Shown here: positions 1-64,000 of the stretch, piece after piece
How positions within the stretch are numbered: position 1 is the first letter of the stretch
How the letters are laid out: every line of letters starts with the position of its first letter
NCBI RefSeq assembly: GCF_964204645.1
Contig: NC_134034.1
Span: 5,430,914 to 5,494,913, forward strand
Reading direction: 5' to 3'
Length of the DNA stretch: 64,000 nucleotides
Origin: Tubulanus polymorphus
Lineage: Eukaryota > Animalia > Nemertea
Notes under the pieces: generated by a model
Seen by the model: only the letters and a program-made list of their open reading frames with translations
What the model was told of the DNA's origin: nothing
Database searches by the model: none
Position numbers and translations under genes: made by a program

Positions 1-254
1 AAATAGATTCAGCCAAAAGTGCGCCAAGTTCCCCGTAAACAAGCGGTCCTCCTTATTACCGAGATCAACCGAGATGACATGAAATATAACATATTTATTT
101 ATTCCTTATCAATTTTAACACTTGAAATCATACTATATCAGTAATAAATGCCTGCTGGAGTCATATTTTACATATTTTGTTGGATATTTTTGTAGAAAAA
201 TAACTTAACTTTACCGAGATGAGATCGTCGATCAATCAAATTAAATGAAATTGA

Positions 255-906
255 TCAGTTGTTGAGGTGTCGGGGTGCAGAGCTGCAGAGTTGTCTGTAC
301 CAAAGCCACATTCTCTCTATAACTTTGTCAGTTGTTGAGGTGTCGAGGTGTAGAGCTGTAGAGTTGTCTGTACCAAAACCACATTCTCTCTATATCTTTG
401 TCAGTTGTTGAGGCGTCGAGGTGTAGAGTTGTCTGTACTAAAACCACATTCTCTCTATACGTTTGTCAGTTGTTGAGGTGTCGAGGTGTAGAGCTGTAGA
501 GTTGTCTGTACTAAAACCACGTTCTCTCTATATCTTTGTCAGTTGTTGAGGTGTAGAGCTGTAGAGCTGTAGAGTTGTCTGTACTAAAACCACATTCTCT
601 CTATATCTTTGTCAGTTGTTGAGGTGTCGAGGTGTAGAGCTGTAGAGTTGTCTGTACTAAAACCACGTTCTCTCTATATCTTTGTCAGTTGTTGAGGTGT
701 AGAGCTGTAGAGCTGTAGAGTTGTCTGTACTAAAACCACATTCTCTCTATATCTTTGTCAGTTGTTGAGGTGTAGAGCTGTAGAGCTGTAGAGTTGTCTG
801 TACTAAAACCACATTCTCTCTATATCTTTGTCAGTTGTTGAGTTGTAGAGGTGTAGAGTTGTCTGTACCAAAACCACGTTCTCTCTATATCTTTGTCAGT
901 TGTTGC
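255..906. repeat. Tandem array of ~60-72 bp units
   Basis: About 9-10 copies of GTCAGTTGTTGAGGTG..TAGAGTTGTCTGTACTAAAACCACATTCTCTCTATATCTTT; one further diverged unit near 2455-2512. Confidence 0.9.
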
Positions 907-1738
907 ACAGGGGCTCGTATCAGAGTTGTAGGTAATGTAACTAGGGGTCCAGGGACACCATGCCCACTTGGGAAGTGGTTCCAAATGCTCAACAATCTAA
1001 CAATTTCAATATTCAACGCCCCTGGCAACCATATACAAAAACCAATGACCTTGAAGCACACCACAATCATAGAACATGTCATGAGCTACAACTTTCTAAT
1101 TGATTGTGGTAGCAAAATACGCTTAGGTATCAATATAATGTGGAAAAACTTTTTCCCATTTACGAATGAGTACTGGCGACACCAAGATGGCCGCCAATTG
1201 CGTCATAATTGGCTGATGAAATATACCTGTCTCAGGTATAAAACATCCCTTTCCAAAGAATACCCATCACAAATTGCAATGAGAAATGGTAAACCAGTAG
1301 GAAGTTACAGGACTCAGAATTCGGGCAAAAATTAACATTTTTGGGCACTAAAAAGGTCATAGGACGGCCATCTTGAGCTCGACCGACCCAATTTTTGTTA
1401 TGTTGATGGGCCCTGGGGGGATTCACATATATCCGAAAGATCAAGGTAATTGATCGAAGCATCTTCAAAATTTCCCTAAAAAAGTTCAAAAATGTGTAGA
1501 AAGTGCTGATTTTGGAGAACAACAATGGCTGCCAGTCGGCCATCTTGATTCTGACAGGGCCAGTTTTTGAGCTGAAGATGTGTCTAGGGTAGATACATGT
1601 GTAACCCAAATATCAAGACGTTACCTTGAAGCGTCTTCAAAACTTCCCAAAATAACTGGATTCCGTCTACGGACGGACGGACGAACGAAAAGTGAACGCA
1701 ATAGCCCGCTGGGACTAAACTCCCAAGTGGGCTAAAAA
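907..1738 (+). mobile_element. Possible non-autonomous Helentron/HINE-like element
   Basis: 3' end has (ACGG)n, then a GCCC..GGGC stem-loop and an A-run (1669-1738), the usual HINE/DINE-like layout; 5' boundary approximate. Confidence 0.4.
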
Positions 1739-2417
1739 CGATAATCTGTTAATCCAATGTATATAGTATATATAAAATGACAAGGGGGCTAACGACGCTC
1801 ACAAACTACTCATCTTCAGTCGCTTACTATTTCGTTAAAATTTCTCATCCGATTTTGAAATATCCGATTTCTCATCCGATATGAAAGCTAATATCTTCCT
1901 GCTTCTAACGAAACTAATCCCGTTAACTTCCGACGAATAGTTCGTGATTTATATGTCTTTGAACGCGAAATTAGGGCCGAAATCGCCTGGACCGAAAATG
2001 CTATGACGCCGGTTTTTGCCGATTTCGAAATTTAAAACGTTGAGTTCGACACGAAAATCCTTCACCGATTTTGATGATCGAGGGCTTCAAATGTGCAAAA
2101 TATTCTATATTTTCAAAATATTGCGGTTTTTTCGTTAATCCATACGATCTTCCAGCTTTGCAAACGCGAATTTTTCGCGTTCAAAGACATATAATTCCCA
2201 AACTATTCATCAGAAGTTAACGGCATTAGTTTCGTTAGAAGCAGGAAGCTATTACCTTTCATATCTATTACCTTTCATATATGGATTATCAAAATCGGAT
2301 GAGAAATAACAAAATAGTAAGCGACTGAAGTTGAGTTGTTTGTGAGCGTCGTTAGCCCCCTTGTTATTTTATATATAGGCCTACTATATACATTGGATTA
2401 ACAGATTATCGTTTTTA
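1733..2417. mobile_element. Foldback/MITE-like palindromic element
   Basis: TAAAAACGATAATCTGTTAATCCAATG at the left end is the reverse complement of the right end; imperfect inverted arms of ~240 bp. Confidence 0.8.
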
Positions 2418-4287
2418 CATTACCTACAACTCTGAACTGATACGAGCCCCCGTGAGTTTTTGAGGTGTAGAACTGTAGAGTTGTCAGTCCTAAAAGCCAC
2501 GTTCTCTCTATCATCATGTAGGCTATGTCGCACCGCCATCTATCCACCAGTCCCTTTTGGATTGCTAAGTATCGCCAGGTACCATCTATAGACAATTTAC
2601 GGTAGCTACCACCCGCTATAGTCCCCTATTCTTAAATCGCACTGATCTCGGTTCATCTCGGTAAATTACGTCATCTTCTTGGTAATAAGGAGGACCCTAA
2701 ACAAGAGCGTTTTAGCGCAGCGACGAAAAATGTAAAACATGTTAGCTATTTGGTGATTGCCAAAATGTCCTGGAACAAGAGCCCCATGGGGCTTGACGCG
2801 GCAGCTTTCAGATGTTTTAAAGCTCTACTACCACAGTACAGTTTGTAGTGTAGTAGTAGTTACTTAGGTTTAGGATAGGTATGTTCATGTCCGCGCGGGG
2901 CGCCACTATCGATTGTGATGACCATTATTGATTAGGAAAAGTGTGATGCGCGTTTTTACATCGCGTAGTAAAATCATTCATAAAACCTGTCTATCAATGC
3001 AAATGAGCTAAAATCTTTTGGAATCAACCAATAAGATCGATCTTTATCACTTGGGGGTTGGTTTAGAGTATAAATCCGCATTTTAGTCGAAGAAAATAGA
3101 AATCGAAATATACCCTTTTTCAAGAGCAAAATTCGTCAGCTAACGACCCGTGATAAGCGACGAATCATCAGGAATCGGAAGGTTTAGGATCTTAAAATTC
3201 AAATACTGAAGACCGCATGATTTTATTTCGTGTCGGGGCTGAGTTTCTTTTGCGCGCGGATCGCCACTACGCTCCCGTCGGTAAAGCGGCTGTTGAAAGA
3301 GGGAGGCGTCTAATGGGATAAATTGAGGCTTGTGACGGGCAAAAATAGAGGCGCGTGATGGGACAATGAGGCTTTTCCAAAAGCAGCAAAATTGAAATAT
3401 ATATAAAAAATTGTTGAAATTTAGCTCAAAACAAATGGATTATTATTTAGTTATTATAAGTAGTATCATTACTATTGCTTGGTTTATGTTTCTAAACTGA
3501 TTGGTTTTATTATGATATCATGAATATATTTCAAATTTCAGCGTTTTGAGCTAGGCCAAGCCTAATTTTCTGCTTTTCTTAACTAAAATTCATTTAGCAA
3601 ATAATATATAAAATTGGTATATTTAAATCAATTTGCAATAGGAGCCTATGGCTATAGAACTAACTGACAGGCCTTGATAATCATGTTTATTCATTTCAAA
3701 AATCATGTAGTGAAAAAAATAATTTCTCAATATTTCTCAATATTTCACATTTTTTCTTGCCGTTACCATGGAAACCTAATAATAATAATCTATATAATAA
3801 TAGAAATTCCTAGATAAACTTAGGGCAAACATAAACTATTGATAACTAGTTATTCTATCCCCTTTCTACATCATAACTTTTGATCTAACATCGATATTTT
3901 CATTATTTTACCATTTTTCGGCTGGTTTCCATGGAAACCATAGGCATTTGGAATCAGATAAAAATTTTGGGTCTGTCAACTGTCACCTGAAAGTGCTATG
4001 AGTGTATTGCTCTTTAAATTTCTAGTCTATCTCTTTTTGTTTAAGAGATATTGAAGTTTGTTTACATGAAATATTGCCTTCTTAGATCACAGTTTTTGTG
4101 TATTGAAACATGAAGACACTTTTCGCTCAAATTTTCAAACTTCAATTTGCGATATCTCGAAAACTACTGAAGATAATTCAAAAATTTTAAAAGCATATTG
4201 TTATTTGAACCCTCCCCATTCCAACAAGCTTTCTTTCAGTAAGATTGGAGCTATTTGAATTTTTTATGGATATAGCTACTTAGGACC

Positions 4288-5998
4288 TAGTTAGTTACCT
4301 AATCGTTGGTGGTAAGCTTTTTATAATCAGATGGGCTTATACCAACGTTAGGGATGACAAGGACCAAAACACGGTTGAAAAAAGTAACACTTCAAAAATA
4401 TATTTTCTATTCACTTCAGTCCACAGTTAATGGCTTAATTCACAAACTAACACAGGTACCTTTCGAAATAATCCAATTTTATGTATGTTTCGAGTGATTA
4501 ATTATCATTATTTTGAGAAATTAATTAATTTCTCCACAAATTTCGCCATTGGCCGCCATTTCTCTGTATTGCACATGTGGCATGATAAGACAAGGGGACC
4601 TACAAGGATTTATATAAAACTTTCAAGACGAAACAACAATTTTTATTTTTGATGGTTTTCCAACTTATATTTCAAATCTTCGTGTTTTCCATAATATATA
4701 ATCCAATAATAAATTCTGGTAAAAGAAAAATGTGATTAAGTGTTGATTTCTTAGTTTTTTTTCAATTTCGTTTCGCTTCGTTAGTTTGTGCTGTTGTCCT
4801 GGCCTCAGTCCACACTCACAGGTGCCAGCACCTCCAGTAATTTTCAAAATGGCAGCTGTTGACTCCATGGATATTTACTCTCACTTTAAGGCCGATTTGC
4901 ACATGGATTAAGATCGTCAGGTGAGGTGTTATAGGTATCAGATAGTCAGTAACCTGTCTGTGGTTTAGTTTCACGATCGGATATTTTCACAAACCACAGT
5001 CAGGAATGGGAAGGTCATTTTTGTATGAAATCTTCGTCAGCCAATTTGACTGACGAGTAATTTGCCTGGCATTTCATTGTCTCTTAAGATATCCGTCAAA
5101 TTTTTGTTGTAATCGACACACAACAGATTCGTAGTTTGTCTGATACCTATAATACCTCACCTGACGATCTTAATCCATGTGCAAATCGGCCGTAAAGTGA
5201 GAGTAAATTTCCGTAGAGTCAACAGCTGCCATTTTGAAAATTACTGGAGGTGCTGGCACCTGTGGACTGAGGCCAGGACAACAGCACAAACTAACGAAGC
5301 GAAACGACGAAATTGAAAAATATTAAGAAATCAACACTTATTCACATTTTTCTTTTACCAGAATTTATTATTTCATAATTTATAATGGAAAACACGAAGA
5401 TTTGAAATATAGGTTGGAAAACCATCAAAAATAAAAATTGTCGTTTCGTCTTGAAAGTTTTATCTAAATCCTTGTAGGTCCCCTTGTCTTATCATGCCAC
5501 ATGTGCAATACAGAGAAATGGCGGCCAATGGCGAAATTTGTAAGGAAATTAATTAATTTCTCAAAATAATGTTGATTAATCACTCGAAACATACATAGAC
5601 TTGGATTATTTCGAAAGCTACCTGTGTTAGTTTGTGAATTAAGCCATTAATTGTGGACTGAAGTGGATAGAAAGTATATTTTTGAAATGTTACTTTTTTC
5701 AACCGTGTTTTGGTCCTTGTCATCCCTAACGTTGGTATAAGCCCATCCGATTATAAAAAGCTTACCACCAACGATTAGGTAACTAACTAGGTATCAGACA
5801 AACTAAGAATCTGTTTTGCGTCGATTACAACAAAAATTAGACGGATATCTTAAGAGACAATGAAATGCCAGGCAAATTACTCGTCAGTCAAATTGGCTGA
5901 CGAAGATTTCATACAAAAATGACCTTCCCATTCCTGACTGTGGTTTGTGAAAATATCCGATCGTGAAACCAAACCACAGACAGGTTACTGACTGACTA
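4288..5998. mobile_element. Non-autonomous Academ-like TIR element (outer copy)
   Basis: Ends TAGTTAGTTACC ... GGTTACTGACT(GACT)A; interrupted by an inverted copy of itself; own TSD not recognisable. Confidence 0.65.
4943..5789 (-). mobile_element. Inner inverted copy of the same element (AcademH-like: TAG ends, 9-bp TSD)
   Basis: Ends TAGTCAGTAACC ... GGTAACTAACTA; exact 9-bp TSD GGTATCAGA at 4934-4942 and 5790-5798. Confidence 0.8.
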
Positions 5999-6540
5999 CT
6001 GACTGTACACGCCCGCCCCTTATTCTCAATTGTCGGGCTACAATTGTCAGCTGTGACGATTCCATGTGACTGAACTAAAGCGTATATATTTATTACTCAA
6101 CACGATAAACACTCACTTGACGATGATATGCAGAGATACCAAAGATGCCGGTGAATTTCTGAGGCAATCACGTAATAAGCGTGCGCCGGTGAATCTGGCT
6201 CACAGCAAAAGAGAGCATGTTGACTCTGCGCATCGCACGTAGCGCCGCAAATACAAAGTCACTTTATTGATATATAGCTTAACGAGATGATTGCGCGCCG
6301 GGTCCCGAACTCTGATTCACACGAATAGTTTTCTCGCAGACTACGTGATGACATCTTCACCCTGACATCTTCACCCGTCAAGGGATTCGAACCCACTACG
6401 CTAAAGCCGTTCCCCAAACCCCTTGACCTCATGAGTCGTTTTGAATGTGGTTGTCTCATGAATCGCAGAACTTGGAGTCGTTTGCCGACCGGAATCAGGT
6501 CGGGCTAATAACGTGACCAGCTTAAAACGACATTAGACTT

Positions 6541-6731
6541 GAGACGAGAAGATACACAATATCCGTGTAAGATGATAACGAGAGAAATTCCACAATAAAT
6601 TCAGCCAAAACGAGAAACTGAATAGAAGAGTATACTTGCGCAACGTTAAAGACTACATCATCAGGGTACTGAGCCAACAGGAGAATATTACAAGATATTT
6701 ATACCAAAACAATAGAAACAGAGTGAGTGAT
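6541..6731 (-). mobile_element. Penelope-like remnant, left part (tail plus inverted pseudo-LTR), split by Polinton A
   Basis: 6579-6634 is an inverted repeat of 24657-24712; 13-bp TSD CGACATTAGACTT at 6528-6540 and 24714-24726; tail motif ACACAATATCCGTGT matches the Penelope at 59805. Confidence 0.7.
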
Positions 6732-7254
6732 AGTAATAGGGATAATAGGCTTTCATACCAAAGGTCGAAGGGTCGAGCTCGTAAAAAAATGAAAATAATA
6801 ATTTACAGTTGAATTAGTCGCGCACACTCCTAATTCAACTGTAAATTATTATTATTTTCATTTTTACTCACCCGCCCCTTCAACCTTTGATATGAAAGCC
6901 TATTATCCCTATTACTCTTAAAATATTCACATATATATGAATAACATTTAAATCATTGAACTTCTAAAATCAATTTTAATAAAAAATATAGTATTAAAAT
7001 GGAAGCAAATAAATACTACTGCCCAACATGTAAGATAAGTATAGATAAATCCCAAAAAGCAAGACACAATAAAACTATAACACATTTAGAGAATAAATTG
7101 AAATTAGAATATGAAGATGATATATTAGAAACTAAATTAGAAGAATTAAAGAATGAAAAAGAAACATATAAATGTGATACATGTAATCAATCATTCAGTG
7201 ATAAAAGATATTATAAAGAACATTTAAAATCTATAAGTCATATTAGAAATAAGA
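6732..7254 (+). repeat. Left TIR of A (523 bp), with terminal 185-bp palindrome at 6732-6916
   Basis: Reverse complement of 23926-24450 apart from a 2-nt homopolymer difference and about one substitution. Confidence 0.97.
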
Positions 7255-7262
7255 GACCTTAG
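6999..7262 (+). CDS. TIR-duplicated N-terminus of pPolB (two C2H2/matrin-like zinc fingers), truncated
   Basis: First 85 aa identical to the ORF starting at 24181; CPTC..H..H and CDTC..H..H. Confidence 0.6.
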   Translation: MEANKYYCPTCKISIDKSQKARHNKTITHLENKLKLEYEDDILETKLEELKNEKETYKCDTCNQSFSDKRYYKEHLKSISHIRNKRP

Positions 7263-8289
7263 TCGTTTTACAAACAACTACAATCATATAGTACATTTGT
7301 TACATGTTATTATAAGAGAGTGCTTCATTTGAATATTGATCAATCAAACAGGTGTTGCACAACGTTGTTGTTATATAATAAGCACGCACGCAGTACATAC
7401 AACACACACAAGCCAGTTAGCCGGTATTGAATTACTGCGTTTTCATTAGTTGCTGAAAGCGAGGTTTATTTAAATTAGCTCGGCCGTGACGATAGGAGGA
7501 TAGTCATCATTCTATCGTGATTAAAAGGAATATTTCAATGTTTTTACGGTAAGTTTTAGCAAAATTGCCCTATCCTCGACCTATAGAGTTTTCAGGGGAT
7601 AAGCATCCCATTATTGAAAGGCGCCACGGGACGCTTATCCCCCGTCATTTCTACTTACACCCCCGGCGACCCACATCAACCGAGATCTCCTTCAATGATT
7701 GGTAGAAATCACATTATATTAAAGGCGCCTAATGTAATTTCTACCAACCTCGAAATTCGAAACCGAAGGAGAAACCCGGAGAGTGGACGAAGGTGCATTT
7801 TCAAAATGCCTCTGCTGGCCAGAGCTACTCCAGTGGTTGAATGAATTACCTTATATACTTAGCTAAAACACCTAAGTAAATGTTGTTGGTGTTAAAAAAA
7901 TATGTGAAATTTGAAATTATAAATTATTCCGAATGAAAAGAATGTAAGAATGAAAACTGATAAATGAATTATGTATTTTTAACTTCATTATGATATAATT
8001 TTTAATCAAATTAGTAATCAATTACTATATTAATTGATTAACAAATTCAAATATTCATTTTAGCACTCAGTGCTCCCATCTTTCAATTTAAGAAAAAACT
8101 AATAATAAGAAACGACTGTAATACAATATTCAAATAAAAACAAAATAAATTAATAAAAATAATGATTATCTAGAATCCGAAATGACTTATCTGGACAATT
8201 TAATTGCTCCACATAGATAGACAAAAGTAGTGAGATATTCAATTATTTTTTTTCATACTCATCACCACAAGTAATTTTTTTCCTAATAA

Positions 8290-8964
8290 ATGGAACCAGA
8301 ACAACCACAAATTATCAATATTACAAATAACACTGGTGTTATAAACATATATTACAAAAAGTGTTCTAAATGTGAATTAGATAAATCATTAACAGAATTT
8401 AGTAAGCGTAAGATTAGCAAAGATGGTTTTCAATATTACTGTAAAACTTGCATTAAACTATATACCAAACAATACCGAGAAGATAATAGAGAATCTTATA
8501 ATGATTATATGACAGAATATATGAGAGAAAGATATCAAACAGATCTTAATTTTAGATTAAAACAATGTTTACGGTCTAGATTAACACAATTATTCAACAA
8601 AGAAACACATTCAGAAACATTAACTAATTTGTTGGGTTGTTCAGATGAATTTCTCAAATCATGGATTATATTTCAATTCGATGATAAAATGAATATAGAT
8701 AATTATGGGGATTATTACCATATTGATCACGTGTTACCAATATCTAAATTTAACATGAACGATGAATACAATAAAAAACTTATTTGGAATTGGAAAAATT
8801 TAAGACCTTTAGAAAAGAAAGAAAATCAAATCAAATCTAATAAAATAGATTTACAGTTATATTTGAATCAACTGGAAAAAGTAAAAAAATTTATTGATTG
8901 GTGGAATAGTAACCCACAGAATGAACAATATGTTGAGGAATTTGATATCAAGGATCCGAAATGA
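8290..8964 (+). CDS. HNH-family endonuclease with N-terminal CxxC zinc ribbon (giant-virus-like)
   Basis: KKCSKC...CKTC; YHIDHVLP...WNWKNLRPL..EN..KSN. Confidence 0.8.
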   Translation: MEPEQPQIINITNNTGVINIYYKKCSKCELDKSLTEFSKRKISKDGFQYYCKTCIKLYTKQYREDNRESYNDYMTEYMRERYQTDLNFRLKQCLRSRLTQLFNKETHSETLTNLLGCSDEFLKSWIIFQFDDKMNIDNYGDYYHIDHVLPISKFNMNDEYNKKLIWNWKNLRPLEKKENQIKSNKIDLQLYLNQLEKVKKFIDWWNSNPQNEQYVEEFDIKDPK

Positions 8965-9265
8965 CTTATCTGGACAGTTATAGTTACTGCTCCTAATAGA
9001 TAAACAAAAGTAGTGAGATATCAAATAGAATTCAAATAAAATATATTAAAAAAACAATAACTTCAACTGCTAGTGAATTCTGTTATATTTTTAATATTTT
9101 CTTTTCAAAAAGAGAATACTTTATATTTTGAATAGATTCAAATAGAAATTCTTTAAATTCAAATAGCTAGTATCAGTAGTCAATACTAGAATTCTTTAGC
9201 TTTAACTAGCTAGTATCATTTTATAATACTTATAATATTTTTCTTATTAAATTTCTCTAATATAA

Positions 9266-9868
9266 ATGTCAAAGAAATCTAATAAGAATAGTATTGATAT
9301 TGAAAAGACATTAGATGATTTAGGTATTAGTGATAATAAAGATACAGTTGCAACTAATTGTGCTCAAGTTAATAACAATATAGATTATGAATACTACTTA
9401 TATTGTAAGCATCATCTTGAATTATTAATTGCTGGCGGGAAATCTAAGGACTTCTTAGGAAAAATAATAACTTTTCAAGAACTAGACTCTATGAAACCCG
9501 ATAAAGTAATCAAATATTTTAAGATTTATGAAGAGGCAAGATTAGCTAGAATAAATGATTCTATTTCAGATGGTATTGTCAAATGTTATTCAAAATTATG
9601 TAACCAGTTAATACCAATTGATGATGAAAATAAATTATATAATGATTTGAAAAATGACTATTTAGTTATGACTGAATTACAAAAATGGGTTGGATATGCT
9701 TCATTTCAATTAGGATCGGTTATGACATTAATTTCTACTGGAGTTATAACATTTTCGAACATCAAACCTATGGAATATAAATCAGGTAAGAACGAAACAG
9801 ATGTACTACAACCAAACGTCGAAACAGAAAATGAATCAAAACAAAAATTAACTAAAATAAATGAGTGA
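9266..9868 (+). CDS. Conserved hypothetical protein with a hydrophobic segment near the C-terminus
   Basis: TAAATG start; homologue in copy C (starting at 57494, minus strand). Confidence 0.8.
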   Translation: MSKKSNKNSIDIEKTLDDLGISDNKDTVATNCAQVNNNIDYEYYLYCKHHLELLIAGGKSKDFLGKIITFQELDSMKPDKVIKYFKIYEEARLARINDSISDGIVKCYSKLCNQLIPIDDENKLYNDLKNDYLVMTELQKWVGYASFQLGSVMTLISTGVITFSNIKPMEYKSGKNETDVLQPNVETENESKQKLTKINE

Positions 9869-10247
9869 TGGAGTTAAGAAAAAGGCTAGATCAGAGAAAC
9901 AAATTAAATGGGTAAGAGAATTAGGTAAAAGATCATCAGAATTAAAAAAAGCTAAGAAAAAGAAATTAACTGATATAAATGAATCACCTGATGATGCCGT
10001 ACGGCACCCACACGGTGGTATTGATTCAAATGATAATCCATCTAATTCTTCTAATGCTGGAAGTAATTATAAATTATATATTACAATTGGATTAGTAACA
10101 GTTATTATATTATCCGGTGTAATATATAAATCAAAATTCAAATCTGATGATAAAGATGATTCCAATGATAACAAACATATTATACCAGAAAATAAGTCAA
10201 ATCATAAATCAAATGAAAATAAATCTAAAATATTATTAATGGATTAA
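9861..10247 (+). CDS. Hypothetical single-pass membrane protein with basic N-terminus
   Basis: LYITIGLVTVIILSGVIY segment; homologue at 53368-53723. Confidence 0.8.
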   Translation: MSDGVKKKARSEKQIKWVRELGKRSSELKKAKKKKLTDINESPDDAVRHPHGGIDSNDNPSNSSNAGSNYKLYITIGLVTVIILSGVIYKSKFKSDDKDDSNDNKHIIPENKSNHKSNENKSKILLMD

Positions 10248-10250
10248 AAT

Positions 10251-11351
10251 ATGATGAAAAAAGAACAATATTTAAGAGATTTATATTATAACCCAGAAAG
10301 TGAAGTATCATATTCTAACGTTTCGGAATTATGGGATAAAATTAAATCTGATAAAGAAAAAATAAAATATAGTGAATTAAAATCATGGTTACAAAATCAA
10401 CCCACATATCAAATTCATAAAAAGATGGATAAAAAATATTTAACAAGAAAAGTAATGGTTTCATATATTGACCAACAATGGCAAGCTGATTTAATTGACA
10501 TGAAAAACTTAGAAGAATATAACAAAGGATATTTTTGGATACTAAATGTTATAGATATATTCAGTAGATACGCATGGAGTATCCCGATTAAAAATAAAAC
10601 TGGTATAGAAGTTACAAATTCTTTCAAATTAATATTTAAAGAAGCTATCCCAGATAAAATACAATTTGATGAAGGTAAAGAATTTTATAACAAACATTTT
10701 AAAAAACTATTAACTGATAACGATGTAGAATATTTTTCAACACATTCAGATAAAAAAGCATCCGTTATAGAAAGATTTAATAAAACATTGAAAACTAGAA
10801 TGTGGAAATATTTCACCGCTAATGAAACATATAAATATATCGATGAGTCTATAAATATATTAGATGATTTAGTTAAAGGTTATAATAATTCTAAACATAG
10901 TTCTATAAATATGAAACCTATACAAGCTAGAAAAGAAGAAAATTCAGAAATAGTTTGGAATAATTTATATGGTGCGTTTGTTACACATGATTTTGGAGAA
11001 CCTAAATTTAAAATTGGACAACATGTTAGAATTTCTAAATATAGAAAAACATTTTATAAAGGTTATACCCCTAATTTTACTGAAGAAATATTTAAAATTA
11101 AAAAGATAATATTAACTAAACCATTTGTTTATAAATTGTTTGATTTAAAAGATGAAGAAATATTAGGTTATTTTTATGAACAAGAATTATCATTAGTACC
11201 AAACCCAGATGAAATAGAATACAAAATAGAAAAGGTATTGAAAACAAAAACTCTTAAAGGAAAAAAGTATTCTTTGGTGAAATATAAAGGGTATGATGAT
11301 AAATTTAATGAATGGATTTTATCTAGTAAAATTAAAAGAATAAATGAATAA
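10251..11351 (+). CDS. Retroviral-like (rve) integrase with C-terminal chromodomain
   Basis: WQADLIDM, IQFDEGKEF and VIERFNKT supply the DDE residues; YKIEKVL..YSLVKYKGY..FNEW chromodomain. Confidence 0.95.
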   Translation: MMKKEQYLRDLYYNPESEVSYSNVSELWDKIKSDKEKIKYSELKSWLQNQPTYQIHKKMDKKYLTRKVMVSYIDQQWQADLIDMKNLEEYNKGYFWILNVIDIFSRYAWSIPIKNKTGIEVTNSFKLIFKEAIPDKIQFDEGKEFYNKHFKKLLTDNDVEYFSTHSDKKASVIERFNKTLKTRMWKYFTANETYKYIDESINILDDLVKGYNNSKHSSINMKPIQARKEENSEIVWNNLYGAFVTHDFGEPKFKIGQHVRISKYRKTFYKGYTPNFTEEIFKIKKIILTKPFVYKLFDLKDEEILGYFYEQELSLVPNPDEIEYKIEKVLKTKTLKGKKYSLVKYKGYDDKFNEWILSSKIKRINE

Positions 11352-11955
11352 AGATTTATTTATATTTGAACCACATAATATGTTAGTTACTGGAGTTACA
11401 AATTGTGGTAAAACACACTTCATATTATATTTATTAGAAACTATTTATAAGAATCATTTTGATAATATAATATTATTCTGTCCTACTTATGAAATGAATG
11501 AAACATATAATAGAGATATAGTTAAGATAAAAAAGTTTATTATATTAGATCCTAAAACAGTAAAAGAAAATTTAGATAATTGTATTAAAATTGCATTAGA
11601 TATTTATAAAGGATCAAATACATTATTTATTATCGATGATTGCGCAAATTTACATGATTCAAAAGTTAGAGAAAGTGAGTTATGTTATTTAGCTTTCTCT
11701 GGTAGACATTTTGGGATAACAACATGGGTTTTAAATCAGAAATATAATTCAATTGTGAAAGACTTTAGAGAGAATATAAGATTTCTAGTTTTATTCTACA
11801 ACAAAGATAGAAAATCTATGCAACAATCATTAGAAGAAAATCAAATTATACCTACTGAATTACATGATGAATATATGAATAAATTAAAGAATAATAAAGG
11901 TTCAAAATTATTAATGAGATTACAATTTCCATATGAATATAAATTTATAAAATAA
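11344..11955 (+). CDS. A32/FtsK-like DNA packaging ATPase
   Basis: Walker A GVTNCGKT, Walker B FIIDD, GRH motif, LNQ. Confidence 0.93.
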   Translation: MNKDLFIFEPHNMLVTGVTNCGKTHFILYLLETIYKNHFDNIILFCPTYEMNETYNRDIVKIKKFIILDPKTVKENLDNCIKIALDIYKGSNTLFIIDDCANLHDSKVRESELCYLAFSGRHFGITTWVLNQKYNSIVKDFRENIRFLVLFYNKDRKSMQQSLEENQIIPTELHDEYMNKLKNNKGSKLLMRLQFPYEYKFIK

Positions 11956-11975
11956 CTATTTGTATACCAATGTAT

Positions 11976-12068
11976 TAGATACCCTAATACCTGATACCCT
12001 AATACCTGATACCCTAATACCTGTTACCCTATTAGATACCTTAAATAATTTAAACCCCCTTTTTTTAT
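11976..12068. terminator. Convergent-gene junction: 15-bp GATACCCTAATACCT repeats then CCCCC-T8
   Basis: Lies between converging ORFs; similar motif at ~43175-43226 and, inverted, at ~51430-51700. Confidence 0.45.
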
Positions 12069-12090
12069 TTACTATCATTTTATACAATTT

Positions 12091-13143
12091 TTAACCTTTA
12101 TTATTTTTGAGTGTTAGATAATCAATTTCTGAATCAATTTCTGAATCACTTTCACTATCAGATGACCCTAACACCATATTTAAATGCTCTACCGAATCTA
12201 CATTAACATCTTTATAATTTTTTTTCACCTTTTTCACCTTTTTCGCCTTTTTTTCCTTTTTTATCTTTTTTACCTCATCATCAATAGTTGTTTCATTTTT
12301 TAACTTATTCTTCCAATCAAATTTATTATTATTTTCTACTTTAAGTTTTATAGAATCTTTATTATCAATATGTTTAACTGTAACTATATCATCATGTGGG
12401 CGTATGACATCATTTTCATTATCATCTTTATTAGTGTTTGCTCCTAATATTTCATTTACAGTGTTTGATCCTAATATTTCATTAGCATTGGTTAAATCTA
12501 ATTCATCTTTATTAGGTGTTGCTAATAATAAATCTTCATACATTTTTTCACCATTTACTTTTTTATTTGAAACAAACTTTGTAACATATCTAAATGGGTG
12601 TTCTATAAATTCTTTTTTACCAACACGTTCTATAACATTAGTAATATGTGAATTTGTATTCATATGTTTATTCCAATTTGATGGAGCGTTTGAAAATTCA
12701 CCATTACAATAACCACAATAATTTCTATTTTCACTAACATCTAATATTATTGCATTATTAGATGTAGAAGGTATTATGTTATTAGATGTAGAAGGTATTA
12801 CGTTATTAGATGTAGAAGGTATTATGTTATTAGATGTAGAAGGTATTACGTTATTAGATGTAGAAGGTATTATGTTATTAGATGTAGAAGGTATTATATT
12901 ATTTGATGTAGAAGGTATTATATTATTTGATGTAGAAGGTATTTCATTATTATCAATTACATTACTTAAATTATCAACAACTTCACTTTTATTATTATCG
13001 ATTTCTATTAGTTTAGTTTTATAATTTTTAAAAATAGGATCAAATATCAAAGCTATATTACAAGGTATTACATAATATAAACCATCATTATTTTCATGTG
13101 TATCGATGTATGGAATATGTTTATATACTTTACCTCCTTCCAT
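12091..13143 (-). CDS. Hypothetical protein with ~8 IIPSTSNN repeats, a zinc finger and a Lys-rich/acidic tail
   Basis: 24-bp tandem repeat at ~12750-12945; CGYC..HMNTNSH; TAAATG start. Confidence 0.8.
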   Translation of the reverse strand: MEGGKVYKHIPYIDTHENNDGLYYVIPCNIALIFDPIFKNYKTKLIEIDNNKSEVVDNLSNVIDNNEIPSTSNNIIPSTSNNIIPSTSNNIIPSTSNNVIPSTSNNIIPSTSNNVIPSTSNNIIPSTSNNAIILDVSENRNYCGYCNGEFSNAPSNWNKHMNTNSHITNVIERVGKKEFIEHPFRYVTKFVSNKKVNGEKMYEDLLLATPNKDELDLTNANEILGSNTVNEILGANTNKDDNENDVIRPHDDIVTVKHIDNKDSIKLKVENNNKFDWKNKLKNETTIDDEVKKIKKEKKAKKVKKVKKNYKDVNVDSVEHLNMVLGSSDSESDSEIDSEIDYLTLKNNKG

Positions 13144-13175
13144 TTATTATATACATTTTTATTAAAGTTAAAATT

Positions 13176-14423
13176 TTAATACATAACACTATCTAATTGT
13201 GAATTTACAATATTTAATTGCGCGTCAGATATAATATAAATGTGCATTTTAAAATTTTTGATTCCTTTATTCTTTTTCATGAATAATTGTATTCCATCTT
13301 TTGTATTTTGTAGTTTTTTTCCAGAACCATGTAATGAATTATCTTCAGTTGTTCTAAAATCTAACCATAATGCATATTTATTACCGGTATAATAATCAAT
13401 TTGATTAATGTTACAATTTTCAAATGATTTTACTTTTTCATTCATAAAATGTTTTTTAATTTCTACCCATTGATCTATCATTCTCATTCCTTGACAAAAT
13501 ATTTTATTCGCTATTCCTTCGATAGTTATTTCTACTTTTGTTATTTCAGGATTATAATAATTGTCAACATTTATTGCGCCATTAGTATACGTTCCAATGG
13601 TAAAAAATATTAATATACCTTTAATAGATCTTCTAGGAAAGTTAATATTCTCATTAATTATTTCATCATTTGCATTAATAGTTACAGTTTTAAATTTATC
13701 AATATAATCATATAATAATGAAAACCCTTGATTGTATTTAGTTTGAATTATATTTGAAATATTTTCATCAGTTACTGTATCATATTCTAAACATATATTC
13801 GATAATTTATAACTCATATCTTTAACAACGCTAGATAATACAATTTCATTTACAGGAGCAAATGTTATCTCAAATATAATATCTTCTTGAATTGCGTATT
13901 TATATAAAGGTGCATTATTATTTATCAATTCAAAGTCTAATGGAATTTTATATTTGCTTCCATATATACTTTTTATCAATTTATCTACATCATTTGTTAA
14001 TATTGCGCTATTAGCTTCTGATCTTAATTTATTTTGGTTTTCCGATTGGATGCCTTGAAATATCATATTATTTCTATTTTCTTTAGTTAACCATAAATCT
14101 TTATAATGCATAAATAAATTATAATCATCTAATGAGAAAACTGTTTCAGGACCAATCTTTATTGTTAACTTTTTAATCAAATATCTCCCAACATTATCAA
14201 CAACATAATTATTATTATTACCGATTACTTTTATATCAGCTGATAAATAAATACTGTTTGGAACATAAAAAGTATTTTGTGTTAATCTAGGAATTCTAAC
14301 GTATAAAGTTTCATCGGGATTAATATTTGAAGGGTTATGAGTAATTATATGATGTGATCTTTCTGCTTTAATAGCGTTAGATATTCTAGAAATCTTCGAA
14401 GGACTTATATAAATCCCACTCAT
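13176..14423 (-). CDS. Major capsid protein (double jelly-roll, hexon-like)
   Basis: 415 aa, beta-rich pattern (NPSNI..LYVRIP, LIKKLTIKIG, YKIPL), size and context typical of Polinton MCP. Confidence 0.8.
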   Translation of the reverse strand: MSGIYISPSKISRISNAIKAERSHHIITHNPSNINPDETLYVRIPRLTQNTFYVPNSIYLSADIKVIGNNNNYVVDNVGRYLIKKLTIKIGPETVFSLDDYNLFMHYKDLWLTKENRNNMIFQGIQSENQNKLRSEANSAILTNDVDKLIKSIYGSKYKIPLDFELINNNAPLYKYAIQEDIIFEITFAPVNEIVLSSVVKDMSYKLSNICLEYDTVTDENISNIIQTKYNQGFSLLYDYIDKFKTVTINANDEIINENINFPRRSIKGILIFFTIGTYTNGAINVDNYYNPEITKVEITIEGIANKIFCQGMRMIDQWVEIKKHFMNEKVKSFENCNINQIDYYTGNKYALWLDFRTTEDNSLHGSGKKLQNTKDGIQLFMKKNKGIKNFKMHIYIISDAQLNIVNSQLDSVMY

Positions 14424-14451
14424 TTATTTAACAAAAAAAATTAATTATTTA

Positions 14452-14530
14452 TTTTTGATATTTTTTGATATCATGGTTTACTTGATATTTTTTGATATCA
14501 TGGTTTACTTGATATTTTTTGATATCATAT
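14452..14530. repeat. 27-bp tandem triplication at the end of the 533-aa gene
   Basis: TTGATATTTTTTGATATCATGGTTTAC, about 3 copies. Confidence 0.85.
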
Positions 14531-16106
14531 TTACTAACCCAAAAATAATAGCACTTACAACTGTAATTAAAAATAAAATAATATGTTCAGCAGCAAAGTT
14601 AATAATGTTTCCTGCAGATTTCAATATAAAACCAACAATTGATGCAATAACTCCTGGTAAAGCTGCAGCAGATTTCTTTGATAGTTCCCATAAATATTTT
14701 GCTAATTTCTTTAAACCATCTTTAACTTTATCTTGTATAGAATTATTGCCTGGAGGTTTATCTGGTTTATTAGGAGTGGGAGTAGAAGTAGATTTTAAAG
14801 CATTTGATATAGCTAAACCTATTGTTGTAAATAACATAGTTACAGCTGTTAGAATTGAAAGAATTGTTATTCCTTCTAATTTAAATAATAACTTTATTCT
14901 GTCTTTTAGTGATATTTCAGAATTTGGTTTAATCAACAAATCTTTAAAAATAACTTTTAATCTATTTATATTATAATCATATGATTTTAATAATAATTTA
15001 ATTTCTTCTTTTTGTAATTCTATGTTATATTCTAAATCATCAATTTCTTTTTCTAAATATGCATTTCTTTTTTTAAATTCAATTTCTTCAATAACTTTAT
15101 TATCTCTATCTAATTTTAGTTGTTCTATTTCTTTATTTTTATCAGTTCTATCTTTTTCCAAATACATAATTTTTTGATCTCTTATACTTTTATTATGTGC
15201 AATTTTATCAGCTGATTCTTGCGTACCTTTAATTTCTCTACGTGCTTGTTCAGGAAATGATTCTAATTCATCATCAGTTAAATCAAGTAATCCTTTTTCT
15301 AGTAAATATTCCAGTCGATTTATTCCACCACTATTCATTTCTTCTTCTGAATCACTTAATCTATTAATTTGTTTTTCTAATTGTAATTGTAATTGTAATT
15401 GACTTGAATCATTATCAATTGGTTGAGTGTCTCTTCTCGATGTTTCGGGTGTTGAAGATCTTAATTTATCTAATCGATTTCTATTCTCTTCCATTTCTGG
15501 TTCTAAATTATCATAGATTTTCTCAAATAACTCATTAATTCTTTGTTTAAATAATTTTTTAAAGTTATCTATTTCTTCTTTTGTTACATCTTCTAGTTTA
15601 TTATTATAAATAATTTTCTTAATTCTATCTGGTTCTAACTTAAGCAAAGTTGATTCTGCCAATATTTTGTTTTGATTTTTATAAGAGATATTAATATAAA
15701 ATTCACCATTTAAATTATCACCATCCAAATAATAATAATATTCACCATCTAAATATTTTAAATCTTTTACTAAAAGTCTAGCGCCTCTATCATTTATATT
15801 ATAACCAGATTCTTCAAATAAAGGTTTAAAATCATAAATAAATTCATTATATTCTAATTCTTGTCTTGCTAAATCTGGATTTTCATTTTCAGTATTTATT
15901 CTCTTTCTATTTGTTCTATCAAATTCATCTGTTGATGGGATTTTAGAACCACTATCTGCTAAATTAGAATTATATGTTGATTCATCATCATTATCAATAT
16001 TAGTTTCATTAAGATTAGCGCCTGCATCATTATAATCATCATCAATATATCCTTCATTATTATTTCCCATTTCTTTCATTTCATAATCTACTCCACCTTT
16101 TGCCAT
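14505..16106 (-). CDS. Large acidic/coiled-coil protein with C-terminal hydrophobic helices (putative virion membrane protein)
   Basis: ITILSILTAVTMLFTTIGLAI, LPGVIASIVGFIL and IILFLITVVSAIIFGLV segments; C-terminus conserved in copy C. Confidence 0.8.
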   Translation of the reverse strand: MAKGGVDYEMKEMGNNNEGYIDDDYNDAGANLNETNIDNDDESTYNSNLADSGSKIPSTDEFDRTNRKRINTENENPDLARQELEYNEFIYDFKPLFEESGYNINDRGARLLVKDLKYLDGEYYYYLDGDNLNGEFYINISYKNQNKILAESTLLKLEPDRIKKIIYNNKLEDVTKEEIDNFKKLFKQRINELFEKIYDNLEPEMEENRNRLDKLRSSTPETSRRDTQPIDNDSSQLQLQLQLEKQINRLSDSEEEMNSGGINRLEYLLEKGLLDLTDDELESFPEQARREIKGTQESADKIAHNKSIRDQKIMYLEKDRTDKNKEIEQLKLDRDNKVIEEIEFKKRNAYLEKEIDDLEYNIELQKEEIKLLLKSYDYNINRLKVIFKDLLIKPNSEISLKDRIKLLFKLEGITILSILTAVTMLFTTIGLAISNALKSTSTPTPNKPDKPPGNNSIQDKVKDGLKKLAKYLWELSKKSAAALPGVIASIVGFILKSAGNIINFAAEHIILFLITVVSAIIFGLVNMISKNIK

Positions 16107-16122
16107 TTATATAATAAAAAAA

Positions 16123-17271
16123 TTAAAATTTAAAATATAATATTCCTCCGATTACAATTCCTATACAAGTTATAGCTAATTTAGTATTTTCATGTGATTT
16201 ATTATCATTATCAGTTTTAATTATATCATGTTGAATTTTAACAGTTCTATTATTTTCTGATGTATTGTAATCTTTTATTTTAGAATCATTAACCAATTTA
16301 TTATTCTTAGTTTTAGTTTCTGTTGATTGAATGTGTTTTTTATTTTTTTCACCTTCCATTAATTTTGGAGCAGTAATAATCTTTTTATTTATATCATTTA
16401 ATCCAAATGAATTATTTATTGTTGCAGTTTTAATTAGATTATTATAACCAATTATATTTCCCATCTTTAATACTAAATCATTAGAAATAATTAATAGATT
16501 AGGGCCTATACAATAATTAAGTCTTACATGAGATTTATCTAAATAATTTTGATATCTTATAATGTTTTCTGGAATCGATCTATTTTTATCATTATGAATT
16601 GAATCTTCAAATAAAACTTTGAATTGTTTTTGTGTATCGAATGATGTATTCAAATTTCCAATTATCGGTGATCTTGTTTCAACTTGTGATCCTAGAATAC
16701 AAATCAAATAAGTTCTAATAGATTGATTTATTCTTTCTATACCTGATTTAGTAAAACCTTCACTATTTTCTAAAATAAAATAAACCCAACCATTATTGTT
16801 TTCTTGTTTTAAATTATCATAAAATTTCGGTAATTTATTGAAATTTAATGTTTCTAAATCCTTTGTTTCTATTTTACCATAACCTAATTTTTTATTATAG
16901 ATATTATAAAAACTATTAGATGGTATGGGAAGTGCACAATATTCTGCAATCTTTCTAGGGCAAGGAAGTGATCTTATTGTTCCAATTTTTATTCTAAAAT
17001 CAGAATTATTTATATCTATATTAAATTCATTGCAAATTTTATAAAACTTTGATAAATTAATATTATTATCCAATTCTTTAAAATATCTAGATCCTGGTAA
17101 AGCGCACTCTAATTCATTTAATATTATTCTGATTTGAAAGTATGTATGAAATCTAAATAAACTTTGAATTAGTTTATATTTAGAATTATTCAAATGATCA
17201 TTCCAACTAATTCCACATCCTGTTGTTGCACAATAAACAGCAAAATTTAATTGATTCTGCCAATACTTCAT
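16123..17271 (-). CDS. Conserved hypothetical protein with C-terminal transmembrane anchor
   Basis: YWQNQLNFAVYCATTG start present in all three copies; LAITCIGIVIGGILYF. Confidence 0.8.
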   Translation of the reverse strand: MKYWQNQLNFAVYCATTGCGISWNDHLNNSKYKLIQSLFRFHTYFQIRIILNELECALPGSRYFKELDNNINLSKFYKICNEFNIDINNSDFRIKIGTIRSLPCPRKIAEYCALPIPSNSFYNIYNKKLGYGKIETKDLETLNFNKLPKFYDNLKQENNNGWVYFILENSEGFTKSGIERINQSIRTYLICILGSQVETRSPIIGNLNTSFDTQKQFKVLFEDSIHNDKNRSIPENIIRYQNYLDKSHVRLNYCIGPNLLIISNDLVLKMGNIIGYNNLIKTATINNSFGLNDINKKIITAPKLMEGEKNKKHIQSTETKTKNNKLVNDSKIKDYNTSENNRTVKIQHDIIKTDNDNKSHENTKLAITCIGIVIGGILYFKF

Positions 17272-17286
17272 ATTAGATTTTAATAA

Positions 17287-17511
17287 TCATTGTTTTTCAT
17301 CTTTCAATTTTTTAAAATTAATCAAATATACATGAAATATATTTTCCATCTTTGCATTAAAATTATTACTTTCAGTAACATAAATATATAAATCAATTAA
17401 TGAATCTAAAACTTCATTTCTATATGTAATATCTTCATTAAAATCTATTGCTGGAATATTATATTTAATTGATTTATTATATTGGAAAGCTTTTGGAAAA
17501 CTATCTGCCAT
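17287..17511 (-). CDS. Small hypothetical protein
   Basis: TAAATG start; decayed homologues in B and C. Confidence 0.65.
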   Translation of the reverse strand: MADSFPKAFQYNKSIKYNIPAIDFNEDITYRNEVLDSLIDLYIYVTESNNFNAKMENIFHVYLINFKKLKDEKQ

Positions 17512-17527
17512 TTATATAATTAAAAAA

Positions 17528-17962
17528 TTAATAATTAACTAATTCTTTTAATAATTTATCTTGTTCTTCAACTGTTATATGACCATTTAAACTTATTATA
17601 TAATCTAGTGTGTTCTTTAATTTATTAATTTCTTTTATATTAGTTTTAATTTTTTCTTTATTACTTTTTATATTTAATTTTGAACTTATACCAGTTAAAA
17701 CACTTGAACTTAATCCTAATACACCAATTGATATAGCTAAAGGTGTTAATGGACTGAATATTGCTAGAAATGTTATTACAGAACTAATTGTAACCGAACC
17801 ACTGATAATCAAATAATATATAATTTTACTTTTTAAATATTTTTTCTTTTTTATCTTTAAGTCACTTTCAAATTCTAATATTTGTTTTTCTAAATATGTT
17901 TTTAATTTAGTTTTATTTATATCATGAGGAATATTATCAATACTATCAACTTTATCTTCCAT
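17528..17962 (-). CDS. Two-TM hypothetical protein flanked by coiled coils
   Basis: Two hydrophobic helices; homologues at 42193 and 46674. Confidence 0.8.
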   Translation of the reverse strand: MEDKVDSIDNIPHDINKTKLKTYLEKQILEFESDLKIKKKKYLKSKIIYYLIISGSVTISSVITFLAIFSPLTPLAISIGVLGLSSSVLTGISSKLNIKSNKEKIKTNIKEINKLKNTLDYIISLNGHITVEEQDKLLKELVNY

Positions 17963-17981
17963 TTATTTAGAATAAAAATTA

Positions 17982-18404
17982 CTAATTAGTAAACTTATAA
18001 GCAACAAATATAACAATAACTGTTCCACCTAAAATCCATATTATTTCATATTTCTGTTGTTCTTTACTTGGGGTATAATAATCTGATAATTTAGGTTTGT
18101 ATAGATGTAATTTTTCTTTATTTGTTACCGCGTTATATAAACTCATTGCATCATCAACTGATTGAAAATCTCTATGTGAAATCTTCTGATCATATAATTC
18201 TTTATTGATGTAATCCATATAGTTTTGTCTCTTTTCTCTATATTCTTCTGCATCTTTATTGTATTTCTCTAACGCTAAATTATGTCTTCTTTGTTCTCCT
18301 AATGAACTATTTTTATCAATATGTTTAAATAAATAACCACCACCTGTAAATGCTAAAGCGTTAACAATTGCTGATCCTATAATAGTTATAATTGCAGAAG
18401 CCAT
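17982..18404 (-). CDS. Hypothetical protein with hydrophobic N-terminus and C-terminal TM helix
   Basis: MASAIITIIGSAIVNALAFTGGG...IIWILGGTVIVIFVAY; homologues in B and C. Confidence 0.8.
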   Translation of the reverse strand: MASAIITIIGSAIVNALAFTGGGYLFKHIDKNSSLGEQRRHNLALEKYNKDAEEYREKRQNYMDYINKELYDQKISHRDFQSVDDAMSLYNAVTNKEKLHLYKPKLSDYYTPSKEQQKYEIIWILGGTVIVIFVAYKFTN

Positions 18405-18428
18405 TTATTTAGCAAAAAAATTATGCAT

Positions 18429-18650
18429 TTATATGGGAGGAATATATTTTTGTTTTTCCAAATAATCAATTGTTAAATTAGATAAAGTAACTGCTAATGT
18501 TAATTTTAAAATATCATTTATATCAAATCTATCAACATTAACACTTCCCATTTTGAATACTTTTTTTAATACCATTGAATAACCAACAGTTCCAACTGAT
18601 AGTAATGCGCCATTATATAATCCAGTTATTATCCACTTATTATCACTCAT
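18429..18650 (-). CDS. Small hydrophobic protein
   Basis: TAAATG start; homologue at ~41456-41720. Confidence 0.7.
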   Translation of the reverse strand: MSDNKWIITGLYNGALLSVGTVGYSMVLKKVFKMGSVNVDRFDINDILKLTLAVTLSNLTIDYLEKQKYIPPI

Positions 18651-18992
18651 TTATTTATCAAAAAAATTACTATCATCAAAATATTTAGTTAACTTATTTA
18701 TGATTAATTCAACATTTATTTTATTACTAGTTTTATGATTATCATATATTTTGGTTAATATGTTTTTAATATCATCAATAATTCCATCTTCATTTAATTC
18801 ATAATATTCTAAAGGTGATTTAATTAAATCAATTACTTTTTCTATATTATACTTTTCTTTATCAATCATTGATGCATTGTTAAATGATTTACTTTTTATA
18901 TCAGTAATTACATCATTTAGTTTAATTCTCATTTCTTTACCATGTTTAAAATCAAACCCAAAACATATACTCGGTCCAACAGTTATATTCAT
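18651..18992 (-). CDS. Hypothetical protein
   Basis: TAAATG start; homologue at 41114. Confidence 0.75.
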   Translation of the reverse strand: MNITVGPSICFGFDFKHGKEMRIKLNDVITDIKSKSFNNASMIDKEKYNIEKVIDLIKSPLEYYELNEDGIIDDIKNILTKIYDNHKTSNKINVELIINKLTKYFDDSNFFDK

Positions 18993-19009
18993 TTATATAA
19001 TGAAAAAAA

Positions 19010-19762
19010 TTACTCTCTACATCTTATAACTAATTCATAAATTACAGGGAAATTATTTAAATCAATTAAGTATCCATTATGATTTCTAATTTCTAATCTA
19101 AAATTATTAAATTTAGGAATGCAAGGTTTGAAATCACATTCTGTTAAATTATAATTTATTTGCGTTCCAAATTCTTTAACATTCTTCAATGGTAAAATGT
19201 TTAGTAAACCAGAATTACAAGTTATATCTTTAGTTGCTTCGAATGTTTTTGTAGGATCGATTAAATTGCAATAAATATAAAAATGTGTGTAAGGTATTAA
19301 GTTTGGTGTAGCATCAACATTTGAATAAAGTTTATCTGGTGTAATTCCTAACAGTTTAGCTATAGGTTTTTTAACTAAAAATTGATATTTCTCACTACGA
19401 GTTAACCTAATCCTTATTTTATCAGAACTATCACTTTTTAAAAATCTAATACTAAACCCGGAATTACTACCTAATTTGTGCCAGGTTTTTCTATTAATTT
19501 CTTGTGCTAATGTATCTAAATTATATAACCCTAGTTTTAAATATATATGATACCTTTTATTTTTTTCCTGAACTATAAACAATTTATGATCAATAGTTTT
19601 ATCCGTTATATTATAAAAAGAATTACATAAACTTATATTAACTAATTTTAAATCTACACAATTCTTAAATTCTCTATCTAATTGAACTAGTAAATTATGA
19701 GATTTATAATTTGTAAGCCTTCTAGAATCTACAAATATTCTGTATTCTTTTAATTCTACCAT
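19010..19762 (-). CDS. Minor capsid protein (penton-like single jelly-roll)
   Basis: IFVDS, NSFYNI, FYIYCNLI, LLNILP and FRLEIRN..G.LIDLNN patterns typical of Polinton pentons. Confidence 0.8.
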   Translation of the reverse strand: MVELKEYRIFVDSRRLTNYKSHNLLVQLDREFKNCVDLKLVNISLCNSFYNITDKTIDHKLFIVQEKNKRYHIYLKLGLYNLDTLAQEINRKTWHKLGSNSGFSIRFLKSDSSDKIRIRLTRSEKYQFLVKKPIAKLLGITPDKLYSNVDATPNLIPYTHFYIYCNLIDPTKTFEATKDITCNSGLLNILPLKNVKEFGTQINYNLTECDFKPCIPKFNNFRLEIRNHNGYLIDLNNFPVIYELVIRCRE

Positions 19763-19779
19763 TTATTTTACATATTTTC

Positions 19780-20121
19780 TTATTCGAAATCTATTTCATG
19801 GTGCCCTTTTTCATTCTTACCTTTGTATACGAAATAGAAATCTCCAGAACATAATTCTTCTAAATCTTCACTTGATAATCTATGAAATCTATCTGGTAAA
19901 TAAGTTCTGAATTTATATGTATTTCCTTTTAATCCTTCATATTCTAAATGAATTACTAATTTATCTCCATATTTATTAGTAATTGTAACAATATTTGTAA
20001 TTAAATATTTCTTATGAATTGTTAACTCAGTTAGTTTTTTAAATTTATAATCTACAGATTTGACGCTTGAAGTATCTTTAATTCTATCTAAGAATTCACT
20101 GTGTACTTGTTTACTCTCCAT
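19780..20121 (-). CDS. Small conserved protein, possibly OB-fold ssDNA-binding
   Basis: FKKLTEL..KYLI...NKYG.KLVIHL..TYLPDRF pattern; fold is an inference; homologue at 39972. Confidence 0.6.
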   Translation of the reverse strand: MESKQVHSEFLDRIKDTSSVKSVDYKFKKLTELTIHKKYLITNIVTITNKYGDKLVIHLEYEGLKGNTYKFRTYLPDRFHRLSSEDLEELCSGDFYFVYKGKNEKGHHEIDFE

Positions 20122-20149
20122 TTATTATACAAATTTTTATTGAAATTGA

Positions 20150-23100
20150 TTAACACGCTAGAATCCTTTTCATAATCTCATTTTCTTTTGTTTCTTCTCT
20201 TTTGAATTTTATATATTCATCTAAATTGCAACCATAGGCGACTGTGTGGATTCCATCATCTAAAATATATCTTTTATCATCAAATGGGTTTAGACTTATC
20301 TTCTCTATTTCTTCAATAAACATTTCGTGGTACTCAGATCTTAAACATTTCATCTTATGTTTTCTAACTTCTTCATTAAATATACAATTGATGTAATCTT
20401 TGAAATGAATATTCTTTTCTACTACACTTTTGGTTATTCCTTTTAACTTTTTAGCTTCATGAGTTTTAGTTTTATATGAATACATTTTAGATCTAATACC
20501 AATAAACTCTATCATTTCTTCACCACCTAATTCATCCTTAAACTTCCCTGGAACTTTTTTATTATCATTGCTAAACAATTCATGATTTTTTGGATAATTA
20601 CTAAAATCAAAATGGTGTTTTAATGTTTTTAAATCATCTGTTATGTTATCAGTTTTTATCTTTAATATGTAACTGTCGGTATCAAAGTATAGAATTTCTA
20701 TGTGTTTTTCTCCAAAATGGGGTTGTAATATGTTATAGTAAAATTTATACATTAGTAATTTTGAAATTTCTAGAACTGATGCACCAACATAGATTGGTTT
20801 ATTGAACTTCATAGAAGTTCTTCTCATCTTAACTGCTGCTAAATTTTCATCAAATATTCTGTTACCTATAAACTTAGGATATGATTGTAAATGCCTAATT
20901 CTTTTACCATTACTGACTAACTCGATATCATTTCTATTTCTAATATTTTCACAAGTCTTACCATAGAATGCATTATTCATTAACTTGAAGAAATCCTTCT
21001 CAAAATCAGTTTTAGATTTAGTTCTCTGTGTAGTATTAAAATCTATATATTTTTCTAACCATTTAGATTGACTGAATGAAATATATCTATGTACTTTTTT
21101 TAATATCATTCCTTGATTCAAATAAAACTTCAACATTCTATAATGTACTACATAATTATATTTATCTTCTTGAGTCACCATTAACTTTTCAGTATGAATA
21201 TGATTATCGGGTTTAATTCTTTTTTGATAATTTGATAATTCTTCATGTTTAACAGTTTTATGTTCGGGACAATATGCTAGATTTCTAGATTTGAATTTAA
21301 TATTTTCGGGGTATTCAAGGTCTACAACAAAGAAGTAACCAGTATCTGAATCATCTGCAATATCTAGGATTCTTTTCTTTCAATCAAATTTATCAATTTG
21401 TAAAACTTCAGTTATTTCAAACATCCCATAAGGTTGTGGTTCCATCATTGCCCAACCATAAAGATTATTTGCATCTATGTATAATAATTTATATCCAGGA
21501 TTATCATTTACATTGAAATATCTATCACCCAATACACCTGAAACACCTCCTCTTATAGATTTTTCAAATAATAGTAATTGATCTATATTTGTTAACAAAT
21601 CCATTTTTATATCTGTAAATTTTAATCCACAATCCCATGTTAATCCTGGTGATGAATAACAATGACAAGGATCAATGTTAAAATATTTTAGGTTTACATC
21701 TCTAAACCTTTCGAATATATCGGTTAATAATAATACATCTGATTTTAAATATAAATCTACTAATTGCCCATGATTTGTTATTTTGAAATGATTCCAAATA
21801 TTCAATGTTCTATTATAAACTTCATCTTTAACATATTCATTTTTTAATTCATCATAAAATTGTTCTTTTAATAATTCAGTTATATTAAAATCATTATGAT
21901 TTTTATAGAAAGAATATGGAATTGCGCCTTTATATCTCATTAATTTAAAATCATCATAATTTGGGTAATATTCTTTTAATATCTTTAATTCATCATCAAC
22001 TAATGATTTTGATAAGTTATCTAATGAACTACTTAAAAATCTATATGAATCTATAAATCTTAAGCATCCAAATTGGAAAGATATATAATTCTCAGATGTT
22101 TTAGCTAACATTCTAAATTTATAAGTTGGTATTTTATCTTTTGATCTATTTGAATTTAATATTTCTATTTCATTATTGATTTCTTCTATTTTATGACATA
22201 ACTGTTTGATAAATAAATGTGCATCATATCCTGATAGATTATGAAATATAACTGGTACAAAGTTAATTTTCTTAGCTTGTAAGTTACAATTCTCATGTGC
22301 AGCGCCTCTAAACTTTCCATTCAAATGATCATGGTCTCTTACTTTTTTATCTTTATAATTAAATATCTTTTCACAATGATAACATTTATCTGCAAACTCA
22401 AATTCTTCTTTATCTTCTTCTGTCATAATTATTTCTTTATTTGTATTCAATAATTTACTAAATCTTATTTCATATTCAATTAATAAGTCACAAAAATGAT
22501 TGATAACATTTTCATTTCTATAATTATAATATTCACTTTCGATTAGTTCTGGATAATCAGATTTAATATATAACCCGAAAGCAGCAGCTGATTGATGAAT
22601 CTTTTTAATAGTATTTGTTATTGGTGGTTCATCTGAATAATCACTTTCATTAGAATTTAATTTCTTTCTTTTATAATATATATCTTTTCTATCTTTATCT
22701 GTTAATTCTTTATTTAATGATTCAAAATCTCCATATATTACAAATGGTACTTTATTTTTGTAATCATATTTTTTGAATTCTAATATTTTATCCTTTTCAT
22801 TTGGTAAAACTAATTTACAATAATCATGATTATCACACAGTTGTTTATGATTTAATAATATACTTTCATTACTAAATTTATGTAAACATTTTCTACATAG
22901 ATATATTTTATTATGGTGATCACTTTCTGTTCTAAAAAATAAATCTATTTGTTTAATCCACATATAATGATTCTCATAATATAATATATCTATAACATCG
23001 TTTGAATCATAATCTTTTGATAGGTATAAAGGTTCTAATGTATAATGTTTAATATTATTTCCTTTTGTATTTGGTAATTTAATTAAATCAAATACATTTA

Positions 23101-24181
23101 TTTTAAGATTATTATCTCTTTCTATTTTTGGGATGTTTTTAATTCTAACAGGATACTTATCTATCTTATAATTATTTTCAAATGGTTTATAATGAGTTAA
23201 TCTAAAACTATGTGTAATATCTTCTGTTGGATGTAAACAACTTATTATAGCCCATAGAAAACATTTATCATCTTCATTTTGTATATTTATTACAGCATTA
23301 GTTTTAAATGGTAGTTTAATATAACTTGTTCCATTTATACTATCATCTTTATAATATGATAAATTATTTTCATCAATTGGTTTTGATTTAGTTAACTTAT
23401 TATATTTTGTGTTATAAACATGTAAAGTTATAAATATTATCTCATCAAATATTAAACCAGATCCTTCAAAATATTTCTCTTCTATTTTAGTTTTTATTTC
23501 ATTATAACATTTTTCTAATTTATCATCTATATGTTGTTTAGATATAATATGTTGTGAATGAGAATTTATATTATATATTGGTTTATCTTCAGATTTTATA
23601 AACTTTACTTTAGAAGATATACTTATTTTAGGATATTCTACGTTTGTAATTATTTTTATTATTTCTTTCATATTTTCTAAATGTTTTTTATTTTCTTCTA
23701 ATGTTTTACCTTTATGAAATTTAAACTCGATAGCTGCTGGACCAATATCACTTTTAAATGCTTCGGTTATCTCTATATCTTTTTTATTATCTAATGAATT
23801 AATATAATTTCTTACATCTTCCATGTATGGCCTTTTATTGTTTAATTTATTTTTTATTCTTTTAATTGTCTTCTGTTTCTTATTGTTATCATTATCAAAA
23901 TAATCTTCACCTAAAATATCATTATTCTTATTTCTAATATGACTTATAGATTTTAAATGTTCTTTATAATATCTTTTATCACTGAATGATTGATTACATG
24001 TATCACATTTATATGTTTCTTTTTCATTCTTTAATTCTTCTAATTTAGTTTCTAATATATCATCTTCATATTCTAATTTCAATTTATTCTCTAAATGTGT
24101 TATAGTTTTATTGTGTCTTGCTTTTTGGGATTTATCTATACTTATCTTACATGTTGGGCAGTAGTATTTATTTGCTTCCAT
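20150..24181 (-). pseudogene. polB: Protein-primed-type family B DNA polymerase (1343 codons) with one in-frame TGA at 21382-21380
   Basis: Exo I VIYGDFES, EndoVII-like VRDHDH, YIDANNLYG, KLMNNAFYGK, YFDTDS; the two listed ORFs are in frame (198 nt apart); copy C has TGG at this codon. Confidence 0.93.
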
Positions 24182-24450
24182 TTTAATACTATATTTTTTA
24201 TTAAAATTGATTTTAGAAGTTCAATGATTTAAATGTTATTCATATATATGTGAATATTTTAAGAGTAATAGGGATAATAGGCTTTCATATCAAAGGTTGA
24301 AGGGGCGAGTGAGTAAAAAAATGAAAATAATAATAATTTACAGTTGAATTAGGAGTGTGCGCGACTAATTCAACTGTAAATTATTATTTTCATTTTTTTA
24401 CGAGCTCGACCCTTCGACCTTTGGTATGAAAGCCTATTATCCCTATTACT
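23926..24450 (-). repeat. Right TIR of A (525 bp), with terminal palindrome at ~24264-24450
   Basis: Reverse complement of 6732-7254. Confidence 0.97.
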
Positions 24451-24456
24451 AGTGAT

Positions 24457-24713
24457 TAAATGTTGAAAGGGGAATAGATTAAAGTAATGACATAACAGCT
24501 GGTAAACAATAATTAGGTAAGCAAAGGCAAACTAGGGGCAATGTAGATTGTAGAAGTAATTTAAAAACAAAAGATACAAACTAAAATGATTAAAACGTGA
24601 GGTCAAGCTATGGGTAAATCAGATGAAAACAAGAAGGAACATGAAATATATATTTTATACTCTTCTATTCAAGTCTCTCGTTTTGGCTGAATTGATTGTG
24701 GGATTTCTCTCGT
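24457..24713. mobile_element. Penelope-like remnant, right part
   Basis: Resembles the reverse complement of the Penelope 3' UTR at ~61740-61800; ends TTGTGGGATTTCTCTCG like 62007-62023; followed by the TSD. Confidence 0.65.
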
Positions 24714-25101
24714 CGACATTAGACTTCTATTCTCACTACGTGGCGCTACAGATGGACATTTCACTTACAAACATTATCCAAGGAAACTATTTTTTCTACC
24801 TTAGATCTATTATATTCCGTTGCCGTTTTTATGCGTTTAGCCCGTATTAGCTGAGAATTTAGTATTAATTATTCGGCCACGACAGACACTAAAAACTAGC
24901 TTATATCAAACGAATTAACATTGCATAGTCGACAAAGACTAATCGCACCGGTTGATGACAAACGAACTAACGTGCGTAGGGCCTAGATTAGTTTAATTCT
25001 TTGCGTCCAGTTAATCCCGTTTCTATATATTGAAACTTAACCGATTTGTTTTTCTTTTTCAACCACAAAATCTGTGTGATATTCGGTGAGACCTGGAGAA
25101 A

Positions 25102-25887
25102 ATGGCGGGAAGACAAAGTGTTTCACCCCCTAACAAGAAGCAGAAGACTGCAGCATCAAATCGTCCGAATCGCCAGAATCATAAATCGACTGAGGAAACG
25201 GCATCACGTGTGGAAGCAGACAATGGAATATCGTCAAAACTTGATGCGATTCTTTCCCAGCTTTCGAAATTAGAGCTTCTAGACGACTTGCAGAGGGACA
25301 TGACCGAAGTTAAACAATCGCTTGAATTTTGCCACCAGGACGTATTACAACTAAAGAGTGAAAACGAACAACTTAGAAGCAAAGTTCGCGATTTAGAGAA
25401 AGTCGTCGCTGATCAGGACGCAATTATCAAATCGGACCATGAACTACTCCTAGATCAGCAATGGCGTAGCATGCGCGATAATTTGATCTTTTACGGCGTC
25501 GAGGAATCCGAAAATGAGAATACCGAGGACTTAATTAAAGGCTTTTGCGAGAAAGACCTTAAGTTACCGAAGACGACCGTGGACTCATTCAAATTCGCGC
25601 GAACACATCGCCTTGGACGAAGGAAAAACGAACAGAAAAAACCGCGCCCAATTGTTGCAAAATTCGAGTTCTTCAAAGATCGTGAACTGGTACGTTCAGT
25701 TGCGAAAAATCTCGCGGGCTCGTCTTTAGGACTGAATGAACAGGTGCCTGAGGAATGGGCGGCGAGACGACGCGAAAAGCTACCCGAGCTGAGAGCCGCG
25801 AAAGCGAACGGAAAACAAGCTTTCTTTGTACGGGACAAACTCGTTATCCGCGAAAACCGTGACCGCGTACCGATGGACAGCCACTAG
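25102..25887 (+). CDS. LINE ORF1 (coiled coil plus RRM-like domain)
   Basis: RDNLIFYGV, THRLG, RPIVAKF; upstream of an APE-RT ORF. Confidence 0.88.
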   Translation: MAGRQSVSPPNKKQKTAASNRPNRQNHKSTEETASRVEADNGISSKLDAILSQLSKLELLDDLQRDMTEVKQSLEFCHQDVLQLKSENEQLRSKVRDLEKVVADQDAIIKSDHELLLDQQWRSMRDNLIFYGVEESENENTEDLIKGFCEKDLKLPKTTVDSFKFARTHRLGRRKNEQKKPRPIVAKFEFFKDRELVRSVAKNLAGSSLGLNEQVPEEWAARRREKLPELRAAKANGKQAFFVRDKLVIRENRDRVPMDSH

Positions 25888-26220
25888 GAACCAGCGGAGG
25901 GACTTTGCGTACAATTCGTAGACCGGACTGTCCTTGTATCTCGAAGTTGTTGTTATGTTATAGAATTTGTAAATAGTGTAAATTTATGTGACAGTTATCC
26001 AAATGTAAATAGAGATATCGTTGGCTCGCATGTAAATTCTCATACGGTAGATACATACCCTGATGTAAATAGTAACAATCATGTACCTGATGTAACTCCT
26101 AACAATTTCATTTCTGATGTACATAAGCGAAATATTAACACTTCTGATTTAAATAAGCAAAATGTAACTAGTACAGCAAACGCAGCAAACATAAGTGAAA
26201 TTCCTTGTATCAAATCATCA

Positions 26221-29200
26221 TTGAAGTTTTCTACGCTGAATGTATGTGGCCTTATAGCTAAACTCGATATCCCAGAATTCTGTGAATTTATTAGCAATAA
26301 TGACATCACATGTCTAACTGAAACTCACTTAGATGATTTAGACGGTAATTTAGGTTGTAGCTTGCCCGCCTCCCATATGGCGCACTTTAAAAATAGGAAA
26401 AAGTTTTCAAAAAAAGGATCAGGTGGCGTCGGTATCATATATAGGAAGTTCATGAAAAATAAAATAAAACCAATTTCGACTGACTCTCAGTTTGTATCTT
26501 GGTATTTATTAGATAAAGATTTATTTAATCGCGACAAACATGTACTTTTAGGTGTAATTTATATTCCTCCAGAAAATAGTCGTTATTATTCAGAAATAGC
26601 TATCAGAGAAATTGAAATAGAGTTATTGCAATTGAAAGTTGAGTATGATTTCATTGTGTTAATTTCTGGTGACTTTAATGCTCACACCGCTTGTATGCCA
26701 GACTTTTTGGAACCTGATAATCAGATAATTCAAGATGATAACTTAGACCCTATTGTTGACTCATTGATTAATTTAGGCGTTCCCACTACTAGAAATAATC
26801 AGGACAAAAGAAAGAATAATACAGGCTATCAACTAATAGATTTGTGTAAGAACCATTCACTAATTATCCTCAATGGCAGATGTGGCAATGATCAGACAGG
26901 TAATTATACTTTTAGGAACACTAGTGTCATCGATTATTTTGTGTGTGATTTAGAACTGTTTGGTTATGTTGAGGACTTTGAAATAATGCCTTTTGACCCA
27001 TTATTATCTGATGGACATAATCCTATTAATCTGTGCGTGTATACGAATTCTAGGGACACCATTGCTAGCGATAATGAAAGGGGTAATGAACACGCGAACT
27101 TTAAAACTTCAATTAGGTGGGTCAGTACTAGATCAAATCAATTTTTCCTGAATGTAGAATCAAGATTACGAGATAATGATTTAGATAAGTTACTGTTGGA
27201 CGGGTTGCAAGATCTAGGAATTCAATCGCCAGATGACATTAATGGACTTACCGATAGATTTGTATCTTCTTTATTATCAAGTGCTGAGGAGTGTAATTTG
27301 ATGTACCATAGAAAAAGTAGGAAAAGTAATAACTGCAAAAAACCGGTCCGCAACAGATGGTTTGGCAGGGACTGTAGAGATGCACAGAAGAAATATAATA
27401 ATATGAAAAAAAGATATAGGGGTTGCCCTACCCTTTCCAATTTTGAATCCCTTAAGAACTCGTCTAAAAACTATAAAAAGGTCATCCGAGAAAATAAGAA
27501 GAAACAAAAGGATGAATTTATTAAGGAATTGAGAGAATGCGAAATTAATAACCCAAAAAAGTATTGGTCGATGCTAAACTCTGCGAGCGGAACAAAAAAT
27601 AATGAGGCTAATATAGATATTGATATTTTTCTTGAACATTTTATGAGATTAAATGATTTGAATAATGTTAACAATGAAACCGATGACGGTGATGAGCCCC
27701 CAGACGTGGGTGACCATCCTGTCTATGACAATTATATTTTGAACAGTGATATAACCAGTGATGAGGTAATTAAGGCTATCTCTTTACTCAAAAACAATAA
27801 GGCCCCAGGCATTGATGGAATCACGAATGAGCTGTTGGGAGTTAGTCAGTATCCGTTTTTAGTTGATATATTACAAAAATTATTCAATTTAGTTCTTAAA
27901 ACAGTATATGTTCCAGAGATGTGGTCTATAGGCGTCATCAAACCCATTTTCAAAAAGAATGGCGATCCCTCTAATCCTGATAATTATAGAGGTATTACCT
28001 TAGTTAGCTGTCTTGGTAAATTATTTACAAGTATCCTAAATCAAAGATTGTCAACATTTCTAGATACGAATCACATTATAAGTGAAGCCCAGGCTGGCTT
28101 TAGATCGAAATATTCCACCATTGATCATATTTACACGCTTAAAACAATCGTAGAGCTGTATCTTTGTCAGGGAAGAAGACTTTTTTGCGCCTTTGTTGAT
28201 TTTAAGAAAGCTTTCGACTCGATTTGTAGGGTAAAGTTATGGCGAAAATTAATTGCTAACAATGTTAATGGAAACTTTTTCGATGTGGTCAAAAATATGT
28301 ATAACTCCATAAAATCATCTGTTGAATTAAATGGTTGCACGTCACAATACTTTGCAGCTGATAGAGGCTTAAGACAAGGCGAAAATCTCTCACCTATCCT
28401 CTTTTCGTTATTCTTAAACGACATTGAAGAATTTTTCATTGATCGTGGAAAACCGACTTTGTCATTTATAGAAAAACTAAATTTGAATCGTGATCAGGAT
28501 ATTGATACTTTACTGAATTTATTCATAATACTATACGCAGATGATACAGTTATTCTTGCTGAGGATGAGAAATCTCTTCAGCTACACTTAGATACCTTAT
28601 TTGAATATTGCGCGGCTAATGGTCTCACTGTTAACTCAGAGAAAACTAAAGTACTAGTATTTGCGCGAAGTAAATCCCGGATAAAAACGATTTCGAAATT
28701 TATGTTTGGTGATCAAGAGTTAGAGGTAGTTGAAGATTATGTTTATCTCGGAGTAAAATTCAATTGGAATGGTAACTTTGCTAAGGCAAAAAATTATCTT
28801 TACGATAAAGCTATCAGAGCTATGTTTTCGATCGTTCAAAAAGGCAGACGTTTGAAATTGCCCATAGATGTTATGTTTAAATTATTTGATACGTGTGTTG
28901 CTCCAATAGCCATGTATGGGTGTGAGATCTGGGGATATGAAAATCTTGATTTATTAGAAAATATTCATTGCTTCTTCTGTAAAATCTTAATGAAAGTGAC
29001 GAACAATTCTCGCAACTTACAAGTTTTATCAGAGCTAGGACGTTACCCTTTGAATATAGATGTTAGACGCAGGATGATTAACTTTTGGGTGAAAACAGTA
29101 TCTGGAAAGCAAACCAAACTTAATTCAATACTCTATAAAATATCTTTCAATTTATTTTTAAGGGATAAATTTAAGAGCCCTTGGTTATCATATATAAAGA

Positions 29201-29496
29201 AAACGTTTGATGACTGTGGTTTGTCCTGCATTTGGACGCAGCAATTCATGACTAACAGTAAATCTTTTTCAAAACGAATAAAACAGATACTCCGTGACCA
29301 GCACCTTCAAGAAACTGTATCTGCCATTAATACTAATCCGATATACACTAACTTTAGGCAATATAAGAATGATATTAGGTTAGAGAAGTATATAATAGAA
29401 CTTGGTGATGACTTAGGAACTAGTTTATTTGAATTTAGGGTCGGGTCCTATATTTTACCTGAGACCGGCTTAGATGTATATAGATCCCTCCAATAG
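26221..29496 (+). CDS. LINE ORF2, AP endonuclease plus reverse transcriptase (RTEX-like); C-terminus probably truncated
   Basis: LNVCG, LTETH, GDFNA, IDY, SDGH; FVDFKKAFD, GLRQGENLSP, LYADD; YGCEIWG; ends abruptly after ETG. Confidence 0.92.
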   Translation: MKFSTLNVCGLIAKLDIPEFCEFISNNDITCLTETHLDDLDGNLGCSLPASHMAHFKNRKKFSKKGSGGVGIIYRKFMKNKIKPISTDSQFVSWYLLDKDLFNRDKHVLLGVIYIPPENSRYYSEIAIREIEIELLQLKVEYDFIVLISGDFNAHTACMPDFLEPDNQIIQDDNLDPIVDSLINLGVPTTRNNQDKRKNNTGYQLIDLCKNHSLIILNGRCGNDQTGNYTFRNTSVIDYFVCDLELFGYVEDFEIMPFDPLLSDGHNPINLCVYTNSRDTIASDNERGNEHANFKTSIRWVSTRSNQFFLNVESRLRDNDLDKLLLDGLQDLGIQSPDDINGLTDRFVSSLLSSAEECNLMYHRKSRKSNNCKKPVRNRWFGRDCRDAQKKYNNMKKRYRGCPTLSNFESLKNSSKNYKKVIRENKKKQKDEFIKELRECEINNPKKYWSMLNSASGTKNNEANIDIDIFLEHFMRLNDLNNVNNETDDGDEPPDVGDHPVYDNYILNSDITSDEVIKAISLLKNNKAPGIDGITNELLGVSQYPFLVDILQKLFNLVLKTVYVPEMWSIGVIKPIFKKNGDPSNPDNYRGITLVSCLGKLFTSILNQRLSTFLDTNHIISEAQAGFRSKYSTIDHIYTLKTIVELYLCQGRRLFCAFVDFKKAFDSICRVKLWRKLIANNVNGNFFDVVKNMYNSIKSSVELNGCTSQYFAADRGLRQGENLSPILFSLFLNDIEEFFIDRGKPTLSFIEKLNLNRDQDIDTLLNLFIILYADDTVILAEDEKSLQLHLDTLFEYCAANGLTVNSEKTKVLVFARSKSRIKTISKFMFGDQELEVVEDYVYLGVKFNWNGNFAKAKNYLYDKAIRAMFSIVQKGRRLKLPIDVMFKLFDTCVAPIAMYGCEIWGYENLDLLENIHCFFCKILMKVTNNSRNLQVLSELGRYPLNIDVRRRMINFWVKTVSGKQTKLNSILYKISFNLFLRDKFKSPWLSYIKKTFDDCGLSCIWTQQFMTNSKSFSKRIKQILRDQHLQETVSAINTNPIYTNFRQYKNDIRLEKYIIELGDDLGTSLFEFRVGSYILPETGLDVYRSLQ

Positions 29497-30827
29497 TATA
29501 TATAGTATTGTAAATAGTTGATGTATATAATAGTATATATAGTATTGTAAATAGTTGATGTATATATATATTTCGTTACGTTTTCATTCTCTAAATTTTA
29601 ATCACTTTAGTGTTGTTTTGTAAATATTTGTATATACATGTGTAATAGTTTTCCTCCATATACCATGGAAATGGTTGGAGTGTAAATAAATCGTAATCGT
29701 AATCGTAATCGTAATCGTAGAAATCAGTTCGATTTTCCTCGCTGTCGAACGTGCTTGTGCGATTGTGTAGGTTCACGGCTTGGCTTTGTGCTGTAACCAT
29801 TACTTCGTGTTGAACTCTGTGTCCTACGTTGTGCAGTTCGGAGCCTGTCGTCCAGGGTATTCCAATGTGGAATAGGGGGTAGTCCACTGTGTGTAGTCAG
29901 ATCCAATGTGTTTGCGTAGATTTTTGAAGCCCACTGTGTGCGGGCGTCCACAATGTGTTTGGACAAAATTGCTGTAGCCACGGCGTGTTTGGATCAGAGG
30001 CTGTGTGCGTCTCAGGATTGTGTGCTGCCTGCTGGGTGCGGGATGGTGGGCTGAATGGAAAAGTATGGAAGAATCGTTACGTTTGAAATAAAGAGTGATG
30101 ATGAATAATGAATTTTTAGGGCAGAGAAAACTCGAGAGGTCGGGGTTGTCAATTCTCTATATTCTAAGTGTGTTTCGGTATACTTCGTTGGTCCCACTAT
30201 TGTGAGATTTATCGGTCAGGGGGATCGTTTATTATTTCGGTTTTTTTAATCTGTTTCGGGGATTTTATTTAGCGCATAAATCGCTTCCGTGGAGAGTTTA
30301 ATCGCGCTCAAAGCTTGATTTAGTTTGCTCCGTTCGTGCGGGACGCGTGACAAATACCTTATATTTTACAGTTTTACGCGAGCCTTTTGACTACTCAGAT
30401 CTTAGCATTTTCATTGTTCTTGTTTATGGCTGGCGTCGTGTTGCGTTTGCCCTTGGAGGCCTATTCCACGGGTTTTACTTGTTGGTCGATTTGTCTTTTA
30501 CCGTTTTCCGAGGATTAAATACAACTTCAAAGGATTTGGGCGTCTGAAACCTTTTGATTGTTTACGCTGGTAATAAAGTTTCAATTTGTTGTTTTATTGC
30601 GTCCGTTGTCATGGCTTCGGTCATGTTGGCTGGGGGTTAGTTTAGTATACTCCTTTTAGGGATGCAGTACGATCTATTTTGAGGATGTGGATTTTATGGC
30701 TCTCCAGTCCATTATAGCATTAAATAGTTTCAGCAGAGACTTATCACATTGGACTGGTATTTGGAATTAATCCGCCAATATTGGACTGTTTGAATCCTAC
30801 GACATTACGCCATAGGGACGTGCGAAC

Positions 30828-31327
30828 ATACCGACAAACCGATGAACCGACAAACCGACATACCGACAAACCGACATACCGACAAACCGACGAACCAACA
30901 AACCGACGAACCGACATACCGACGAATCGACATACCGACGAACCGACAAACCGATGAACCAACATAACGACGAACCGACAAATCCGTGCGTGGATTACCC
31001 TTATATAAAGTGGCTGGAAGCGAGGGGCTGCGTGTTTGCGTGGATAACCCTTGTATAAAGTGGCTGGGATCGAGGGGCTGTGTGGTGCGTGGATTACCCG
31101 TGTACAAAGTGGCTTGGATCGAGGGGCTGTGTGGTGCATGAATAACCCTTATATAAAGCGGCTAGGATCGAGGGGCTGCGTTGTTGCGTGGATTACCCTT
31201 ATATATTGTGGCTAGGATCGAGGGACAGGGTTTTTCCGTGGATTACCCGTGGCTGGATCGAGGGACTACGAGTATGTCGGTTCGTCGGTTTGTCGGTATG
31301 TCGGTTTTTCGGTATGTCGGTTTGTCT
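30828..31327. repeat. Composite repeat: inverted 9-mer arrays flanking a ~50-bp minisatellite
   Basis: (ACCGACAA/ACCGACAT)n, then (GGATTACCCTTATATAAAGTGGCTGGGATCGAGGGGCTG..)n, then (GTCGGT..)n. Confidence 0.85.
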
Positions 31328-32082
31328 TGAAAAGTACCGCAGACGAATTACTCCTTTTCAAAAAAAAAAATCTTTGAGCGGGGAACTATTCCACGCTATA
31401 CTGGACTTTAACCGATTTTATTTTCGACGATTGTGGTTACCGTTGGGTAACTATTTAGGGGTTGCTTTTCCTTCCCTCTGGTCATGTTACAGCGGCTGAT
31501 GATGCTTACAAACCATTGTACGTTTATATTTTATCTTTGAGCGATTCAGGGAAGTTCAGTACCGTAAGGCTTTTACATATGTTCTCAATATTGCTTCTTT
31601 GCGCTCGCCGTTTTGATCTAATGTTTAACTCCCCTTTATTGTTTGGGTTTGGGTGATGGGATGTTAGTTTTGGGGTTTTATGGTTTTGTCTTTTCGGAGT
31701 GTTTGGTGCGTCGCTTGGGCAGTACCGGTTTTTCCCCATATCTATATATTTCTGTCCGCACAACAGGGAGTAAGAATATTAAACTGTGGGAATTCCTGGA
31801 CCAATCAGCGAACGTCTTACTGAACAAGGAAGTATTTCGCAAGTCGATATATGACGTCATGCGCGTAAGCGCCAGAAATCGCTGGGCTGACCTGTGGAGT
31901 TCGGGGAGCGATATCGGACCCCTGACAAGCGAGGATGACGTCATGGCCACCGGGGCCTTATTCACCAGCCTCGCAAATTAATGGATTTACGTTGCATCAT
32001 TTGCGATATATCATTTTTATTTGCGATGCTTGGTATTCGAGTCGAATTCGACGGTTTCCAAATTTTGCGGATCCCCAGTGAA

Positions 32083-32310
32083 CTGGCCAGCATATACTCT
32101 CCAGATCTGGACCTACTTGATTATTTTCTCTTGGGCACCAGGGTTTACTGAAATTACGCACCAAAAACTATGAGCAACTGAAGTGAAACATCGTCAAGGT
32201 CAAAAAGAATCGGGTGGGAACTCTCAAGTCGTGATTGGCAAACTCAACACTAGGCATACACTAGAATTGATACGGAGGCAAAATGGCGATCCAATCAAAA
32301 ACATCTTATT
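32083..32310 (+). pseudogene. Tc1/mariner transposase C-terminal remnant
   Basis: Frameshifted WPA-YSPDLDLLDYFLLG resembles WPxxSPDLNPLDY; IRRQNGDPIKNIL resembles the usual C-terminus. Confidence 0.6.
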
Positions 32311-33288
32311 AAAAGTTTAAATCAAGGAATAAGAGATAAATGTAACATAATTGGTAGAAACTTGATGCATCTATCCAGGCTCGGAGATTTTGAATAGGTT
32401 TGACCTATGATCAAATCTTAAATCTTAAATATATCAATATCATCCAGTTACTACAATGAGTTATCAATTCTGGGGGCTCTTGTCGTCATCGGTCTCTGAT
32501 TTGCTCAATCTATCATTAGTGCATCAAATCGTCTTGAGAGTTCCGAGTAAGAGGTAAGAAACAGTTCGATCGCACGCACTGACATTGTTCGAATTGTGAA
32601 AGATTGTTCGCTCCCTGAGTACTTTTTTCATCTTAAAATAAGGATTGACCCTGTTGTTAATTTGGAAATTGCCGTTTGATTTTTTTTTTGATTGAGTGTC
32701 CCTAACAAACCCACCACACCTGCCGGGAGCGAAACGGGTGGTTTGATTTTAATTCGGAAATCTAAGTACAGATATAGTTGTGTGATCGGCGGTCGAATTT
32801 ACAGAATCCTTTGTTTAAATCGAAGAACATAATTGGAAAATTCGGTTCCGGTTCATTCAAACAATCTTCCAATCAGTCTAAACCGGGAGGCTATTGATTG
32901 GGTTTAATTTTCTTGGCTTCGGAAATTTTGGAAATAACTATATTACAAGTTTGAAGATCATTTTGTCCATTTTTGGTCGGTTTCTACGTGTTAATAGTCC
33001 GATAGTTTATTGTAGTTTTTTCTCGGGTAGATGTTGGTGTAGAAGTTCTCCACGTTGATCCGCAAATATTGAAGCACATATCTCGAAACGCAAATTATTC
33101 AGATGAAAGTATGGTCCTGGTATCCGAAGTGCTCACGGGTGTTATTTTCAGAGTTGGAAAAGTCGATCCCCGGGCGACGATCCCCACCAAAAAGACTGTG
33201 TTTTGTAAAGCGTAGTATTAAAGCCTCGATAAAGACAAATCCGCGCCGTGAAAACGTTTCCGCGCCGCGATGTCATGCGCCAAATGTC

Positions 33289-33591
33289 CAGGGGCGGATC
33301 CAGGGGCATGTTGTGACCATGTCGACCAATGAAAATGGCATATATTCTTGATTTAGGGCGAAAAGGCATATCAGCGAAATTTTTGAAATTTTACTATCAT
33401 TTTAGAGCTTTCTGAGCATCTCCGAGAGGCATTTGGTCAAGAAACATAGGTTATATATCTAGGAAAAATATCTATTGTGTATCTCAGGTGGTTAAAACGG
33501 CAAATATTGATACAGAGAAAAAAATCAAAAGGCACTTTAAAATTCCGACCTTGTCTGGCGACACGGTCGACACGGTCTAAATCCGCCCCTG
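33289..33591. mobile_element. MITE with CAGGGGCGGAT TIR and 5-bp TSD
   Basis: ATGTC at 33284-33288 and 33592-33596; empty-site homologue inverted at ~35175-35270. Confidence 0.8.
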
Positions 33592-33866
33592 ATGTCAGTA
33601 GATGGCGCCACGTAGATGTAAATGACGTGATCCTTAGAAACCCGGAAATAATTGCCAAAACATAAGAATCATTCGATTAAGGAGATAAATTAGTTTGCTA
33701 GTTGATACGTACAAAGATACTTTTGAAATAATTGGAGCATGTGTTGAACGAAAACCAACCGACCAAAGTAGCCCTGCATTATAGATCCTGCTCTGGACGG
33801 TTAAATTATCGAAAAGAAACCTCTACCCATCACAACAGTTAAACAATCCTGACGGATAGAAAAACG

Positions 33867-34790
33867 GGATCAAGTATAAAATGGTAATATAGTCCCTCAT
33901 CGCGGAAGCTTAAGACAAAATGAATGAGTGATTCAGTTTATAATTCTGTATTTGAATTATAACATCGGCAATCCCGACATTCCGACACTCCCGACATACC
34001 GAAAATCGGACATACCCAACAATCCCAACATTCCCAGCATACATGGGATTATTAGGAACCGAACGCCCCACGATCCCGGCACCTCTTTACAGGGGAATAT
34101 CAAGAACCGAACGCACCACGATCCTAGGGGAATATTAGGAACCAAACACCCCACGGTCCCAGCACCTCTGTACATGGGAATATTAGGAACCAAACACCCC
34201 ACGATCCCAGTACCTCTATACAGGGGAATATTAGGAACCAAACGCCCCACGATCCCAGCAGCTCTGTACAGGGAAATATTAGGAACCAAACGCGCCACGA
34301 TCCCGGTATTTCTCTACAGGGGATTATTAAGAACCGAACGCCCCATAATCCCAGCATCTCTCTACAGGGGATTATTAAGAACCGAACGCCCCAGCCTTAC
34401 AAATATATATTCTCAAAACAACTGGCCTGGTTAGATAATGGCTGGTATGTCTGTATGTAGGGTTGTATAGCATTGCCGGAGTGCCGGTATGTCGGGAGTG
34501 CCGGTATGTAGGGAGTGCCAGTATATCGGTATGTTGGGAGTGCTGGTATATCGGTATGTCGGGAGTGCCGGTATGTCGGAAGTGTCGGTATGTCGGAATG
34601 TCGGGTATGTCGGGAGTGCAGGTATGTCGGGAGTGCCCGTATGTCGGAATGTCGGTATGTTGGGAGTGCCGGTATGTCGGGAGTGCCGGTATGTCGGATT
34701 GCTGGTATGTCGGGAGTGCCGGTATGTCGGGAGTGCCAGTATGTCGGGTGTGCCGGTATGTCAGATTGTCGGTATATGTCGGGAATGTTA
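33867..34790. repeat. Composite repeat element (unique end, 9-mer array, 48-bp minisatellite, inverted 9-mer array)
   Basis: Inverted homologue of 37240-38188. Confidence 0.85.
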
Positions 34791-35707
34791 AGATTGGCAG
34801 ATATTTGGTCAGCATTGTGCGTATTGATACGTCAGGTAGAAAGGCAATTGGACTACTTTTCCATATTTTATACTTGAGCCGAAAATCGAAAAGAAACCTA
34901 TTTTCTATCCACCACTGGCACAGCAGTTGAACGATCCTGCTCTACTGTATAGAAAATCGACACCACCTAATGTTTTCGATCCGCCACATCAGACACGTGT
35001 GTTTGTTTACTTCCTCTGAGCATGCGGTGTGAGGAGATCTAATGTGGCCGAAAGAAAACAATTACACTCTCCCAGTTAAAAGGCGAACTATTTCCGGGTT
35101 TTCCAAATATCCGTCATTTTAAGAAGATTGCTAGTCGAAACACCGAAACAGCTAAAATGATAACGCTGAAAGAATTATTTCCGGGTTACCAAGATGACAT
35201 AATTCATACGTACGTGGCGCCATCTAGTGACATTTCGGCGCATGACTTCGCGGTGCGAAAATGTCTTCGCAGCGCGAAAAAGTTTTCGCAGCGCGATCGA
35301 AATTGTCAATTCGGCGCGACGAGTTAGACCGACAGAGAGGGAGAGCGACGACCGACCGGACGGACGGGCCGACTCCGACAGAGACTGACTTCGTTCGATA
35401 CGGACTTCGACGACCGACCCGACTGGAAAACGCCTCGAGCGGCGGCCCGCTGCCAACGGCCCGCGGACCGCCCCCGGGACAAATCCAACGGTCAAATGGC
35501 TTAGTTTCAACGGTTCGTAGTGTGCGCAGAATTGTCTTTTACGCTACGTGAAACAAAACATCAACTTTTTGGCGGGTGGTTTAAAATGAAACCTGAAATG
35601 TTTTGTTAAGTTGCGAAATCGTTGTTCAAAAGGCACCGCTACAATTAATCGTTTGTTCGCGCAGATCAAACCGACCTGTTGGTCGAATCCTTCGAGCGTT
35701 TCGCCCA

Positions 35708-37134
35708 TTACTTGCGCCTGAGCTGAAGGCCAAGGCTGAGGTTTATTGGATCAAATATGATCAGCTGCCTGATCTGTGCCAATTTTGCCCGAGTCAAATC
35801 GTCTCCGCGTGATCGCGGCTTATGAGATCTTTTCTTGTTTCTACCCGACGATAAAGCAAATACATTCAGGAATGTGGCTGTCAGTTCTTCAGCTCCGTCT
35901 ATTCCTAAATGAGCTCCGCTCTTGACCATGGAATCGAAGAGGGCTCGAGTAACGCCAGCTTGGTTAGGGCGGAACTTTTCATCATTGTCGATATAAAAGT
36001 CTTTCGTTGCTATTACACAGTTTTTTAAAGTAGTTATTGACGGCCGTGGCCGATTCATTTAGTGTCGTTATTGTCTTGTTCCGTCCTCTACGGAGGAAGA
36101 TACTGGATACATGAATTTCAGAATTGGGAAATCTGGTTAGTAGTGTATTTGTAGATTTGGATAAGTCGAGAATAGTTTGACCATTATCGTCCTTGTTTAA
36201 AGAAATGTCATTTGTTCCTAGATGACAAATAACGCGTTTTACTAGGCTACTGTCTAATTTCGGGTTAAGCTTGAGTGATTGTTGATCAATACCATGAGCG
36301 GTTGCTCCTGGCAAACTGTCAACATGTATACTACTGGGCAAGTCAGTGAATATTAGGCGCCTGCAGTTAGAGTCTCCTCTGATCAGGTAATCCGCGGTCA
36401 GATTGTCAACGACAAGAGGCGTTGTTGTAAATTCAACTCGCGCTGAGTTTTGAATTGTGTCTGTCTGGTGATCACTGACACTATTTTCGTCCATATCGTA
36501 ATTCAATCGTTTTTGGGCATTCAGATTTTTTGTGACCATCTTCACGACAACGATAACAAATTATGCCGTACGGACATTCATTAGCCATATATGATCAGCT
36601 GGTTTTCAGTAAACATCTGAAGTACGGGTGATCAGTGTCCCCGCAATGTTTGCACTGTGTTTTATTATTGTCGCAAAAAAGCCTTACTTCAAATCTTCCA
36701 AACTTAGTCTCCACGGGTATAATATTTTTCACGTTTGACAGTTTTGCATAGATACATCCGTTTAAAATTTCGTTGTCTTTAATTTTGCCTCTTCGCAGTG
36801 AACCGGTTACTACGTTACCATACTTTTGTAGCTGATTAACAATGAACATGTCCGAAAGCTCAACCGGCGCGTCTTTAATAGTTATGTTCGTTATATCAAT
36901 TAATTCGTCAACTTTGCACGCTTTAATTTAACGATCTCTGATCTTAAAACCACTTGTAATGAAGTTTTCCATAGCTTCAAAATTGTTAAAAGTAATTCTA
37001 CACTCACCATTCTTAAAAAACTGAATGGCTCGAACATGTTTTGTGTTTTCTCCAAGCTTACTCAATATATCCTCCTCTGAAAATCTCGTGCCGAAACATA
37101 CAACGGTTAATGGTCGTTTTATATCAATTTTCAA
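35708..37134 (-). pseudogene. Decayed non-LTR retrotransposon ORF1 (RRM-like, CCHC knuckle, SGNH esterase)
   Basis: Consecutive frameshifted fragments; CKHCGDTDHPYFRC; GDSN and HLGTND blocks. Confidence 0.75.
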
Positions 37135-37239
37135 TCACTTCGCCTGACCAAAAACTATACTAAAAATGGTCCGAGTAAGTAGATCGACCCGACAAACAAT
37201 CTATCAGTGCCGCCATTTTGAATTTGATCCCATTTTGAA

Positions 37240-38188
37240 TTTGATGACATTCCAGACATTCCACACAGATATTCCAGTCATTATTTAAACAGGTCAGTTG
37301 TTTTGAGAATATTTATTCTAAAGGCTGGGGCGTTCAGTTCCGAATAATCGCCTGTAGAGAAATACCGGAATCGTGGGATGTTTGGTTCCTAATATTCTCC
37401 TGTACAGAGGTGCTGGGATCGTGGGGCGTTCGGTTCCTAATATTCCCCTGTACTGAGGTGCTGGGATCGTGGGGTGTTTAATTCCTAATATTCCCCTGTA
37501 CAGAGGTGCTGGGATCGTGGGGTGTTTAATTCCTAATATTCCCCTGTACAGAGGTGCTGGGATCGTGGGGTGTTTAATTCCTAATATTCCCCTGTACAGA
37601 GGTGCTTGGATCGTGGGGTGTTTGATTCATAATATTCCCCTGTACAGAGGTGCTGGGATCGTGGGGTTTTTGGTTCCTAATATTCCCCTGTACAGAGGTG
37701 CTGGGATCGTGGGCTGTCTGGTTCCTAATATTTCCCTGTACATAGGTGCTGGGATCGTGGGTTGTCTGGTTCCTAATATTCTCCTGTACAGAGATGCTGG
37801 GATCGTGGGTTGTCTGGTTCCTAATATTCTCCTGTACAGAGGTGCTGGGATCGTGGGGCGTCCGGTTCTTGATATTTTTCTGTACAGAGGTGCCGGGATT
37901 GTGGGGCGTTCGGTTCCCTGTAGAGAGGTGCTGGGATCGCGGTATGTCGAATTGCCGGTATGTCGGAATGTCGGATTGACGGTATGTCGGGAGTGTCGGA
38001 ATGTCGGGATTGTTGGGTATGTCGGATTGCCGGTATGTCAGGATTGTCGGGTTGCCAGAATGTCGGGAGTGTCGGAATGTCGGGATTGCCGATGTTATAA
38101 TTCAAATACAGAATTATGAACCGAATCATTCATTTTATCTCAAGCTTCCGCAATGAGGGACTGTATTACCATATTTTATACTTGATCC
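37240..38188. repeat. Composite repeat element with ~12 copies of a 48-bp minisatellite
   Basis: Unit TTCCTAATATTCCCCTGTACAGAGGTGCTGGGATCGTGGGGTGTTTAA. Confidence 0.88.
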
Positions 38189-39971
38189 AGAAAACGTGTT
38201 TTGGAAGTTTGACTCGCAATTACTTTACAAATTAAACTAAAAAAGATAATTGAAAACGGTAAAAAGTATATAAATTAGACCACATATAGATGTCAATTGA
38301 TCCTGTAAACTTCAAAAAATGTAAATCAAAATTTGTAAGAATTACGAACTTTTGAATGAGATGAGCAATAATTCAAGTTGAATTATCGGGAAGACGATAT
38401 CAATATGATAACTACACATCTCATTGTTTTGATTGTTTTGAAACGGATTATTTCATTCCTGCGCATTTTTGCGTTTCGTTTTAACAAATATAACGGCCTT
38501 AGGTGATCTTCACCGTGGGGGTCATGCATGAAGAAATCCTGATAGAATTTGTTAAGATGAAACCGCAACGTTTTGACTGTTGACTAACATGTCATCATCA
38601 GGGGGGATGTAGACATTCCAAGTGATTTGGGCGGGCTTTAACTCAGATGGCTGGCACTGAAAATACGAAACGTTGTGGTTTGACTTTGATAGATGTCATC
38701 ATATAAAATCTTATCGTGGAATTTCTTCATTTATCGGATTAGAGTGTTGTATTCGACTAATTCGGGTCATTGGTCGTTTAGATTGAAAATAGTTTACTTT
38801 TCGGCAAAGAAGGTATATACAACCGTTTCAGTCGCTATGGGAGAGATTCTCTGTATATATCAGCATCTTAAATCGGCACCTTTGTTGTTCCTAATCCGCA
38901 TTTCCAATTTAACGTACTGGTATAGTCTTACTCTGAATGCACTTCTGTCAGCGATTATGGTGCCACTGATATAAAAGTAGTTTTTATTTTACAATAATTT
39001 GAGAAAATGAGTTAAATTGGAAACAATTTATAAGTATCTTAAAATTCAGCGATTCATTGGCATCTTCAGATTTTTGCGATGCTAAGTTTATTACTACTAT
39101 AGAGGTCATTGCTTTCGGTTCCTGGTCTTTTCGTGGTCAGTGCAGTTTGTTTATTCGTTCATCAATCACTGTCCAGTGTAATTAAGCCAGTGTAATTCAC
39201 CTGGTAACTGATAGCTGCAGCTGGGCTTTTGATGACCTATATAAACAATTTACTTTAGAAATTAGGAAAGCATGTGAAACTAAAATTTCAGCCTTGTATT
39301 TCTTCTTATTAGACCAAAAGAGGTTTTTTCTATCAAATGTATACTGATTTCAAAATTACGTGAACATCTCAACTGAAATTATTTCAGTGTTTAATCAATC
39401 AATAATGATAATTGTTAGGCTTATTCTCACTAGCATGCTCAATGAGTAATGGGTATTAGATTAAAATGTAATGTACTATTATAGCCTACGCTTCTTATGA
39501 TCTTATATTAGATGTTGTAATATCATTTCAACCAAACTGTATAACTAAGAGACGAAAATTTACTTAGAATAACAACGGTTGTTTTTCTGAATTTATCATT
39601 TGTCACACAAATATATAATGAAATTTATTTCCCCTTAAATTTCGGACAATATCTAACAATATCTGGCACCAAAAAATCAGTCAAACTAGATAACTCGATG
39701 ATTCAGCAGTTAAATCGAGCCCAGACCGTCGAACAAACCGACAGTAAAATATCACCGAAAGTAAAAGGGAATGTGTTGTTCTAGATCAAAGGTCGAAAGG
39801 TCGAGTGAGTAAAAAAATGAAAAATAAATTCGAGTGTGCAAGAATTTATTTTTCATTTTTTACTCACTCGCCATCTCAACCTTTAATCTAGAACAACACA
39901 TTCCCTATTGCTCTTAAAATATTAATCTAATAACTTCTAAAATCAATTTTAATAAAAAATTTGATATTAAA

Positions 39972-40325
39972 ATGGAGAGTAAACAAGTACACAGTGAGAA
40001 CAACAAATCATTTCTAGATAGAATCAAAGATATCACAAATGCTAAATGTGTAGATTATAAATGTAAGAAGTTAACAGAATTAACTATTCATAAGCAATAT
40101 CTAATTACAAATATTGACACAGTTATTAACAAATATGGAGATAAATTAGTTATACACTTAGAATATGAAGGATTAAAAGAAAATAAATATAAATTCAGAA
40201 CATATTTACCGGATAGATTTCATAGATTATCAAGTGAAGATTTAGAAGAATTATGTTCAGGTGATTTCTATTTCATATATAAGGGTAAGAATGAAAAAGG
40301 GCACCATGAAATAGATTTTGAATAA
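39972..40325 (+). CDS. Homologue of the putative SSB-like gene of A
   Basis: Highly similar to 19780-20121; intact ORF directly after the terminal hairpin. Confidence 0.75.
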   Translation: MESKQVHSENNKSFLDRIKDITNAKCVDYKCKKLTELTIHKQYLITNIDTVINKYGDKLVIHLEYEGLKENKYKFRTYLPDRFHRLSSEDLEELCSGDFYFIYKGKNEKGHHEIDFE

Positions 40326-40339
40326 AATATGTAAAATAA

Positions 40340-41096
40340 ATGGTAGAATTAAAAGAATATAGAATATTTGTTGATTCAAGAAGACTTACAAATCATAAAT
40401 CTCATAATTTACTAGTACAATTAGATAGAGAATTTAAAAATTGTGTAGATTTGAAATTAGTAAATGTAAGTTTATGTAACTCATTTTATAATATATCGGA
40501 TAAAAGTATTGAACATAGAGTCTTTTTAATTCATGATAGAAATAAAAATAGATGGTTTCATCTTTATTTAAAACCAGGATTATATAATTTAGAAACATAA
40601 GCGCAAGAAATTAATAAAAGAGCACGCTCAAATGGGTGCATCTGCTGGATTTGGATTAAGACTGATTAAAAGTGATAGCTCTGATAAAGTAAGAATAAAA
40701 TTAGGAAATGAAGATCAACATCAATTTCTAGTTAAAAAACCTTTAGCTTAAATTTTAGGAATAACCCCAGATGTAAGGATACGTAATGCTGATGCTACAC
40801 CAAACTTAATACCCTTTACGCACTTTAATATTTATTGCAATTTAATTGACCCTACAAAGGCATTTGATACAACTAAAGATACAATTTGTAATTCTGGTTT
40901 ATTGAATATTCTACCATTGAAGAATGTTAAAGAATTTGGAACGCAAATAAATTATGATTTAGCCGAGTGTGATTCCAAACCTTGTATTCCTCAATTTAAT
41001 GATTTTAGATTAGAAATTAGAAATCACAATGGATACTTAATTGATTTAAATAATTTCCCTGTAATTTACGAATTAGTTATAAGATGTAAAGAGTAA
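40340..41096 (+). pseudogene. Minor capsid (penton) pseudogene
   Basis: Homologous to 19010-19762; premature stops. Confidence 0.85.
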
Positions 41097-41113
41097 TTTT
41101 TTTCACTATATAA

Positions 41114-42926
41114 ATGAATATAACTGTTGGACCGAGTGTATGTTTTGGGTTTGATTTTAAACATGGTAAAGAAATGAGAATTAAACTAAATTATGTAATT
41201 ACTGATATTAAACGTCAATCATTTAATAATGCATCAATGATTAATAAAAGAGATCATAATATAAAAAAAGAAATTGATTTAAGTAAAACACCCTTAGAAT
41301 ATTATGAATGAAATGAAAATGGAATTATCGATGATATTAAAAACATATTAACTGAAATATATGATAATCGTAAAAGTAGTAATGAAATAAATGTTGAAAT
41401 AATCATAAATAAGATAACTAAATATTCTGAACTAGGTGATTTTTTTGATAAATAAATGAGTGATAATAAGTGGATAATAACCGGTTTATATAATGGAGCA
41501 TCATTATCAGTGGGGACTGTTGGTTATACCAGGGAAGTGTGATGATCTCATCACACTTCCCTGGTTATACAATGGTATTAAAAAAAGTATTTAGAATGGG
41601 TAGTATTAATGTTGATAGATTTGATATCAATGATATTTTAAAATTAACATTAGCAGTTACTTTATCTAATTTAACAATTGATTATTTGGAAAAACAAAAA
41701 TATATTCCTCATATATAAACGCGTAATTTTTTTGTTAAATAAATGGCATCTGCAATTATAAATATTATAGGATCGGCAATTGTTAACGCTTTGGCATTTA
41801 CTGGTGGTGGATATTTATTTAAGCATATTGATAAAAATGGATCATTATCAGAACAAAAAAGACAATTTAGCATTAGAGAAATATAATAAAGCAGCAGAAG
41901 AATATAATGAAAAATGACAAAACTATATGGATTACATCGATAAAGAATTATATAATCAGAAAATTTCACATAGAGATTTTCAATCAGTCGATGATGCAAT
42001 GAGTTTATATAATGCAGTAACAAATTTTAGTAGAAAAATTACATCTATATAAACCTAAATTATCAGATTATTATACCCCAAGTAGTGAACAGAAGAAATA
42101 TGAAATAATTTGGATTTTAGGTGGAACTGTTATTGTTATATTTGTAGCATATAAATTTACAAATTAATTATATATTATTTTTTGCTAAATAAATGGATGA
42201 TAAAATTGATGGTGTTAATATTATTCCTCATGATATAAATAAAACTAAATTAAAATTATATTTGGAAAAAGAAATATTAGAATTTGAAAATGATTTAAAA
42301 GTTAAAAAGAAAAAATATTTAAAATCTAAAATTATATATTATTTCATTATCAGTGGTTCAGTTACAGTTAGTTCTGTAATAACATTTCTAGCATTATTCT
42401 CACCATTAACACCTTTTGTTATCTCAATTGGAGCTTTAGGTTCAAGTGTTTTAACCGGTATAAGTTCAAAATTAATGAAAAAGTAATAAAGAAAAAAATA
42501 AAACTAATATAAAAGAAATAAATAAATTAAAAAATACATTTAATTATATAATAAGTTTAAATGGTAATATAACAGTTGAAGAACAGGATAAATTATTAAA
42601 AGAATTAATAAATTATTAATTTTTTCATTATATTAATGGGGTTTTCAAAATCTTTCCAATATAATAAATCAATCAAATATAATATTCCTGCAATAGATTT
42701 TAATAAAAATATTACATATAAAAAAAATTTAGTTTTAAATTAATTAATTAATCTAGAAATTTATGTTACTGAAACACAGTTTTTTATTTCTAAAATGGAA
42801 AATATATTTCATACATATGAAGTTACTTTTACTCGAGATGAATATCATATATATATATAAAGTAAAATCTAATATGAAATATTGGCAGAACCAATTAGAT
42901 TTTGCTGTTTATTGTGCAACAACTGG
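41114..42926 (+). pseudogene. Decayed block of small structural-region genes (113, 73, 140, 144, 74 aa and start of the 382 aa homologue)
   Basis: Collinear with A from 18992 down to ~17220; stops and frameshifts. Confidence 0.85.
41530..41563. mobile_element. 34-bp palindromic insertion with 7-bp TSD (probable transposon excision footprint)
   Basis: CAGGGAAGTGTGATGA-TC-TCATCACACTTCCCTG flanked by GTTATAC; absent from the homologous gene in A. Confidence 0.8.
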
Positions 42927-42927
42927 C

Positions 42928-42980
42928 AAAAACAATACAATTGAATAAGCAACACTAGCTAATTCAATTGTATTGTTTTT
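42928..42980. repeat. Hairpin resembling the apex of A's terminal palindrome
   Basis: 19-bp perfect arms AAAAACAATACAATTGAAT / ATTCAATTGTATTGTTTTT. Confidence 0.8.
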
Positions 42981-43816
42981 CTAATGTTTTTCTAATATTT
43001 CTTATTGATACTACATTACTTTACATTTGACTAAAATAATATTAGAAAAACTGTACCTTGAATAACTTTGTATCATCTTGTATTATCCTTGTCAAATCTA
43101 AAGAAATCTGATATCATGTATGAATAAATTACTTCTGTGACTTCAATTTCAGAAATAAAGCATAATATGTATTTCAATACCTTCAATACGTAATTTAATA
43201 CATTGATACCTCAACCCCCTTTTTTAACATAAATATAATTTACTCACTTTCATACATTTCAGCGAATATATTTTATATTTTCCACCCAATTTAACAGTCG
43301 ATTTCTTATTTTGATTCATACAGTTTATCATCTAATTTATGAATATATCTATGAGTTTTTAAACTCTTTAAATTTTTAACTTTTTAAATTTTTATATCTT
43401 TTATTACAAATTTCACAACACTTAATATTATTAATTCTATCTGAAATATAATTTATATTTTCTTTCAATTCTGTATATCTAATTTTACAGCTATCATAGA
43501 ATTCTAAAAACTGCCTAATACTATAAATCGTCTGTTTTAATCCTCTAATTCTTTTAAGTCATTAACTTTTTTATTGTTATTTTTTATGATTATTTTTATT
43601 TCCATTTAATTTTTCCAATTTCTAACTCAATTTAATATTTTCATTCATCAAATCTTTTGAAATATTTTCACAGTAAAAGTAAAGTGCAGCCAATATTAAT
43701 CCTCCAGCAACTAAATAATGTTTCAAATCACTTTTCCCAGTTGGAATGAAACCATCCATTTATTTAAGAAAACAATTAAACAGTTTATTAAATATTAAAT
43801 ATTTATACGTTTCAAA

Positions 43817-46079
43817 TCAAATAACAATTAAACTTACTACTAATTTTTTATCCCGCTGAGAATTATATTTTTGCTTGTGCGTGATCAATTTCATCAACTG
43901 ATATTCTTTTATATTATTCTTAACCATTTCTTTATCGAAAAATTCATTTGATATGTAAATATTTTCATCATTATGAATTAAAATTAGATGGCATAATTGA
44001 TTTCTAAAATATCTAGGATTAATGAAATCAATAGTATATTCAGAATTATCTTTCAATAGTTCTAAACGCTCGCATTGCTTAATTTTCATATTGTTAAGAT
44101 TTAGTTTTCTTAAATAATCAGATTCTTTACGTATATCACATACATTTATAAAATCATTTGAATTTATCTTTAAATATTCAGTATATTTTTTCATCAATTC
44201 AAAATCCATTTTATCAATTATTTCAAAATGATTATGTGTTATCTTCTTTACTTGGAAAATAGGTTTTTCTAATTTTGATAAAATTAAGTGTCTATCCGGG
44301 CTATGAACTCCTATTTTTAACTTTCTAATAATGTTTTCTATCGAAGACAATTCAAAATAAATATTATTTAATACGTCTAATTGTAATGTTTTAATCAATA
44401 ATTCTCTTAAATCAGTAGTAGTTTCAAATAAACCTTGATCTGTTAAAATATAACTGAAATAAAGATCTGTTATACATTTACATTTAGTTGAAAAACCTCT
44501 AATTTCAAAAATTGTCTTATTTTCAATTCCAGATATTTTAGGAGTATAATCATTTATTTTAACATCAGGAATTATTTCAAGTTTTTTAAATTCTGTCTCA
44601 AATAATTTATTATCAATATCTAATTGTTGCTTTAATTCATTACAATTTTTATTTCTATTTTCATCGATATCTTCTTGAAATTGTTTAAGTTCTTTCATTT
44701 CTTCTAATTTTTTTAATTCACTTTTAGATAATCATTTTAAATCAAAATCTTCTTCAATATCAAGTACATCTAATTTATAAAAAGGTTTAGATCTTATATT
44801 GTATCTCTTTCTTAAAGTTGTAAAACTAATTCCTGTTTCACGTAATTTAAATCTAAATATAAATTTATTCAATACTGTAAACATTGAATTAGTTGCTCCT
44901 TCAGTTTTAATATATTATTTTGCTTCAATAATGAATTCTGATTTATCATCATTTTGATCAATTGTGAGGTATAAACATGGGATATTCTTGATTGTAAACA
45001 TTGGTGAAATGAGTAAATAGGAAGACTCTTCAATATTTTTACTTATCCTAGATTTATATCCTATAAATTTCCTTGCTAATAAATCACCATAATAACAGAA
45101 ATAAAAGCATTTTTCAATCAAATCGTAAATACATACAGTCTGTTTAACTTCATCAAATAATGATTTAAGTTGTAAATATGCGGGTGAATAGTAAATATTT
45201 TGTTCTTTTAAGTATTGTTTTATTTTTTCCATCACTTATAATCCTCTTTTAAATGAAATACTTGTTATTTCAATTCTAATCAATCCTGTTTCAATTGATT
45301 TTTCAAATGATTCTTTCAACCTTTCTTGATAGCAATTTATGTAACTCATTAAATTTGAACCGAAATTTATATTTACACCAGGAGATTTGAATTGACATGC
45401 TATTCTATTATAACTCTTTATTTTATCATCCTTATGTAATGCTGAAACACAACTATTGGAAAATTCTTTTAGAACTTTATATTTTCTATTTTCGAACATT
45501 GATTTTATTTCAATCTGAATTAAATGATCCTTTAAAATCTTGTGTCACATCTACATCTAATCTACTGTAATTTTTTTCATTTGATAATGTTTCAATATTA
45601 TCCATTTTCTGTATTAATTCATTTAAATTTTGATTGCATAATGAAATTTTAAATACAGCAATATAATCAGTTAATTTTAATTCTTGATTAAATCTACTTA
45701 AGATATATGATTTTGAATTATCATCATGAATTGTTAAAACACGTGTAATTTTTATAGCTAAGTTATCCAATATAATGTTTCCTCGATTAAAACATTCTTT
45801 AATTTCATAATGTATTATCTTTCTCTGATTAACGTTAAGAAAAGTTTTCCTATTTTCTTTAATAATTTCTTTTTCTAACATGATTTTATATAGCATTATA
45901 TTATCGCAAAATATATCTGACGTTTATATTAATTATCTATTTTCAGATTTATAATACTTATTTATATTTACTCCTGAAATATCAGCTAAATTATCATTCA
46001 CAGTTAAATAATATAATATTGAATTTATATATTTATTATTCATGTCCTTCGCGGGAACTTTAATTAACGTTGAGCACAT
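43817..46079 (-). pseudogene. Putative Rep_trans-like rolling-circle replication initiator (~750 codons, disrupted)
   Basis: Four listed ORFs join through stops and frameshifts from a TAAATG at 46079; ordered motifs ILDNLAI, SRLDVDVTQDF, KIKSYNR, GLIRIEIT. Confidence 0.55.
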
Positions 46080-46673
46080 TTATATATCAAATTTTTATAA
46101 AAATAAGTTAAAATTCAAAAAGAGTTCGCTGAAACCTTACGTTTTAAAATATTTCTTTACCCTTATTGGTGATATCTTTTATTCTATCTAGAAATGATTT
46201 GTTGTTCTCTCTGTGTACTTGTTTACTCTCCATTTTAATATCAAATTTATTATTAAATTGATTTTAGAAGTTATTAGATTAATATTTTAAGAGGGAATGT
46301 GTTGTTCTAGATTAAAGGTTGAGAGGGCGAGTGAGTAAAAAATTAAAAATAAATTCGAGTTTGCGAGAAAAATATAATAAAGCTGCAGAAGAATACAGAG
46401 AAAAGAGACCAAACTATATGGATTATATCAATAAAGAATTATATAATCAGAAAATTACACATAGAGATTTTCAATCAGTAGATGAAGCTGTGAGTTTATA
46501 TAACGCAGTAACAAATAAAGAAAAATTACATCTATACAAACCTAAGTTATCGGATTATTATACCCCAAGTAAAGAACAACAGAAATATGAAATAATATGG
46601 ATTTTAGGTGGAACAGTTATTGTTATATTTGTTGCATATAAATTTACTAATTAGTAATTTCTTTTCTTAACAA

Positions 46674-47102
46674 ATGGATGATAAAGTTGATAATATTGAT
46701 ATTATTCCTCATGATATAAATAAAACTAAATTAAAATCATATTTGGAAAAACAAATATTAGAATTTGAAAGTGAAAGTGACTTAAAGATAAAAAAGAAAA
46801 AATATTTAAAATCTAAAATTATATATTATTTTATTATTAGTGGTTCAGTTACAATTAGTTCTGTTATAACATTTCTAGCAATATTCAGTCCATTAACACC
46901 TTTAGCTAAATCAATTGACGTGTTAGGATTAAGTTCAAGTGTTTTAACCGGAATAAGTTCAAAATTAAATATAAAAAGTTATAAAGAAAGAATAAAATCT
47001 AATATAAAAGAAATTAATAAATTAGAAAATACATTAGATTATATAATCAGTTTAAATGGTAATATAACAGTTGAAGAACAAGATAAATTATTAAAAGAAT
47101 AA
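46674..47102 (+). CDS. Two-TM protein homologue
   Basis: Highly similar to 17528-17962. Confidence 0.6.
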   Translation: MDDKVDNIDIIPHDINKTKLKSYLEKQILEFESESDLKIKKKKYLKSKIIYYFIISGSVTISSVITFLAIFSPLTPLAKSIDVLGLSSSVLTGISSKLNIKSYKERIKSNIKEINKLENTLDYIISLNGNITVEEQDKLLKE

Positions 47103-47370
47103 ATTAATAATCAATTTTTTAATTATATAAATGGCTATTAGTTATCCAAAAGCTTTCCAATATAATAAATCAATTAAATATAATATTCCTGCAATAGATT
47201 GTAATAAAAATATTTCATATAGAAATGAAGTTTTAAATTCATTAATTAATTGAGATATTTATGTTACTTAAACTAATAATTTTAATGCAAAGATGGAAAA
47301 TATATTTCATGTATATATAATTAATTTTAAAAAAATGAAAGATGAAAAACAATGGTTATTAAAATCTAAT

Positions 47371-48305
47371 ATGAAGTATTGGCAGAACCAATTAAATTTT
47401 GCTGTTTATTGTGCTACAACAGGTGTGGTATAAGTTGGAATGATCATTTGAATAATTCCAAATATAAATTAATTCAAAGTTTATTTAGATTCCATACATA
47501 CTTTCAAATAAGATTAATATTAAATGAATTAGAGACCCCTTTGCCAGGATCTAGATATTTTAAAGAATTAGATAATAATATCAATTTATCAAAGTTTTAT
47601 AAAATTTGTAATGAATTTGATATAGATATAAATCATTCTGATTTTAGAACTAAAATCGGAACAATAAGATCTTTTCCTTGCCCTAAAAAGATTGCAGAAT
47701 ATTGTGCACTTCCCATACCATCTAATCATTTTTATAATATCTATAATAATAAATTAGGTTATGGTAAAATAGAAACTAAGGATTTAGAAACATTAAATTT
47801 CAATAAATTACCGAAATTCTATGATAATTTAAAACAAGAAAATAATAATGGTTGGGTTTATTTCATTTTAGATAATAGTGAAGGTTTTACTAAAACTGGT
47901 ATACAAAGAATAAATCAATCAATTAGAACTTATTTGATATGTATACTAGGCGCTCAAGTTGAAACAAGATTCCCGATAATTGGAAATTTAAATACATCAT
48001 TTGATACACAAAAACAATTTAAAGTATTATTTGATTCTATTCATAATGATAAAAATAGATCGATTCCAGAAAACATAGTTAGGTACCAAAATTATCTAGA
48101 TAAATCACATGTAAGATTAAATTATTGTATAGGGCCTGATGATTCTAAGATAAAAGATTACAATACATCAGAAAATATAAAAACTGATAATATTCAACAC
48201 GAAATAATTAGAACTAATAATGATAATAAATCCCATGAAAATACTAAATTAGCTATAACTTGTATAGGAATTGTAATTGGAGGAATATTATATTCTAAAT
48301 TTTAA
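47371..48305 (+). pseudogene. 382-aa protein homologue with frameshift and internal deletion
   Basis: Homologous to 16123-17271. Confidence 0.85.
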
Positions 48306-48320
48306 TTTTTTATTATATAA

Positions 48321-50018
48321 ATGGATGAAGGAATTCCATTGGATGACATGGATCCTTTAGATGAACCTGGTATAAGTGATGAACCACAACCTGAATTTAA
48401 TGAAACTAGTATCAATAATGATGATGGATCAGCATATAATAATAATTCAAATAATGATGAAGATGACGATCCATCATATAATTCTAGTTTAGCTGATGAA
48501 GATGATGGTGTAATTGATTACGAAACGCATGAAAAATTTAAAGAATATATGACAGCTCCCGAAAGGGAAGTTATTAAACCCATAACATTTAGAAAAGATT
48601 TAATGAATAGATTAGTAAATACAACTGATCCTTATTTGAAAGATCAATTATATGGAATGATAAGTAGAGTAATAGATTCAATTGTTAACGAATTATTACC
48701 AAAAGATGAAATTGATTCAGAAGGTGTTGTAATGCAAATTTTAAAAGATGACCCATTTTTCATGAATAATTAAGAATTTAAAAATGATGCATGGTTTTAT
48801 TATGTTGAATTAAATAACAAAACTGCATCAATACAATTATCTAGAATGGGTCAAGAAAATATTTCTGAACCTGGAATGCTAGCAGGTCTTCAATTGAACA
48901 TTCAAAAGGTGGTACAGAATTTCTCAGAATTATATGGAATACACTCGATAGAATAAATGAAAAAGAACCAGTTGGTATTTATATTCACAAATATTCACCA
49001 TTCAAAAATCCAAATTTAAATCCTACTTATGTTGACCCAGAAATGGAAGAGTATGGAGATCGATTAGATAAATTAAGAACTTCAACACCAGGAACATCGA
49101 GAAGAGATATTCAACAAATTGATAATGATTCAAGCCAATTACAATTAGTAAAACATTTTGATAGCATGTTAGATACAGTTCATTCATTTGAAGAAGAGAT
49201 GAATAGTATTTTAGATACACCTGGTACTAAAACTGGAACAAATCAAATGCCACATTTATTTAAAAAAAGATTACTTGATTTAAATGAAGAACAATTAAAA
49301 ATATTTCCTGAACAAGCACGTAGAGAAATTAAAGGTATGCAAGAATCAGCTGGTGAAATTGCTAATATTAAGATGAGATTTTCTAAAATAACCATGTTAG
49401 AAAAAGAATTAACTAATGCAAATGAAGAATTAAAACAAATAGAATTGAATAGAGATCTTCAAGTAATTGATGAAGTTGAATATGAATGCAAATGATGATT
49501 TAAAATATAACAAAGAATTACAGGAAAAAGAAAGAGATATATTATTGAAATCATATGATCATATGATAGAAAATTAAAAATTATTTTTAAAGATTTAATA
49601 CTAAAACCAAATTCTAAAATATCATTGAAAGATAGAATTAGATTATCATCTAAACTAGAAGGTAACAATTCTTTCAATTCTAACAGCTGTAACTATGATA
49701 TTCACAACAATTGGTTTAGCTATTTCAAATTCATTAAAATCTACGCCTACACCCAATAAACCGGATAAACCTACAAGTCATAATAATTCTATACAAGATA
49801 AAGTTAAAGATGGTTTAAAAAAATTAGCAAAATATCTATGGGAACTATCTAAACAATCTGCTGCAGCTTTACCCGGAGTTATAGCATCAATTGTTGGTTT
49901 TGTATTAAAATCTGCTGGAAATATTATTAACTTTGCTGCTGAACATATAATCTTATTTTTAATTACAGTTGTAAGTGCAATTATTTTTGGGTTAGTAAAT
50001 ATAATAAAAAATAGATAA
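48321..50018 (+). pseudogene. 533-aa protein homologue with a divergent N-terminal half
   Basis: C-terminal ~110 aa nearly identical to A; broken into three ORFs. Confidence 0.8.
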
Positions 50019-50038
50019 TTAATTTTTTTGTTAAATAA

Positions 50039-50945
50039 ATGAGTGGGAGTTATATAAATCCTTCTAAGAATTCTAGAATATCTTATGCTATTAAAGCAGA
50101 GAGATCTCATCATAAAATTACTCATAATCCTTCTAATATTAATCCTGATGAAACTTTATATGTTAGAATCCCGAGATTAACACAAAATACTTTTTATGTT
50201 CCAAATAGTATTTATTTATCAGCTGATATAAAAGTAACTGGCCATGATAATAATTATGTTGTAGATAATGTTGGGAGATATTTGATTAAAAATTAACTAT
50301 AAAGATAGGACCAGAAACAGTTTTCTCATTAGATGATTATAATTTATTTATGCATTATAAAGATTTATGGTTAACAAAAAAAATAGAAATACTATGATAT
50401 TTTAAGGTATCAATTTAGAAAACCATAATAAATTAAGATCAGAAGCTAATAATGCAATAATAACTAATGCTACAGATAATTTGATAAAAAAGATTTATGG
50501 AAGCAAATATAAAATTCCATTAGATTTTGAATTGATAAATAATAATGCACCTTTATATAAATATGCTATTCAAGAAAATATTATATCCGAGATAACATTT
50601 GCTCCTTTAAATGAAATTGTGCTATCTAGCGTTGTTAAAGATATGGGATATAAATTATCGAATATATGTTTAAAATATGATACAGTAACTGATGAAATTA
50701 TTGCTAGCACAATTCAAACTCAATATAATCAAGGATTTTCATTTTTATATGATTATATTGAAAAATTTAAAACTGTAACTATTAATGCAAATGATGAAAT
50801 AATTAATGAGAATATTAACTTCCAAAGAAGATCTATTAAAGAAATATATATAAATATTTTTTACAATTGCAACATATTCTAATGGTGCAATACAGGTTGA
50901 TAAGTATTATAATCCTGAAATAACAAAAGTAGAAATAACTATTGA
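50039..50945 (+). pseudogene. Major capsid protein pseudogene, 3' truncated
   Basis: Homologous to 13176-14423; frameshifts; homology ends at ITKVEITIE. Confidence 0.88.
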
Positions 50946-51637
50946 AATTTAATAAAATGAATATATTAGATTATCGGTGGTATAGAAAAACATTTACAGA
51001 TTATTTCTCGAGTAATGATATAGTTACTGTATTGAAAAAGTTATCTAACTTTAAACCAAATCTAACTTATGCAATGAACTTATTTGAACTTAAATATGAT
51101 GATTTTATAGAATTTTTAAATAAACATCCATCTTAAACTGAAATCGAAAATTTTATTCAAAAAATATTTTCAACAGCAACATTCAATAAATAAAAACTCG
51201 GGAATCATTTAGGAACTATACCAATGACAATGCAAAAGAATATATGGTTAGAAAACAATAACCTTAAAGAAAAATATGAAAATGAAAGAGTAATTTCTAT
51301 TTACATATCGATGACGGGTGTACGAATGGTGCGAATGGTACGAGTGTAATAATATATTATGTACATTATATATGTTGCCCTCGTACACTCATACAACTTG
51401 TACACTCGTACATAGATATATAGTTATTTTAAAAAAGGGGGTTTTAAGCATTCAGGTATCTAATACGTATGTAATATGTATTTAAGTATTTATGTATCTA
51501 ATACGTATCAATCAATATAACCTTTATTATTTTCAAACTTAGTTGAAAAAAAATAAAAATATATTAGTTGAAAAATTAAAATAAATAATATATTTTTTAA
51601 AAAGGGGGTTTTAAGTATTAATGTACCTAATACGTAT

Positions 51638-52292
51638 TTAATACGTATCTAATACGTACCTAATACGTATTAAGGTATCTAATACGTATCTAATACACAA
51701 ATGCAAATACACAAATTCATATTCATAAGGAAATTGTAGTTTCAGAAGTAATTTTGAACCTTTATTACTTTTTAATTTATTCATATATTCATCATGTAAG
51801 TCAGAAGGTATAATTTGATTTTCTTCCAATGATTGTTGCATCGATTTTCTATCTTTATTGTAGAATAAAACTAGAAATCTAATGTTTTCTCTAAAATCTT
51901 TAACAATTGATTTATATTTTTGATTTAAAATCCATGTTGTTATCCCAAAATGCCTACCAGAGAAAGCTAGATAACATAACTCACTTTCTCTAACTTTTGA
52001 ATCATGTAAATTAGCACAATCATCTATAATGAATAATGTATTTGAACCTTTATAAATATCAATTGCTATTTTAATACAATTATCTAAATTTTCTTTCACT
52101 GTTTTAGGATCTAATATAATAAACTTTTTTCTCTTAACTATGTCTCTATTATATGTTTTATTCATTTCATAAGTGGGGCAGAATAATATAAATAGTTTCT
52201 AACAAATCTAATATGAAATGCGTTTTACCACAGTTGATTACTCCAGTAACTAACATATTATGTGGTTCAAATATAAATAAATCTTTATTCAT
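51638..52292 (-). pseudogene. Packaging ATPase pseudogene
   Basis: Homologous to 11344-11955; deletion near the 5' end. Confidence 0.88.
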
Positions 52293-53361
52293 TCATTCTT
52301 TTAATTTTACTAGATAAAATCCATTCATTAAATTTATCATCATACCCTTTATATTTCACCAAAGAATACTTTTTTCCTTCAAGAGTTCTTGTTTTCAATA
52401 CTTTTTTTATTTTATATTCTATTTCATCTGGATTTGGTACAAGTGATAATTCTTGTTCATAAAAATAACCTAATATTTCTTTATCTTTTAAATCTTCTAA
52501 TTTATAAACAAAAGGTTTAGTTAATATTGTCTTTTTAATTTTGAATATTTCTTCTGTAAAATTTGGAGTATAACCTTTATAAAAAGTTTTTCGATATTTA
52601 GATATTCTTACATGTTGTCCAATTTTAAATCTAGGTTCTCCAAAATCATGTGTGACAAATGCTCCATATAAATTATTCCATACTATTTCTTCATTATTTT
52701 CTTTTCTAGCTTGTATAGGTTTCATACCAATACTTGAATGTTTAGAATTATTATAACCTTTCACTAAATCATCTATATATTTATATGTTTCATTAGCAGT
52801 AAAATATTTCCACATTCTAGTTTTCAATGTTTTATTAAATCTTTCTATAATAGATGCTTTTTTATCTGAGTGTGTTGAAAAATATTCTACATCGTTTTCG
52901 GATAATAGTTTTTTGAAATGTTTATTATAAAATTCCTTACCTTCATCGAATTGTATCTTACCTGGAATAGCTTCTTTAAATATTTATTTAAAGGCATTAG
53001 TAACTTCTATACCAGTTTTATTTTTGATTGGAATTGACCATGCGTATCTACTAAATATATCTATAACATTTAATATCCAGAAATATCCTTTGTTGTATTC
53101 TTCTAAGTTCTTCATGTCAATTAAATCTGCTTGCCATTGTTGTTCAATATATGAAACCATTACTTTTCTTGTTGAATAATTTTTATCCATTTTCTTATGG
53201 ATTTGATATGTTGGTTGGTTTTGTAACCATAATCTTAGTTCACTATATTTTATATTTTATTTATCAGATTTAATTTTATCCCATAATTCTGAAACACTAG
53301 AATATGATACTTTACTCTCTGGGTTATAATATAAATCTCTTAAATACTGTTCTTTTTTCAT
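52285..53361 (-). pseudogene. Integrase-chromodomain pseudogene
   Basis: Homologous to 10251-11351; frame breaks. Confidence 0.9.
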
Positions 53362-53852
53362 CTTATTTTAATCCATCAATATTAATTTAGATTTATTTTC
53401 AATGATTTTAACATTTGATCTATTTTCTGGTATAATAGGTTTATCGTCATCATTATTGTTATTAAATTTAGATTTATATATTACACCGGATAATATTATA
53501 ACTGTTACTAATCCAATTGTAATATATAATGTATTATTACTTCCAGCATTAGAAGAATCAGATGGATTATCATTCGAATCAATAACAGATAATTTCTGTG
53601 ACTCATTTATAACAGTTAATTTCTTTTTCTTAGCTCTTTTCAATTCTGAAGATCTTTTACCCAATTCCCTTGCCCATTTAATTTCTTTTCGGATCTAGGT
53701 TTCTTCTTAATATCATCCCTCATTTATTTTACTTAATTTTTGTTCTGATTCAATATCTTCTGATTTATTTTTATCTTTACATACTATAGGTTTAATGTTA
53801 GAAAATGTTATAACTCCAGTAAAATAAATCAATGTCATTATTTCTCCTAATT

Positions 53853-56800
53853 CACGAATTGTTGTGAAAATGAAGATATCTTAAATTTCAAACGTATGTT
53901 TTGTGAACTTAGGTCAGAAATCGAGGTGCTGAACGAAAGATGGACAGATCATTTGAAAAATCTAATTCAAGCAAACATGACAGCAAAATTCTGGTTAATG
54001 TACATGGATATGGTACACATTCTATTGCGATACATCAAGGCTGAGCGTTCAGGGGCATGGGTAGCACATCTCACGGAAGTCGAGAGAATGATCCCATACA
54101 CTATCGCTGTGGGACATTCCAACTATGCATCAGCATTATCACATTATATTGACGATATGAGAAAACTTCCAACAAAATTCCCTGAAGTTTACCGACAATT
54201 TATCAATGGAAATTAAATTTCACAGTCCATCACACCACAAACAAATGTAATGGAGTTTGGACAGACCTGGGTCTGGAACAGTCAATCAACCGCCATGGAA
54301 AGAATCACCTGTTCAAAGGCTTAACAACAAAACCAGTTACCTAAGAGAAATATGTCCAGTCTGACCCATTCCTGGCAAAGGTATCGAATTGTCTCAAGTC
54401 AATGCTCAAAATTAACACCAACATATCTAAAAATCATCATGCCGACACAAAAAAGCAGACTGGAAAAGATAACAATGCTGTCAAAAAGATAATTTCTTCC
54501 TTCAAATCCCAATTCATCAACCCATTTCAGACTACAGACCAAAGCAACATCATCAACATCAGTTCTGGGGAGGTTCTGTTATCCTCCGATTTGGCAAATG
54601 CGCGAGACATTGGTATATCTTCTCTCAAGTCCGCGTAAAACAAAAACCTCATGGCCATCAAGACTCCTGCACTTATGACATTCTCCAACTCAAATAAAGT
54701 GTCTAAGGTGAGCAAGGAGAAAAAACTAGTCAACATATACCAGGATGAAAGTCTCGACACACGTGCATTATGCTTCATGCCCGAAGAGGAAAGTAGCACA
54801 GCATTAACACATGAGTGGACAGACTTCCCATCATCACTCTTTGAAAAAAATGAGAATGGTATACAAATGAAAAAAGGCAATAAAAGTGACTTTACGAAGA
54901 AACTACTTCATGACCTGCCAACATATGAGAGCCTTCCACCTGGTAACAACCAAGCAACCACGTATATAATTGATGCCATGGCACTTATCCACCAGTACGA
55001 AAAATTAAGCGCACCGGATTTTAAAAGTATGGCCGAATCATTGATGAGAAAATTGTTCGTAATCATGCCAAAAAACTGCAAGCAAATACATCTAGTAGGC
55101 GACCGATATGATTTTGGAGAGAGAATTTTGAAAGAAGCAGAGAGAGACAGAAGAAAGAAAGGAAAAACTTGTAAAGAATACTGTGTGCGAGACAACCTAA
55201 AGATACGAGACTGGAAAGTGTTCTTGAGTGTGGATAGAAATAAAGCTAACTTGTTGGACTACATCGCAGAATACATTATCAGAAGTCACGATGTAATCCC
55301 TGTTGGGATAGTATTATATATGATACAACCTTGGCCGCAACAAAACACAGCGTCGAAGAGCCAATAGCTTTCCAATGCAAGGGCCACGAAGAGGCAGATA
55401 CCAGGATTTTTGCTCATCTCCGGTATTCGACTGAGACGCTGAAAGTCAATCGAGCAGTAATAAGAGCCACGGATACCGATATAATAATGCTGGCCCTGTA
55501 CAACAAGACCAAATTGGACATTGGTGAGCTGTGGGTTGAAAAGCCGCTAGCTAATAATTTCCTCCCCATCCATGAGTATGTCAACCATCTCTGTATGAAT
55601 GAAATCGATCCCCATAATGCAATGGTTACCGCTAGCTAATAATTTCCTCCCCATCCATGAGTATGTCAACCATCTCTGTATGAATGAAATCGATCCCCAT
55701 AATGCAATGGTTACGTTACTTAGCACGTACGTTTTGACAGGATGTGACAGTGTCAGTTACCCGTTTCGAAAGGGGAAGTGTCGATCAGCAAGTGTAGCTA
55801 TAAAACTTATTGGTAAATTGTCACATCTGGTTCACTACATGGCAAATAAAGACCATAGCCCAACTGATGAGATTTTCGCCGAAGCTGTTTCTATCTTTGT
55901 GTCGTTGTATGGTAAATCTACAGAACATTTTAAATCATTAGATACTTTGCGTCAGCATCTTTTTGCTTCGAAATCGTCAGATCTACGTTGTTTACCACCA
56001 ACCGAAGATTCATTCAGGCAACACACGTTGCGATCACTTTATCAGCTACTGCTTTACAGGGAATCAGTAGAATATCAACCTATCATCCCAAATCCGACAC
56101 TCTTTGGTTGGAAAGTTACCGATACTGGCACGATGGCACCGGTGTTAATGACAAAGACGGCAAAACCAGTGACAACGTCTCGCAAAGTCTGTAAATGTAC
56201 TGTAAGCATGTGCACAAAAAACTGTTCTTGTGCTCGGGCTAATATACCGTGTACAGTCGGATGTTTCTGTTACGGGTCGGAATGTCGTCGTTAATGTTGC
56301 AGCACATGCCAGGAGTTTTTGATAGCTCGACTCACTATTAGTTTTATTTTTCACCAAATTTGGTGGTTACCGAATAGAACAAATTAATAATTAATGTAGA
56401 GTGAACCCCCAATATACCGCCCTCCCATTTACCGCAACCCCGCCTACCGCCAGGTTTTCTAAATGTACATCTCAAAACAAACACATAGTAAAACACCCCT
56501 AATGTACCGCCATACTCTCTATACCGCCAAAATCGTTCTGCACCGATGTGGGCGGAATATCGGGGGTTGACTGTATTGCAAATGAGAATCTTATGACAAT
56601 TCTACCGAGTTGAGTGGATTACCGGGACCGGTTTACTGTATATTATAACTGATATTTCAAGGAGATACTGACGTTTGCGTGAATCACTGGAAAAACCAAC
56701 AATGGTCGTATTTTTGGTGATGTGCTACATTCACGCTTCTCCAACTTTAAAACATCACTGTGTCCAAAGTGTTTAAGATAATCATCAAGGAATGATATAA

Positions 56801-57266
56801 ATGTGAAGCATTTAATTCCGCAATAATGATTAATGTCTAAAATTACGATTTAGAATTTTTGGAACCGAGCTTTAATACAAAATCCATGAGGTGGTGCCTC
56901 GAAAAAAACGTAAAATTTTCTCAAATTGGATGAAACTTTTTGATTTTGTCGCAGACTTGTACGTAATTTCGTGATATGAATATATGAAATGAAAGCCCTG
57001 ATAAATCTAAATAAAATGAAAAGAGAATTACTTCCATACCTATAAAACTCTTTGTTTTATTCGCAGATTAGTAAATGATGCAATTTTAGTTCCCTCGGCT
57101 GACAATAGGGGGCGTTAAACCATTTTCGCACCACCTGTTACCATGGAAACGACCATCACCAGAACCGTACATGACCCCCCTATCACAAAATAACAATATC
57201 CCAAGCAGAGCAAATGTGTCAATGAGAATCTCTTATTTTGCAAGATAGGATCTGGCTGCTCCTCTA
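53853..57266 (+). mobile_element. 5'-truncated AcademX-like DNA transposon (XPG/PIN-like nuclease plus Cys-rich C-terminus), pseudogenised
   Basis: HEEADTRI, ATDTDI, LTGCDSVS and LPPT motifs; CKC..C..NCSC..CT..C.C...C; ends ...CCTCTA; 85-bp tandem duplication at 55544-55713; interrupts the 200-aa gene homologue. Confidence 0.75.
56399..56573. mobile_element. pogo/Tc1-type MITE
   Basis: TA-flanked imperfect TIR (C/G)AGT(C/G)AACCCCC(G/A)ATAT.CCGCCC. Confidence 0.7.
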
Positions 57267-57983
57267 CTAATTATCTAATTCTTGAAAAGTTATAATTTTG
57301 CCAATAAACTCATTACATTCACCACTAGCAATTAATAATTCTAGATGGTGCTTACATGTTAAATAGTATTCAAAATCAATATTATTATCAACTTGAGCAC
57401 AATTAGAAACAACTATATCTTTATTATCTGTAATACCTAAATCCTCAATTGTCTTTTCAATATCGGTATTATTCTTATTAGATTTCTTTGACATTTATAT
57501 TAGAGAAAAAGCGAAAAAGATATTATAAGTATTCTTCAAATGATACTATTTAGTTAAAGTTAAAGAATTTTAAATACTAGCTATTTGAAGTTATGTAATT
57601 TTTATTCAAATCTATTCAAAATAAAGAATAAGAATAATAAATAAGAATAATAAAGAATCGGTAAAATAAAAATAAAGTATTCTCCTTTTGAAAAGAAATA
57701 ATAGATTTTGAATAAAAATATAATAGAATTTAATATCTATTTGAAGATATGTAATTCTTATTCAAATTTTATCCAATCTATTTTAATCTAGCGTCAATTA
57801 GAATTGCAAAAGAAAATATTAAAAATATAATAGAATTCACTTTATAGTTGAAGTAATTGTTTTTTAAAATACTTTTTATTTAAATTAGGATTCAATATCT
57901 CACTACTATTGTCTATCTATTAGGAGCGGTAAATATAACTGTCCAGATAAGTCATTTCGGATCCTCGATAATAAATCCTCAAC

Positions 57984-58838
57984 TGAAAATCTATTCAACG
58001 AAACACCGGGTGTAATTACTATTTCATAAACACATATATTTATTATGCAAATTGTAGCGATCGAAGATAGAACAATGGAGAACAATAGAAAAGCGGTCCT
58101 AGAAGACCGCTTTTGCTCAGTGCGCATGCGTCAATTATATAATTTATTCTGTAAACTACAACATTCAAACATAGAACTGTAAACAATCAATACAGAATAG
58201 CCGTCACCATTAATAACGACCGAACGACTAATGTACGCGCCACTGCAATTCCGGCATATATGATACAGCATGATGAAACAGCTTCAGTTTCTTGTTATGA
58301 ATATCCATAATTTCTGATTCAAAATCCATCCATCTTCACCTTCTTGATTCAATGGTCTTCATTTTGTTATCTAAAAGATATCTAGCGTAGAAAATAATTA
58401 ACTTGAAGTTGAACCAGGTTTACGCTTAAAATTTAACACAAGTCAAAAAATAGCTTGTGAGTTTAGAAAGTGTCTCCTATCTCACTTTATTACAGCTCGG
58501 AGTATTCCAAAGTCACAGAGCTGTTGTTAAATATATATCAATGCAAATAACCCCTTTCGGGTGTCTCATACTCACAGCGTTGTTGTGAAAATGAATTATT
58601 GTACTTAAATATGTTTAAAGTACCCCCCTGTCCCCACTTTCATAATAACTACAAACAACGGTACTTACATTTTGATTTAGAACTGTATACTGTGTTTCGA
58701 GAGAGAATATCCTATGCTATGAAGTTAATTAATTCCTTACAAATGAAAACAATCATGCGACAGATGTTTTGTAATCAACTATATACATACAGAGCTCAAA
58801 TAGAGTTGCCGGTTTTCTAACCACTGATTAAAACCTAA
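57984..58838. other. Unclassified ~850-bp insertion in the 3' end of copy C's HNH gene
   Basis: HNH homology stops at ~58840 and resumes at ~57983. Confidence 0.55.
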
Positions 58839-59516
58839 GAATGCGGTTGATTCTGCGAGCTACTATTCCATAATTCAACAAATGTCTTTGCTTTAACCAG
58901 TTGATCTAAATATAACTGTAAATATAGTTTGTTAGATTTAATTATATTTTCCTTCTTTTCTAAAGGTCTTAAGTTTTTCCAGCTCCAGATTAATTTCTGA
59001 TTGTGTTCATCATTCATGTTAAATTTAGAAATCGGCAACACATGATCAATGGTGTAATATTCACCATAATTGTTCATATTCATTTCATCATTGAACTGAT
59101 ATATTATCCATGATTTAAAGAATACATCTGTAGAACCCAATAAATTAGAAAAGAAAGTGTGTACGAGTTTTTGTCTTTACTGAATAATTGTGTTAATCTT
59201 TCACCTAGACATTTTCTCATTTTGAAATTAAAATCTGTTTTATACCTTTCGTTTTGATATTCATTAAAATGTTCACGATTATTAGCCAACGTCAATTTTT
59301 TTCATTAAATTTTTCTGGATTATTCACTTGATATTGTTTATTATATAGTTTACTACAAGTTTTACAGTTACTTTGCTTATCATCTTAAGAATATTTATCT
59401 TTATAATATTCTGAAGATTGTTTATCAAATTCACACTTAGAACATTTCTTATAGTATATTTTTACAACACCATTATTATTGTTTATATTTATAGTTTGTG
59501 CTGGTGTACTTTCCAT
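58835..59516 (-). pseudogene. HNH endonuclease pseudogene
   Basis: YTIDHVLP..WKNLRPL; homologous to 8290-8964; frameshifts. Confidence 0.85.
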
Positions 59517-59804
59517 TCATAAAACATATTTTAATTAAAATTGATTAACATGCTAGAATTCTTTTCATAATCTCATTCTCTTTTGACTCCTCTGAAGTCT
59601 TACCATAGAATGCATTATTCATTAACTTGAAAAAATCTTTCTCGAAATCAGTTTTAGCTTTAGTTCTCTGTTTGGTGTTAAAATCTATATATTTTTCTAA
59701 CCATTTAGATTGACTGAATGAAATATATCTATGTACTTTTTTAGGATCATTCCTCGATTCAAATAAAACTTCAACATTCTATAATGTACTATATGACTAT
59801 ATTT

Positions 59805-62023
59805 CACGATAGGTAGAACACAATATCTGTGTTGACGCGATGAGGAGAGAATCCCACAATGATAATAAAAAGTCCGAAAATGAAACTTCGAGATAGTAGT
59901 TTATTTCAACGTTTCGACTATATCCTAACATCCTAATTCTAAGGCTGATAAAGGTGGCAAGATTGTGATTTTAGATCTGGATAATTATAATGTTAAAATG
60001 CAATCTCTCTTGGATAATCCTGGTGTTTATAAGAAACTTAAGTCGAATCCTCTTCCTCGTATGCAAGCTTATTTCAACAGAAGTCTTTCGGATATTATTA
60101 AACGTTTCCCCTCCGCTAAAGAAACTCTGAATAAGTTCCATTCACGTCTTCCCTCTTTACCATATATCTATGGATTGCCTAAAATTCATAAAGATAATGT
60201 TCCACTGCGCCCTATAGTCTCCAATTGTAATTCTCCTACATACCGGTTATCTAAATTTCTCGCGAAACAGTTATCTCCGGTGCTCGGTTCGTTCTCTCCG
60301 TCGCACCTTCGCCATAATCAACACTTACTTGAACGTATTAAGAATATTATCCCTGGCAATGACAAATTTATATCATTTAATGTTACTTCCCTTTTTACCA
60401 ATGTTCCTCTTGGACCTACTCTTGATTTCTTAAAACGCAGATTACCATCACTTAACATTAACTTCGGCATTCCTACGGATTGTATCATCGACCTTATCTC
60501 TATTTGTACGACGGACTCCTTTTTTGAATTCAACAATTGTTTTTACGAACAGACATTCGGTATCGCTATGGGAAATCCTCTTAGTCCTATTCTAGCTAAT
60601 TTAATCCTAGAACATGTTGAATCTGAAATATTGCCTCTTTACACTGATATTCACTCTAAAATCTGGCTCAGATATGTTGACGATGTTCTGGCTTTGGTTC
60701 CCTTTGACTTCAATGTTGATAACTTTCTTATATATTTAAACTCCCTTTACCCGTCTCTGGCTTTTACGTATGAATGGGAATCTAATAGTAAAATACCTTT
60801 TCTGGATGTTTTGATTTTTAACTGTGGATCCTTTTTGAAATTCGCGGTTTATAGGAAACCTACCAACGCTGAATCCTACCTCCATTACTTCTCTTTTACT
60901 TCTCCGGATATTAAACTCGGTTTAGCTCAAGGATTATTTCTTCGCGCCTTGAGAATTTGCGACCCCTCATTTCTACCCGATGAAATTCACCATATTAACC
61001 AATCTCTCAAAAAACTTGCCTACCCCGATTTCCTATTGAAAAAAGCTCTACTTAAAGCTCGTACTACGCATTTTAGAAATAACAACCTTAGAACTCCTAC
61101 GTTGGCTACCGATAAACAGCCTATCATTGTACCGTATGTACCTTTCCTCGAGAATTCTAAAGTTTCTCTTCGGTCACTAAATAAACAACTTATCTTTAAA
61201 TACAATAATAAACTTAGTAACATATTGATTAACAACAAACCGAAAACCGAATCCCTAAACTGTGGAATTTATAAAATACCTTGTAAAGTTTGCGACAAAG
61301 TATATATAGGAGAAACAGGTCGGAATCTTAATCAACGCATAAAAGAGCATAAATTATATGTAAAAAACTTTAAACCTGAAAGCGGAGTTGCTAGTCATGT
61401 TTTTCAGACTTCACACAATTTTGATTTTGCTAATGCTGAATTAGTTTACCCTTGCAGCGATAAAACTAGAAGACATATTTTGGAATCTGCATTAATTATT
61501 GAAAATTCGAACAACGTTGTAAACCTTAACAATGGTTTTTCACCCCATAATAAACTTATATCAAAATTCCTCTGTAAACTGGTTAAACTCAACACTTGAT
61601 TTCCCCTTTGATTATTTGTTATTTGTTCTCGCATCAATTTCGTCTCTGACTTAACTTGTATTTACCTTTGTTTTAATTTAAGTGCCCCTTAGTTTGTCTT
61701 TCTTTTTACTACTGACTTTAAGTTTCATTTATATTTATACTCACTATTGTTGTTTATAATCACCCCTTAGTTTGCTTCCCTTTAATCTATTTTAGCGTGT
61801 AACTGTTTCTACGTTAATTTTCCTTTAGTTTGTATCATCTCTGATTACTTGAATTAGTCTCTTTGTCTCTGGATTGTATATATATCTCATAATTTCTGTA
61901 GTATCTCATTATTCCTATTAGGATATATTAGGACTATTAGGATATAGTCGAAACGTTGAAATAAACTACTATCTCGAAGTTTCATTTTCGGACTTTTTAT
62001 TATCATTGTGGGATTCTCTCCTC
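59805..62023 (+). mobile_element. Penelope-like retroelement, 5'-truncated, with inverted pseudo-LTR
   Basis: 12-bp TSD ATGACTATATTT (59793-59804, 62024-62035); 59840-59928 is an inverted repeat of 61937-62025. Confidence 0.92.
59965..61599 (+). CDS. Penelope RT plus GIY-YIG endonuclease (N-truncated; motif A Asp appears as Asn)
   Basis: YGLPKIHK..PLRPIVS, SFNVTSLFT, GIAMGNPLSP, RYVDD, GIYKIPC..YIGETGR. Confidence 0.9.
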   Translation: MILDLDNYNVKMQSLLDNPGVYKKLKSNPLPRMQAYFNRSLSDIIKRFPSAKETLNKFHSRLPSLPYIYGLPKIHKDNVPLRPIVSNCNSPTYRLSKFLAKQLSPVLGSFSPSHLRHNQHLLERIKNIIPGNDKFISFNVTSLFTNVPLGPTLDFLKRRLPSLNINFGIPTDCIIDLISICTTDSFFEFNNCFYEQTFGIAMGNPLSPILANLILEHVESEILPLYTDIHSKIWLRYVDDVLALVPFDFNVDNFLIYLNSLYPSLAFTYEWESNSKIPFLDVLIFNCGSFLKFAVYRKPTNAESYLHYFSFTSPDIKLGLAQGLFLRALRICDPSFLPDEIHHINQSLKKLAYPDFLLKKALLKARTTHFRNNNLRTPTLATDKQPIIVPYVPFLENSKVSLRSLNKQLIFKYNNKLSNILINNKPKTESLNCGIYKIPCKVCDKVYIGETGRNLNQRIKEHKLYVKNFKPESGVASHVFQTSHNFDFANAELVYPCSDKTRRHILESALIIENSNNVVNLNNGFSPHNKLISKFLCKLVKLNT

Positions 62024-64000
62024 ATGACTATATTTATCTTCCCGAGTTACCATTAACTTTTCTGTATGAATATGATTTTCGGGTTTAATTCTTTTTTTGA
62101 TAATTTGATAATTATTCATGTGTTACAGTTTTGTGTTCGGGACAGTGTGCTAGATTTCTAGATTTAATTTTTTTATCTTCAGGATATTCTAAATCTACAA
62201 CAAAGAAGTAACCAGTATCTGAATCATCTGCAATATCTAGAATTCTTTTCTTCCAATCAAATTTATCATTATTTTCATGTTGTAAAACTTCAGTTATTTC
62301 AAATACTCCATAAGGTTGAGGTTCCATCATTGCCCAACCATATAGATTATTTGCATCTATATATAATAACTTATAACCAGGGTTATCATTTACATTGAAA
62401 TATCTATCGCCTAATACACCCGAAACTCCTCCTCTTATAGATTCTTCAAATAATAATAATTGATCTATATTTGTTTACAAATCCATTTTTATATCTGTAA
62501 ATTTCAAACCACAGTCCCAAGTTAAACCTGGACTAGAATAACAATGACATGGATCAATATTGAAATATTTTAGATTCACATCTCTAAACCTTTCAAATAT
62601 ATCAGTTAATAATAATACATCTGATTTTAGATATGAATCTACTAATTGTCCATGATTTTCTATTTTGAAATGATTCCAAATATTCAATGTTCTATTATAG
62701 AGTTCATCTTTAACATATTCATTTTTTAATTCATCATAGAATTGTTCTTTTAATACTTCAGTTATATTGAAATCATTATGCGATTTATAAAAACTATATG
62801 GAATTGCTCCTTTATATCTCATTAATTGAAAATCATCATTATTTGGATAGTGTTGCTTTAATATTTTTAATTCATCATCAACTAATGATTTTGATAAATT
62901 ATCTAATGAACTACTTAAAAATCTATATGAATCTATAAATCTTAGACACCCAAATTGGAAAGATATATAATTCTCAGATGTTTTAGCTTACATTTTAAAT
63001 TCATAAGTTGGTATTTTATCTTTTGGTCTATTTGAATTTAATCTTTCAAATTCATTATTGATTTCTTCTATTTTATGGCACAGTTGCTTGATAAATAAAT
63101 GAGCATCATACCCTGATAAATTATGAAATATAACCGGAACAAAATTGATTTTCTTAGCTTGGAAGTTACAATTCTCATGTGCTGCGCCTCTAAAATTTCC
63201 ACTCAAATGATCATGGTCTCTAACTTTTTTATCTTTTAGATTAAATATCTTTTCACAATAATAACATTTATCAGCAAACTCAAATTCTTCTTCATCTTCT
63301 TCTGTCATAATTATTTCTTTATTTGTATCTAATAGTTTACTAAATTTGATTTCATACTCAATTAATAAGTCACAAAAATGATTGATAACATTTTCATTTC
63401 TATAATTATAATATTCACTTTTAATCAGTTCTGGATAATCAGATTTAATATATAACCCGAAAGCTGCAGCACTTTGATGAATCTTTTTAATAGTATTTGT
63501 TATTAGAGGATCTGAATAATCAATTATATCATTTTCAGAATTTAATTTCTCTCTTTTATGATATATTTCTTTTCCTTCTTGATCAGTTAATTCCTTATTT
63601 AGTGATTCAAAATCACCATATATTACAAATTGTACTTTATTCTTGTAATCATATTTTTTAAATTCTAATATTTTATCCTTTTCATTTGGTAAAACTATTT
63701 TACAATAATCATGATTTTCACATAATTTTTTATGATTTAATAATGCACTTTCATTACTGAATTTATGTAAACATTCTCTACATAAATATATTTTACGAGT
63801 ATAATCATTTTCTGATTTGAAAAATAAATCAATTCTTTTAATCCACATATAATGTTTCTCATAATATAATATATCTATAACACCATTTGAATCATAATCT
63901 TTTGATTAAATCGAATACGTTTATCTTTAGATTATTTTCTCTTTCTATTTTTGGAAAATCTTTAATTCTAACTGGATAATTATCTATCTTATAATTATTT

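Follow-up and report, generated by a model that had tools for sequence, protein, structure and literature searches.

How does a Polinton restore the very ends of its DNA? The question is raised by element A, a Polinton that lies in the window (the whole 64-kb stretch of DNA that was analysed) and in which the outermost part of each terminal inverted repeat (TIR) is able to pair with itself. The founding papers on Polintons/Mavericks, by Kapitonov and Jurka in 2006 and by Pritham in 2007, reportedly describe plain inverted repeats and a 'racket' model in which the two distant TIRs pair. They are said to contain no self-complementary unit at each end. We know of no demonstration of how Polintons/Mavericks replicate or leave the chromosome, and the textbook model is a drawing. 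The sequence-only reading of this locus had described the palindromes and had proposed that excised single strands prime themselves, or that hairpin or cruciform ends are resolved by an HNH enzyme or by a nuclease-like domain of the polymerase.

Boundaries and gene content of element A

Element A extends from 6732 to 24450, with both of its ends in the window. Its boundary is fixed by the 6-bp target-site duplication (TSD) AGTGAT, which is present at 6726-6731 on the left and at 24451-24456 on the right; the flanks are equal in this register only. The left TIR (6732-7254, plus strand, ~523 bp) comprises the palindrome, a promoter-like leader (6917-6998), and the start of the polymerase gene, which is seen as a zinc-finger ORF (6999-7262) copying the first ~85 polymerase codons. 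The right TIR (23926-24450, minus strand, ~525 bp) differs from the left by one substitution and one 2-nt indel. The G+C content of A is ~22-25%, and that of the surrounding DNA is ~35-40%.

The protein-primed family-B polymerase (pPolB) is encoded on the minus strand. Its N-terminal 933-aa ORF (21380-24181) starts within the right TIR and contains C2H2 zinc fingers and an EndoVII/HNH-like insert at residues 587-635. The C-terminal part (20150-21181, minus strand) has 343 aa, includes YFDTDS, and is 83% identical to residues 1023-1365 of protein P0001. The two ORFs have 69-83% identity to proteins of 1319-1365 aa. DANNLYG and YFDTDS, which we take to be the polymerase motifs of A, are visible in the alignment, and the polymerase profile PF03175 is found on 8 of 45 homologues, namely the more distant ones. 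The frame is broken between 21181 and 21380, so copy A is probably non-autonomous. Searched as a profile against PDB, the polymerase alignment matched zinc fingers only, and in IMG/VR there was neither a relative of the A polymerase nor a match for the 18-nt tip.

The element also encodes an rve integrase with a C-terminal chromodomain (10251-11351, plus strand; PF00665 rve 36.0 bits, cut-off 32.6), in which the Chromo score of 23.0 bits is below the Pfam cut-off of 25.1. An A32-like packaging ATPase follows (11344-11955, plus strand; Pfam 43.6 bits, cut-off 22.8). The remaining ORFs have no Pfam match to a capsid or maturation protease. A separate HNH gene, which had been considered as a resolver, has no Pfam match among the 17 ORFs of A, and the same holds for an HUH (Rep/NS1) nickase at E <= 0.01. 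With pPolB, an rve integrase, AGT...ACT termini, a 6-bp TSD, and TIRs of 523/525 bp, element A is a Polinton/Maverick by its defining features. Standard Polintons likewise have 5'-AG...CT-3' termini, a 6-bp TSD, TIRs of hundreds of bp, pPolB, an rve integrase, and an A32 ATPase.

Structure and fold of the terminal palindrome

The left end of A (6732-6916) is a 185-nt imperfect palindrome, AGTAATAGGGATAATAGGCTTTCATA...TATGAAAGCCTATTATCCCTATTACT. The outer arm (6732-6817, plus strand) has 86 nt and comprises the true terminus AGTAAT..., a 26-nt tip (6732-6757), the motif ATACC, and a mid-block (6760-6777) of two tandem 8-mers of the form (A/G)GG(T/G)(C/T)GA. It is followed by a G+C-rich loop of 12 nt (6818-6829, plus strand; TCGCGCACACTC). 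The inner arm (6830-6916, plus strand) has 87 nt and holds an inward-facing copy of the terminus, with its tip at 6891-6916 on the minus strand. In the gapped alignment of arm to arm, 77 columns match, 7 are mismatched, and 5 have gaps; without gaps, one segment of 56 nt aligns at 88% and one of 35 nt at 86%. As single-stranded DNA, the left palindrome folds at -63.2 kcal/mol, compared with -11.95 +/- 2.79 kcal/mol for 200 shuffles (z -18.4), none of which equalled it. The palindrome is not a product of chance, and the arms of ~86 bp and the loop are as had been described from the letters.

The mirror copy at the right end (24264-24450) has 187 nt and was likewise correctly placed by the sequence-only reading. 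It consists of an inner arm (24264-24352), a loop that is the reverse complement of the left loop (24353-24364), and an outer arm (24365-24450) whose last bases, ...ATTACT, stand at the element boundary; all are given on the plus strand. The only differences from the left palindrome are in the inner arm, where there is one substitution and a 2-nt indel. The exact 26-mer tip occurs at four sites in the window, 6732 (plus), 6891 (minus), 24264 (plus), and 24425 (minus), where 0.00 are expected by chance. Each end of A therefore does hold the second, inward-facing AGT terminus that had been claimed for it, and the tips are identical between arms at 26/26 positions.

Copy B and the raw reads

A second, diverged copy in the window, B, has a left terminal palindrome of 153 nt (39760-39912, plus strand; -54.0 kcal/mol, z -14.9). 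Its tip sequence is unlike that of A and is identical in both B arms. The left loop of B is inverted relative to the right loop of B and to A, and the arm types are not swapped. The right end of B (46286-46369, plus strand) retains the TIR interior, the inner arm (~46286-46356), and the entire loop (~46357-46367). The outer arm is gone, and the end is fused via a GAGAA microhomology (~46364-46369) to the interior of another copy. The break at the loop lies where a folded end or a cruciform would be cut. Loss of the palindrome from most family copies had been named as a refutation; the family copies examined retain it.

Raw reads of a sequencing run that bears the same species label were mapped on 6300-8100, ~12% of that run being read. 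Sequence just before 6732 differs among 1412 reads (consensus agreement 0.34), and 6732 is therefore a mobile end at many sites. The summed read depth per bin is ~16 in the left-most bin (6300-6360), ~2660 in the outer arm, ~940 in the loop, ~1320 in the inner arm, ~1100-1630 in the TIR interior, and ~260-620 in the unique interior. Because the depth of the inner arm is close to that of the TIR interior, solo palindrome units are not in excess. A further subfamily has the outer ~56 nt in common with A and diverges after 6788 (789 reads). The joints 6788>6861 (69 reads) and 6798>6861 (52 reads) correspond to shorter, centre-deleted palindromes, and could instead reflect polymerase skipping.

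No pile of molecule ends was found in the raw reads over 6300-8100, and no strand-switch joints beyond those explained by arm variants. Among the variants listed from the reads, none of high share falls on the outer-arm diagnostic sites. A joint of opposite strands at 6788/6865 (21 reads) was considered as a snap-back and rejected, since it belongs to a variant of the arm that has the AAT count of the inner type.

Palindromic and plain ends in related Polintons

Contig L001 is 6 kb long and encodes a polymerase 74% identical to that of A. It has a 257-nt palindrome at 190-446, which starts AGTAATGG, and a third, direct copy of its own tip motif at 949-965, ahead of the polymerase gene. Z and Z2 are distantly related Polintons, both from one other assembly. 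Z is a complete element of 19.4 kb, inserted in (ATT)n; its TIRs extend over at least 226 bp and are 99% identical, and its outer 159 nt are palindromic at both ends. Z2 is a complete element of 15.1 kb with the TSD TAGGAA and TIRs of ~221 bp. Its outer 174 nt are palindromic at both ends, and the palindrome lies within the TIR and adjoins the TSD. The arms are identical in 67 of 76 columns in Z, with one mismatch, and in 96 of 124 columns in L001.

A scan of prokaryote-labelled assemblies with eukaryotic contamination gave 46 loci, with polymerases of 27-43% identity; one of these assemblies is the source of Z and Z2. In locus L032, of which one end is available, a 131-nt unit, AGTAGTTAGGG...CCCTAACTACT, coincides with a change in composition and is separated by 150 nt from the intact polymerase gene (1248 aa) downstream of it. 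Its 29-nt tips are complementary, with 27/29 positions matched, and its 72-nt centre is hardly palindromic and weakly paired. The unit is probably a terminal palindrome. The weakly paired centre is equally consistent with paired binding sites.

Locus L010, with an intact 1297-aa polymerase of 32% identity, has plain 41-nt TIRs and no palindrome. Palindromic ends are thus not universal among these Polintons. A clear fold-back upstream of the polymerase gene is present in 4 of the 17 loci with at least 300 nt upstream; no termini were recognised in the other 13. This count leaves out L024, which has a run of N, and L049, which has (TA)n. The tandem 61-bp palindromic units of L004 and the repeats of L065 were not counted either, not being established as termini. 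A solo Z-type palindrome of 114 nt, with no TSD, is found at L068:169-282. A pPolB gene is present in each of A, L001, Z, Z2, and L032. In all, the terminal palindrome recurs in six elements of at least 3-4 lineages, L032 being a probable member.

The EndoVII/HNH-like domain

The EndoVII/HNH-like insert in the polymerase is real. Its HNH motif, CxxC..DHDH..G..RG..H..CN, is invariant in 7/7 aligned polymerases, and PF02945 is precomputed on 11 of 45 polymerase homologues. Against a cut-off of 23.6 bits, PF02945 scores 26.5 in Z, 24.0 in L032, and 23.2 in A. The domain had been proposed as the resolver of the ends. A strict link between it and palindromic ends was rejected, because Z2 has palindromic ends and no Pfam match to EndoVII in its polymerase, and L010 has a weak match of 20.4 bits and plain TIRs.

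Concerted change and fixed orientation of the arms

The arms change in concert. In the comparison of A with B, both arms carry the same change at 13 columns, and the change is confined to the outer arm at 11 and to the inner arm at another 11. Between A and L001, the numbers are 22 alike, 7 outer only, and 8 inner only, with 5 columns changed differently in both arms. The alike changes are concentrated in two places, the tip and the stem at the centre. Neither the ~26-nt tips nor the A+T-rich central stems are related in sequence between A, B, and L001, and within each element the arms agree. When Z and Z2 are included, the central stems are again unrelated sequences and are paired in every one.

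The arms also keep differences of their own. A and B have arm-specific mid-block bases in common, GGTCGA..GGTCGAG in the outer arm and GGTTGA..GGGCGAG in the inner arm. The palindrome is therefore older than the split of A and B, and the arms are not simply homogenised. In 5/5 AGTA-type elements, the first arm difference is C in the outer and T in the inner arm, 20-29 nt from the end. In 4 of these 5, outer ATACC stands against inner ATATC or ATACT. The motif AGTA..AGGGA / ATACC is common across lineages.

Outer-type and inner-type arms keep their places at the left and right ends of A, at the left and right ends of B, and in L001. The two ends of Z have the same orientation, and so do those of Z2. 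A whole-palindrome flip/flop was seen in none of the ends examined (A, B, L001, Z, and Z2).

Strand bias

Transition mismatches between the arms appear as G.T wobbles in 19 cases in the 3'-ending strand and in 3 cases in the 5'-ending strand (six elements, one end each), these counts being small and post hoc, and A, B, and L001 being related. The ratios of 3'-ending to 5'-ending strand are 4:0 in A (left), 3:1 in B, 9:2 in L001, 1:0 in Z (left), 1:0 in Z2 (left), and 1:0 in L032. At 9/9 ends, the 3'-ending strand equals or surpasses the 5'-ending strand in folding, its energy being lower by 0.1-9.4 kcal/mol (DNA parameters); the difference in L001 is 0.1 kcal/mol. The bias is consistent with single-stranded DNA folding back on itself. 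Mutation with a preference for one strand could produce a similar pattern.

Proposed mechanism and alternatives

The best reading of these ends, at a probability of about 40%, is that the 3' end, once single-stranded, pairs with itself and so restores a duplex terminal origin, for protein-primed initiation or for repair of the tip. Protein-primed replication with strand displacement would leave an A-type end single-stranded. The 3'-ending strand would then fold up and re-form the terminal origin as a blunt duplex copy, which amounts to a local 'panhandle' within one end, and the polymerase with its priming domain would start synthesis at this rebuilt duplex. The inner copy of the tip may serve as the template that restores an eroded tip. 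The outer-C/inner-T difference may mark the true end for an end-recognising protein, and it would still pair as G.T in the 3' strand. Fold-back is preferred because self-complementarity survives sequence turnover and is strictest at the tip, because the arm asymmetry is fixed, and because of the bias toward the 3' strand. The TIRs of ~523 bp already permit a classical panhandle, and a local one is therefore not strictly needed. Other points that weigh against fold-back are the reads, with no pile of molecule ends, the plain TIRs of L010, and the 4/17 loci with fold-backs.

A wider version is more doubtful. It holds that a whole branch of the pPolB-encoding Polintons has an origin within each end, where the folded 3' end would start synthesis and also act as a master copy that rewrites the tip, and where the C/T mark would separate the true end from its decoy. 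If true, eukaryotic virus-like elements would have a telomere of a new design, one that converged with the telomeres of Streptomyces, and an origin of this kind across the branch would explain the concerted turnover of the tips.

It is unlikely, though worth weighing, that the palindromes are paired protein-binding sites on duplex DNA and form no hairpin. The integrase, or the zinc-finger/priming domain of the polymerase, would bind them as a dimer or tetramer, and palindromy would be a by-product. Such sites would agree with the tips being the best retained part in A and in L032, with the AGTA..AGGGA / ATACC motif across lineages, and with the iteron-like look of the two tandem 8-mers in the mid-block. 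They would also suit the hardly palindromic centre of L032 and the third, direct tip-motif copy of L001. However, the unrelated A+T-rich central stems still pair in A, B, L001, Z, and Z2, and a bias of G.T pairs and energy toward one strand is meaningless for duplex binding.

Self-priming of the parvovirus type, as had been suggested for excised single strands, is distinctly unlikely. Parvovirus telomeres are palindromic over 120-400 nt, their mismatches are conserved, and their 3' hairpin has its 3'-OH paired; they need an HUH nickase and occur in flip and flop forms. By analogy, the 3' hairpin of A would prime synthesis, and the closed turn-around would be opened by a nick and unfolded, a step for which the EndoVII/HNH-like domain in the polymerase is a possible enzyme. 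The 3'-ending strand does fold best and its last base is paired, the stems have conserved mismatches, and the loop is inverted at one end of B. The HNH motif is invariant, and the PF02945 profile is present on part of the homologues and above the cut-off in Z and L032. In contrast, hairpin transfer inverts the whole palindrome, yet the arm types stay put in A, B, and L001, and the ends of Z, like those of Z2, are alike in orientation. Self-priming is less likely because flip/flop is predicted and the orientation is fixed in every end examined. The reads give no high-share variant at the outer-arm diagnostic sites among those listed, no HUH nickase was found by Pfam in the 17 ORFs of A, and the element retains a polymerase of the protein-priming type. 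Z2 and L010 separate the palindrome from the EndoVII match in both directions. The sequence-only reading is partly supported. The palindrome is a real, recurrent part of the terminus, with concerted arms, a strand bias, and one copy broken at the loop; self-priming is the less likely part, and the strict link to an enzyme is rejected.

An explanation with no function for the element, which appears improbable, is that the palindromes are by-products of repeated errors in fold-back copying, or a source of hairpin RNA for small-RNA silencing by the host. The range of arm identity, from the young-looking Z to the decayed L001, and the centre-deleted joints in the reads are in line with it. The Rfam scores, which are sub-threshold and resemble miRNA precursors, also point this way (37.1 bits on the minus strand against 22.8, with a gathering score of 85). 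A known RNA family was considered for the palindrome and rejected, as these Rfam scores are sub-threshold and of a generic hairpin kind. The arm-specific differences common to A and B, however, predate the split of the two, the tips and stems are still paired after complete turnover of sequence, and the outer-C/inner-T site is retained in unrelated lineages.

Launch from a cruciform is very improbable. Here the duplex palindrome would be extruded in the chromosome and cut at its base, at the boundary of host and element, by a junction nuclease, and the folded ends of the freed element would be filled in, much as at a concatemer junction of poxviruses. The TSD boundary falls at the base of such a cruciform, most of these polymerases have an EndoVII-type domain, B is broken at the loop at one of its ends, and the solo palindrome of L068 has no TSD. 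This support is purely geometric, and against it the reads show no sign of excision or of ends, Z2 has no EndoVII match, and the arms are mismatched by 10-13%. Arms with 10-13% mismatch extrude poorly.

An independent palindromic MITE inserted at both ends can be dismissed, for although the unit starts with AGT and ends with ACT like a minimal element, it has no duplication of its own (its flanks are AGTGAT and CTTAAA), it lies at the very boundary inside the element TSD, different lineages have different palindromes in the same place, and the depth of the inner arm is not above that of the TIR interior.

Comparison with known systems

Adenovirus and PRD1: Both are protein-primed like the Polintons, and a displaced strand would regain a duplex origin through its inverted terminal sequences; this panhandle is the standard but unproven model for displaced strands (PMC11886824). 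There the opposite ends pair with each other, whereas each A-type end could pair with itself.

Streptomyces: A Tpg/Tap-like protein has no Pfam match among the ORFs of A. The Streptomyces replicons are bacterial and have an internal origin, several small packed palindromes, a terminal protein on the 5' end, and Tpg/Tap proteins unrelated to pPolB. Element A has one long palindrome per end, and the likeness is in the working only. Fold-back palindromes in the 3' overhangs of Streptomyces serve terminal-protein priming, and truncated ends are repaired by fold-back extension, so that 3' single-strand palindromes fold back and tips are restored (PMC5449611).

Parvoviruses: The A-type ends differ from those of parvoviruses in the fixed orientation of the arms, in the presence of a protein-priming polymerase, and in that no HUH gene was found.

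Poxviruses: The terminal hairpin of poxviruses is incompletely paired, and its duplex palindrome is a substrate of a junction nuclease, as cited in an excerpt of a further source (PMC11296320). The nuclease domain of A is EndoVII/HNH-like and lies inside the polymerase, in contrast to a RuvC-like resolvase, and A gave no sign of covalently closed ends.

Halocafeteria seosinensis: Endogenous virophages of this species and one PLV have palindromes of ~52 nt in the TIR, adjoining the TSD, which occur preferentially with non-pPolB replication genes and for which a hairpin-priming model was proposed, as stated in the available section of the preprint (bioRxiv 10.64898/2026.07.28.741278). The position of the palindrome within the TIR next to the TSD and the rve integrase are shared with the Polintons described here. 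The latter differ in that the palindromes have 131-257 nt and occur in elements encoding pPolB. Arm asymmetry and strand bias are not mentioned for the Halocafeteria palindromes in that section of the preprint (bioRxiv 10.64898/2026.07.28.741278).

A literature search, which did not extend to the founding papers, gave no description of such ends in polymerase-bearing Polintons. It gave nothing linking Polintons with cruciforms and, by title and abstract, nothing relevant linking them with endonuclease VII. The fold-back ends in classical pPolB Polintons of several lineages, the concerted turnover of the arms, the outer-C/inner-T mark, and the 3'-strand bias are new here, and they extend the recent observation in virophages and a PLV to classical polymerase-bearing Polintons. 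A strand-biased fold-back at the exact terminus also provides defined DNA substrates, namely the folded 3' end, the inner and outer tips, and the C/T mark. Annotators should expect self-complementarity in the outer 130-260 bp of such TIRs, with consequences for assembly and for the calling of TIRs and MITEs.

Genes and leader of element A

The polymerase of element A, the Polinton at window positions 6732-24450, is divided between two ORFs of 933 and 343 aa, with the break at 21181-21380, despite the near-identical TIRs of this copy. Either the copy is young but defective, or the break at 21181-21380 is a short intron. The 350-aa ORF of A at 12091-13143 contains nine 24-nt tandem repeats (12700-12987), and its protein therefore has a repetitive segment.

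A conserved A+T-rich leader (..TCTAAAATCAATTTTAATAAAAAAT..) lies between the palindrome and the first gene. It occupies 6917-6998 in A, 39913-39972 in copy B, a diverged relative of A in the window, and both L001:447-570 and L001:966-1007 in L001, a 6-kb contig with a polymerase 74% identical to that of A. The leader is likely a promoter. The first gene after the palindrome is the polymerase in A, whereas it is a 113-aa ORF in B and L001, and the end-proximal gene order varies among these relatives.

Copies B and C

Copy B (39760-53880) is a chimera of two pieces. The first comprises 6.6 kb and has its own TIRs of ~210 bp, which contain the palindrome, the leader, and the start of the 113-aa ORF. 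The second is a 7.5-kb interior fragment from another copy, joined to the first at the hairpin loop; it is truncated near 53880 and lacks a terminus. Copy C, a third and rearranged copy at 58846-64000, shows 82-95% identity to parts of A, with one segment inverted and an internal deletion. It continues past the end of the window, so that no terminus is visible.

Relatives outside the window

The tip motif of L001 (AGTAATGGTATAAACAT) occurs a third time, in direct orientation, at L001:949-965, just upstream of the polymerase leader and 500 nt inside the palindrome. This third copy may be a former terminus or an additional binding site. Element Z (L061, G001:C67), a complete, distantly related Polinton of 19.4 kb from another assembly, has an internal tandem duplication of ~4.7 kb (L061 7957-12202 and 12715-16945) that includes the integrase gene. 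A solo Z-type palindrome of 114 nt (ACACACATATATAATG...) is found at L068:169-282. It lacks its own TSD, no TIR interior borders it, and it could be either a remnant or a footprint. In L004, a degraded polymerase gene (40% identity) is immediately preceded by ~10 tandem units of ~61 bp, each palindromic (L004:3357-3990); this array is at most a candidate terminus.

Insertion sites and host repeats

Element A is enclosed by a host inverted repeat with 42-nt arms at 6578-6619 and 24672-24713, which are 93% complementary. Read depth reaches ~2500 over 6544-6604, and marks this host repeat as high-copy. A solo palindrome is located 8 bp away from Z2, the 15.1-kb complete relative. Fold-back DNA may be a preferred Polinton target.

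The host is a eukaryote bearing LINEs. The window contains a non-LTR retrotransposon ORF (25888-29493) that looks intact; its 1202-aa product includes an endonuclease domain and a reverse transcriptase domain (RVT_1, 121.9 bits). Host satellite arrays with units of 8, 17, 48, and 98 nt are present at 30792-31281, 33995-34772, 37230-38091, and 4285-5792. The arrays at 34126-34457 and 37262-37593 are mutually inverted, and 4285-4761 and 5316-5792 form an inverted pair of 477 nt (95%).

Follow-up and report, generated by a model that had tools for sequence, protein, structure and literature searches.

A two-part poxvirus-type start motif in a nemertean Polinton and its relatives: a probable promoter for a helper-virus RNA polymerase

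Introduction

Mavericks/Polintons (Polintoviricetes, "adintoviruses") are known for a protein-primed family B DNA polymerase (pPolB), an rve integrase, an A32 ATPase, and a double-jelly-roll capsid protein, and for terminal inverted repeats (TIRs), a 6-bp target duplication, AG...CT ends, and many genomic copies (PMC8097293, PMC8502044). An animal Aquintovirus-related set has also been named (10.64898/2026.06.19.733378). The accessible sections of the Maverick/Polinton literature report no promoter motif (PMC8097293, PMC8502044). Virions of animal Polintons are reported not to have been seen. The motif described here bears on the expression of these elements and on whether they are viruses in their own right or depend on a helper. 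The element that we describe here from Tubulanus polymorphus has all of the features above. It differs from Mavericks/Polintons in that no adenain-type protease was detected, the capsid model matches nucleocytovirus capsids best, and gene starts carry a pox-type motif.

Mavirus and the EMALEs of Cafeteria are also integrating small DNA viruses, and they use, for their own genes, the late promoter of the giant virus that serves as helper (10.1101/2025.10.09.676808, 10.64898/2026.07.28.741278). In the sections available, virophages are described as reacting only to helpers with which they share late promoters. These systems have protist hosts, an Imitervirales helper, and the TCTA-type motif of CroV, and their dependence on a helper is experimental, whereas for the Polinton we infer it. 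The entomopoxvirus-associated PLVs are small Polinton-like viruses proposed to be poxvirus hyperparasites in animals (Barth et al. 2024, PMC11296320). They occur in insect occlusion bodies and encode a protease, whereas the Polinton studied here is endogenous, with relatives that are marine. The accessible main text of that report contains no mention of promoter, motif, or TAAAT (PMC11296320).

The motif itself is known from vaccinia virus. Late promoters there have TAAAT(G) across the start codon and a conserved T ten bases upstream; in intermediate promoters, a T follows an A/T-rich tract located 15-19 nt upstream (PMC11980589). The first A of the motif is position +1 (PMC12917281). Start sites, slippage, and factor dependence have been mapped for vaccinia virus (PMC11980589, PMC12917281, PMC5294985). 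At the sequence level, the present element shows the same arrangement of TAAAT(G), upstream T, and T-rich and A-rich classes. To our knowledge, the yeast linear elements pGKL1/2 have neither a capsid nor an integrase. They are cytoplasmic and use a TAAAN initiator and a pox-related polymerase, which is their own and lies on pGKL2, and their upstream element is of the early type (PMC6211774).

Results

The window, a 64,000-nucleotide stretch of T. polymorphus contig NC_134034.1, contains a Polinton/Maverick-type element at 6732..24450 (17,719 bp, 24% GC, no strand assigned). Its ends read AGTAAT...ATTACT, and the 6-bp target-site duplication AGTGAT is present on both flanks. The left TIR (6732..7254, plus strand) is 99.4% identical to the right TIR (23926..24450, minus strand) over 526 bp. 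The left TIR opens with an imperfect palindrome of ~185 bp. pPolB starts within the right TIR, which also holds the A-tract ahead of this gene, and a copy of the pPolB 5' end lies inside the left TIR. The element has the following Polinton hallmarks: rve integrase, TIRs, target duplication, AG...CT ends, pPolB, A32 ATPase, and double jelly-roll capsid protein. It is an integrated Polinton of the Maverick/Polinton (Polintoviricetes) type. In the window copy, a frame break near 21.4 kb splits pPolB (20150..24181, minus strand) into two ORFs, which match the DNA_pol_B_2-positive (Pfam) protein of locus L044 at 31% and 46%, and the neighboring Polinton copies are decayed. Therefore, the motif may be a relic in this copy.

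The first-pass annotation had reported that 14 of 17 genes in the element start at TAAATG, the poxvirus late initiator. We confirmed all 14, and every one extends to ATAAATG. The three exceptions are also as described: the integrase (TTAAAAT-ATG), a 382-aa gene (TCTAAT-ATG), and pPolB (TTAAA-ATG). As a null set, we used the 465 first ATGs that follow a stop codon within the element but belong to no gene; 44 of these are preceded by TAA (9.5%). Against this AT background the motif is strongly enriched at gene starts (14/17 versus 44/465; Fisher P = 1.5e-11). The genes are as tightly spaced as had been claimed, with same-strand gaps of ≤32 bp in 13 of 15 cases and of 81 and 301 bp in the other two (the pPolB break not counted). 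We also found a second part of the motif that the first reading had missed: a T at -12 in 16/17 element starts. Position -3 is a T in 14/17. The additional claim that TAAATG starts a Rep-like gene was not confirmed. The only candidate, 35708-36058 on the minus strand, has no Pfam match; it is the sole ORF of at least 50 aa starting at TAAATG outside the Polinton copies, and it adjoins a GDSL-esterase-like fragment.

A T-run had been noted upstream of the structural genes. Such a run precedes 8 genes, with 6-7 T of 7 at -16..-10; a different group of 6 carries an A-run at -19..-13 instead. On the plus strand, TAAATG starts an HNH/endonuclease VII-like gene (8290..8964, T-tract), a 200-aa gene conserved across the family (9266..9868), a 128-aa gene with a single hydrophobic segment that begins within the gene upstream (9861..10247, A-tract), and an A32-like packaging ATPase (11344..11955, A-tract; Pox_A32 E = 3e-11). 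The rve integrase with a C-terminal chromodomain (10251..11351, plus strand) lacks TAAATG here, although its orthologues in relatives L001, L005, and L033 do begin with it. On the minus strand, the A-tract genes with TAAATG encode a 350-aa protein in which we read 8-aa repeats and a C2H2-like motif (12091..13143), a 250-aa protein (19010..19762), and a 113-aa protein that may be a phi29-type single-strand binding protein (19780..20121; score 0.85). pPolB itself, starting at TAAAATG, has an A-tract and a T at -12. T-tracts and TAAATG precede the major capsid gene (13176..14423), a family-wide 533-aa gene with C-terminal hydrophobic segments (14505..16106), a 74-aa gene (17287..17511), a 144-aa SLATT-like 2TM gene whose match is under the curated cut-off (17528..17962), a family-wide 140-aa gene with hydrophobic ends (17982..18404), and a second 113-aa gene (18651..18992), all on the minus strand. 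The family-wide 73-aa gene (18429..18650, minus strand) also starts at TAAATG, and it is the sole case in the element in which the TAA doubles as the stop of the gene upstream. The family-wide 382-aa gene (16123..17271, minus strand) has TAAATG in L033 and L068; its product has a mostly helical model (pLDDT 66) with no fold match in BFVD.

The capsid protein gave a confident double jelly-roll model (pLDDT 90.6) that matched the PBCV-1 and SGIV capsids (Foldseek E = 1e-17). Nucleocytovirus capsids ranked best, and virophage capsids appeared only at ranks 32 and 40. The 250-aa protein is a candidate minor capsid protein: it groups with unnamed viral clusters, among which Preplasmiviricota is the commonest assignment (score 0.98, low recognition). 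No adenain-type cysteine protease was matched among the ORFs of the element (Pfam, PHROGs, NCBIfam), and for this reason we do not place it in the group 1 Mavericks/adintoviruses. Nor did we detect the virophage-type capsid and protease that mark the Virophaviricetes. The capsid tree was a quick version with the tree search unfinished (57/81 rows), and the ATPase and integrase trees were made with FastTree after 18 near-duplicate or fragmentary loci were dropped.

The T-rich upstream class includes the capsid and membrane genes, and the A-rich class those of the polymerase, the SSB-like protein, and the ATPase. Orthologues retain their class in 26/36 (T-tract) and 10/14 (A-tract) cases (P = 0.002), and the classes are mixed in distant loci. 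The -12 T lies 9 nt before the T of the motif and 10 nt before its first A, an offset no more than one base away from the one given in the accessible text on vaccinia virus (PMC11980589). The element carries the late promoter features, TAAAT over the ATG and a T ~10 nt upstream in a T-rich patch. The intermediate-type layout (TAAA, an A/T-rich tract 15-19 nt upstream, then T) fits 6 genes in the window and is likewise mixed in distant loci. Judged by layout, the two classes resemble the published late and intermediate promoters of vaccinia virus. No early promoters were found in the element, unlike in vaccinia virus.

TAAATG occurs at 77/92 starts in 18 related loci with GC contents of 20-44%, which are not independent samples: 57/69 starts in 15 close loci and 20/23 in three more distant ones. 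In 61 other relatives, it is found at just 8/377 starts, and at 3/61 starts in the 18 AT-rich loci among them. The motif persists in related loci at 36-44% GC. A T at -12 accompanies 80/91 start TAAATGs compared with 47/162 internal TAAATGs (P = 2e-20, the related loci again not being independent). These counts indicate that the motif is specific to the lineage and is no AT artefact. Short divergent gaps did not separate motif-positive from motif-negative loci.

We found no match to an RNA polymerase or VLTF among the genes of the element and 55 further small ORFs (Pfam, PHROGs, NCBIfam, PDB), nor was a pox RNA polymerase subunit detected in the element itself, in its copies, or in those related loci that we searched. 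TTTTTNT, the early terminator of poxviruses, was not specifically avoided (pooled O/E 0.51 versus 0.60 for the control TTTTTNV); the coding strands of the element contain 7 against 10.8 expected (P = 0.09), and the strand asymmetry (7 sense versus 65 antisense) was gone after codon shuffling. AATAAA in coding strands carried no information (O/E 1.00 versus 0.89 and 0.84). Neither the capsid protein nor the integrase had a relative among the viral contigs searched. Promoter-pattern scans of viral contigs (7 and 103 stretches, 80 read) gave loci with TAAATG at up to 8/19 and 6/12 starts, none of which was recognized as a poxvirus. Homologue searches for a virus that donated the dNK of L005 and the HNH gene returned unnamed matches only. 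We found no gene tying the Polinton clade to poxviruses, and the integrase is of a widespread type.

Discussion

The most probable reading, at about 0.62, is that the two-part motif acts as a promoter and is read by the RNA polymerase of a large DNA virus that infects the same cell, with the poxvirus lineage as the likeliest source. The first-pass annotation had proposed a pox-like or other NCLDV polymerase. The broader part of that proposal gains from what we observed: the motif is lineage-wide, independent of GC content, and bipartite, has T at -3, is found at block-first genes, and comes in two classes. The poxvirus label is less secure, since the motif is not exclusive to poxviruses. Non-pox giant-virus contigs start ORFs at TAAATG as well (6/15 in record G001, 15/44 in G002, and 16/45 in a third), and the G001 capsid is nearest to that of Singapore grouper iridovirus (E = 2e-115). 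Iridoviruses infect marine invertebrates. An iridovirus/marseillevirus-like (Pimascovirales) or other non-pox nucleocytovirus with TAA(A)ATG starts would therefore suit as helper, yet we consider it unlikely. The starts in G001 and G002 vary (TAAATG, TAAAATG, TAAAAATG); T at -12 accompanies only 2/6 and 8/15 of their TAAATGs and 11/16 of those in the third contig, all in loci selected for that T, which is weaker than the 80/91 in the Polinton loci; and the late/intermediate split has been described for poxviruses. Because iridovirus-like contigs start about one-third of their genes at TAAATG, we favor a poxvirus helper without regarding it as shown. A nucleocytovirus of some kind is likely; given one, the pox lineage is somewhat favored, and an iridovirus-like virus is a good deal more doubtful.

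If no virus were involved, the motif could be a host Pol II core promoter or translation signal (an AT-rich initiator, or leaderless translation) of an element autonomous in the nucleus. The element does integrate and encodes a chromodomain integrase, no helper was found, and AATAAA, which could also act as a poly(A) signal, overlaps 10/14 of the TAAATG motifs. Even so, such a signal is improbable. Block-first and divergent genes, which have no upstream transcript to end, carry the motif in 31/39 cases, and a TATA-like box abutting the ATG is too close for Pol II, whose spacing is ~24 bp in the accessible text of PMC7163114. At the level of translation, we rejected Kozak context as the cause of the motif. 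A purine is usual at -3, and the element has T there; AT-rich relatives without the motif have A (44/61 starts). A pox-related polymerase might otherwise be supplied by a sister element or by a linear plasmid in the cytoplasm, as pGKL2 serves pGKL1. The yeast virus-like elements offer a precedent, with their TAAAN initiator, 5' poly(A) slippage, and pox-related polymerase, yet their upstream element looks like early and not late pox promoters in the accessible text (PMC6211774), and our searches of the element, of its copies, and of related loci found no such polymerase gene. This source is very improbable. Finally, 24% GC, tight gaps, and one genuine abutting stop-start pair could suggest that the motif is an artefact of a compact, AT-rich genome, arising from base composition or from abutting stops and starts (TAA-ATG). 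This is refuted by the null rate of 9.5%, the 3/61 starts in AT-rich relatives, and the persistence of the motif at 36-44% GC. Stop-start coupling is ruled out, since TAA is the stop of the upstream gene in only 4/91 cases and most block-first ORFs carry the motif.

The best reading of these promoter patterns remains that the Polinton is virophage-like and that a helper nucleocytovirus transcribes it. During helper infection, the cytoplasmic virus factory would contain a free copy of the element, each gene of which would be transcribed from its own promoter of ~25 bp. Initiation inside the AAA would give mRNAs with poly(A) leaders, as in vaccinia virus. Expression would begin with pPolB, the SSB-like protein, and the ATPase, from the A-tract (intermediate-like) promoters; the T-tract (late-like) promoters would then drive the capsid and membrane proteins. 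Through the integrase, copies would re-enter the germ line and stay silent there as long as no helper is present.

We suggest only tentatively that this widespread Polinton lineage of animal genomes represents endogenous virophages of an undiscovered poxvirus of marine invertebrates. If so, sister lineages, in which TATA lies 5-20 nt ahead of the ATG, would be tuned to other helpers (asfarvirus-like), and endogenous Polintons would thus preserve, in their promoter motifs, a fossil record of animal giant viruses that have not been seen. Because the pox-type promoter has two parts and is shared across the lineage, autonomy or helper dependence becomes a testable matter, and the host, probably a marine animal, is predicted to harbor a virus related to poxviruses (or to iridoviruses). 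On this reading, virophage-type biology, which may be antiviral, would reach beyond protists into the germ lines of animals.

TAAATG at the gene starts of a Polinton element

The element is a Polinton by architecture and is not placed in group 1. It spans 17,719 bp (6732-24450; 24% GC), with AG...CT ends, a 6-bp duplication (AGTGAT), and terminal inverted repeats (TIRs) of 526 bp that are 99.4% alike. Its genes include an rve-chromo integrase, an A32 ATPase, an HNH nuclease, several membrane-type proteins, an SSB-like lead, a candidate minor capsid protein of 250 aa, and a protein-primed family B DNA polymerase (pPolB) split into two ORFs. The capsid protein is a double jelly-roll (model pLDDT 90.6), and its top matches were the PBCV-1 and Singapore grouper iridovirus capsids. 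Searches of the element genes detected no protease, no RNA polymerase subunit, and no late transcription factor. The first ~185 bp of each TIR (6732-6916 and 24264-24450) form an imperfect palindrome (-63 kcal/mol; z -17.7), which is unexpected at an end that relies on protein priming alone; in the copy at 39760 the palindrome is shorter and its loop differs.

The first-pass annotation listed 14 starts at TAAATG. All 14 are present, each preceded by A (ATAAATG), and the exceptions are the three it gave: the integrase, a 382-aa gene, and pPolB. A Rep-like gene, also said to start at TAAATG, could not be identified in the window. The short intergenic spacing it described holds, with same-strand gaps of ≤32 bp in 13/15. 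In the same element, 44/465 first ATGs that follow an in-frame stop but open no gene are preceded by TAA (Fisher p=1.5e-11). The excess at gene starts is far above chance expectation, and the motif is a genuine feature.

Much of 39.8-64 kb consists of decayed copies of the same family (~39760-53900 and ~57270-64000); they are about 80-95% alike and partly duplicated, and keep TAAATG at 9/15 aligned motif-gene starts. In one DNA run, the raw read depth over 13180-20120 reached about 1,000-fold at 90-99% likeness, which fits many diverged Polinton copies. A LINE (ORF1 and endonuclease-RT) flanking the element and a Penelope-like RT/GIY-YIG ORF inside a decayed copy are recorded, in that order, at 25102-29496 and 59998-61599. 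The flanking LINE and Penelope-like elements suggest an animal host, and a metagenome label on one matching run, whose share is small, suggests a marine one. Broken ORFs at ~33950-38150, one weakly GDSL-esterase-like, are enclosed by 48-bp repeats in inverted arrays (34126-34457 and 37262-37593).

The motif follows a lineage and has a bipartite anatomy

We compared the element with the best 80 of 215 metagenome loci by capsid alignment (L002 duplicates L001 and was omitted; L011, L012, and L014 are almost identical to one another). TAAATG starts were found in 57/69 ORFs of 15 close loci and in 20/23 ORFs of L033, L067, and L068, and in just 8/377 ORFs of the remaining 61 loci. Motif-positive loci range from 20 to 44% GC. 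In a quick-method capsid tree of 57 rows, all of them fall in a single 21-row clade, together with three motif-negative loci; the order inside this clade is unresolved, so the motif may have been gained once and then lost in places, or gained more than once. ATPase and integrase trees have the same deep split. In L005, a close relative, a deoxynucleoside kinase gene (10340-10981) also begins at TAAATG.

Sister loci lacking TAAATG have TATA ≤30 nt from the ATG in 34/53 starts (13 AT-rich loci, L016-L070; background 18%) and in 11/19 (L054, L053, and L015; background 9%), neither background being intergenic-matched. It lies mostly at -5 to -20, too near the ATG to serve as a Pol II TATA box, and recalls the late initiator of asfarviruses, which is TATA (PMC7163114).

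T occupies -12 at 16/17 window starts, and at 80/91 start TAAATGs overall versus 47/162 non-start TAAATGs in the same DNA. The TAA doubles as the upstream gene's stop in 4/91, and the motif is present on 31/39 ORFs without a same-strand gene just upstream; neither coupling of stop and start codons nor overlap with a poly(A) signal can therefore explain the motif in general. In eight window genes (capsid, HNH, two small genes, and four that are membrane-type or small and family-wide), a T-run spans -16 to -10. In six others (pPolB, SSB-like, ATPase, and the 350-, 250-, and 128-aa genes), an A-run spans -19 to -13 and is followed by T. Orthologues kept the class in 26/36 and 10/14 cases (p=0.002, kinship uncorrected; L002, L012, and L014 omitted), with clear reversals in distant loci.

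Likeness to viral promoters and possible helpers

In vaccinia late promoters, TAAAT and a G overlap the start codon and the tenth base upstream is a conserved T; intermediate promoters pair TAAA with a tract rich in A/T that lies 15-19 nt upstream and is followed by T (PMC11980589). TAAA, at -1 to +3 relative to the start site, is read directly by the viral polymerase (PMC12917281), poly(A) leaders arise from slippage on AAA (PMC6211774), and a fish poxvirus retains TAAATG at many core genes (PMC4542343). The likeness to the poxvirus late initiator is not exclusive: giant-virus contigs found by promoter-pattern scans start 15/44, 6/15, and 16/45 ORFs at TAAATG, and these starts have T at -12 in 8/15, 2/6, and 11/16, respectively. 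Across L086/L147, L087, L134, L136, L158, and L165/L194, giant-virus contigs of which at least one is iridovirus-like, about a third of ORFs start at TAAATG. We found no specific avoidance of TTTTTNT in coding strands, as expected if the element has no early genes; this lends no support.

Host Pol II or translation context could also be invoked to explain the motif. In the 18 of the 61 remaining loci that are below 40% GC, A stands at -3 in 44/61 starts and TAAATG at 3/61. We favor helper-type transcription (probability about 0.7). A pox-lineage helper is, overall, a tentative assignment that falls somewhat short of even odds. The helper may be an iridovirus-like virus: one of the giant-virus contigs has a capsid closest to an iridovirus. 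In the iridovirus literature listed, no title or abstract opening described TAAATG starts. A polymerase donated by a plasmid-type element is a further rival, one that would put the enzyme's origin outside the helper virus.

The likely mechanism, judging from sequence, is that the polymerase of a helper nucleocytovirus would use the motif as its promoter on free element copies in a cytoplasmic factory. Genes for replication and packaging would have intermediate-like promoters and virion genes late-like ones, and the chromosomal element would be silent without the helper. Mavirus-type elements offer a parallel: reactivation is reported to be confined to elements that carry the late promoter of the helper. 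The motif could be a relic in this particular copy.

No pox-type start motif in Polintons was described in the titles and abstract openings covered. By term look-up, "promoter" is absent from PMC11296320, PMC8502044, PMC11131425, 10.64898/2026.06.19.733378, 10.64898/2026.10.13.758929, and 10.1101/2024.03.23.586382, and its two matches in PMC8097293 are unrelated. A Polinton lineage with no detectable RNA polymerase gene of its own has fixed a two-part motif that runs into the start codon, and this would be a new form of the virophage-type arrangement.

Follow-up and report, generated by a model that had tools for sequence, protein, structure and literature searches.

Imperfect palindromes at the extreme ends of Maverick/Polinton copies in Tubulanus polymorphus as candidate fold-back end signals

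Copies of a Maverick/Polinton element in Tubulanus polymorphus carry a long imperfect palindrome that begins at the element's very first base, and its two arms have changed together between copies. We observed this at both ends of one copy (element A) and at the left end of a second (element B) within a window of 64,000 nt, the whole stretch of DNA analysed (NC_134034.1, positions 5,430,914 to 5,494,913). The palindromes make up the outermost part of the terminal inverted repeats, and our leading reading is that they act as fold-back end signals, a function that we infer from their form and to which we would give slightly less than an even chance.

Maverick/Polinton copies and their terminal palindromes

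Element A (6732-24450; 17,719 bp) has 5'-AG..CT-3' tips, the 6-bp target duplication AGTGAT on both sides, and terminal inverted repeats of about 520 bp (6732-7254 versus 23926-24450). Of the features that mark a Maverick/Polinton, an rve integrase, a protein-primed polymerase, an A32-type ATPase, AG..CT inverted repeats and a 6-bp duplication are found in A. Element B runs from 39760 to about 46366; it is a derivative of 6.6 kb, of which about 3 kb is common to A. On comparison with A, no counterpart of A's polymerase, integrase or packaging-ATPase genes was found anywhere in B, which keeps its palindromes despite lacking genes that match these three. Two more rearranged copies occupy 46366-59520 and 59595-64000. 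The Maverick/Polinton stretches have 21-25% G+C and lie within host DNA of 35-45% G+C; A and B are Maverick/Polinton copies, and the low-G+C stretches are copies of one family. Also present in the window are a LINE (26221-29496) that encodes an endonuclease and a reverse transcriptase and, at 59965-61599, a Penelope-like reverse transcriptase that has a GIY-YIG domain.

The polymerase gene of A, which starts 83 nt from the A-right hairpin, is split into two reading frames. Frame 1 (24181-21380, 933 aa) contains C2H2 fingers and an endonuclease VII/HNH domain, and frame 2 (21181-20150, 343 aa) is 83% identical to residues 1023-1365 of a 1365-aa relative (P0001), including the YFDTDS stretch; the two frames match the N-terminal and C-terminal parts of relatives of 1319-1365 aa. 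The close relatives P0001-P0003 have polymerases with 69-75% identity. PF03175 is present in 8 of 45 polymerase relatives, and the Atlas clusters nearest to A's polymerase carry PF03175 and PF02945. In A's own ORFs PF03175 remained below the Pfam threshold, and a PDB sequence search with the 933-aa ORF returned zinc-finger matches only. Pfam recognised no capsid family in the ORFs at 14505-16106 and 16123-17271, and no HUH/Rep family was detected among the 16 ORFs scanned. The coordinates of all features are collected in Table 1.

Table 1. Features of elements A and B and paired sites at which reads vary (window coordinates).
Feature	Position	Strand	Details
Target-site duplication AGTGAT	6726..6731 (left); 24451-24456 (right)		read directly
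A-left palindrome	6732..6916	+	opens with AGTAATAGGGATAATAGGCTTTCATA; outer arm 6732-6817, loop 6818-6830 (TCGCGCACACTCC), inner arm 6831-6916
Variable 16-nt cassette, A-left outer arm	6743..6758	+	partner 6890-6905; directly inside tip AGTAATAGGG
Outer-arm motif AAAGGTCGAAGGGTCGAG, A-left	6760..6777	+	two GGTCGA 8 nt apart
rve integrase with chromodomain	10251-11351	+	PF00665 36.0 bits against a cut-off of 32.6; chromodomain weak
A32-type packaging ATPase	11344-11955	+	Pox_A32 43.6 bits against a cut-off of 22.8
Protein-primed family B polymerase gene	20150..24181	-	two reading frames; relatives, domains, alignment
A-right palindrome	24264..24450	-	inverted copy of A-left; inner arm 24264-24351, loop 24352-24364, outer arm 24365-24450; mismatch columns as in A-left (27, 35, 42, 47-49)
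B-left palindrome	39760..39912	+	opens with AGTAAAAGGGAATGTGTTGTTCTAGA; outer arm 39760-39831, loop about 39832-39842, inner arm 39843-39912; fixed mismatches 39794·39878 and 39801·39871
B-right palindrome	46291 to about 46367	+	inner arm and loop only; cut at the loop's 3' edge
Read variant on A-left	6742 (outer), 6906 (inner)		A>G 44%; T>C 50%
Read variant on A-left	6747 (outer), 6901 (inner)		A>G 40%; T>C 44%
Read variant on A-left	6756 (outer), 6892 (inner)		T>G 38%; A>C 42%
Read variant on A-left	6757 (outer), 6891 (inner)		A>G 36%; T>C 42%
Read variant on B-left	39773 (outer), 39899 (inner)		G>A 63%; C>T 58%
Read variant on B-left	39774 (outer), 39898 (inner)		T>A 23%; A>T 30%
Read variant on B-left	39781 (outer), 39891 (inner)		C>T 30%; G>A 13%
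Read variant on B-left	39782 (outer), 39890 (inner)		T>C 25%; A>G 15%

The palindromes measure 185-187 nt in A and 153 nt in B, with arms of 86-88 nt and 70-72 nt, respectively. Position 6732 is the true tip, because 6731/6732 is the exact breakpoint of 1873 reads from this species whose flanks are unlike. The B-right end lacks six bases at the arm base and is joined to the internal sequence of another copy, with homology to A 18270 starting from 46366. Compared with A and B-right, B-left has its loop, but not its arms, in inverted orientation.

From the outside inwards, each arm consists of a conserved 10-nt tip (AGTAATAGGG), a 16-nt cassette that is nearly all different between A and B, the conserved motif AAAGGTYGANNNGKCGAG, three variable bases, a conserved A-rich stretch, and an AT-rich apical stem of variable length, which ends in a loop of 11-13 nt with the recognisable sequence TCGC..CACTC. 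Tip, motif and loop are conserved across subfamilies, and cassette and apical stem vary. The outermost 26 pairs are perfect in A, and also in B once private changes are set aside. As single-stranded DNA, the A hairpin folds at -62.7 kcal/mol versus -11.9 +/- 3.1 for shuffled sequences (z -16.7) and the B hairpin at -52.3 kcal/mol versus -10.5 +/- 2.4 (z -17.1), with 0 of 200 shuffles as good in either case. The search of the window against Rfam at gathering thresholds gave 0 matches, so the hairpin is not a known RNA family.

Co-variation and asymmetry of the arms

In order to compare the arms, A-left, A-right and B-left were aligned, with column i paired with column 188-i, which gave 67 stem positions. 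Thirteen of the 67 stem pairs were changed on both sides with pairing kept (10 of the 13 in columns 12-25, the cassette), 42 were invariant, one was changed on one side, and two (columns 35 and 42) were unpaired in all three hairpins. These counts were reached by 0 of 500 shuffles, and when the partner was slid by 1-3 columns as a control, the double changes dropped to 0-2. Since the two ends of A are inverted copies of each other with 2 differences, the sole independent comparison is A versus B, that is, two lineages. An earlier sequence-only reading, whose quoted strings of the A and B hairpins are present in the sequence, had claimed that B carries a different outer stem with pairing kept and a shorter apical stem, and both claims are borne out by these pair counts and by the arm lengths.

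Reads of the same species extended the comparison to further copies. Read depth was about 6 at the flank left of B versus 1100-3100 at the hairpin motif, from which we roughly estimate that the family has at least a hundred insertions. In runs X3 and X4, contigs pass from 6731 into the right flank without element A; hence an unoccupied copy of A's site exists. Among the variants listed, complementary changes of similar frequency occur at 8 paired cassette sites (Table 1); these shares are marginal frequencies with the two arms unlinked, and some reads of one arm were placed on the other. At least two further cassette types occur in loose-end strings of reads, and one of them, GGGAATAAGTTGTTTCATA, was found with both arms (place 6751; run X2 at 39884). 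The co-variation between A and B and the complementary read variants uphold the earlier claim that the structure is maintained.

The motif AAAGGTYGANNNGKCGAG occurs 7 times in the window versus 0.09 expected, in hairpin arms only, and GGTCGA occurs 5 times in A versus 1.04 expected, four of the five in the two outer arms. The outer arm always reads ..GGTCGA...GTCGAG and the inner arm ..GGTTGA...GGCGAG, with GGCGGG in one copy; the outer arm holds two intact GGTCGA and the inner arm GGTTGA and GGGCGA. In A-left the inner counterpart (6871-6888) has GGTTGA and GGGCGG. Columns 35 (outer C, inner T) and 42 (outer T, inner G) are unpaired with one polarity in all three full hairpins, and the B-right half end agrees with this polarity. 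An asymmetry common to both copies, as the sequence-only reading had noticed, is therefore present, in two lineages. Whole-hairpin flip-flop was seen at none of the three complete ends, where only the B-left loop is inverted, and we reject it for the ends seen, given one arm polarity at three complete ends and a half end.

Reads qualify how general this asymmetry is. On the outer arm of B-left, 86% of reads have C at column 35 and 86% have T at column 42; the remaining 14%, with inner-arm letters at both columns, are probably inner-arm reads placed there. No variant was found at the inner partners of columns 35 and 42 in B-left among the variants listed. Other subfamilies in the reads keep the C/T difference of column 35 and have GGTCGAG in both arms at column 42, with read support of 320 at 6879, 289 at 39819 and 325 at 39854. 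The column-35 asymmetry is widespread, and that of column 42, absent from at least two subfamilies, is not universal. The further claim that specific mismatches are maintained like the bubbles of parvovirus hairpins thus stands in part: column 35 recurs in other subfamilies, column 42 does not do so throughout, and the G·T and G·A pattern described below for the 3'-ending strand fits tolerated near-pairs as well as required bubbles.

We then considered each stem position that is unpaired at both ends of one element, or in both elements, as an element-level asymmetry. In A they comprise columns 27, 35, 42 and 47-49, and in B columns 28, 35, 38 and 42. At all 8 distinct columns (27, 28, 35, 38, 42, 47, 48 and 49) the mismatch is G·T, A·G or G·A on the ...ACT-3' strand, and C·A, T·C or C·T on the strand that starts with 5'-AG (sign test 0.004, or 0.016 with columns 47-49 taken as one event). 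Of the four private changes, a single one is in favour of the 3' strand and two are in favour of the other; the fourth is neutral. The hairpin of the 3' strand is more stable than that of the other strand by 9.4, 8.3 and 2.7 kcal/mol, and in A its first 41 positions pair unbroken. CpG deamination as the sole source of the asymmetries is ruled out, since 3 of the 8 are transversions. Among DNA mismatches, G·T and G·A are generally the least disruptive. The strand bias speaks for selection acting on how the 3'-ending strand folds. It also makes the conserved mismatches look like near-pairs that are tolerated, not bubbles that are required. A caution follows for other systems: conserved hairpin mismatches may be tolerated G·T or G·A pairs and not required bubbles.

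Proposed fold-back end signal and rival explanations

On the fold-back reading, the ...ACT-3' strand would become single-stranded during strand-displacement replication by the protein-primed polymerase, and its last 150-190 bases would fold on themselves and locally rebuild a duplex terminus, from which synthesis of the complementary strand would start. The inner arm could also serve as template for restoring a worn tip. The intact GGTCGA pair of the outer arm would be the site at which an end-binding protein, for which the integrase and the N-terminal zinc-finger portion of the polymerase are candidates, tells the true end from the internal copy. Hairpins would accordingly form in vivo, and pairing would be selected on the 3'-ending strand. 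This model fits the perfect outermost 26 pairs, the near-pairs further in, and the conserved tip, motif and loop. It is supported by the fold energies, co-variation and strand asymmetry given above, by placement, as the palindrome lies flush with the AGTGAT duplication and the AG..CT tips, and by context, as the protein-primed polymerase gene adjoins the A-right hairpin and B has retained its palindromes.

Several observations count against it. Only two independent full lineages are available, and the read frequencies are unlinked. No pile-up of DNA molecule ends was seen at tip or apex in the raw reads, so no free form of the element was detected. The depth of reads at the outer-arm motif is about twice that at the inner-arm motif; this unexplained excess could come from some copies with symmetric arms. 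Moreover, the intact GGTCGA pair bears its near-pairs exactly when folded, which sits awkwardly with one protein that reads both the duplex and the folded form. Distant relatives of the polymerase gave no similar palindrome either. With the polymerase ORF alone as query no relative was found in viral_contigs, and an alignment-based search yielded 30 loci in genome_contigs (bacterial and archaeal MAG contigs) and 4 in viral_contigs. Palindromes of at least 50 nt occurred in 4 of these 34 loci (L005, L017, L024, L037), and none resembles the window hairpins, all three of which the palindrome filter recovers as a positive control; the loci were screened without located termini, so absence of a palindrome says little. 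Tandem GGTCGA occurred in 0 of 38 loci. The hairpin motif had no exact match in viral_contigs, and its four metagenome matches, single, non-palindromic and located in GC-rich contigs, were set aside as chance. No relative of the hairpin was found outside this species in viral_contigs or the metagenomes.

It is rather unlikely, in our judgement, that the arms are instead two inverted duplex protein-binding sites that never form a hairpin. The arms would then be two copies of one recognition sequence (tip, cassette and GGTCGA motif) for the integrase or another end-binding protein, and they would change together since both must fit the same protein. The cassette does resemble a specificity determinant, as 10 of its 16 positions differ between A and B, beyond the 29% divergence of neighbouring non-coding DNA (P = 0.0055); the conserved tip and motif, and a fixed polarity with intact GGTCGA in the outer arm only, are also expected. 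However, complementarity spans all 67 aligned stem columns, including AT-rich apical parts that differ in length and sequence; the inner motif is spoiled at both hexamers, and is thus not a second good site; and a strand bias at 8 of 8 columns would be meaningless for duplex sites.

A parvovirus-like scheme of self-priming rolling-hairpin replication would have the 3' hairpin prime synthesis and a nuclease, for example the endonuclease VII/HNH domain of the polymerase, resolve the turn-around, with the asymmetry leaving one arm as the active nick site. The better hairpin is indeed made by the 3'-ending strand, which has its 3'-OH at the base, and the adjoining polymerase gene does encode a nuclease domain. 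The hairpin orientation is fixed, as at the left end of MVM, and a 2026 preprint proposes hairpin priming for palindrome-ended virophages and polinton-like viruses. Yet the element encodes a protein-primed polymerase, whereas the palindromes in that preprint are mostly in elements without one. No HUH/Rep gene was found among the 16 ORFs scanned, whole-hairpin flip-flop is absent from the three complete ends, and neither pile-ups nor turn-around junctions were reported from the reads. We regard this scheme as unlikely.

Equally doubtful to us is the view that the palindrome has no function and owes its persistence to mechanical copying between the arms (through gene conversion, fold-back fill-in or template switching at quasi-palindromes), with the shared mismatches inherited from the ancestor of A and B. 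Under random placement, two mismatch columns in common would be no surprise (P = 0.19), and common descent of A and B explains them; the inversion of the B-left loop without its arms is a sign of recombination between arms, and the column-42 asymmetry is not universal. Against this, private one-arm changes in the genomic copies stay uncorrected: at 6872 in A-left (76% of reads differ) and at 39765 (83%), 39873 (99%) and 39910 (99%) in B-left no compensating change is present, so the arms are not homogenised in place. It is in the active-element lineage that the arms come to match, whether through selection or through some step in the replication cycle. Indiscriminate copying, furthermore, should erase asymmetries that lie 2-20 nt from the cassette, and these persist with one polarity and one strand bias, while tip, motif and loop are conserved across subfamilies and cassette and apical stem vary. 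The sequence-only reading had proposed that randomly placed mismatches would indicate neutral homogenisation; the placement of the two shared columns is compatible with chance, and the private changes reveal no homogenisation in place.

Returning to the fold-back reading, a stronger version would make the element a Maverick with protein-primed family B polymerase and a built-in telomere, in which the inner arm is the protected template, the arm asymmetry the end label and the cassette a specificity code. We consider this version unlikely. If it were true, the true terminus would be regenerated from the inner arm by fold-back synthesis on the 3' strand, the double GGTCGA of the outer arm only would tell the replication and integration machinery which copy is the end, and the fast-evolving 16-nt cassette would stop competing subfamilies from using each other's proteins. 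An asymmetric origin like that of MVM would then exist inside a protein-primed, integrase-bearing virus.

Comparison with known palindromic ends

Terminal inverted repeats of Maverick/Polinton elements were reportedly described by Kapitonov and Jurka in 2006 and by Pritham et al. in 2007. The known elements share with those described here the AG..CT tips, the 6-bp duplication, inverted repeats of several hundred bp, and the genes for an rve integrase, a protein-primed polymerase and an A32-type ATPase. Unlike in them, the first 153-187 bp of each repeat is an imperfect palindrome here. To our knowledge, Maverick/Polinton replication and the role of the long terminal repeats are still conjecture, with no origin, terminal protein or end-binding site defined. 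The dissected end now offers a conserved tip, a variable paired cassette, an asymmetric double GGTCGA, an A-rich stem and a conserved loop. Concrete substrates can be derived from it on which to assay the integrase and the polymerase's N-terminal zinc-finger portion.

Literature searches on Polinton/Maverick elements with hairpins or palindromes gave one relevant paper (bioRxiv 10.64898/2026.07.28.741278), and the word hairpin has 0 occurrences in the adintovirus paper. The preprint deals with endogenous virophages and polinton-like viruses of Halocafeteria seosinensis, whose inverted repeats contain palindromes about 52 nt long, mostly in elements without a protein-primed polymerase, and it proposes hairpin priming. 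Both cases have palindromes within inverted repeats and adjoining the target duplication, whereas the palindromes here are 153-187 nt long, belong to a polymerase-encoding Maverick, and have co-variation of the arms and a fixed asymmetry.

Parvovirus hairpins are likewise imperfect terminal palindromes of similar size with fixed unpaired bases. At the left end of MVM, asymmetric bubbles make one arm active and fix the orientation. Parvoviruses, however, have single-stranded 5-kb genomes and an HUH nickase and lack an integrase; in the present case the scan of 16 ORFs revealed no Rep gene, and one arm polarity was found at all ends, which number 3.5. The hairpin at the left end of MVM/LuIII is treated in PMC1185569. 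For the hairpin telomeres of the poxvirus vaccinia, PMC8956199 states that mismatches are needed for packaging and for binding of a telomere protein, with structure mattering over sequence. Both kinds of end are incompletely paired hairpins. Poxvirus ends are covalently closed at the apex and come as flip and flop; here both arms lie inside an integrated element with one polarity. Compared with hairpin telomeres of the poxvirus or phage N15 type, both arms lie within the target-duplication boundaries, and read ends do not pile up at the apex.

The fold-back model corresponds to a small version of the adenovirus panhandle or of the Streptomyces telomere fold-back. In Streptomyces, according to PMC4513846, the terminal 150-170 nt of packed palindromes fold on the 3' strand, form G·A pairs and bind an end protein, and truncated telomeres are repaired by extension on a fold-back palindrome (PMC5449611; PMC4513846). 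Both are protein-primed systems with terminal palindromes of similar extent. Streptomyces telomeres differ in being bacterial, with several short palindromes and an internal replication start, whereas the element here has one long palindrome and a putative terminal protein. The combination of a long palindrome, a polymerase-encoding Maverick, co-variation and arm asymmetry sets this case apart from the palindromic ends compared here. At the same time it connects protein-primed elements of eukaryotes with the fold-back principle seen in the telomeres of Streptomyces and the ends of parvoviruses.

Terminal hairpins of A and B

Our analysis revealed that the hairpin at the left end of B, the shorter Maverick/Polinton copy, carries a loop (39832-39842, GAGTGTGCAAG) in the opposite orientation to those of B-right (46357-46367) and of the two hairpins of the full copy A, A-left (6818-6830) and A-right. 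Loop strings seen in reads likewise run opposite to the B-left loop. The asymmetries of the B-left arms, an intact GGTCGA pair in the outer arm and altered counterparts in the inner arm, keep their orientation, and therefore only the apex was flipped.

At the other end of B, the hairpin extends no further than the 3' loop edge and meets other sequence at 46357-46372, where AGAA is common to the hairpin side and the joined side. The joined sequence is coding DNA from the interior of a different copy and matches A 18270 in inverted orientation; the outer arm is not present anywhere in the window. This junction is a break at the palindrome centre.

In both hairpins compared, the outer-arm motif had roughly double the read depth of the inner-arm motif, as shown in the table. 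This gap may stem from read placement, from solo arms or from copies whose arms are symmetric.

Repeated features and arm segments (window positions)
Feature	Position	Detail
AT-rich TTCTAAAATCAATTTTAATAAAAAAT stretch	6962-6990; 20096-20151; 24200-24230; 39925-39960; 46208-46263; 59491-59546	
A-left arms, outer vs inner	6753-6786 vs 6872-6888	depth about 3100 vs 1350
B-left arms, outer vs inner	39784-39811 vs 39861-39888	depth 1100 vs 600
Host tandem array, 8-bp ACCGACAA-type	30782-31014	
Host tandem 48-bp repeats	34126-34393 and 37230-37997	two inverted blocks, ~3 kb apart
Host tandem 73-bp repeats	192-913	

Polymerase gene of A and its relatives

The polymerase gene of A (20150-24181, minus strand) is split into two frames of 933 and 343 aa with ~200 nt between them, and its polymerase part is preceded by C2H2 zinc fingers and an endonuclease VII/HNH domain; relatives are encoded as a single protein of 1319-1365 aa. 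Thirty contigs encoding relatives of this eukaryotic-type Maverick polymerase (L005-L034) are catalogued as belonging to metagenome-assembled genomes of bacteria or archaea, with labels including Sedimenticola, Rickettsia and Nitrosopumilus. They are most simply read as mis-binned eukaryotic or viral DNA.

Within the window, a fourth Maverick copy (59595-64000) has its polymerase gene interrupted by a Penelope-like element (59804-62023), whose ORF (59965-61599) encodes a reverse transcriptase with GIY-YIG.

The AT-rich stretch and short copy B

A 53-nt palindrome (42928-42980, 87% complementary) is placed exactly at the end of B's similarity to A (42926).

The AT-rich stretch recurs upstream of several genes and also lies within the inverted repeat, immediately internal to each hairpin. 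This stretch probably serves as a shared promoter, and recombination at it may have given rise to short copy B.

Follow-up and report, generated by a model that had tools for sequence, protein, structure and literature searches.

In the window, that is, the whole 64,000-nucleotide stretch of the Tubulanus polymorphus genome analyzed here, we found that the apical loop is reversed in one of the four comparable terminal hairpins of Maverick/Polinton elements, namely at the left end of element B (B-left). The best explanation, to which we give a probability of about 0.6, is an inter-strand template switch, a copying accident of a rare sort, in a palindrome that probably keeps one orientation in normal copies. 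The lone reversed loop is probably an ordinary mutation of a known kind, and its value is that it points to orientation markers in the ends. The recurrence of hairpin ends in distant relatives is more interesting than the reversed loop.

In the outside-to-inside direction, the loop sequence is TCGCGCACACTC at either end of element A (A-left, 6818-6829; A-right, 24353-24364), GAGTGTGCAA for the 10-nt loop of the B-left palindrome (39832-39841, plus strand) and TCGCAAACTC at B's right end (46357-46366). Comparison of the two B loops gave a score of -6 in the same orientation and +6 when one was inverted (8 of 10 bases identical; the chance of identity of at least 8/10 is 4e-4 under uniform bases), and comparison of B-left with the A loop gave -5 and +5, respectively. 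No base was gained or lost at B-left, whose loop has 10 nt, as in B-right. Thus, an earlier sequence-only reading of this DNA, according to which the B-left loop is inverted relative to the A ends and B-right, proved correct, although A's two loops may count as one observation because its TIRs are 99.4% identical. The same reading had regarded B-right as an end with its loop in A's orientation; the orientation stands, but the end is not intact, as its outer arm is lost and the loop is fused to element C.

The TIRs of the Mavericks in the window start with imperfect palindromes of 153-187 nt. The A-left palindrome (6732-6916, plus strand; 185 nt) follows the TSD, the A-right palindrome (24264-24450, minus strand; 187 nt) precedes it, and the B-left palindrome occupies 39760-39912 (153 nt), with its apex at 39812-39861, where a perfect 20-bp stem surrounds the loop. 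The predicted fold of the B-left hairpin has an energy of -54.6 kcal/mol (z -15.8), equalled by none of 200 shuffles, and the A-left hairpin has a z of -17.7. Intact ends open with AGTA, and the end motif recurs at the inner edge of the palindrome. The B-left outer arm (39760-39831, plus strand) starts with AGTA and contains a run of seven A, two outer-type GGTCGA boxes (39791-39805) and the 20-nt perfect stem, and the inner arm (39842-39912, plus strand) has inner-type boxes and a run of six A, the length found in both B inner arms.

Outer and inner arms differ at fixed sites. Outer arms carry GGTCGA in box 1 and a T in box 2, where inner arms carry GGTTGA and a G, and the base preceding AAAGG differs as well. 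These three markers are outer-type in all three outer arms and inner-type in all four inner arms, and their sides are constant across two subfamilies with differing stems. The fourth marker is the triplet that follows box 2, which reads CTC in the two outer arms of A and TGA in every inner arm. At B-left it is TGA on both arms (inner type at 39806-39808 of the outer arm), with no reciprocal swap. The AAT-repeat and triplet asymmetries of A are alike at its two ends. The earlier proposal that the arm mismatches were not inverted holds for three markers, which keep their side in 7/7 arms, the triplet being changed on one side only. The proposed geometry, an inverted apex with the exchange inside the GGTCGA boxes, agrees with our results. 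We rejected a transfer of the whole hairpin at B-left, since it would be expected to move all markers, and three are unmoved.

In the template switch that we favor, a polymerase copying the outer arm would jump onto the other strand at the inner arm, copy back through the loop and then return, which would leave the loop inverted, and the same single step would probably overwrite the outer-arm triplet with the inner type. The outer switch point would lie at approximately 39802-39805 or, if the triplet is native to B, inside the 20-bp stem. Two features of B-left can be compared with such an event. First, the spacer was inverted in place between inverted repeats, as a 10-nt loop within a 20-bp perfect stem. 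Second, a one-sided correction of the arm fits the triplet but not the length of the A-run; as the outer run has 7 rather than 6 A, a conversion tract would need a further slip, or else the triplet would be native to B. Template switching, which the sequence-only reading had named as an alternative, fits the non-reciprocal pattern of the markers, whereas a simple crossover would be expected to swap the triplet reciprocally. Stem correction with spacer inversion, as well as inversion of the loop only, are outcomes of inter-strand switching documented in the available text of PMC5453318 and PMC8794818.

The timing would be at or after the last round of replication before insertion, because the ends of B differ and its TIRs have drifted by about 8%. 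This drift (65 of 71 columns identical between the inner arms and 117 of 128 between the body of the left TIR and the right TIR) would leave time enough for such an event. As for the role of the palindrome, a displaced single strand might fold the end back and remake a duplex terminus for pPolB; polinton pPolBs bear a terminal-protein domain and displace strands, as stated in the available text of PMC11161782. The putative outer and inner binding boxes would be fixed, so that the arms would not be exchanged in each round, and routine hairpin transfer appears unlikely because the markers are unswapped. The tendency to fold back would make the ends prone to template switches and breaks.

To assess loop orientation beyond the window, reads from one raw genomic run carrying the same species label (run X6, about 12/100 of the run) were aligned to 39640-40100, and another run (X1) was left out because it gave short matches only. 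Depth in run X6 was approximately 4 in the flank and 2587 in the loop, which implies about 650 related hairpin cores in the genome; the ends with B-type distal arms were estimated at about 74. The difference between these two estimates points to more subfamilies with the same apex and other outer parts. The loop is conserved among the genomic hairpin cores: among the listed variants, which reach down to a share of about 0.40, only two lie within it, carried by 1323 of the 2587 reads at 39835 and by 2198 of the 2531 at 39840.

Orientation has to be read indirectly, because reads may align to either strand of the palindrome. In 8 of the 15 listed joint rows (15 of 61), a total of 206 reads, possibly inflated by other subfamilies mixed into these rows, cover the outer arm and then resume within the stem in the reverse sense, on the other strand; 137-176 reads were expected to be informative for B-type ends. 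This geometry would correspond to an outer arm joined to a loop in A's orientation. The best read in each of the eight rows reaches 39783 or beyond, into the B-type distal arm, and 136 of the 206 reads run past the triplet, the other 70 ending before it. In addition, the 6-A run typical of B inner arms appears in 318 of the 1350 reads that cover the outer place, and depth over the distal part is 336-380 for the outer arm versus 217-246 for the inner one, both as expected if a loop in A's orientation pulls inner arms over. Another subfamily, whose reads are oriented only by the loop, showed loose ends in 429 reads before 39813 and 524 behind 39860; these mirror-image loose ends differ at 3 of 5 bubble letters, which speaks against a random loop orientation in this subfamily. 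Depth at the boxes (1619 at 39798 and 826 at 39873) is compatible with a range of mixtures, from a single orientation to equal shares of both, and reads whose loop is oriented as in B-left produce no joint on alignment and so escape the count. Overall, the reads of run X6 indirectly favor A's orientation as the dominant one among B-type ends.

Element A (6732-24450, unstranded) is a Maverick/Polinton according to the features set out for Polintoviricetes in the available text of PMC8097293. It spans 17.7 kb, has AG..CT ends and 525-bp TIRs, and is flanked on both sides by a 6-bp TSD, AGTGAT (6726-6731 and 24451-24456). Its pPolB gene (20150-24220, minus strand), with zinc fingers, an endonuclease VII domain and one in-frame stop near 21380, has homologues at E near 0 and 75-78% identity. 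More distant matches bear PF03175, a domain that Pfam did not match in the two pPolB fragments of the window. The element also encodes an RVE integrase with a chromodomain (10248-11351, plus strand; PF00665, E 9e-09), an A32-type packaging ATPase (11344-11955, plus strand; Pox_A32, E 3e-11), an endonuclease VII/HNH-like protein (8290-8964, plus strand) and a double jelly-roll capsid protein (13176-14423, minus strand), the last recognized by structure prediction and fold search. The capsid model (pLDDT 84.4) matched the capsids of PBCV-1, iridovirus, Sputnik and mavirus with E down to 3e-17, and a model from the single sequence (pLDDT 31.5) was set aside. PDB sequence searches with the capsid and pPolB queries gave no relevant match, and among the remaining ORFs Pfam gave no match, neither to a maturation protease nor to a minor capsid protein.

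Several observations concern gene arrangement. Element A has two endonuclease VII-like units, the free gene and the domain within pPolB (21383-24220). The first 100 pPolB codons fall inside A's TIR (6960-7262 and 23926-24220), and B's TIR contains the start of a 113-aa gene instead. The gene after pPolB is the 113-aa gene in A and an HNH gene in element C and in the related loci L001, L002 and L003, and TIR length and gene order shift together among these elements. An AT-rich motif common to 13118-13173, 20096-20151, 46208-46263 and 59491-59546 is found within TIRs and immediately ahead of several element genes; it is promoter-like and might be a recombination site.

Element B (39760-46366) carries its own TIRs, is 83-85% identical to A across 3 kb and is a shorter, older derivative. 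The rest of its left TIR (39913-40040, plus strand) contains the AT-rich motif and the start of the 113-aa gene. Its right TIR (46165-46366, minus strand) ends with the inner arm and the loop, which adjoins a gene of element C across a microhomology of 5 bases, GAGAA, including the last two loop bases. A third terminal palindrome, truncated and of another sequence type, lies inside B (42928-43020, plus strand). It has a 19-bp stem at 42928-42980, its outer arm stops after 19 bases and is fused to the start of a Maverick gene, its inner arm closes with ATTACT, as in the other ends, and its loop is too decayed for an orientation call (scores of -3 to -7). Both of these further junctions in B, at 42928 and 46366, fall at hairpins, showing that Maverick hairpin ends are unstable. 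Element C (46366-64000, unstranded) is a decayed Maverick copy whose left part is missing; it is 79-93% identical to A over long segments and closer to A than B is.

The window also contains other repeats. A Penelope-type element with reverse transcriptase and GIY-YIG (59929-61599, plus strand) is inserted in C's pPolB, and a LINE-type retrotransposon (25090-29496, plus strand) has an open ORF1 along with an endonuclease/reverse transcriptase ORF of 1202 aa. These LINE- and Penelope-type reverse transcriptases mark the DNA as eukaryotic and probably animal. An inverted repeat of 477 nt (4285-4761 and 5316-5792) is 95% complementary across a 554-nt separation. Tandem arrays with 8-, 48- and 73-base units occupy 192-913, 30782-31336, 33995-34772 and 37230-38041, and the arrays at 34126-34457 and 37262-37917 are inverted copies placed face to face. 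A 192-aa open frame at 35982-36560 (minus strand) weakly matches a GDSL lipase-like family in Pfam (E 0.002), under the curated cut-off.

Searches with pPolB yielded 96 loci, in which terminal palindromes recur at 28-78% pPolB identity. A strict palindrome scan recovered only L002 and L085 among the 96 loci, together with three ends of the window, and no match in five block shuffles; because the end lies outside the contig for most loci, these counts give no frequency. L002 (74-78% pPolB identity) has a terminal palindrome of 257 nt with similar boxes, and L085 (about 35% identity) has one of 129 nt at 5614-5742, running from AGTAGT to ACTACT. L083 and L084 share the end of L085, cut by the contig start, and the apex orientation is the same in all three; as L083 and L084 are 94% alike, this 3/3 is nearer 2/2. 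L001 shows only part of such a palindrome (z -2.4), L005 shares the boxes without forming a palindrome (z -0.7), and L090, L096 and L044 have TIRs without a single end-to-end palindrome. Palindromic ends are thus an old, non-universal trait of these pPolB elements.

Maverick ends or pPolB genes were also present in records labelled as archaeal or bacterial MAGs (L081, L082, L083, L084, L085 and L088), which are probably mis-binned eukaryotic viral DNA. Long hairpins lie beside or within some distant pPolB genes; those of L015 (467-630) and L056 (2286-2466) are probably MITE-like insertions, and that of L027 (1-271) is probably a fold-back artefact. The exact hairpin patterns were found nowhere in viral contigs or metagenome contigs, and the capsid queries had no relatives among viral contigs. 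A loose end-to-end pattern gave 18 viral matches, which we attributed to chance, none of the 18 having Maverick genes within 3 kb.

B also contains a gene broken by stops and a frameshift (43817-46040, minus strand), located between the truncated hairpin and the right TIR; the region between these two hairpin remnants is possibly a 3.4-kb single-gene element. The gene belongs to an unnamed family, for which an E cut-off of 0.001 gave 171 representatives. Many have 800-950 aa, and members occur in a mealybug genome and on contigs of 2-9 kb. The best-kept residues among 107 aligned members are D-x-T-x-D, R-x-K-x-Y-N-K and G-x-x-R-x-E, in agreement with a set of 46 members, and this order of motifs matches the conserved columns of 17 Rep_trans ORFs. 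Rep_trans (PF02486) rolling-circle initiators thus share with the family the order of their most conserved residues, but the family has D instead of R in the first motif, a Y-to-E spacing of 47 versus about 24, and a length of 800-950 aa. HHalign comparison with 4 and then 17 Rep_trans ORFs was not significant (probability 0.24%; score 17.1 versus 15.6 and 14.9 for unrelated controls), with the two first motifs aligned in register. None of the 46 members matched PF02486 among the 25 listed families, out of 43 with E up to 1. The family had no match in Pfam, ESM Atlas, PDB sequences, phages, viral contigs or 132 loci, and one weak match to a 'replication protein' in PHROGs (E 0.052). We therefore treat the likeness to Rep_trans as a resemblance, not a result.

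With regard to other explanations, the sequence-only reading had ascribed the inversion to the element's own replication or resolution, in the style of parvoviruses or poxviruses. Under such recurrent flip/flop, a fold-back or dimer junction would be resolved near the apex, both loop orientations would be routine and the boxes would stay fixed; the resolver would be a putative endonuclease VII-like activity or, in B-type ends, a putative nicking initiator. Palindromes are indeed kept at the very ends in relatives (257 nt in L002 and 129 nt in L085), and the endonuclease VII domain in pPolB and the separate endonuclease VII/HNH gene are candidate cruciform or junction resolvases. Both forms arise by junction resolution in poxviruses, according to the available text of PMC8956199. 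Moreover, B, the flipped copy, holds the broken gene with its Rep_trans-like motif order, a candidate nickase, and a minority orientation below about 40% could escape the variant listing of run X6. However, only one of the four window loops is reversed, the triplet change is non-reciprocal, and A's asymmetries are identical at both ends. The markers keep their side in 7/7 arms, the reads lean to one orientation, and the distant subfamily has a single apex orientation at 3/3 ends. The link to Rep_trans is not significant and has no Pfam or PDB match, and a search for an element-encoded nickase found no HUH Rep. Thus, we consider recurrent flip/flop unlikely.

A more specific version, which we regard as quite unlikely, is that pPolB Mavericks replicate through fold-back ends whose apex is flipped at resolution while the boxes stay fixed, with B as a satellite-like element carrying a Rep_trans-like nickase. 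If true, it would mean a rolling-hairpin module within Polintons and an undescribed eukaryotic nickase of Rep_trans-like type.

Palindromes are subject to centre-break revision, and the host might have cut the B-left palindrome at its centre or base after insertion and rejoined it, or recombined its arms. In favor of such repair, both further junctions in B lie at the apex or arm of a hairpin, one of them with the 5-base microhomology, but there is neither deletion nor filler at the B-left loop, and a simple crossover would have exchanged the triplets between the arms, which makes host repair a doubtful explanation. An assembly or sequencing artefact is highly improbable: although fold-back artefacts occur in such data (L027 has a palindrome over coding sequence) and B-left's own flank plus loop is without a demonstrated spanning read, B-left has private substitutions (39840 differs from 2198 of 2531 reads), its arms are asymmetric, the other window hairpins mutually agree, and its flank is present in run X6 at a depth of about 4.

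Apart from the template switch itself, the ends deserve attention as the chief clue to how Mavericks excise and replicate. In pPolB-bearing elements, long palindromes at the termini whose outer and inner boxes are fixed suggest a fold-back step, which is unneeded in the usual protein-primed model. Loop and box orientations over the several hundred ends of this one genome could serve, without any need for culture, as built-in markers for distinguishing hairpin transfer, junction resolution and orientation-keeping replication.

The elements described here resemble known Mavericks/Polintons in their pPolB, RVE integrase, A32 ATPase, double jelly-roll capsid, length of 17.7 kb, long TIRs and 6-bp TSD, as well as in an AGT-type end motif (AGTAAT here and AGTAGT in L085), as far as these features are given in the available text of PMC8097293 and PMC11161782. 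Unlike described Mavericks, each TIR here opens with an imperfect palindrome of 129-257 nt whose end motif is repeated at the inner edge; the words 'palindrom' and 'hairpin' have no occurrence in the main text of PMC8097293. Neither palindromic ends nor flipping loops turned up for pPolB Mavericks in the available text of the literature, including PMC11296320, although Repbase entries and preprint supplements may describe such ends. Palindromes inside TIRs adjoining the TSD, with hairpin priming proposed, are described for virophages of Halocafeteria seosinensis and one PLV subtype in the available text of 10.64898/2026.07.28.741278, and palindromic repeats are marked in a figure of 10.64898/2026.10.13.758929. 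The Halocafeteria elements and those described here have TIR palindromes by the TSD in common, together with RVE integrases, but those of Halocafeteria (52 nt in the example given; 10.64898/2026.07.28.741278, whose available text does not discuss loop orientation) occur in a protist and mostly with non-pPolB replicases, whereas the palindromes here are longer, accompany pPolB, have conserved asymmetric boxes and come from a probable animal host. The hairpin-ended pPolB Maverick is the novel part, palindromic ends having already been reported for protist virophages and PLVs.

The template-switch inversions described in the available text of PMC5453318 and PMC8794818 resemble B-left in that a loop is inverted in place within a near-perfect stem, with or without one-sided arm correction; they come from human, rRNA and miRNA sequences with loops of mostly 4-8 nt, whereas the present case lies at the end of a viral element. 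The termini of AAV and vaccinia are likewise imperfect hairpins with two possible orientations, in which mismatches flip along with the hairpin and the ends are found in all four combinations, according to the available text of PMC5948225 and PMC8956199. In contrast with these termini, three markers at B-left stay put and one orientation seems dominant. The left end of minute virus of mice, a single-orientation end, is the closer analogue.
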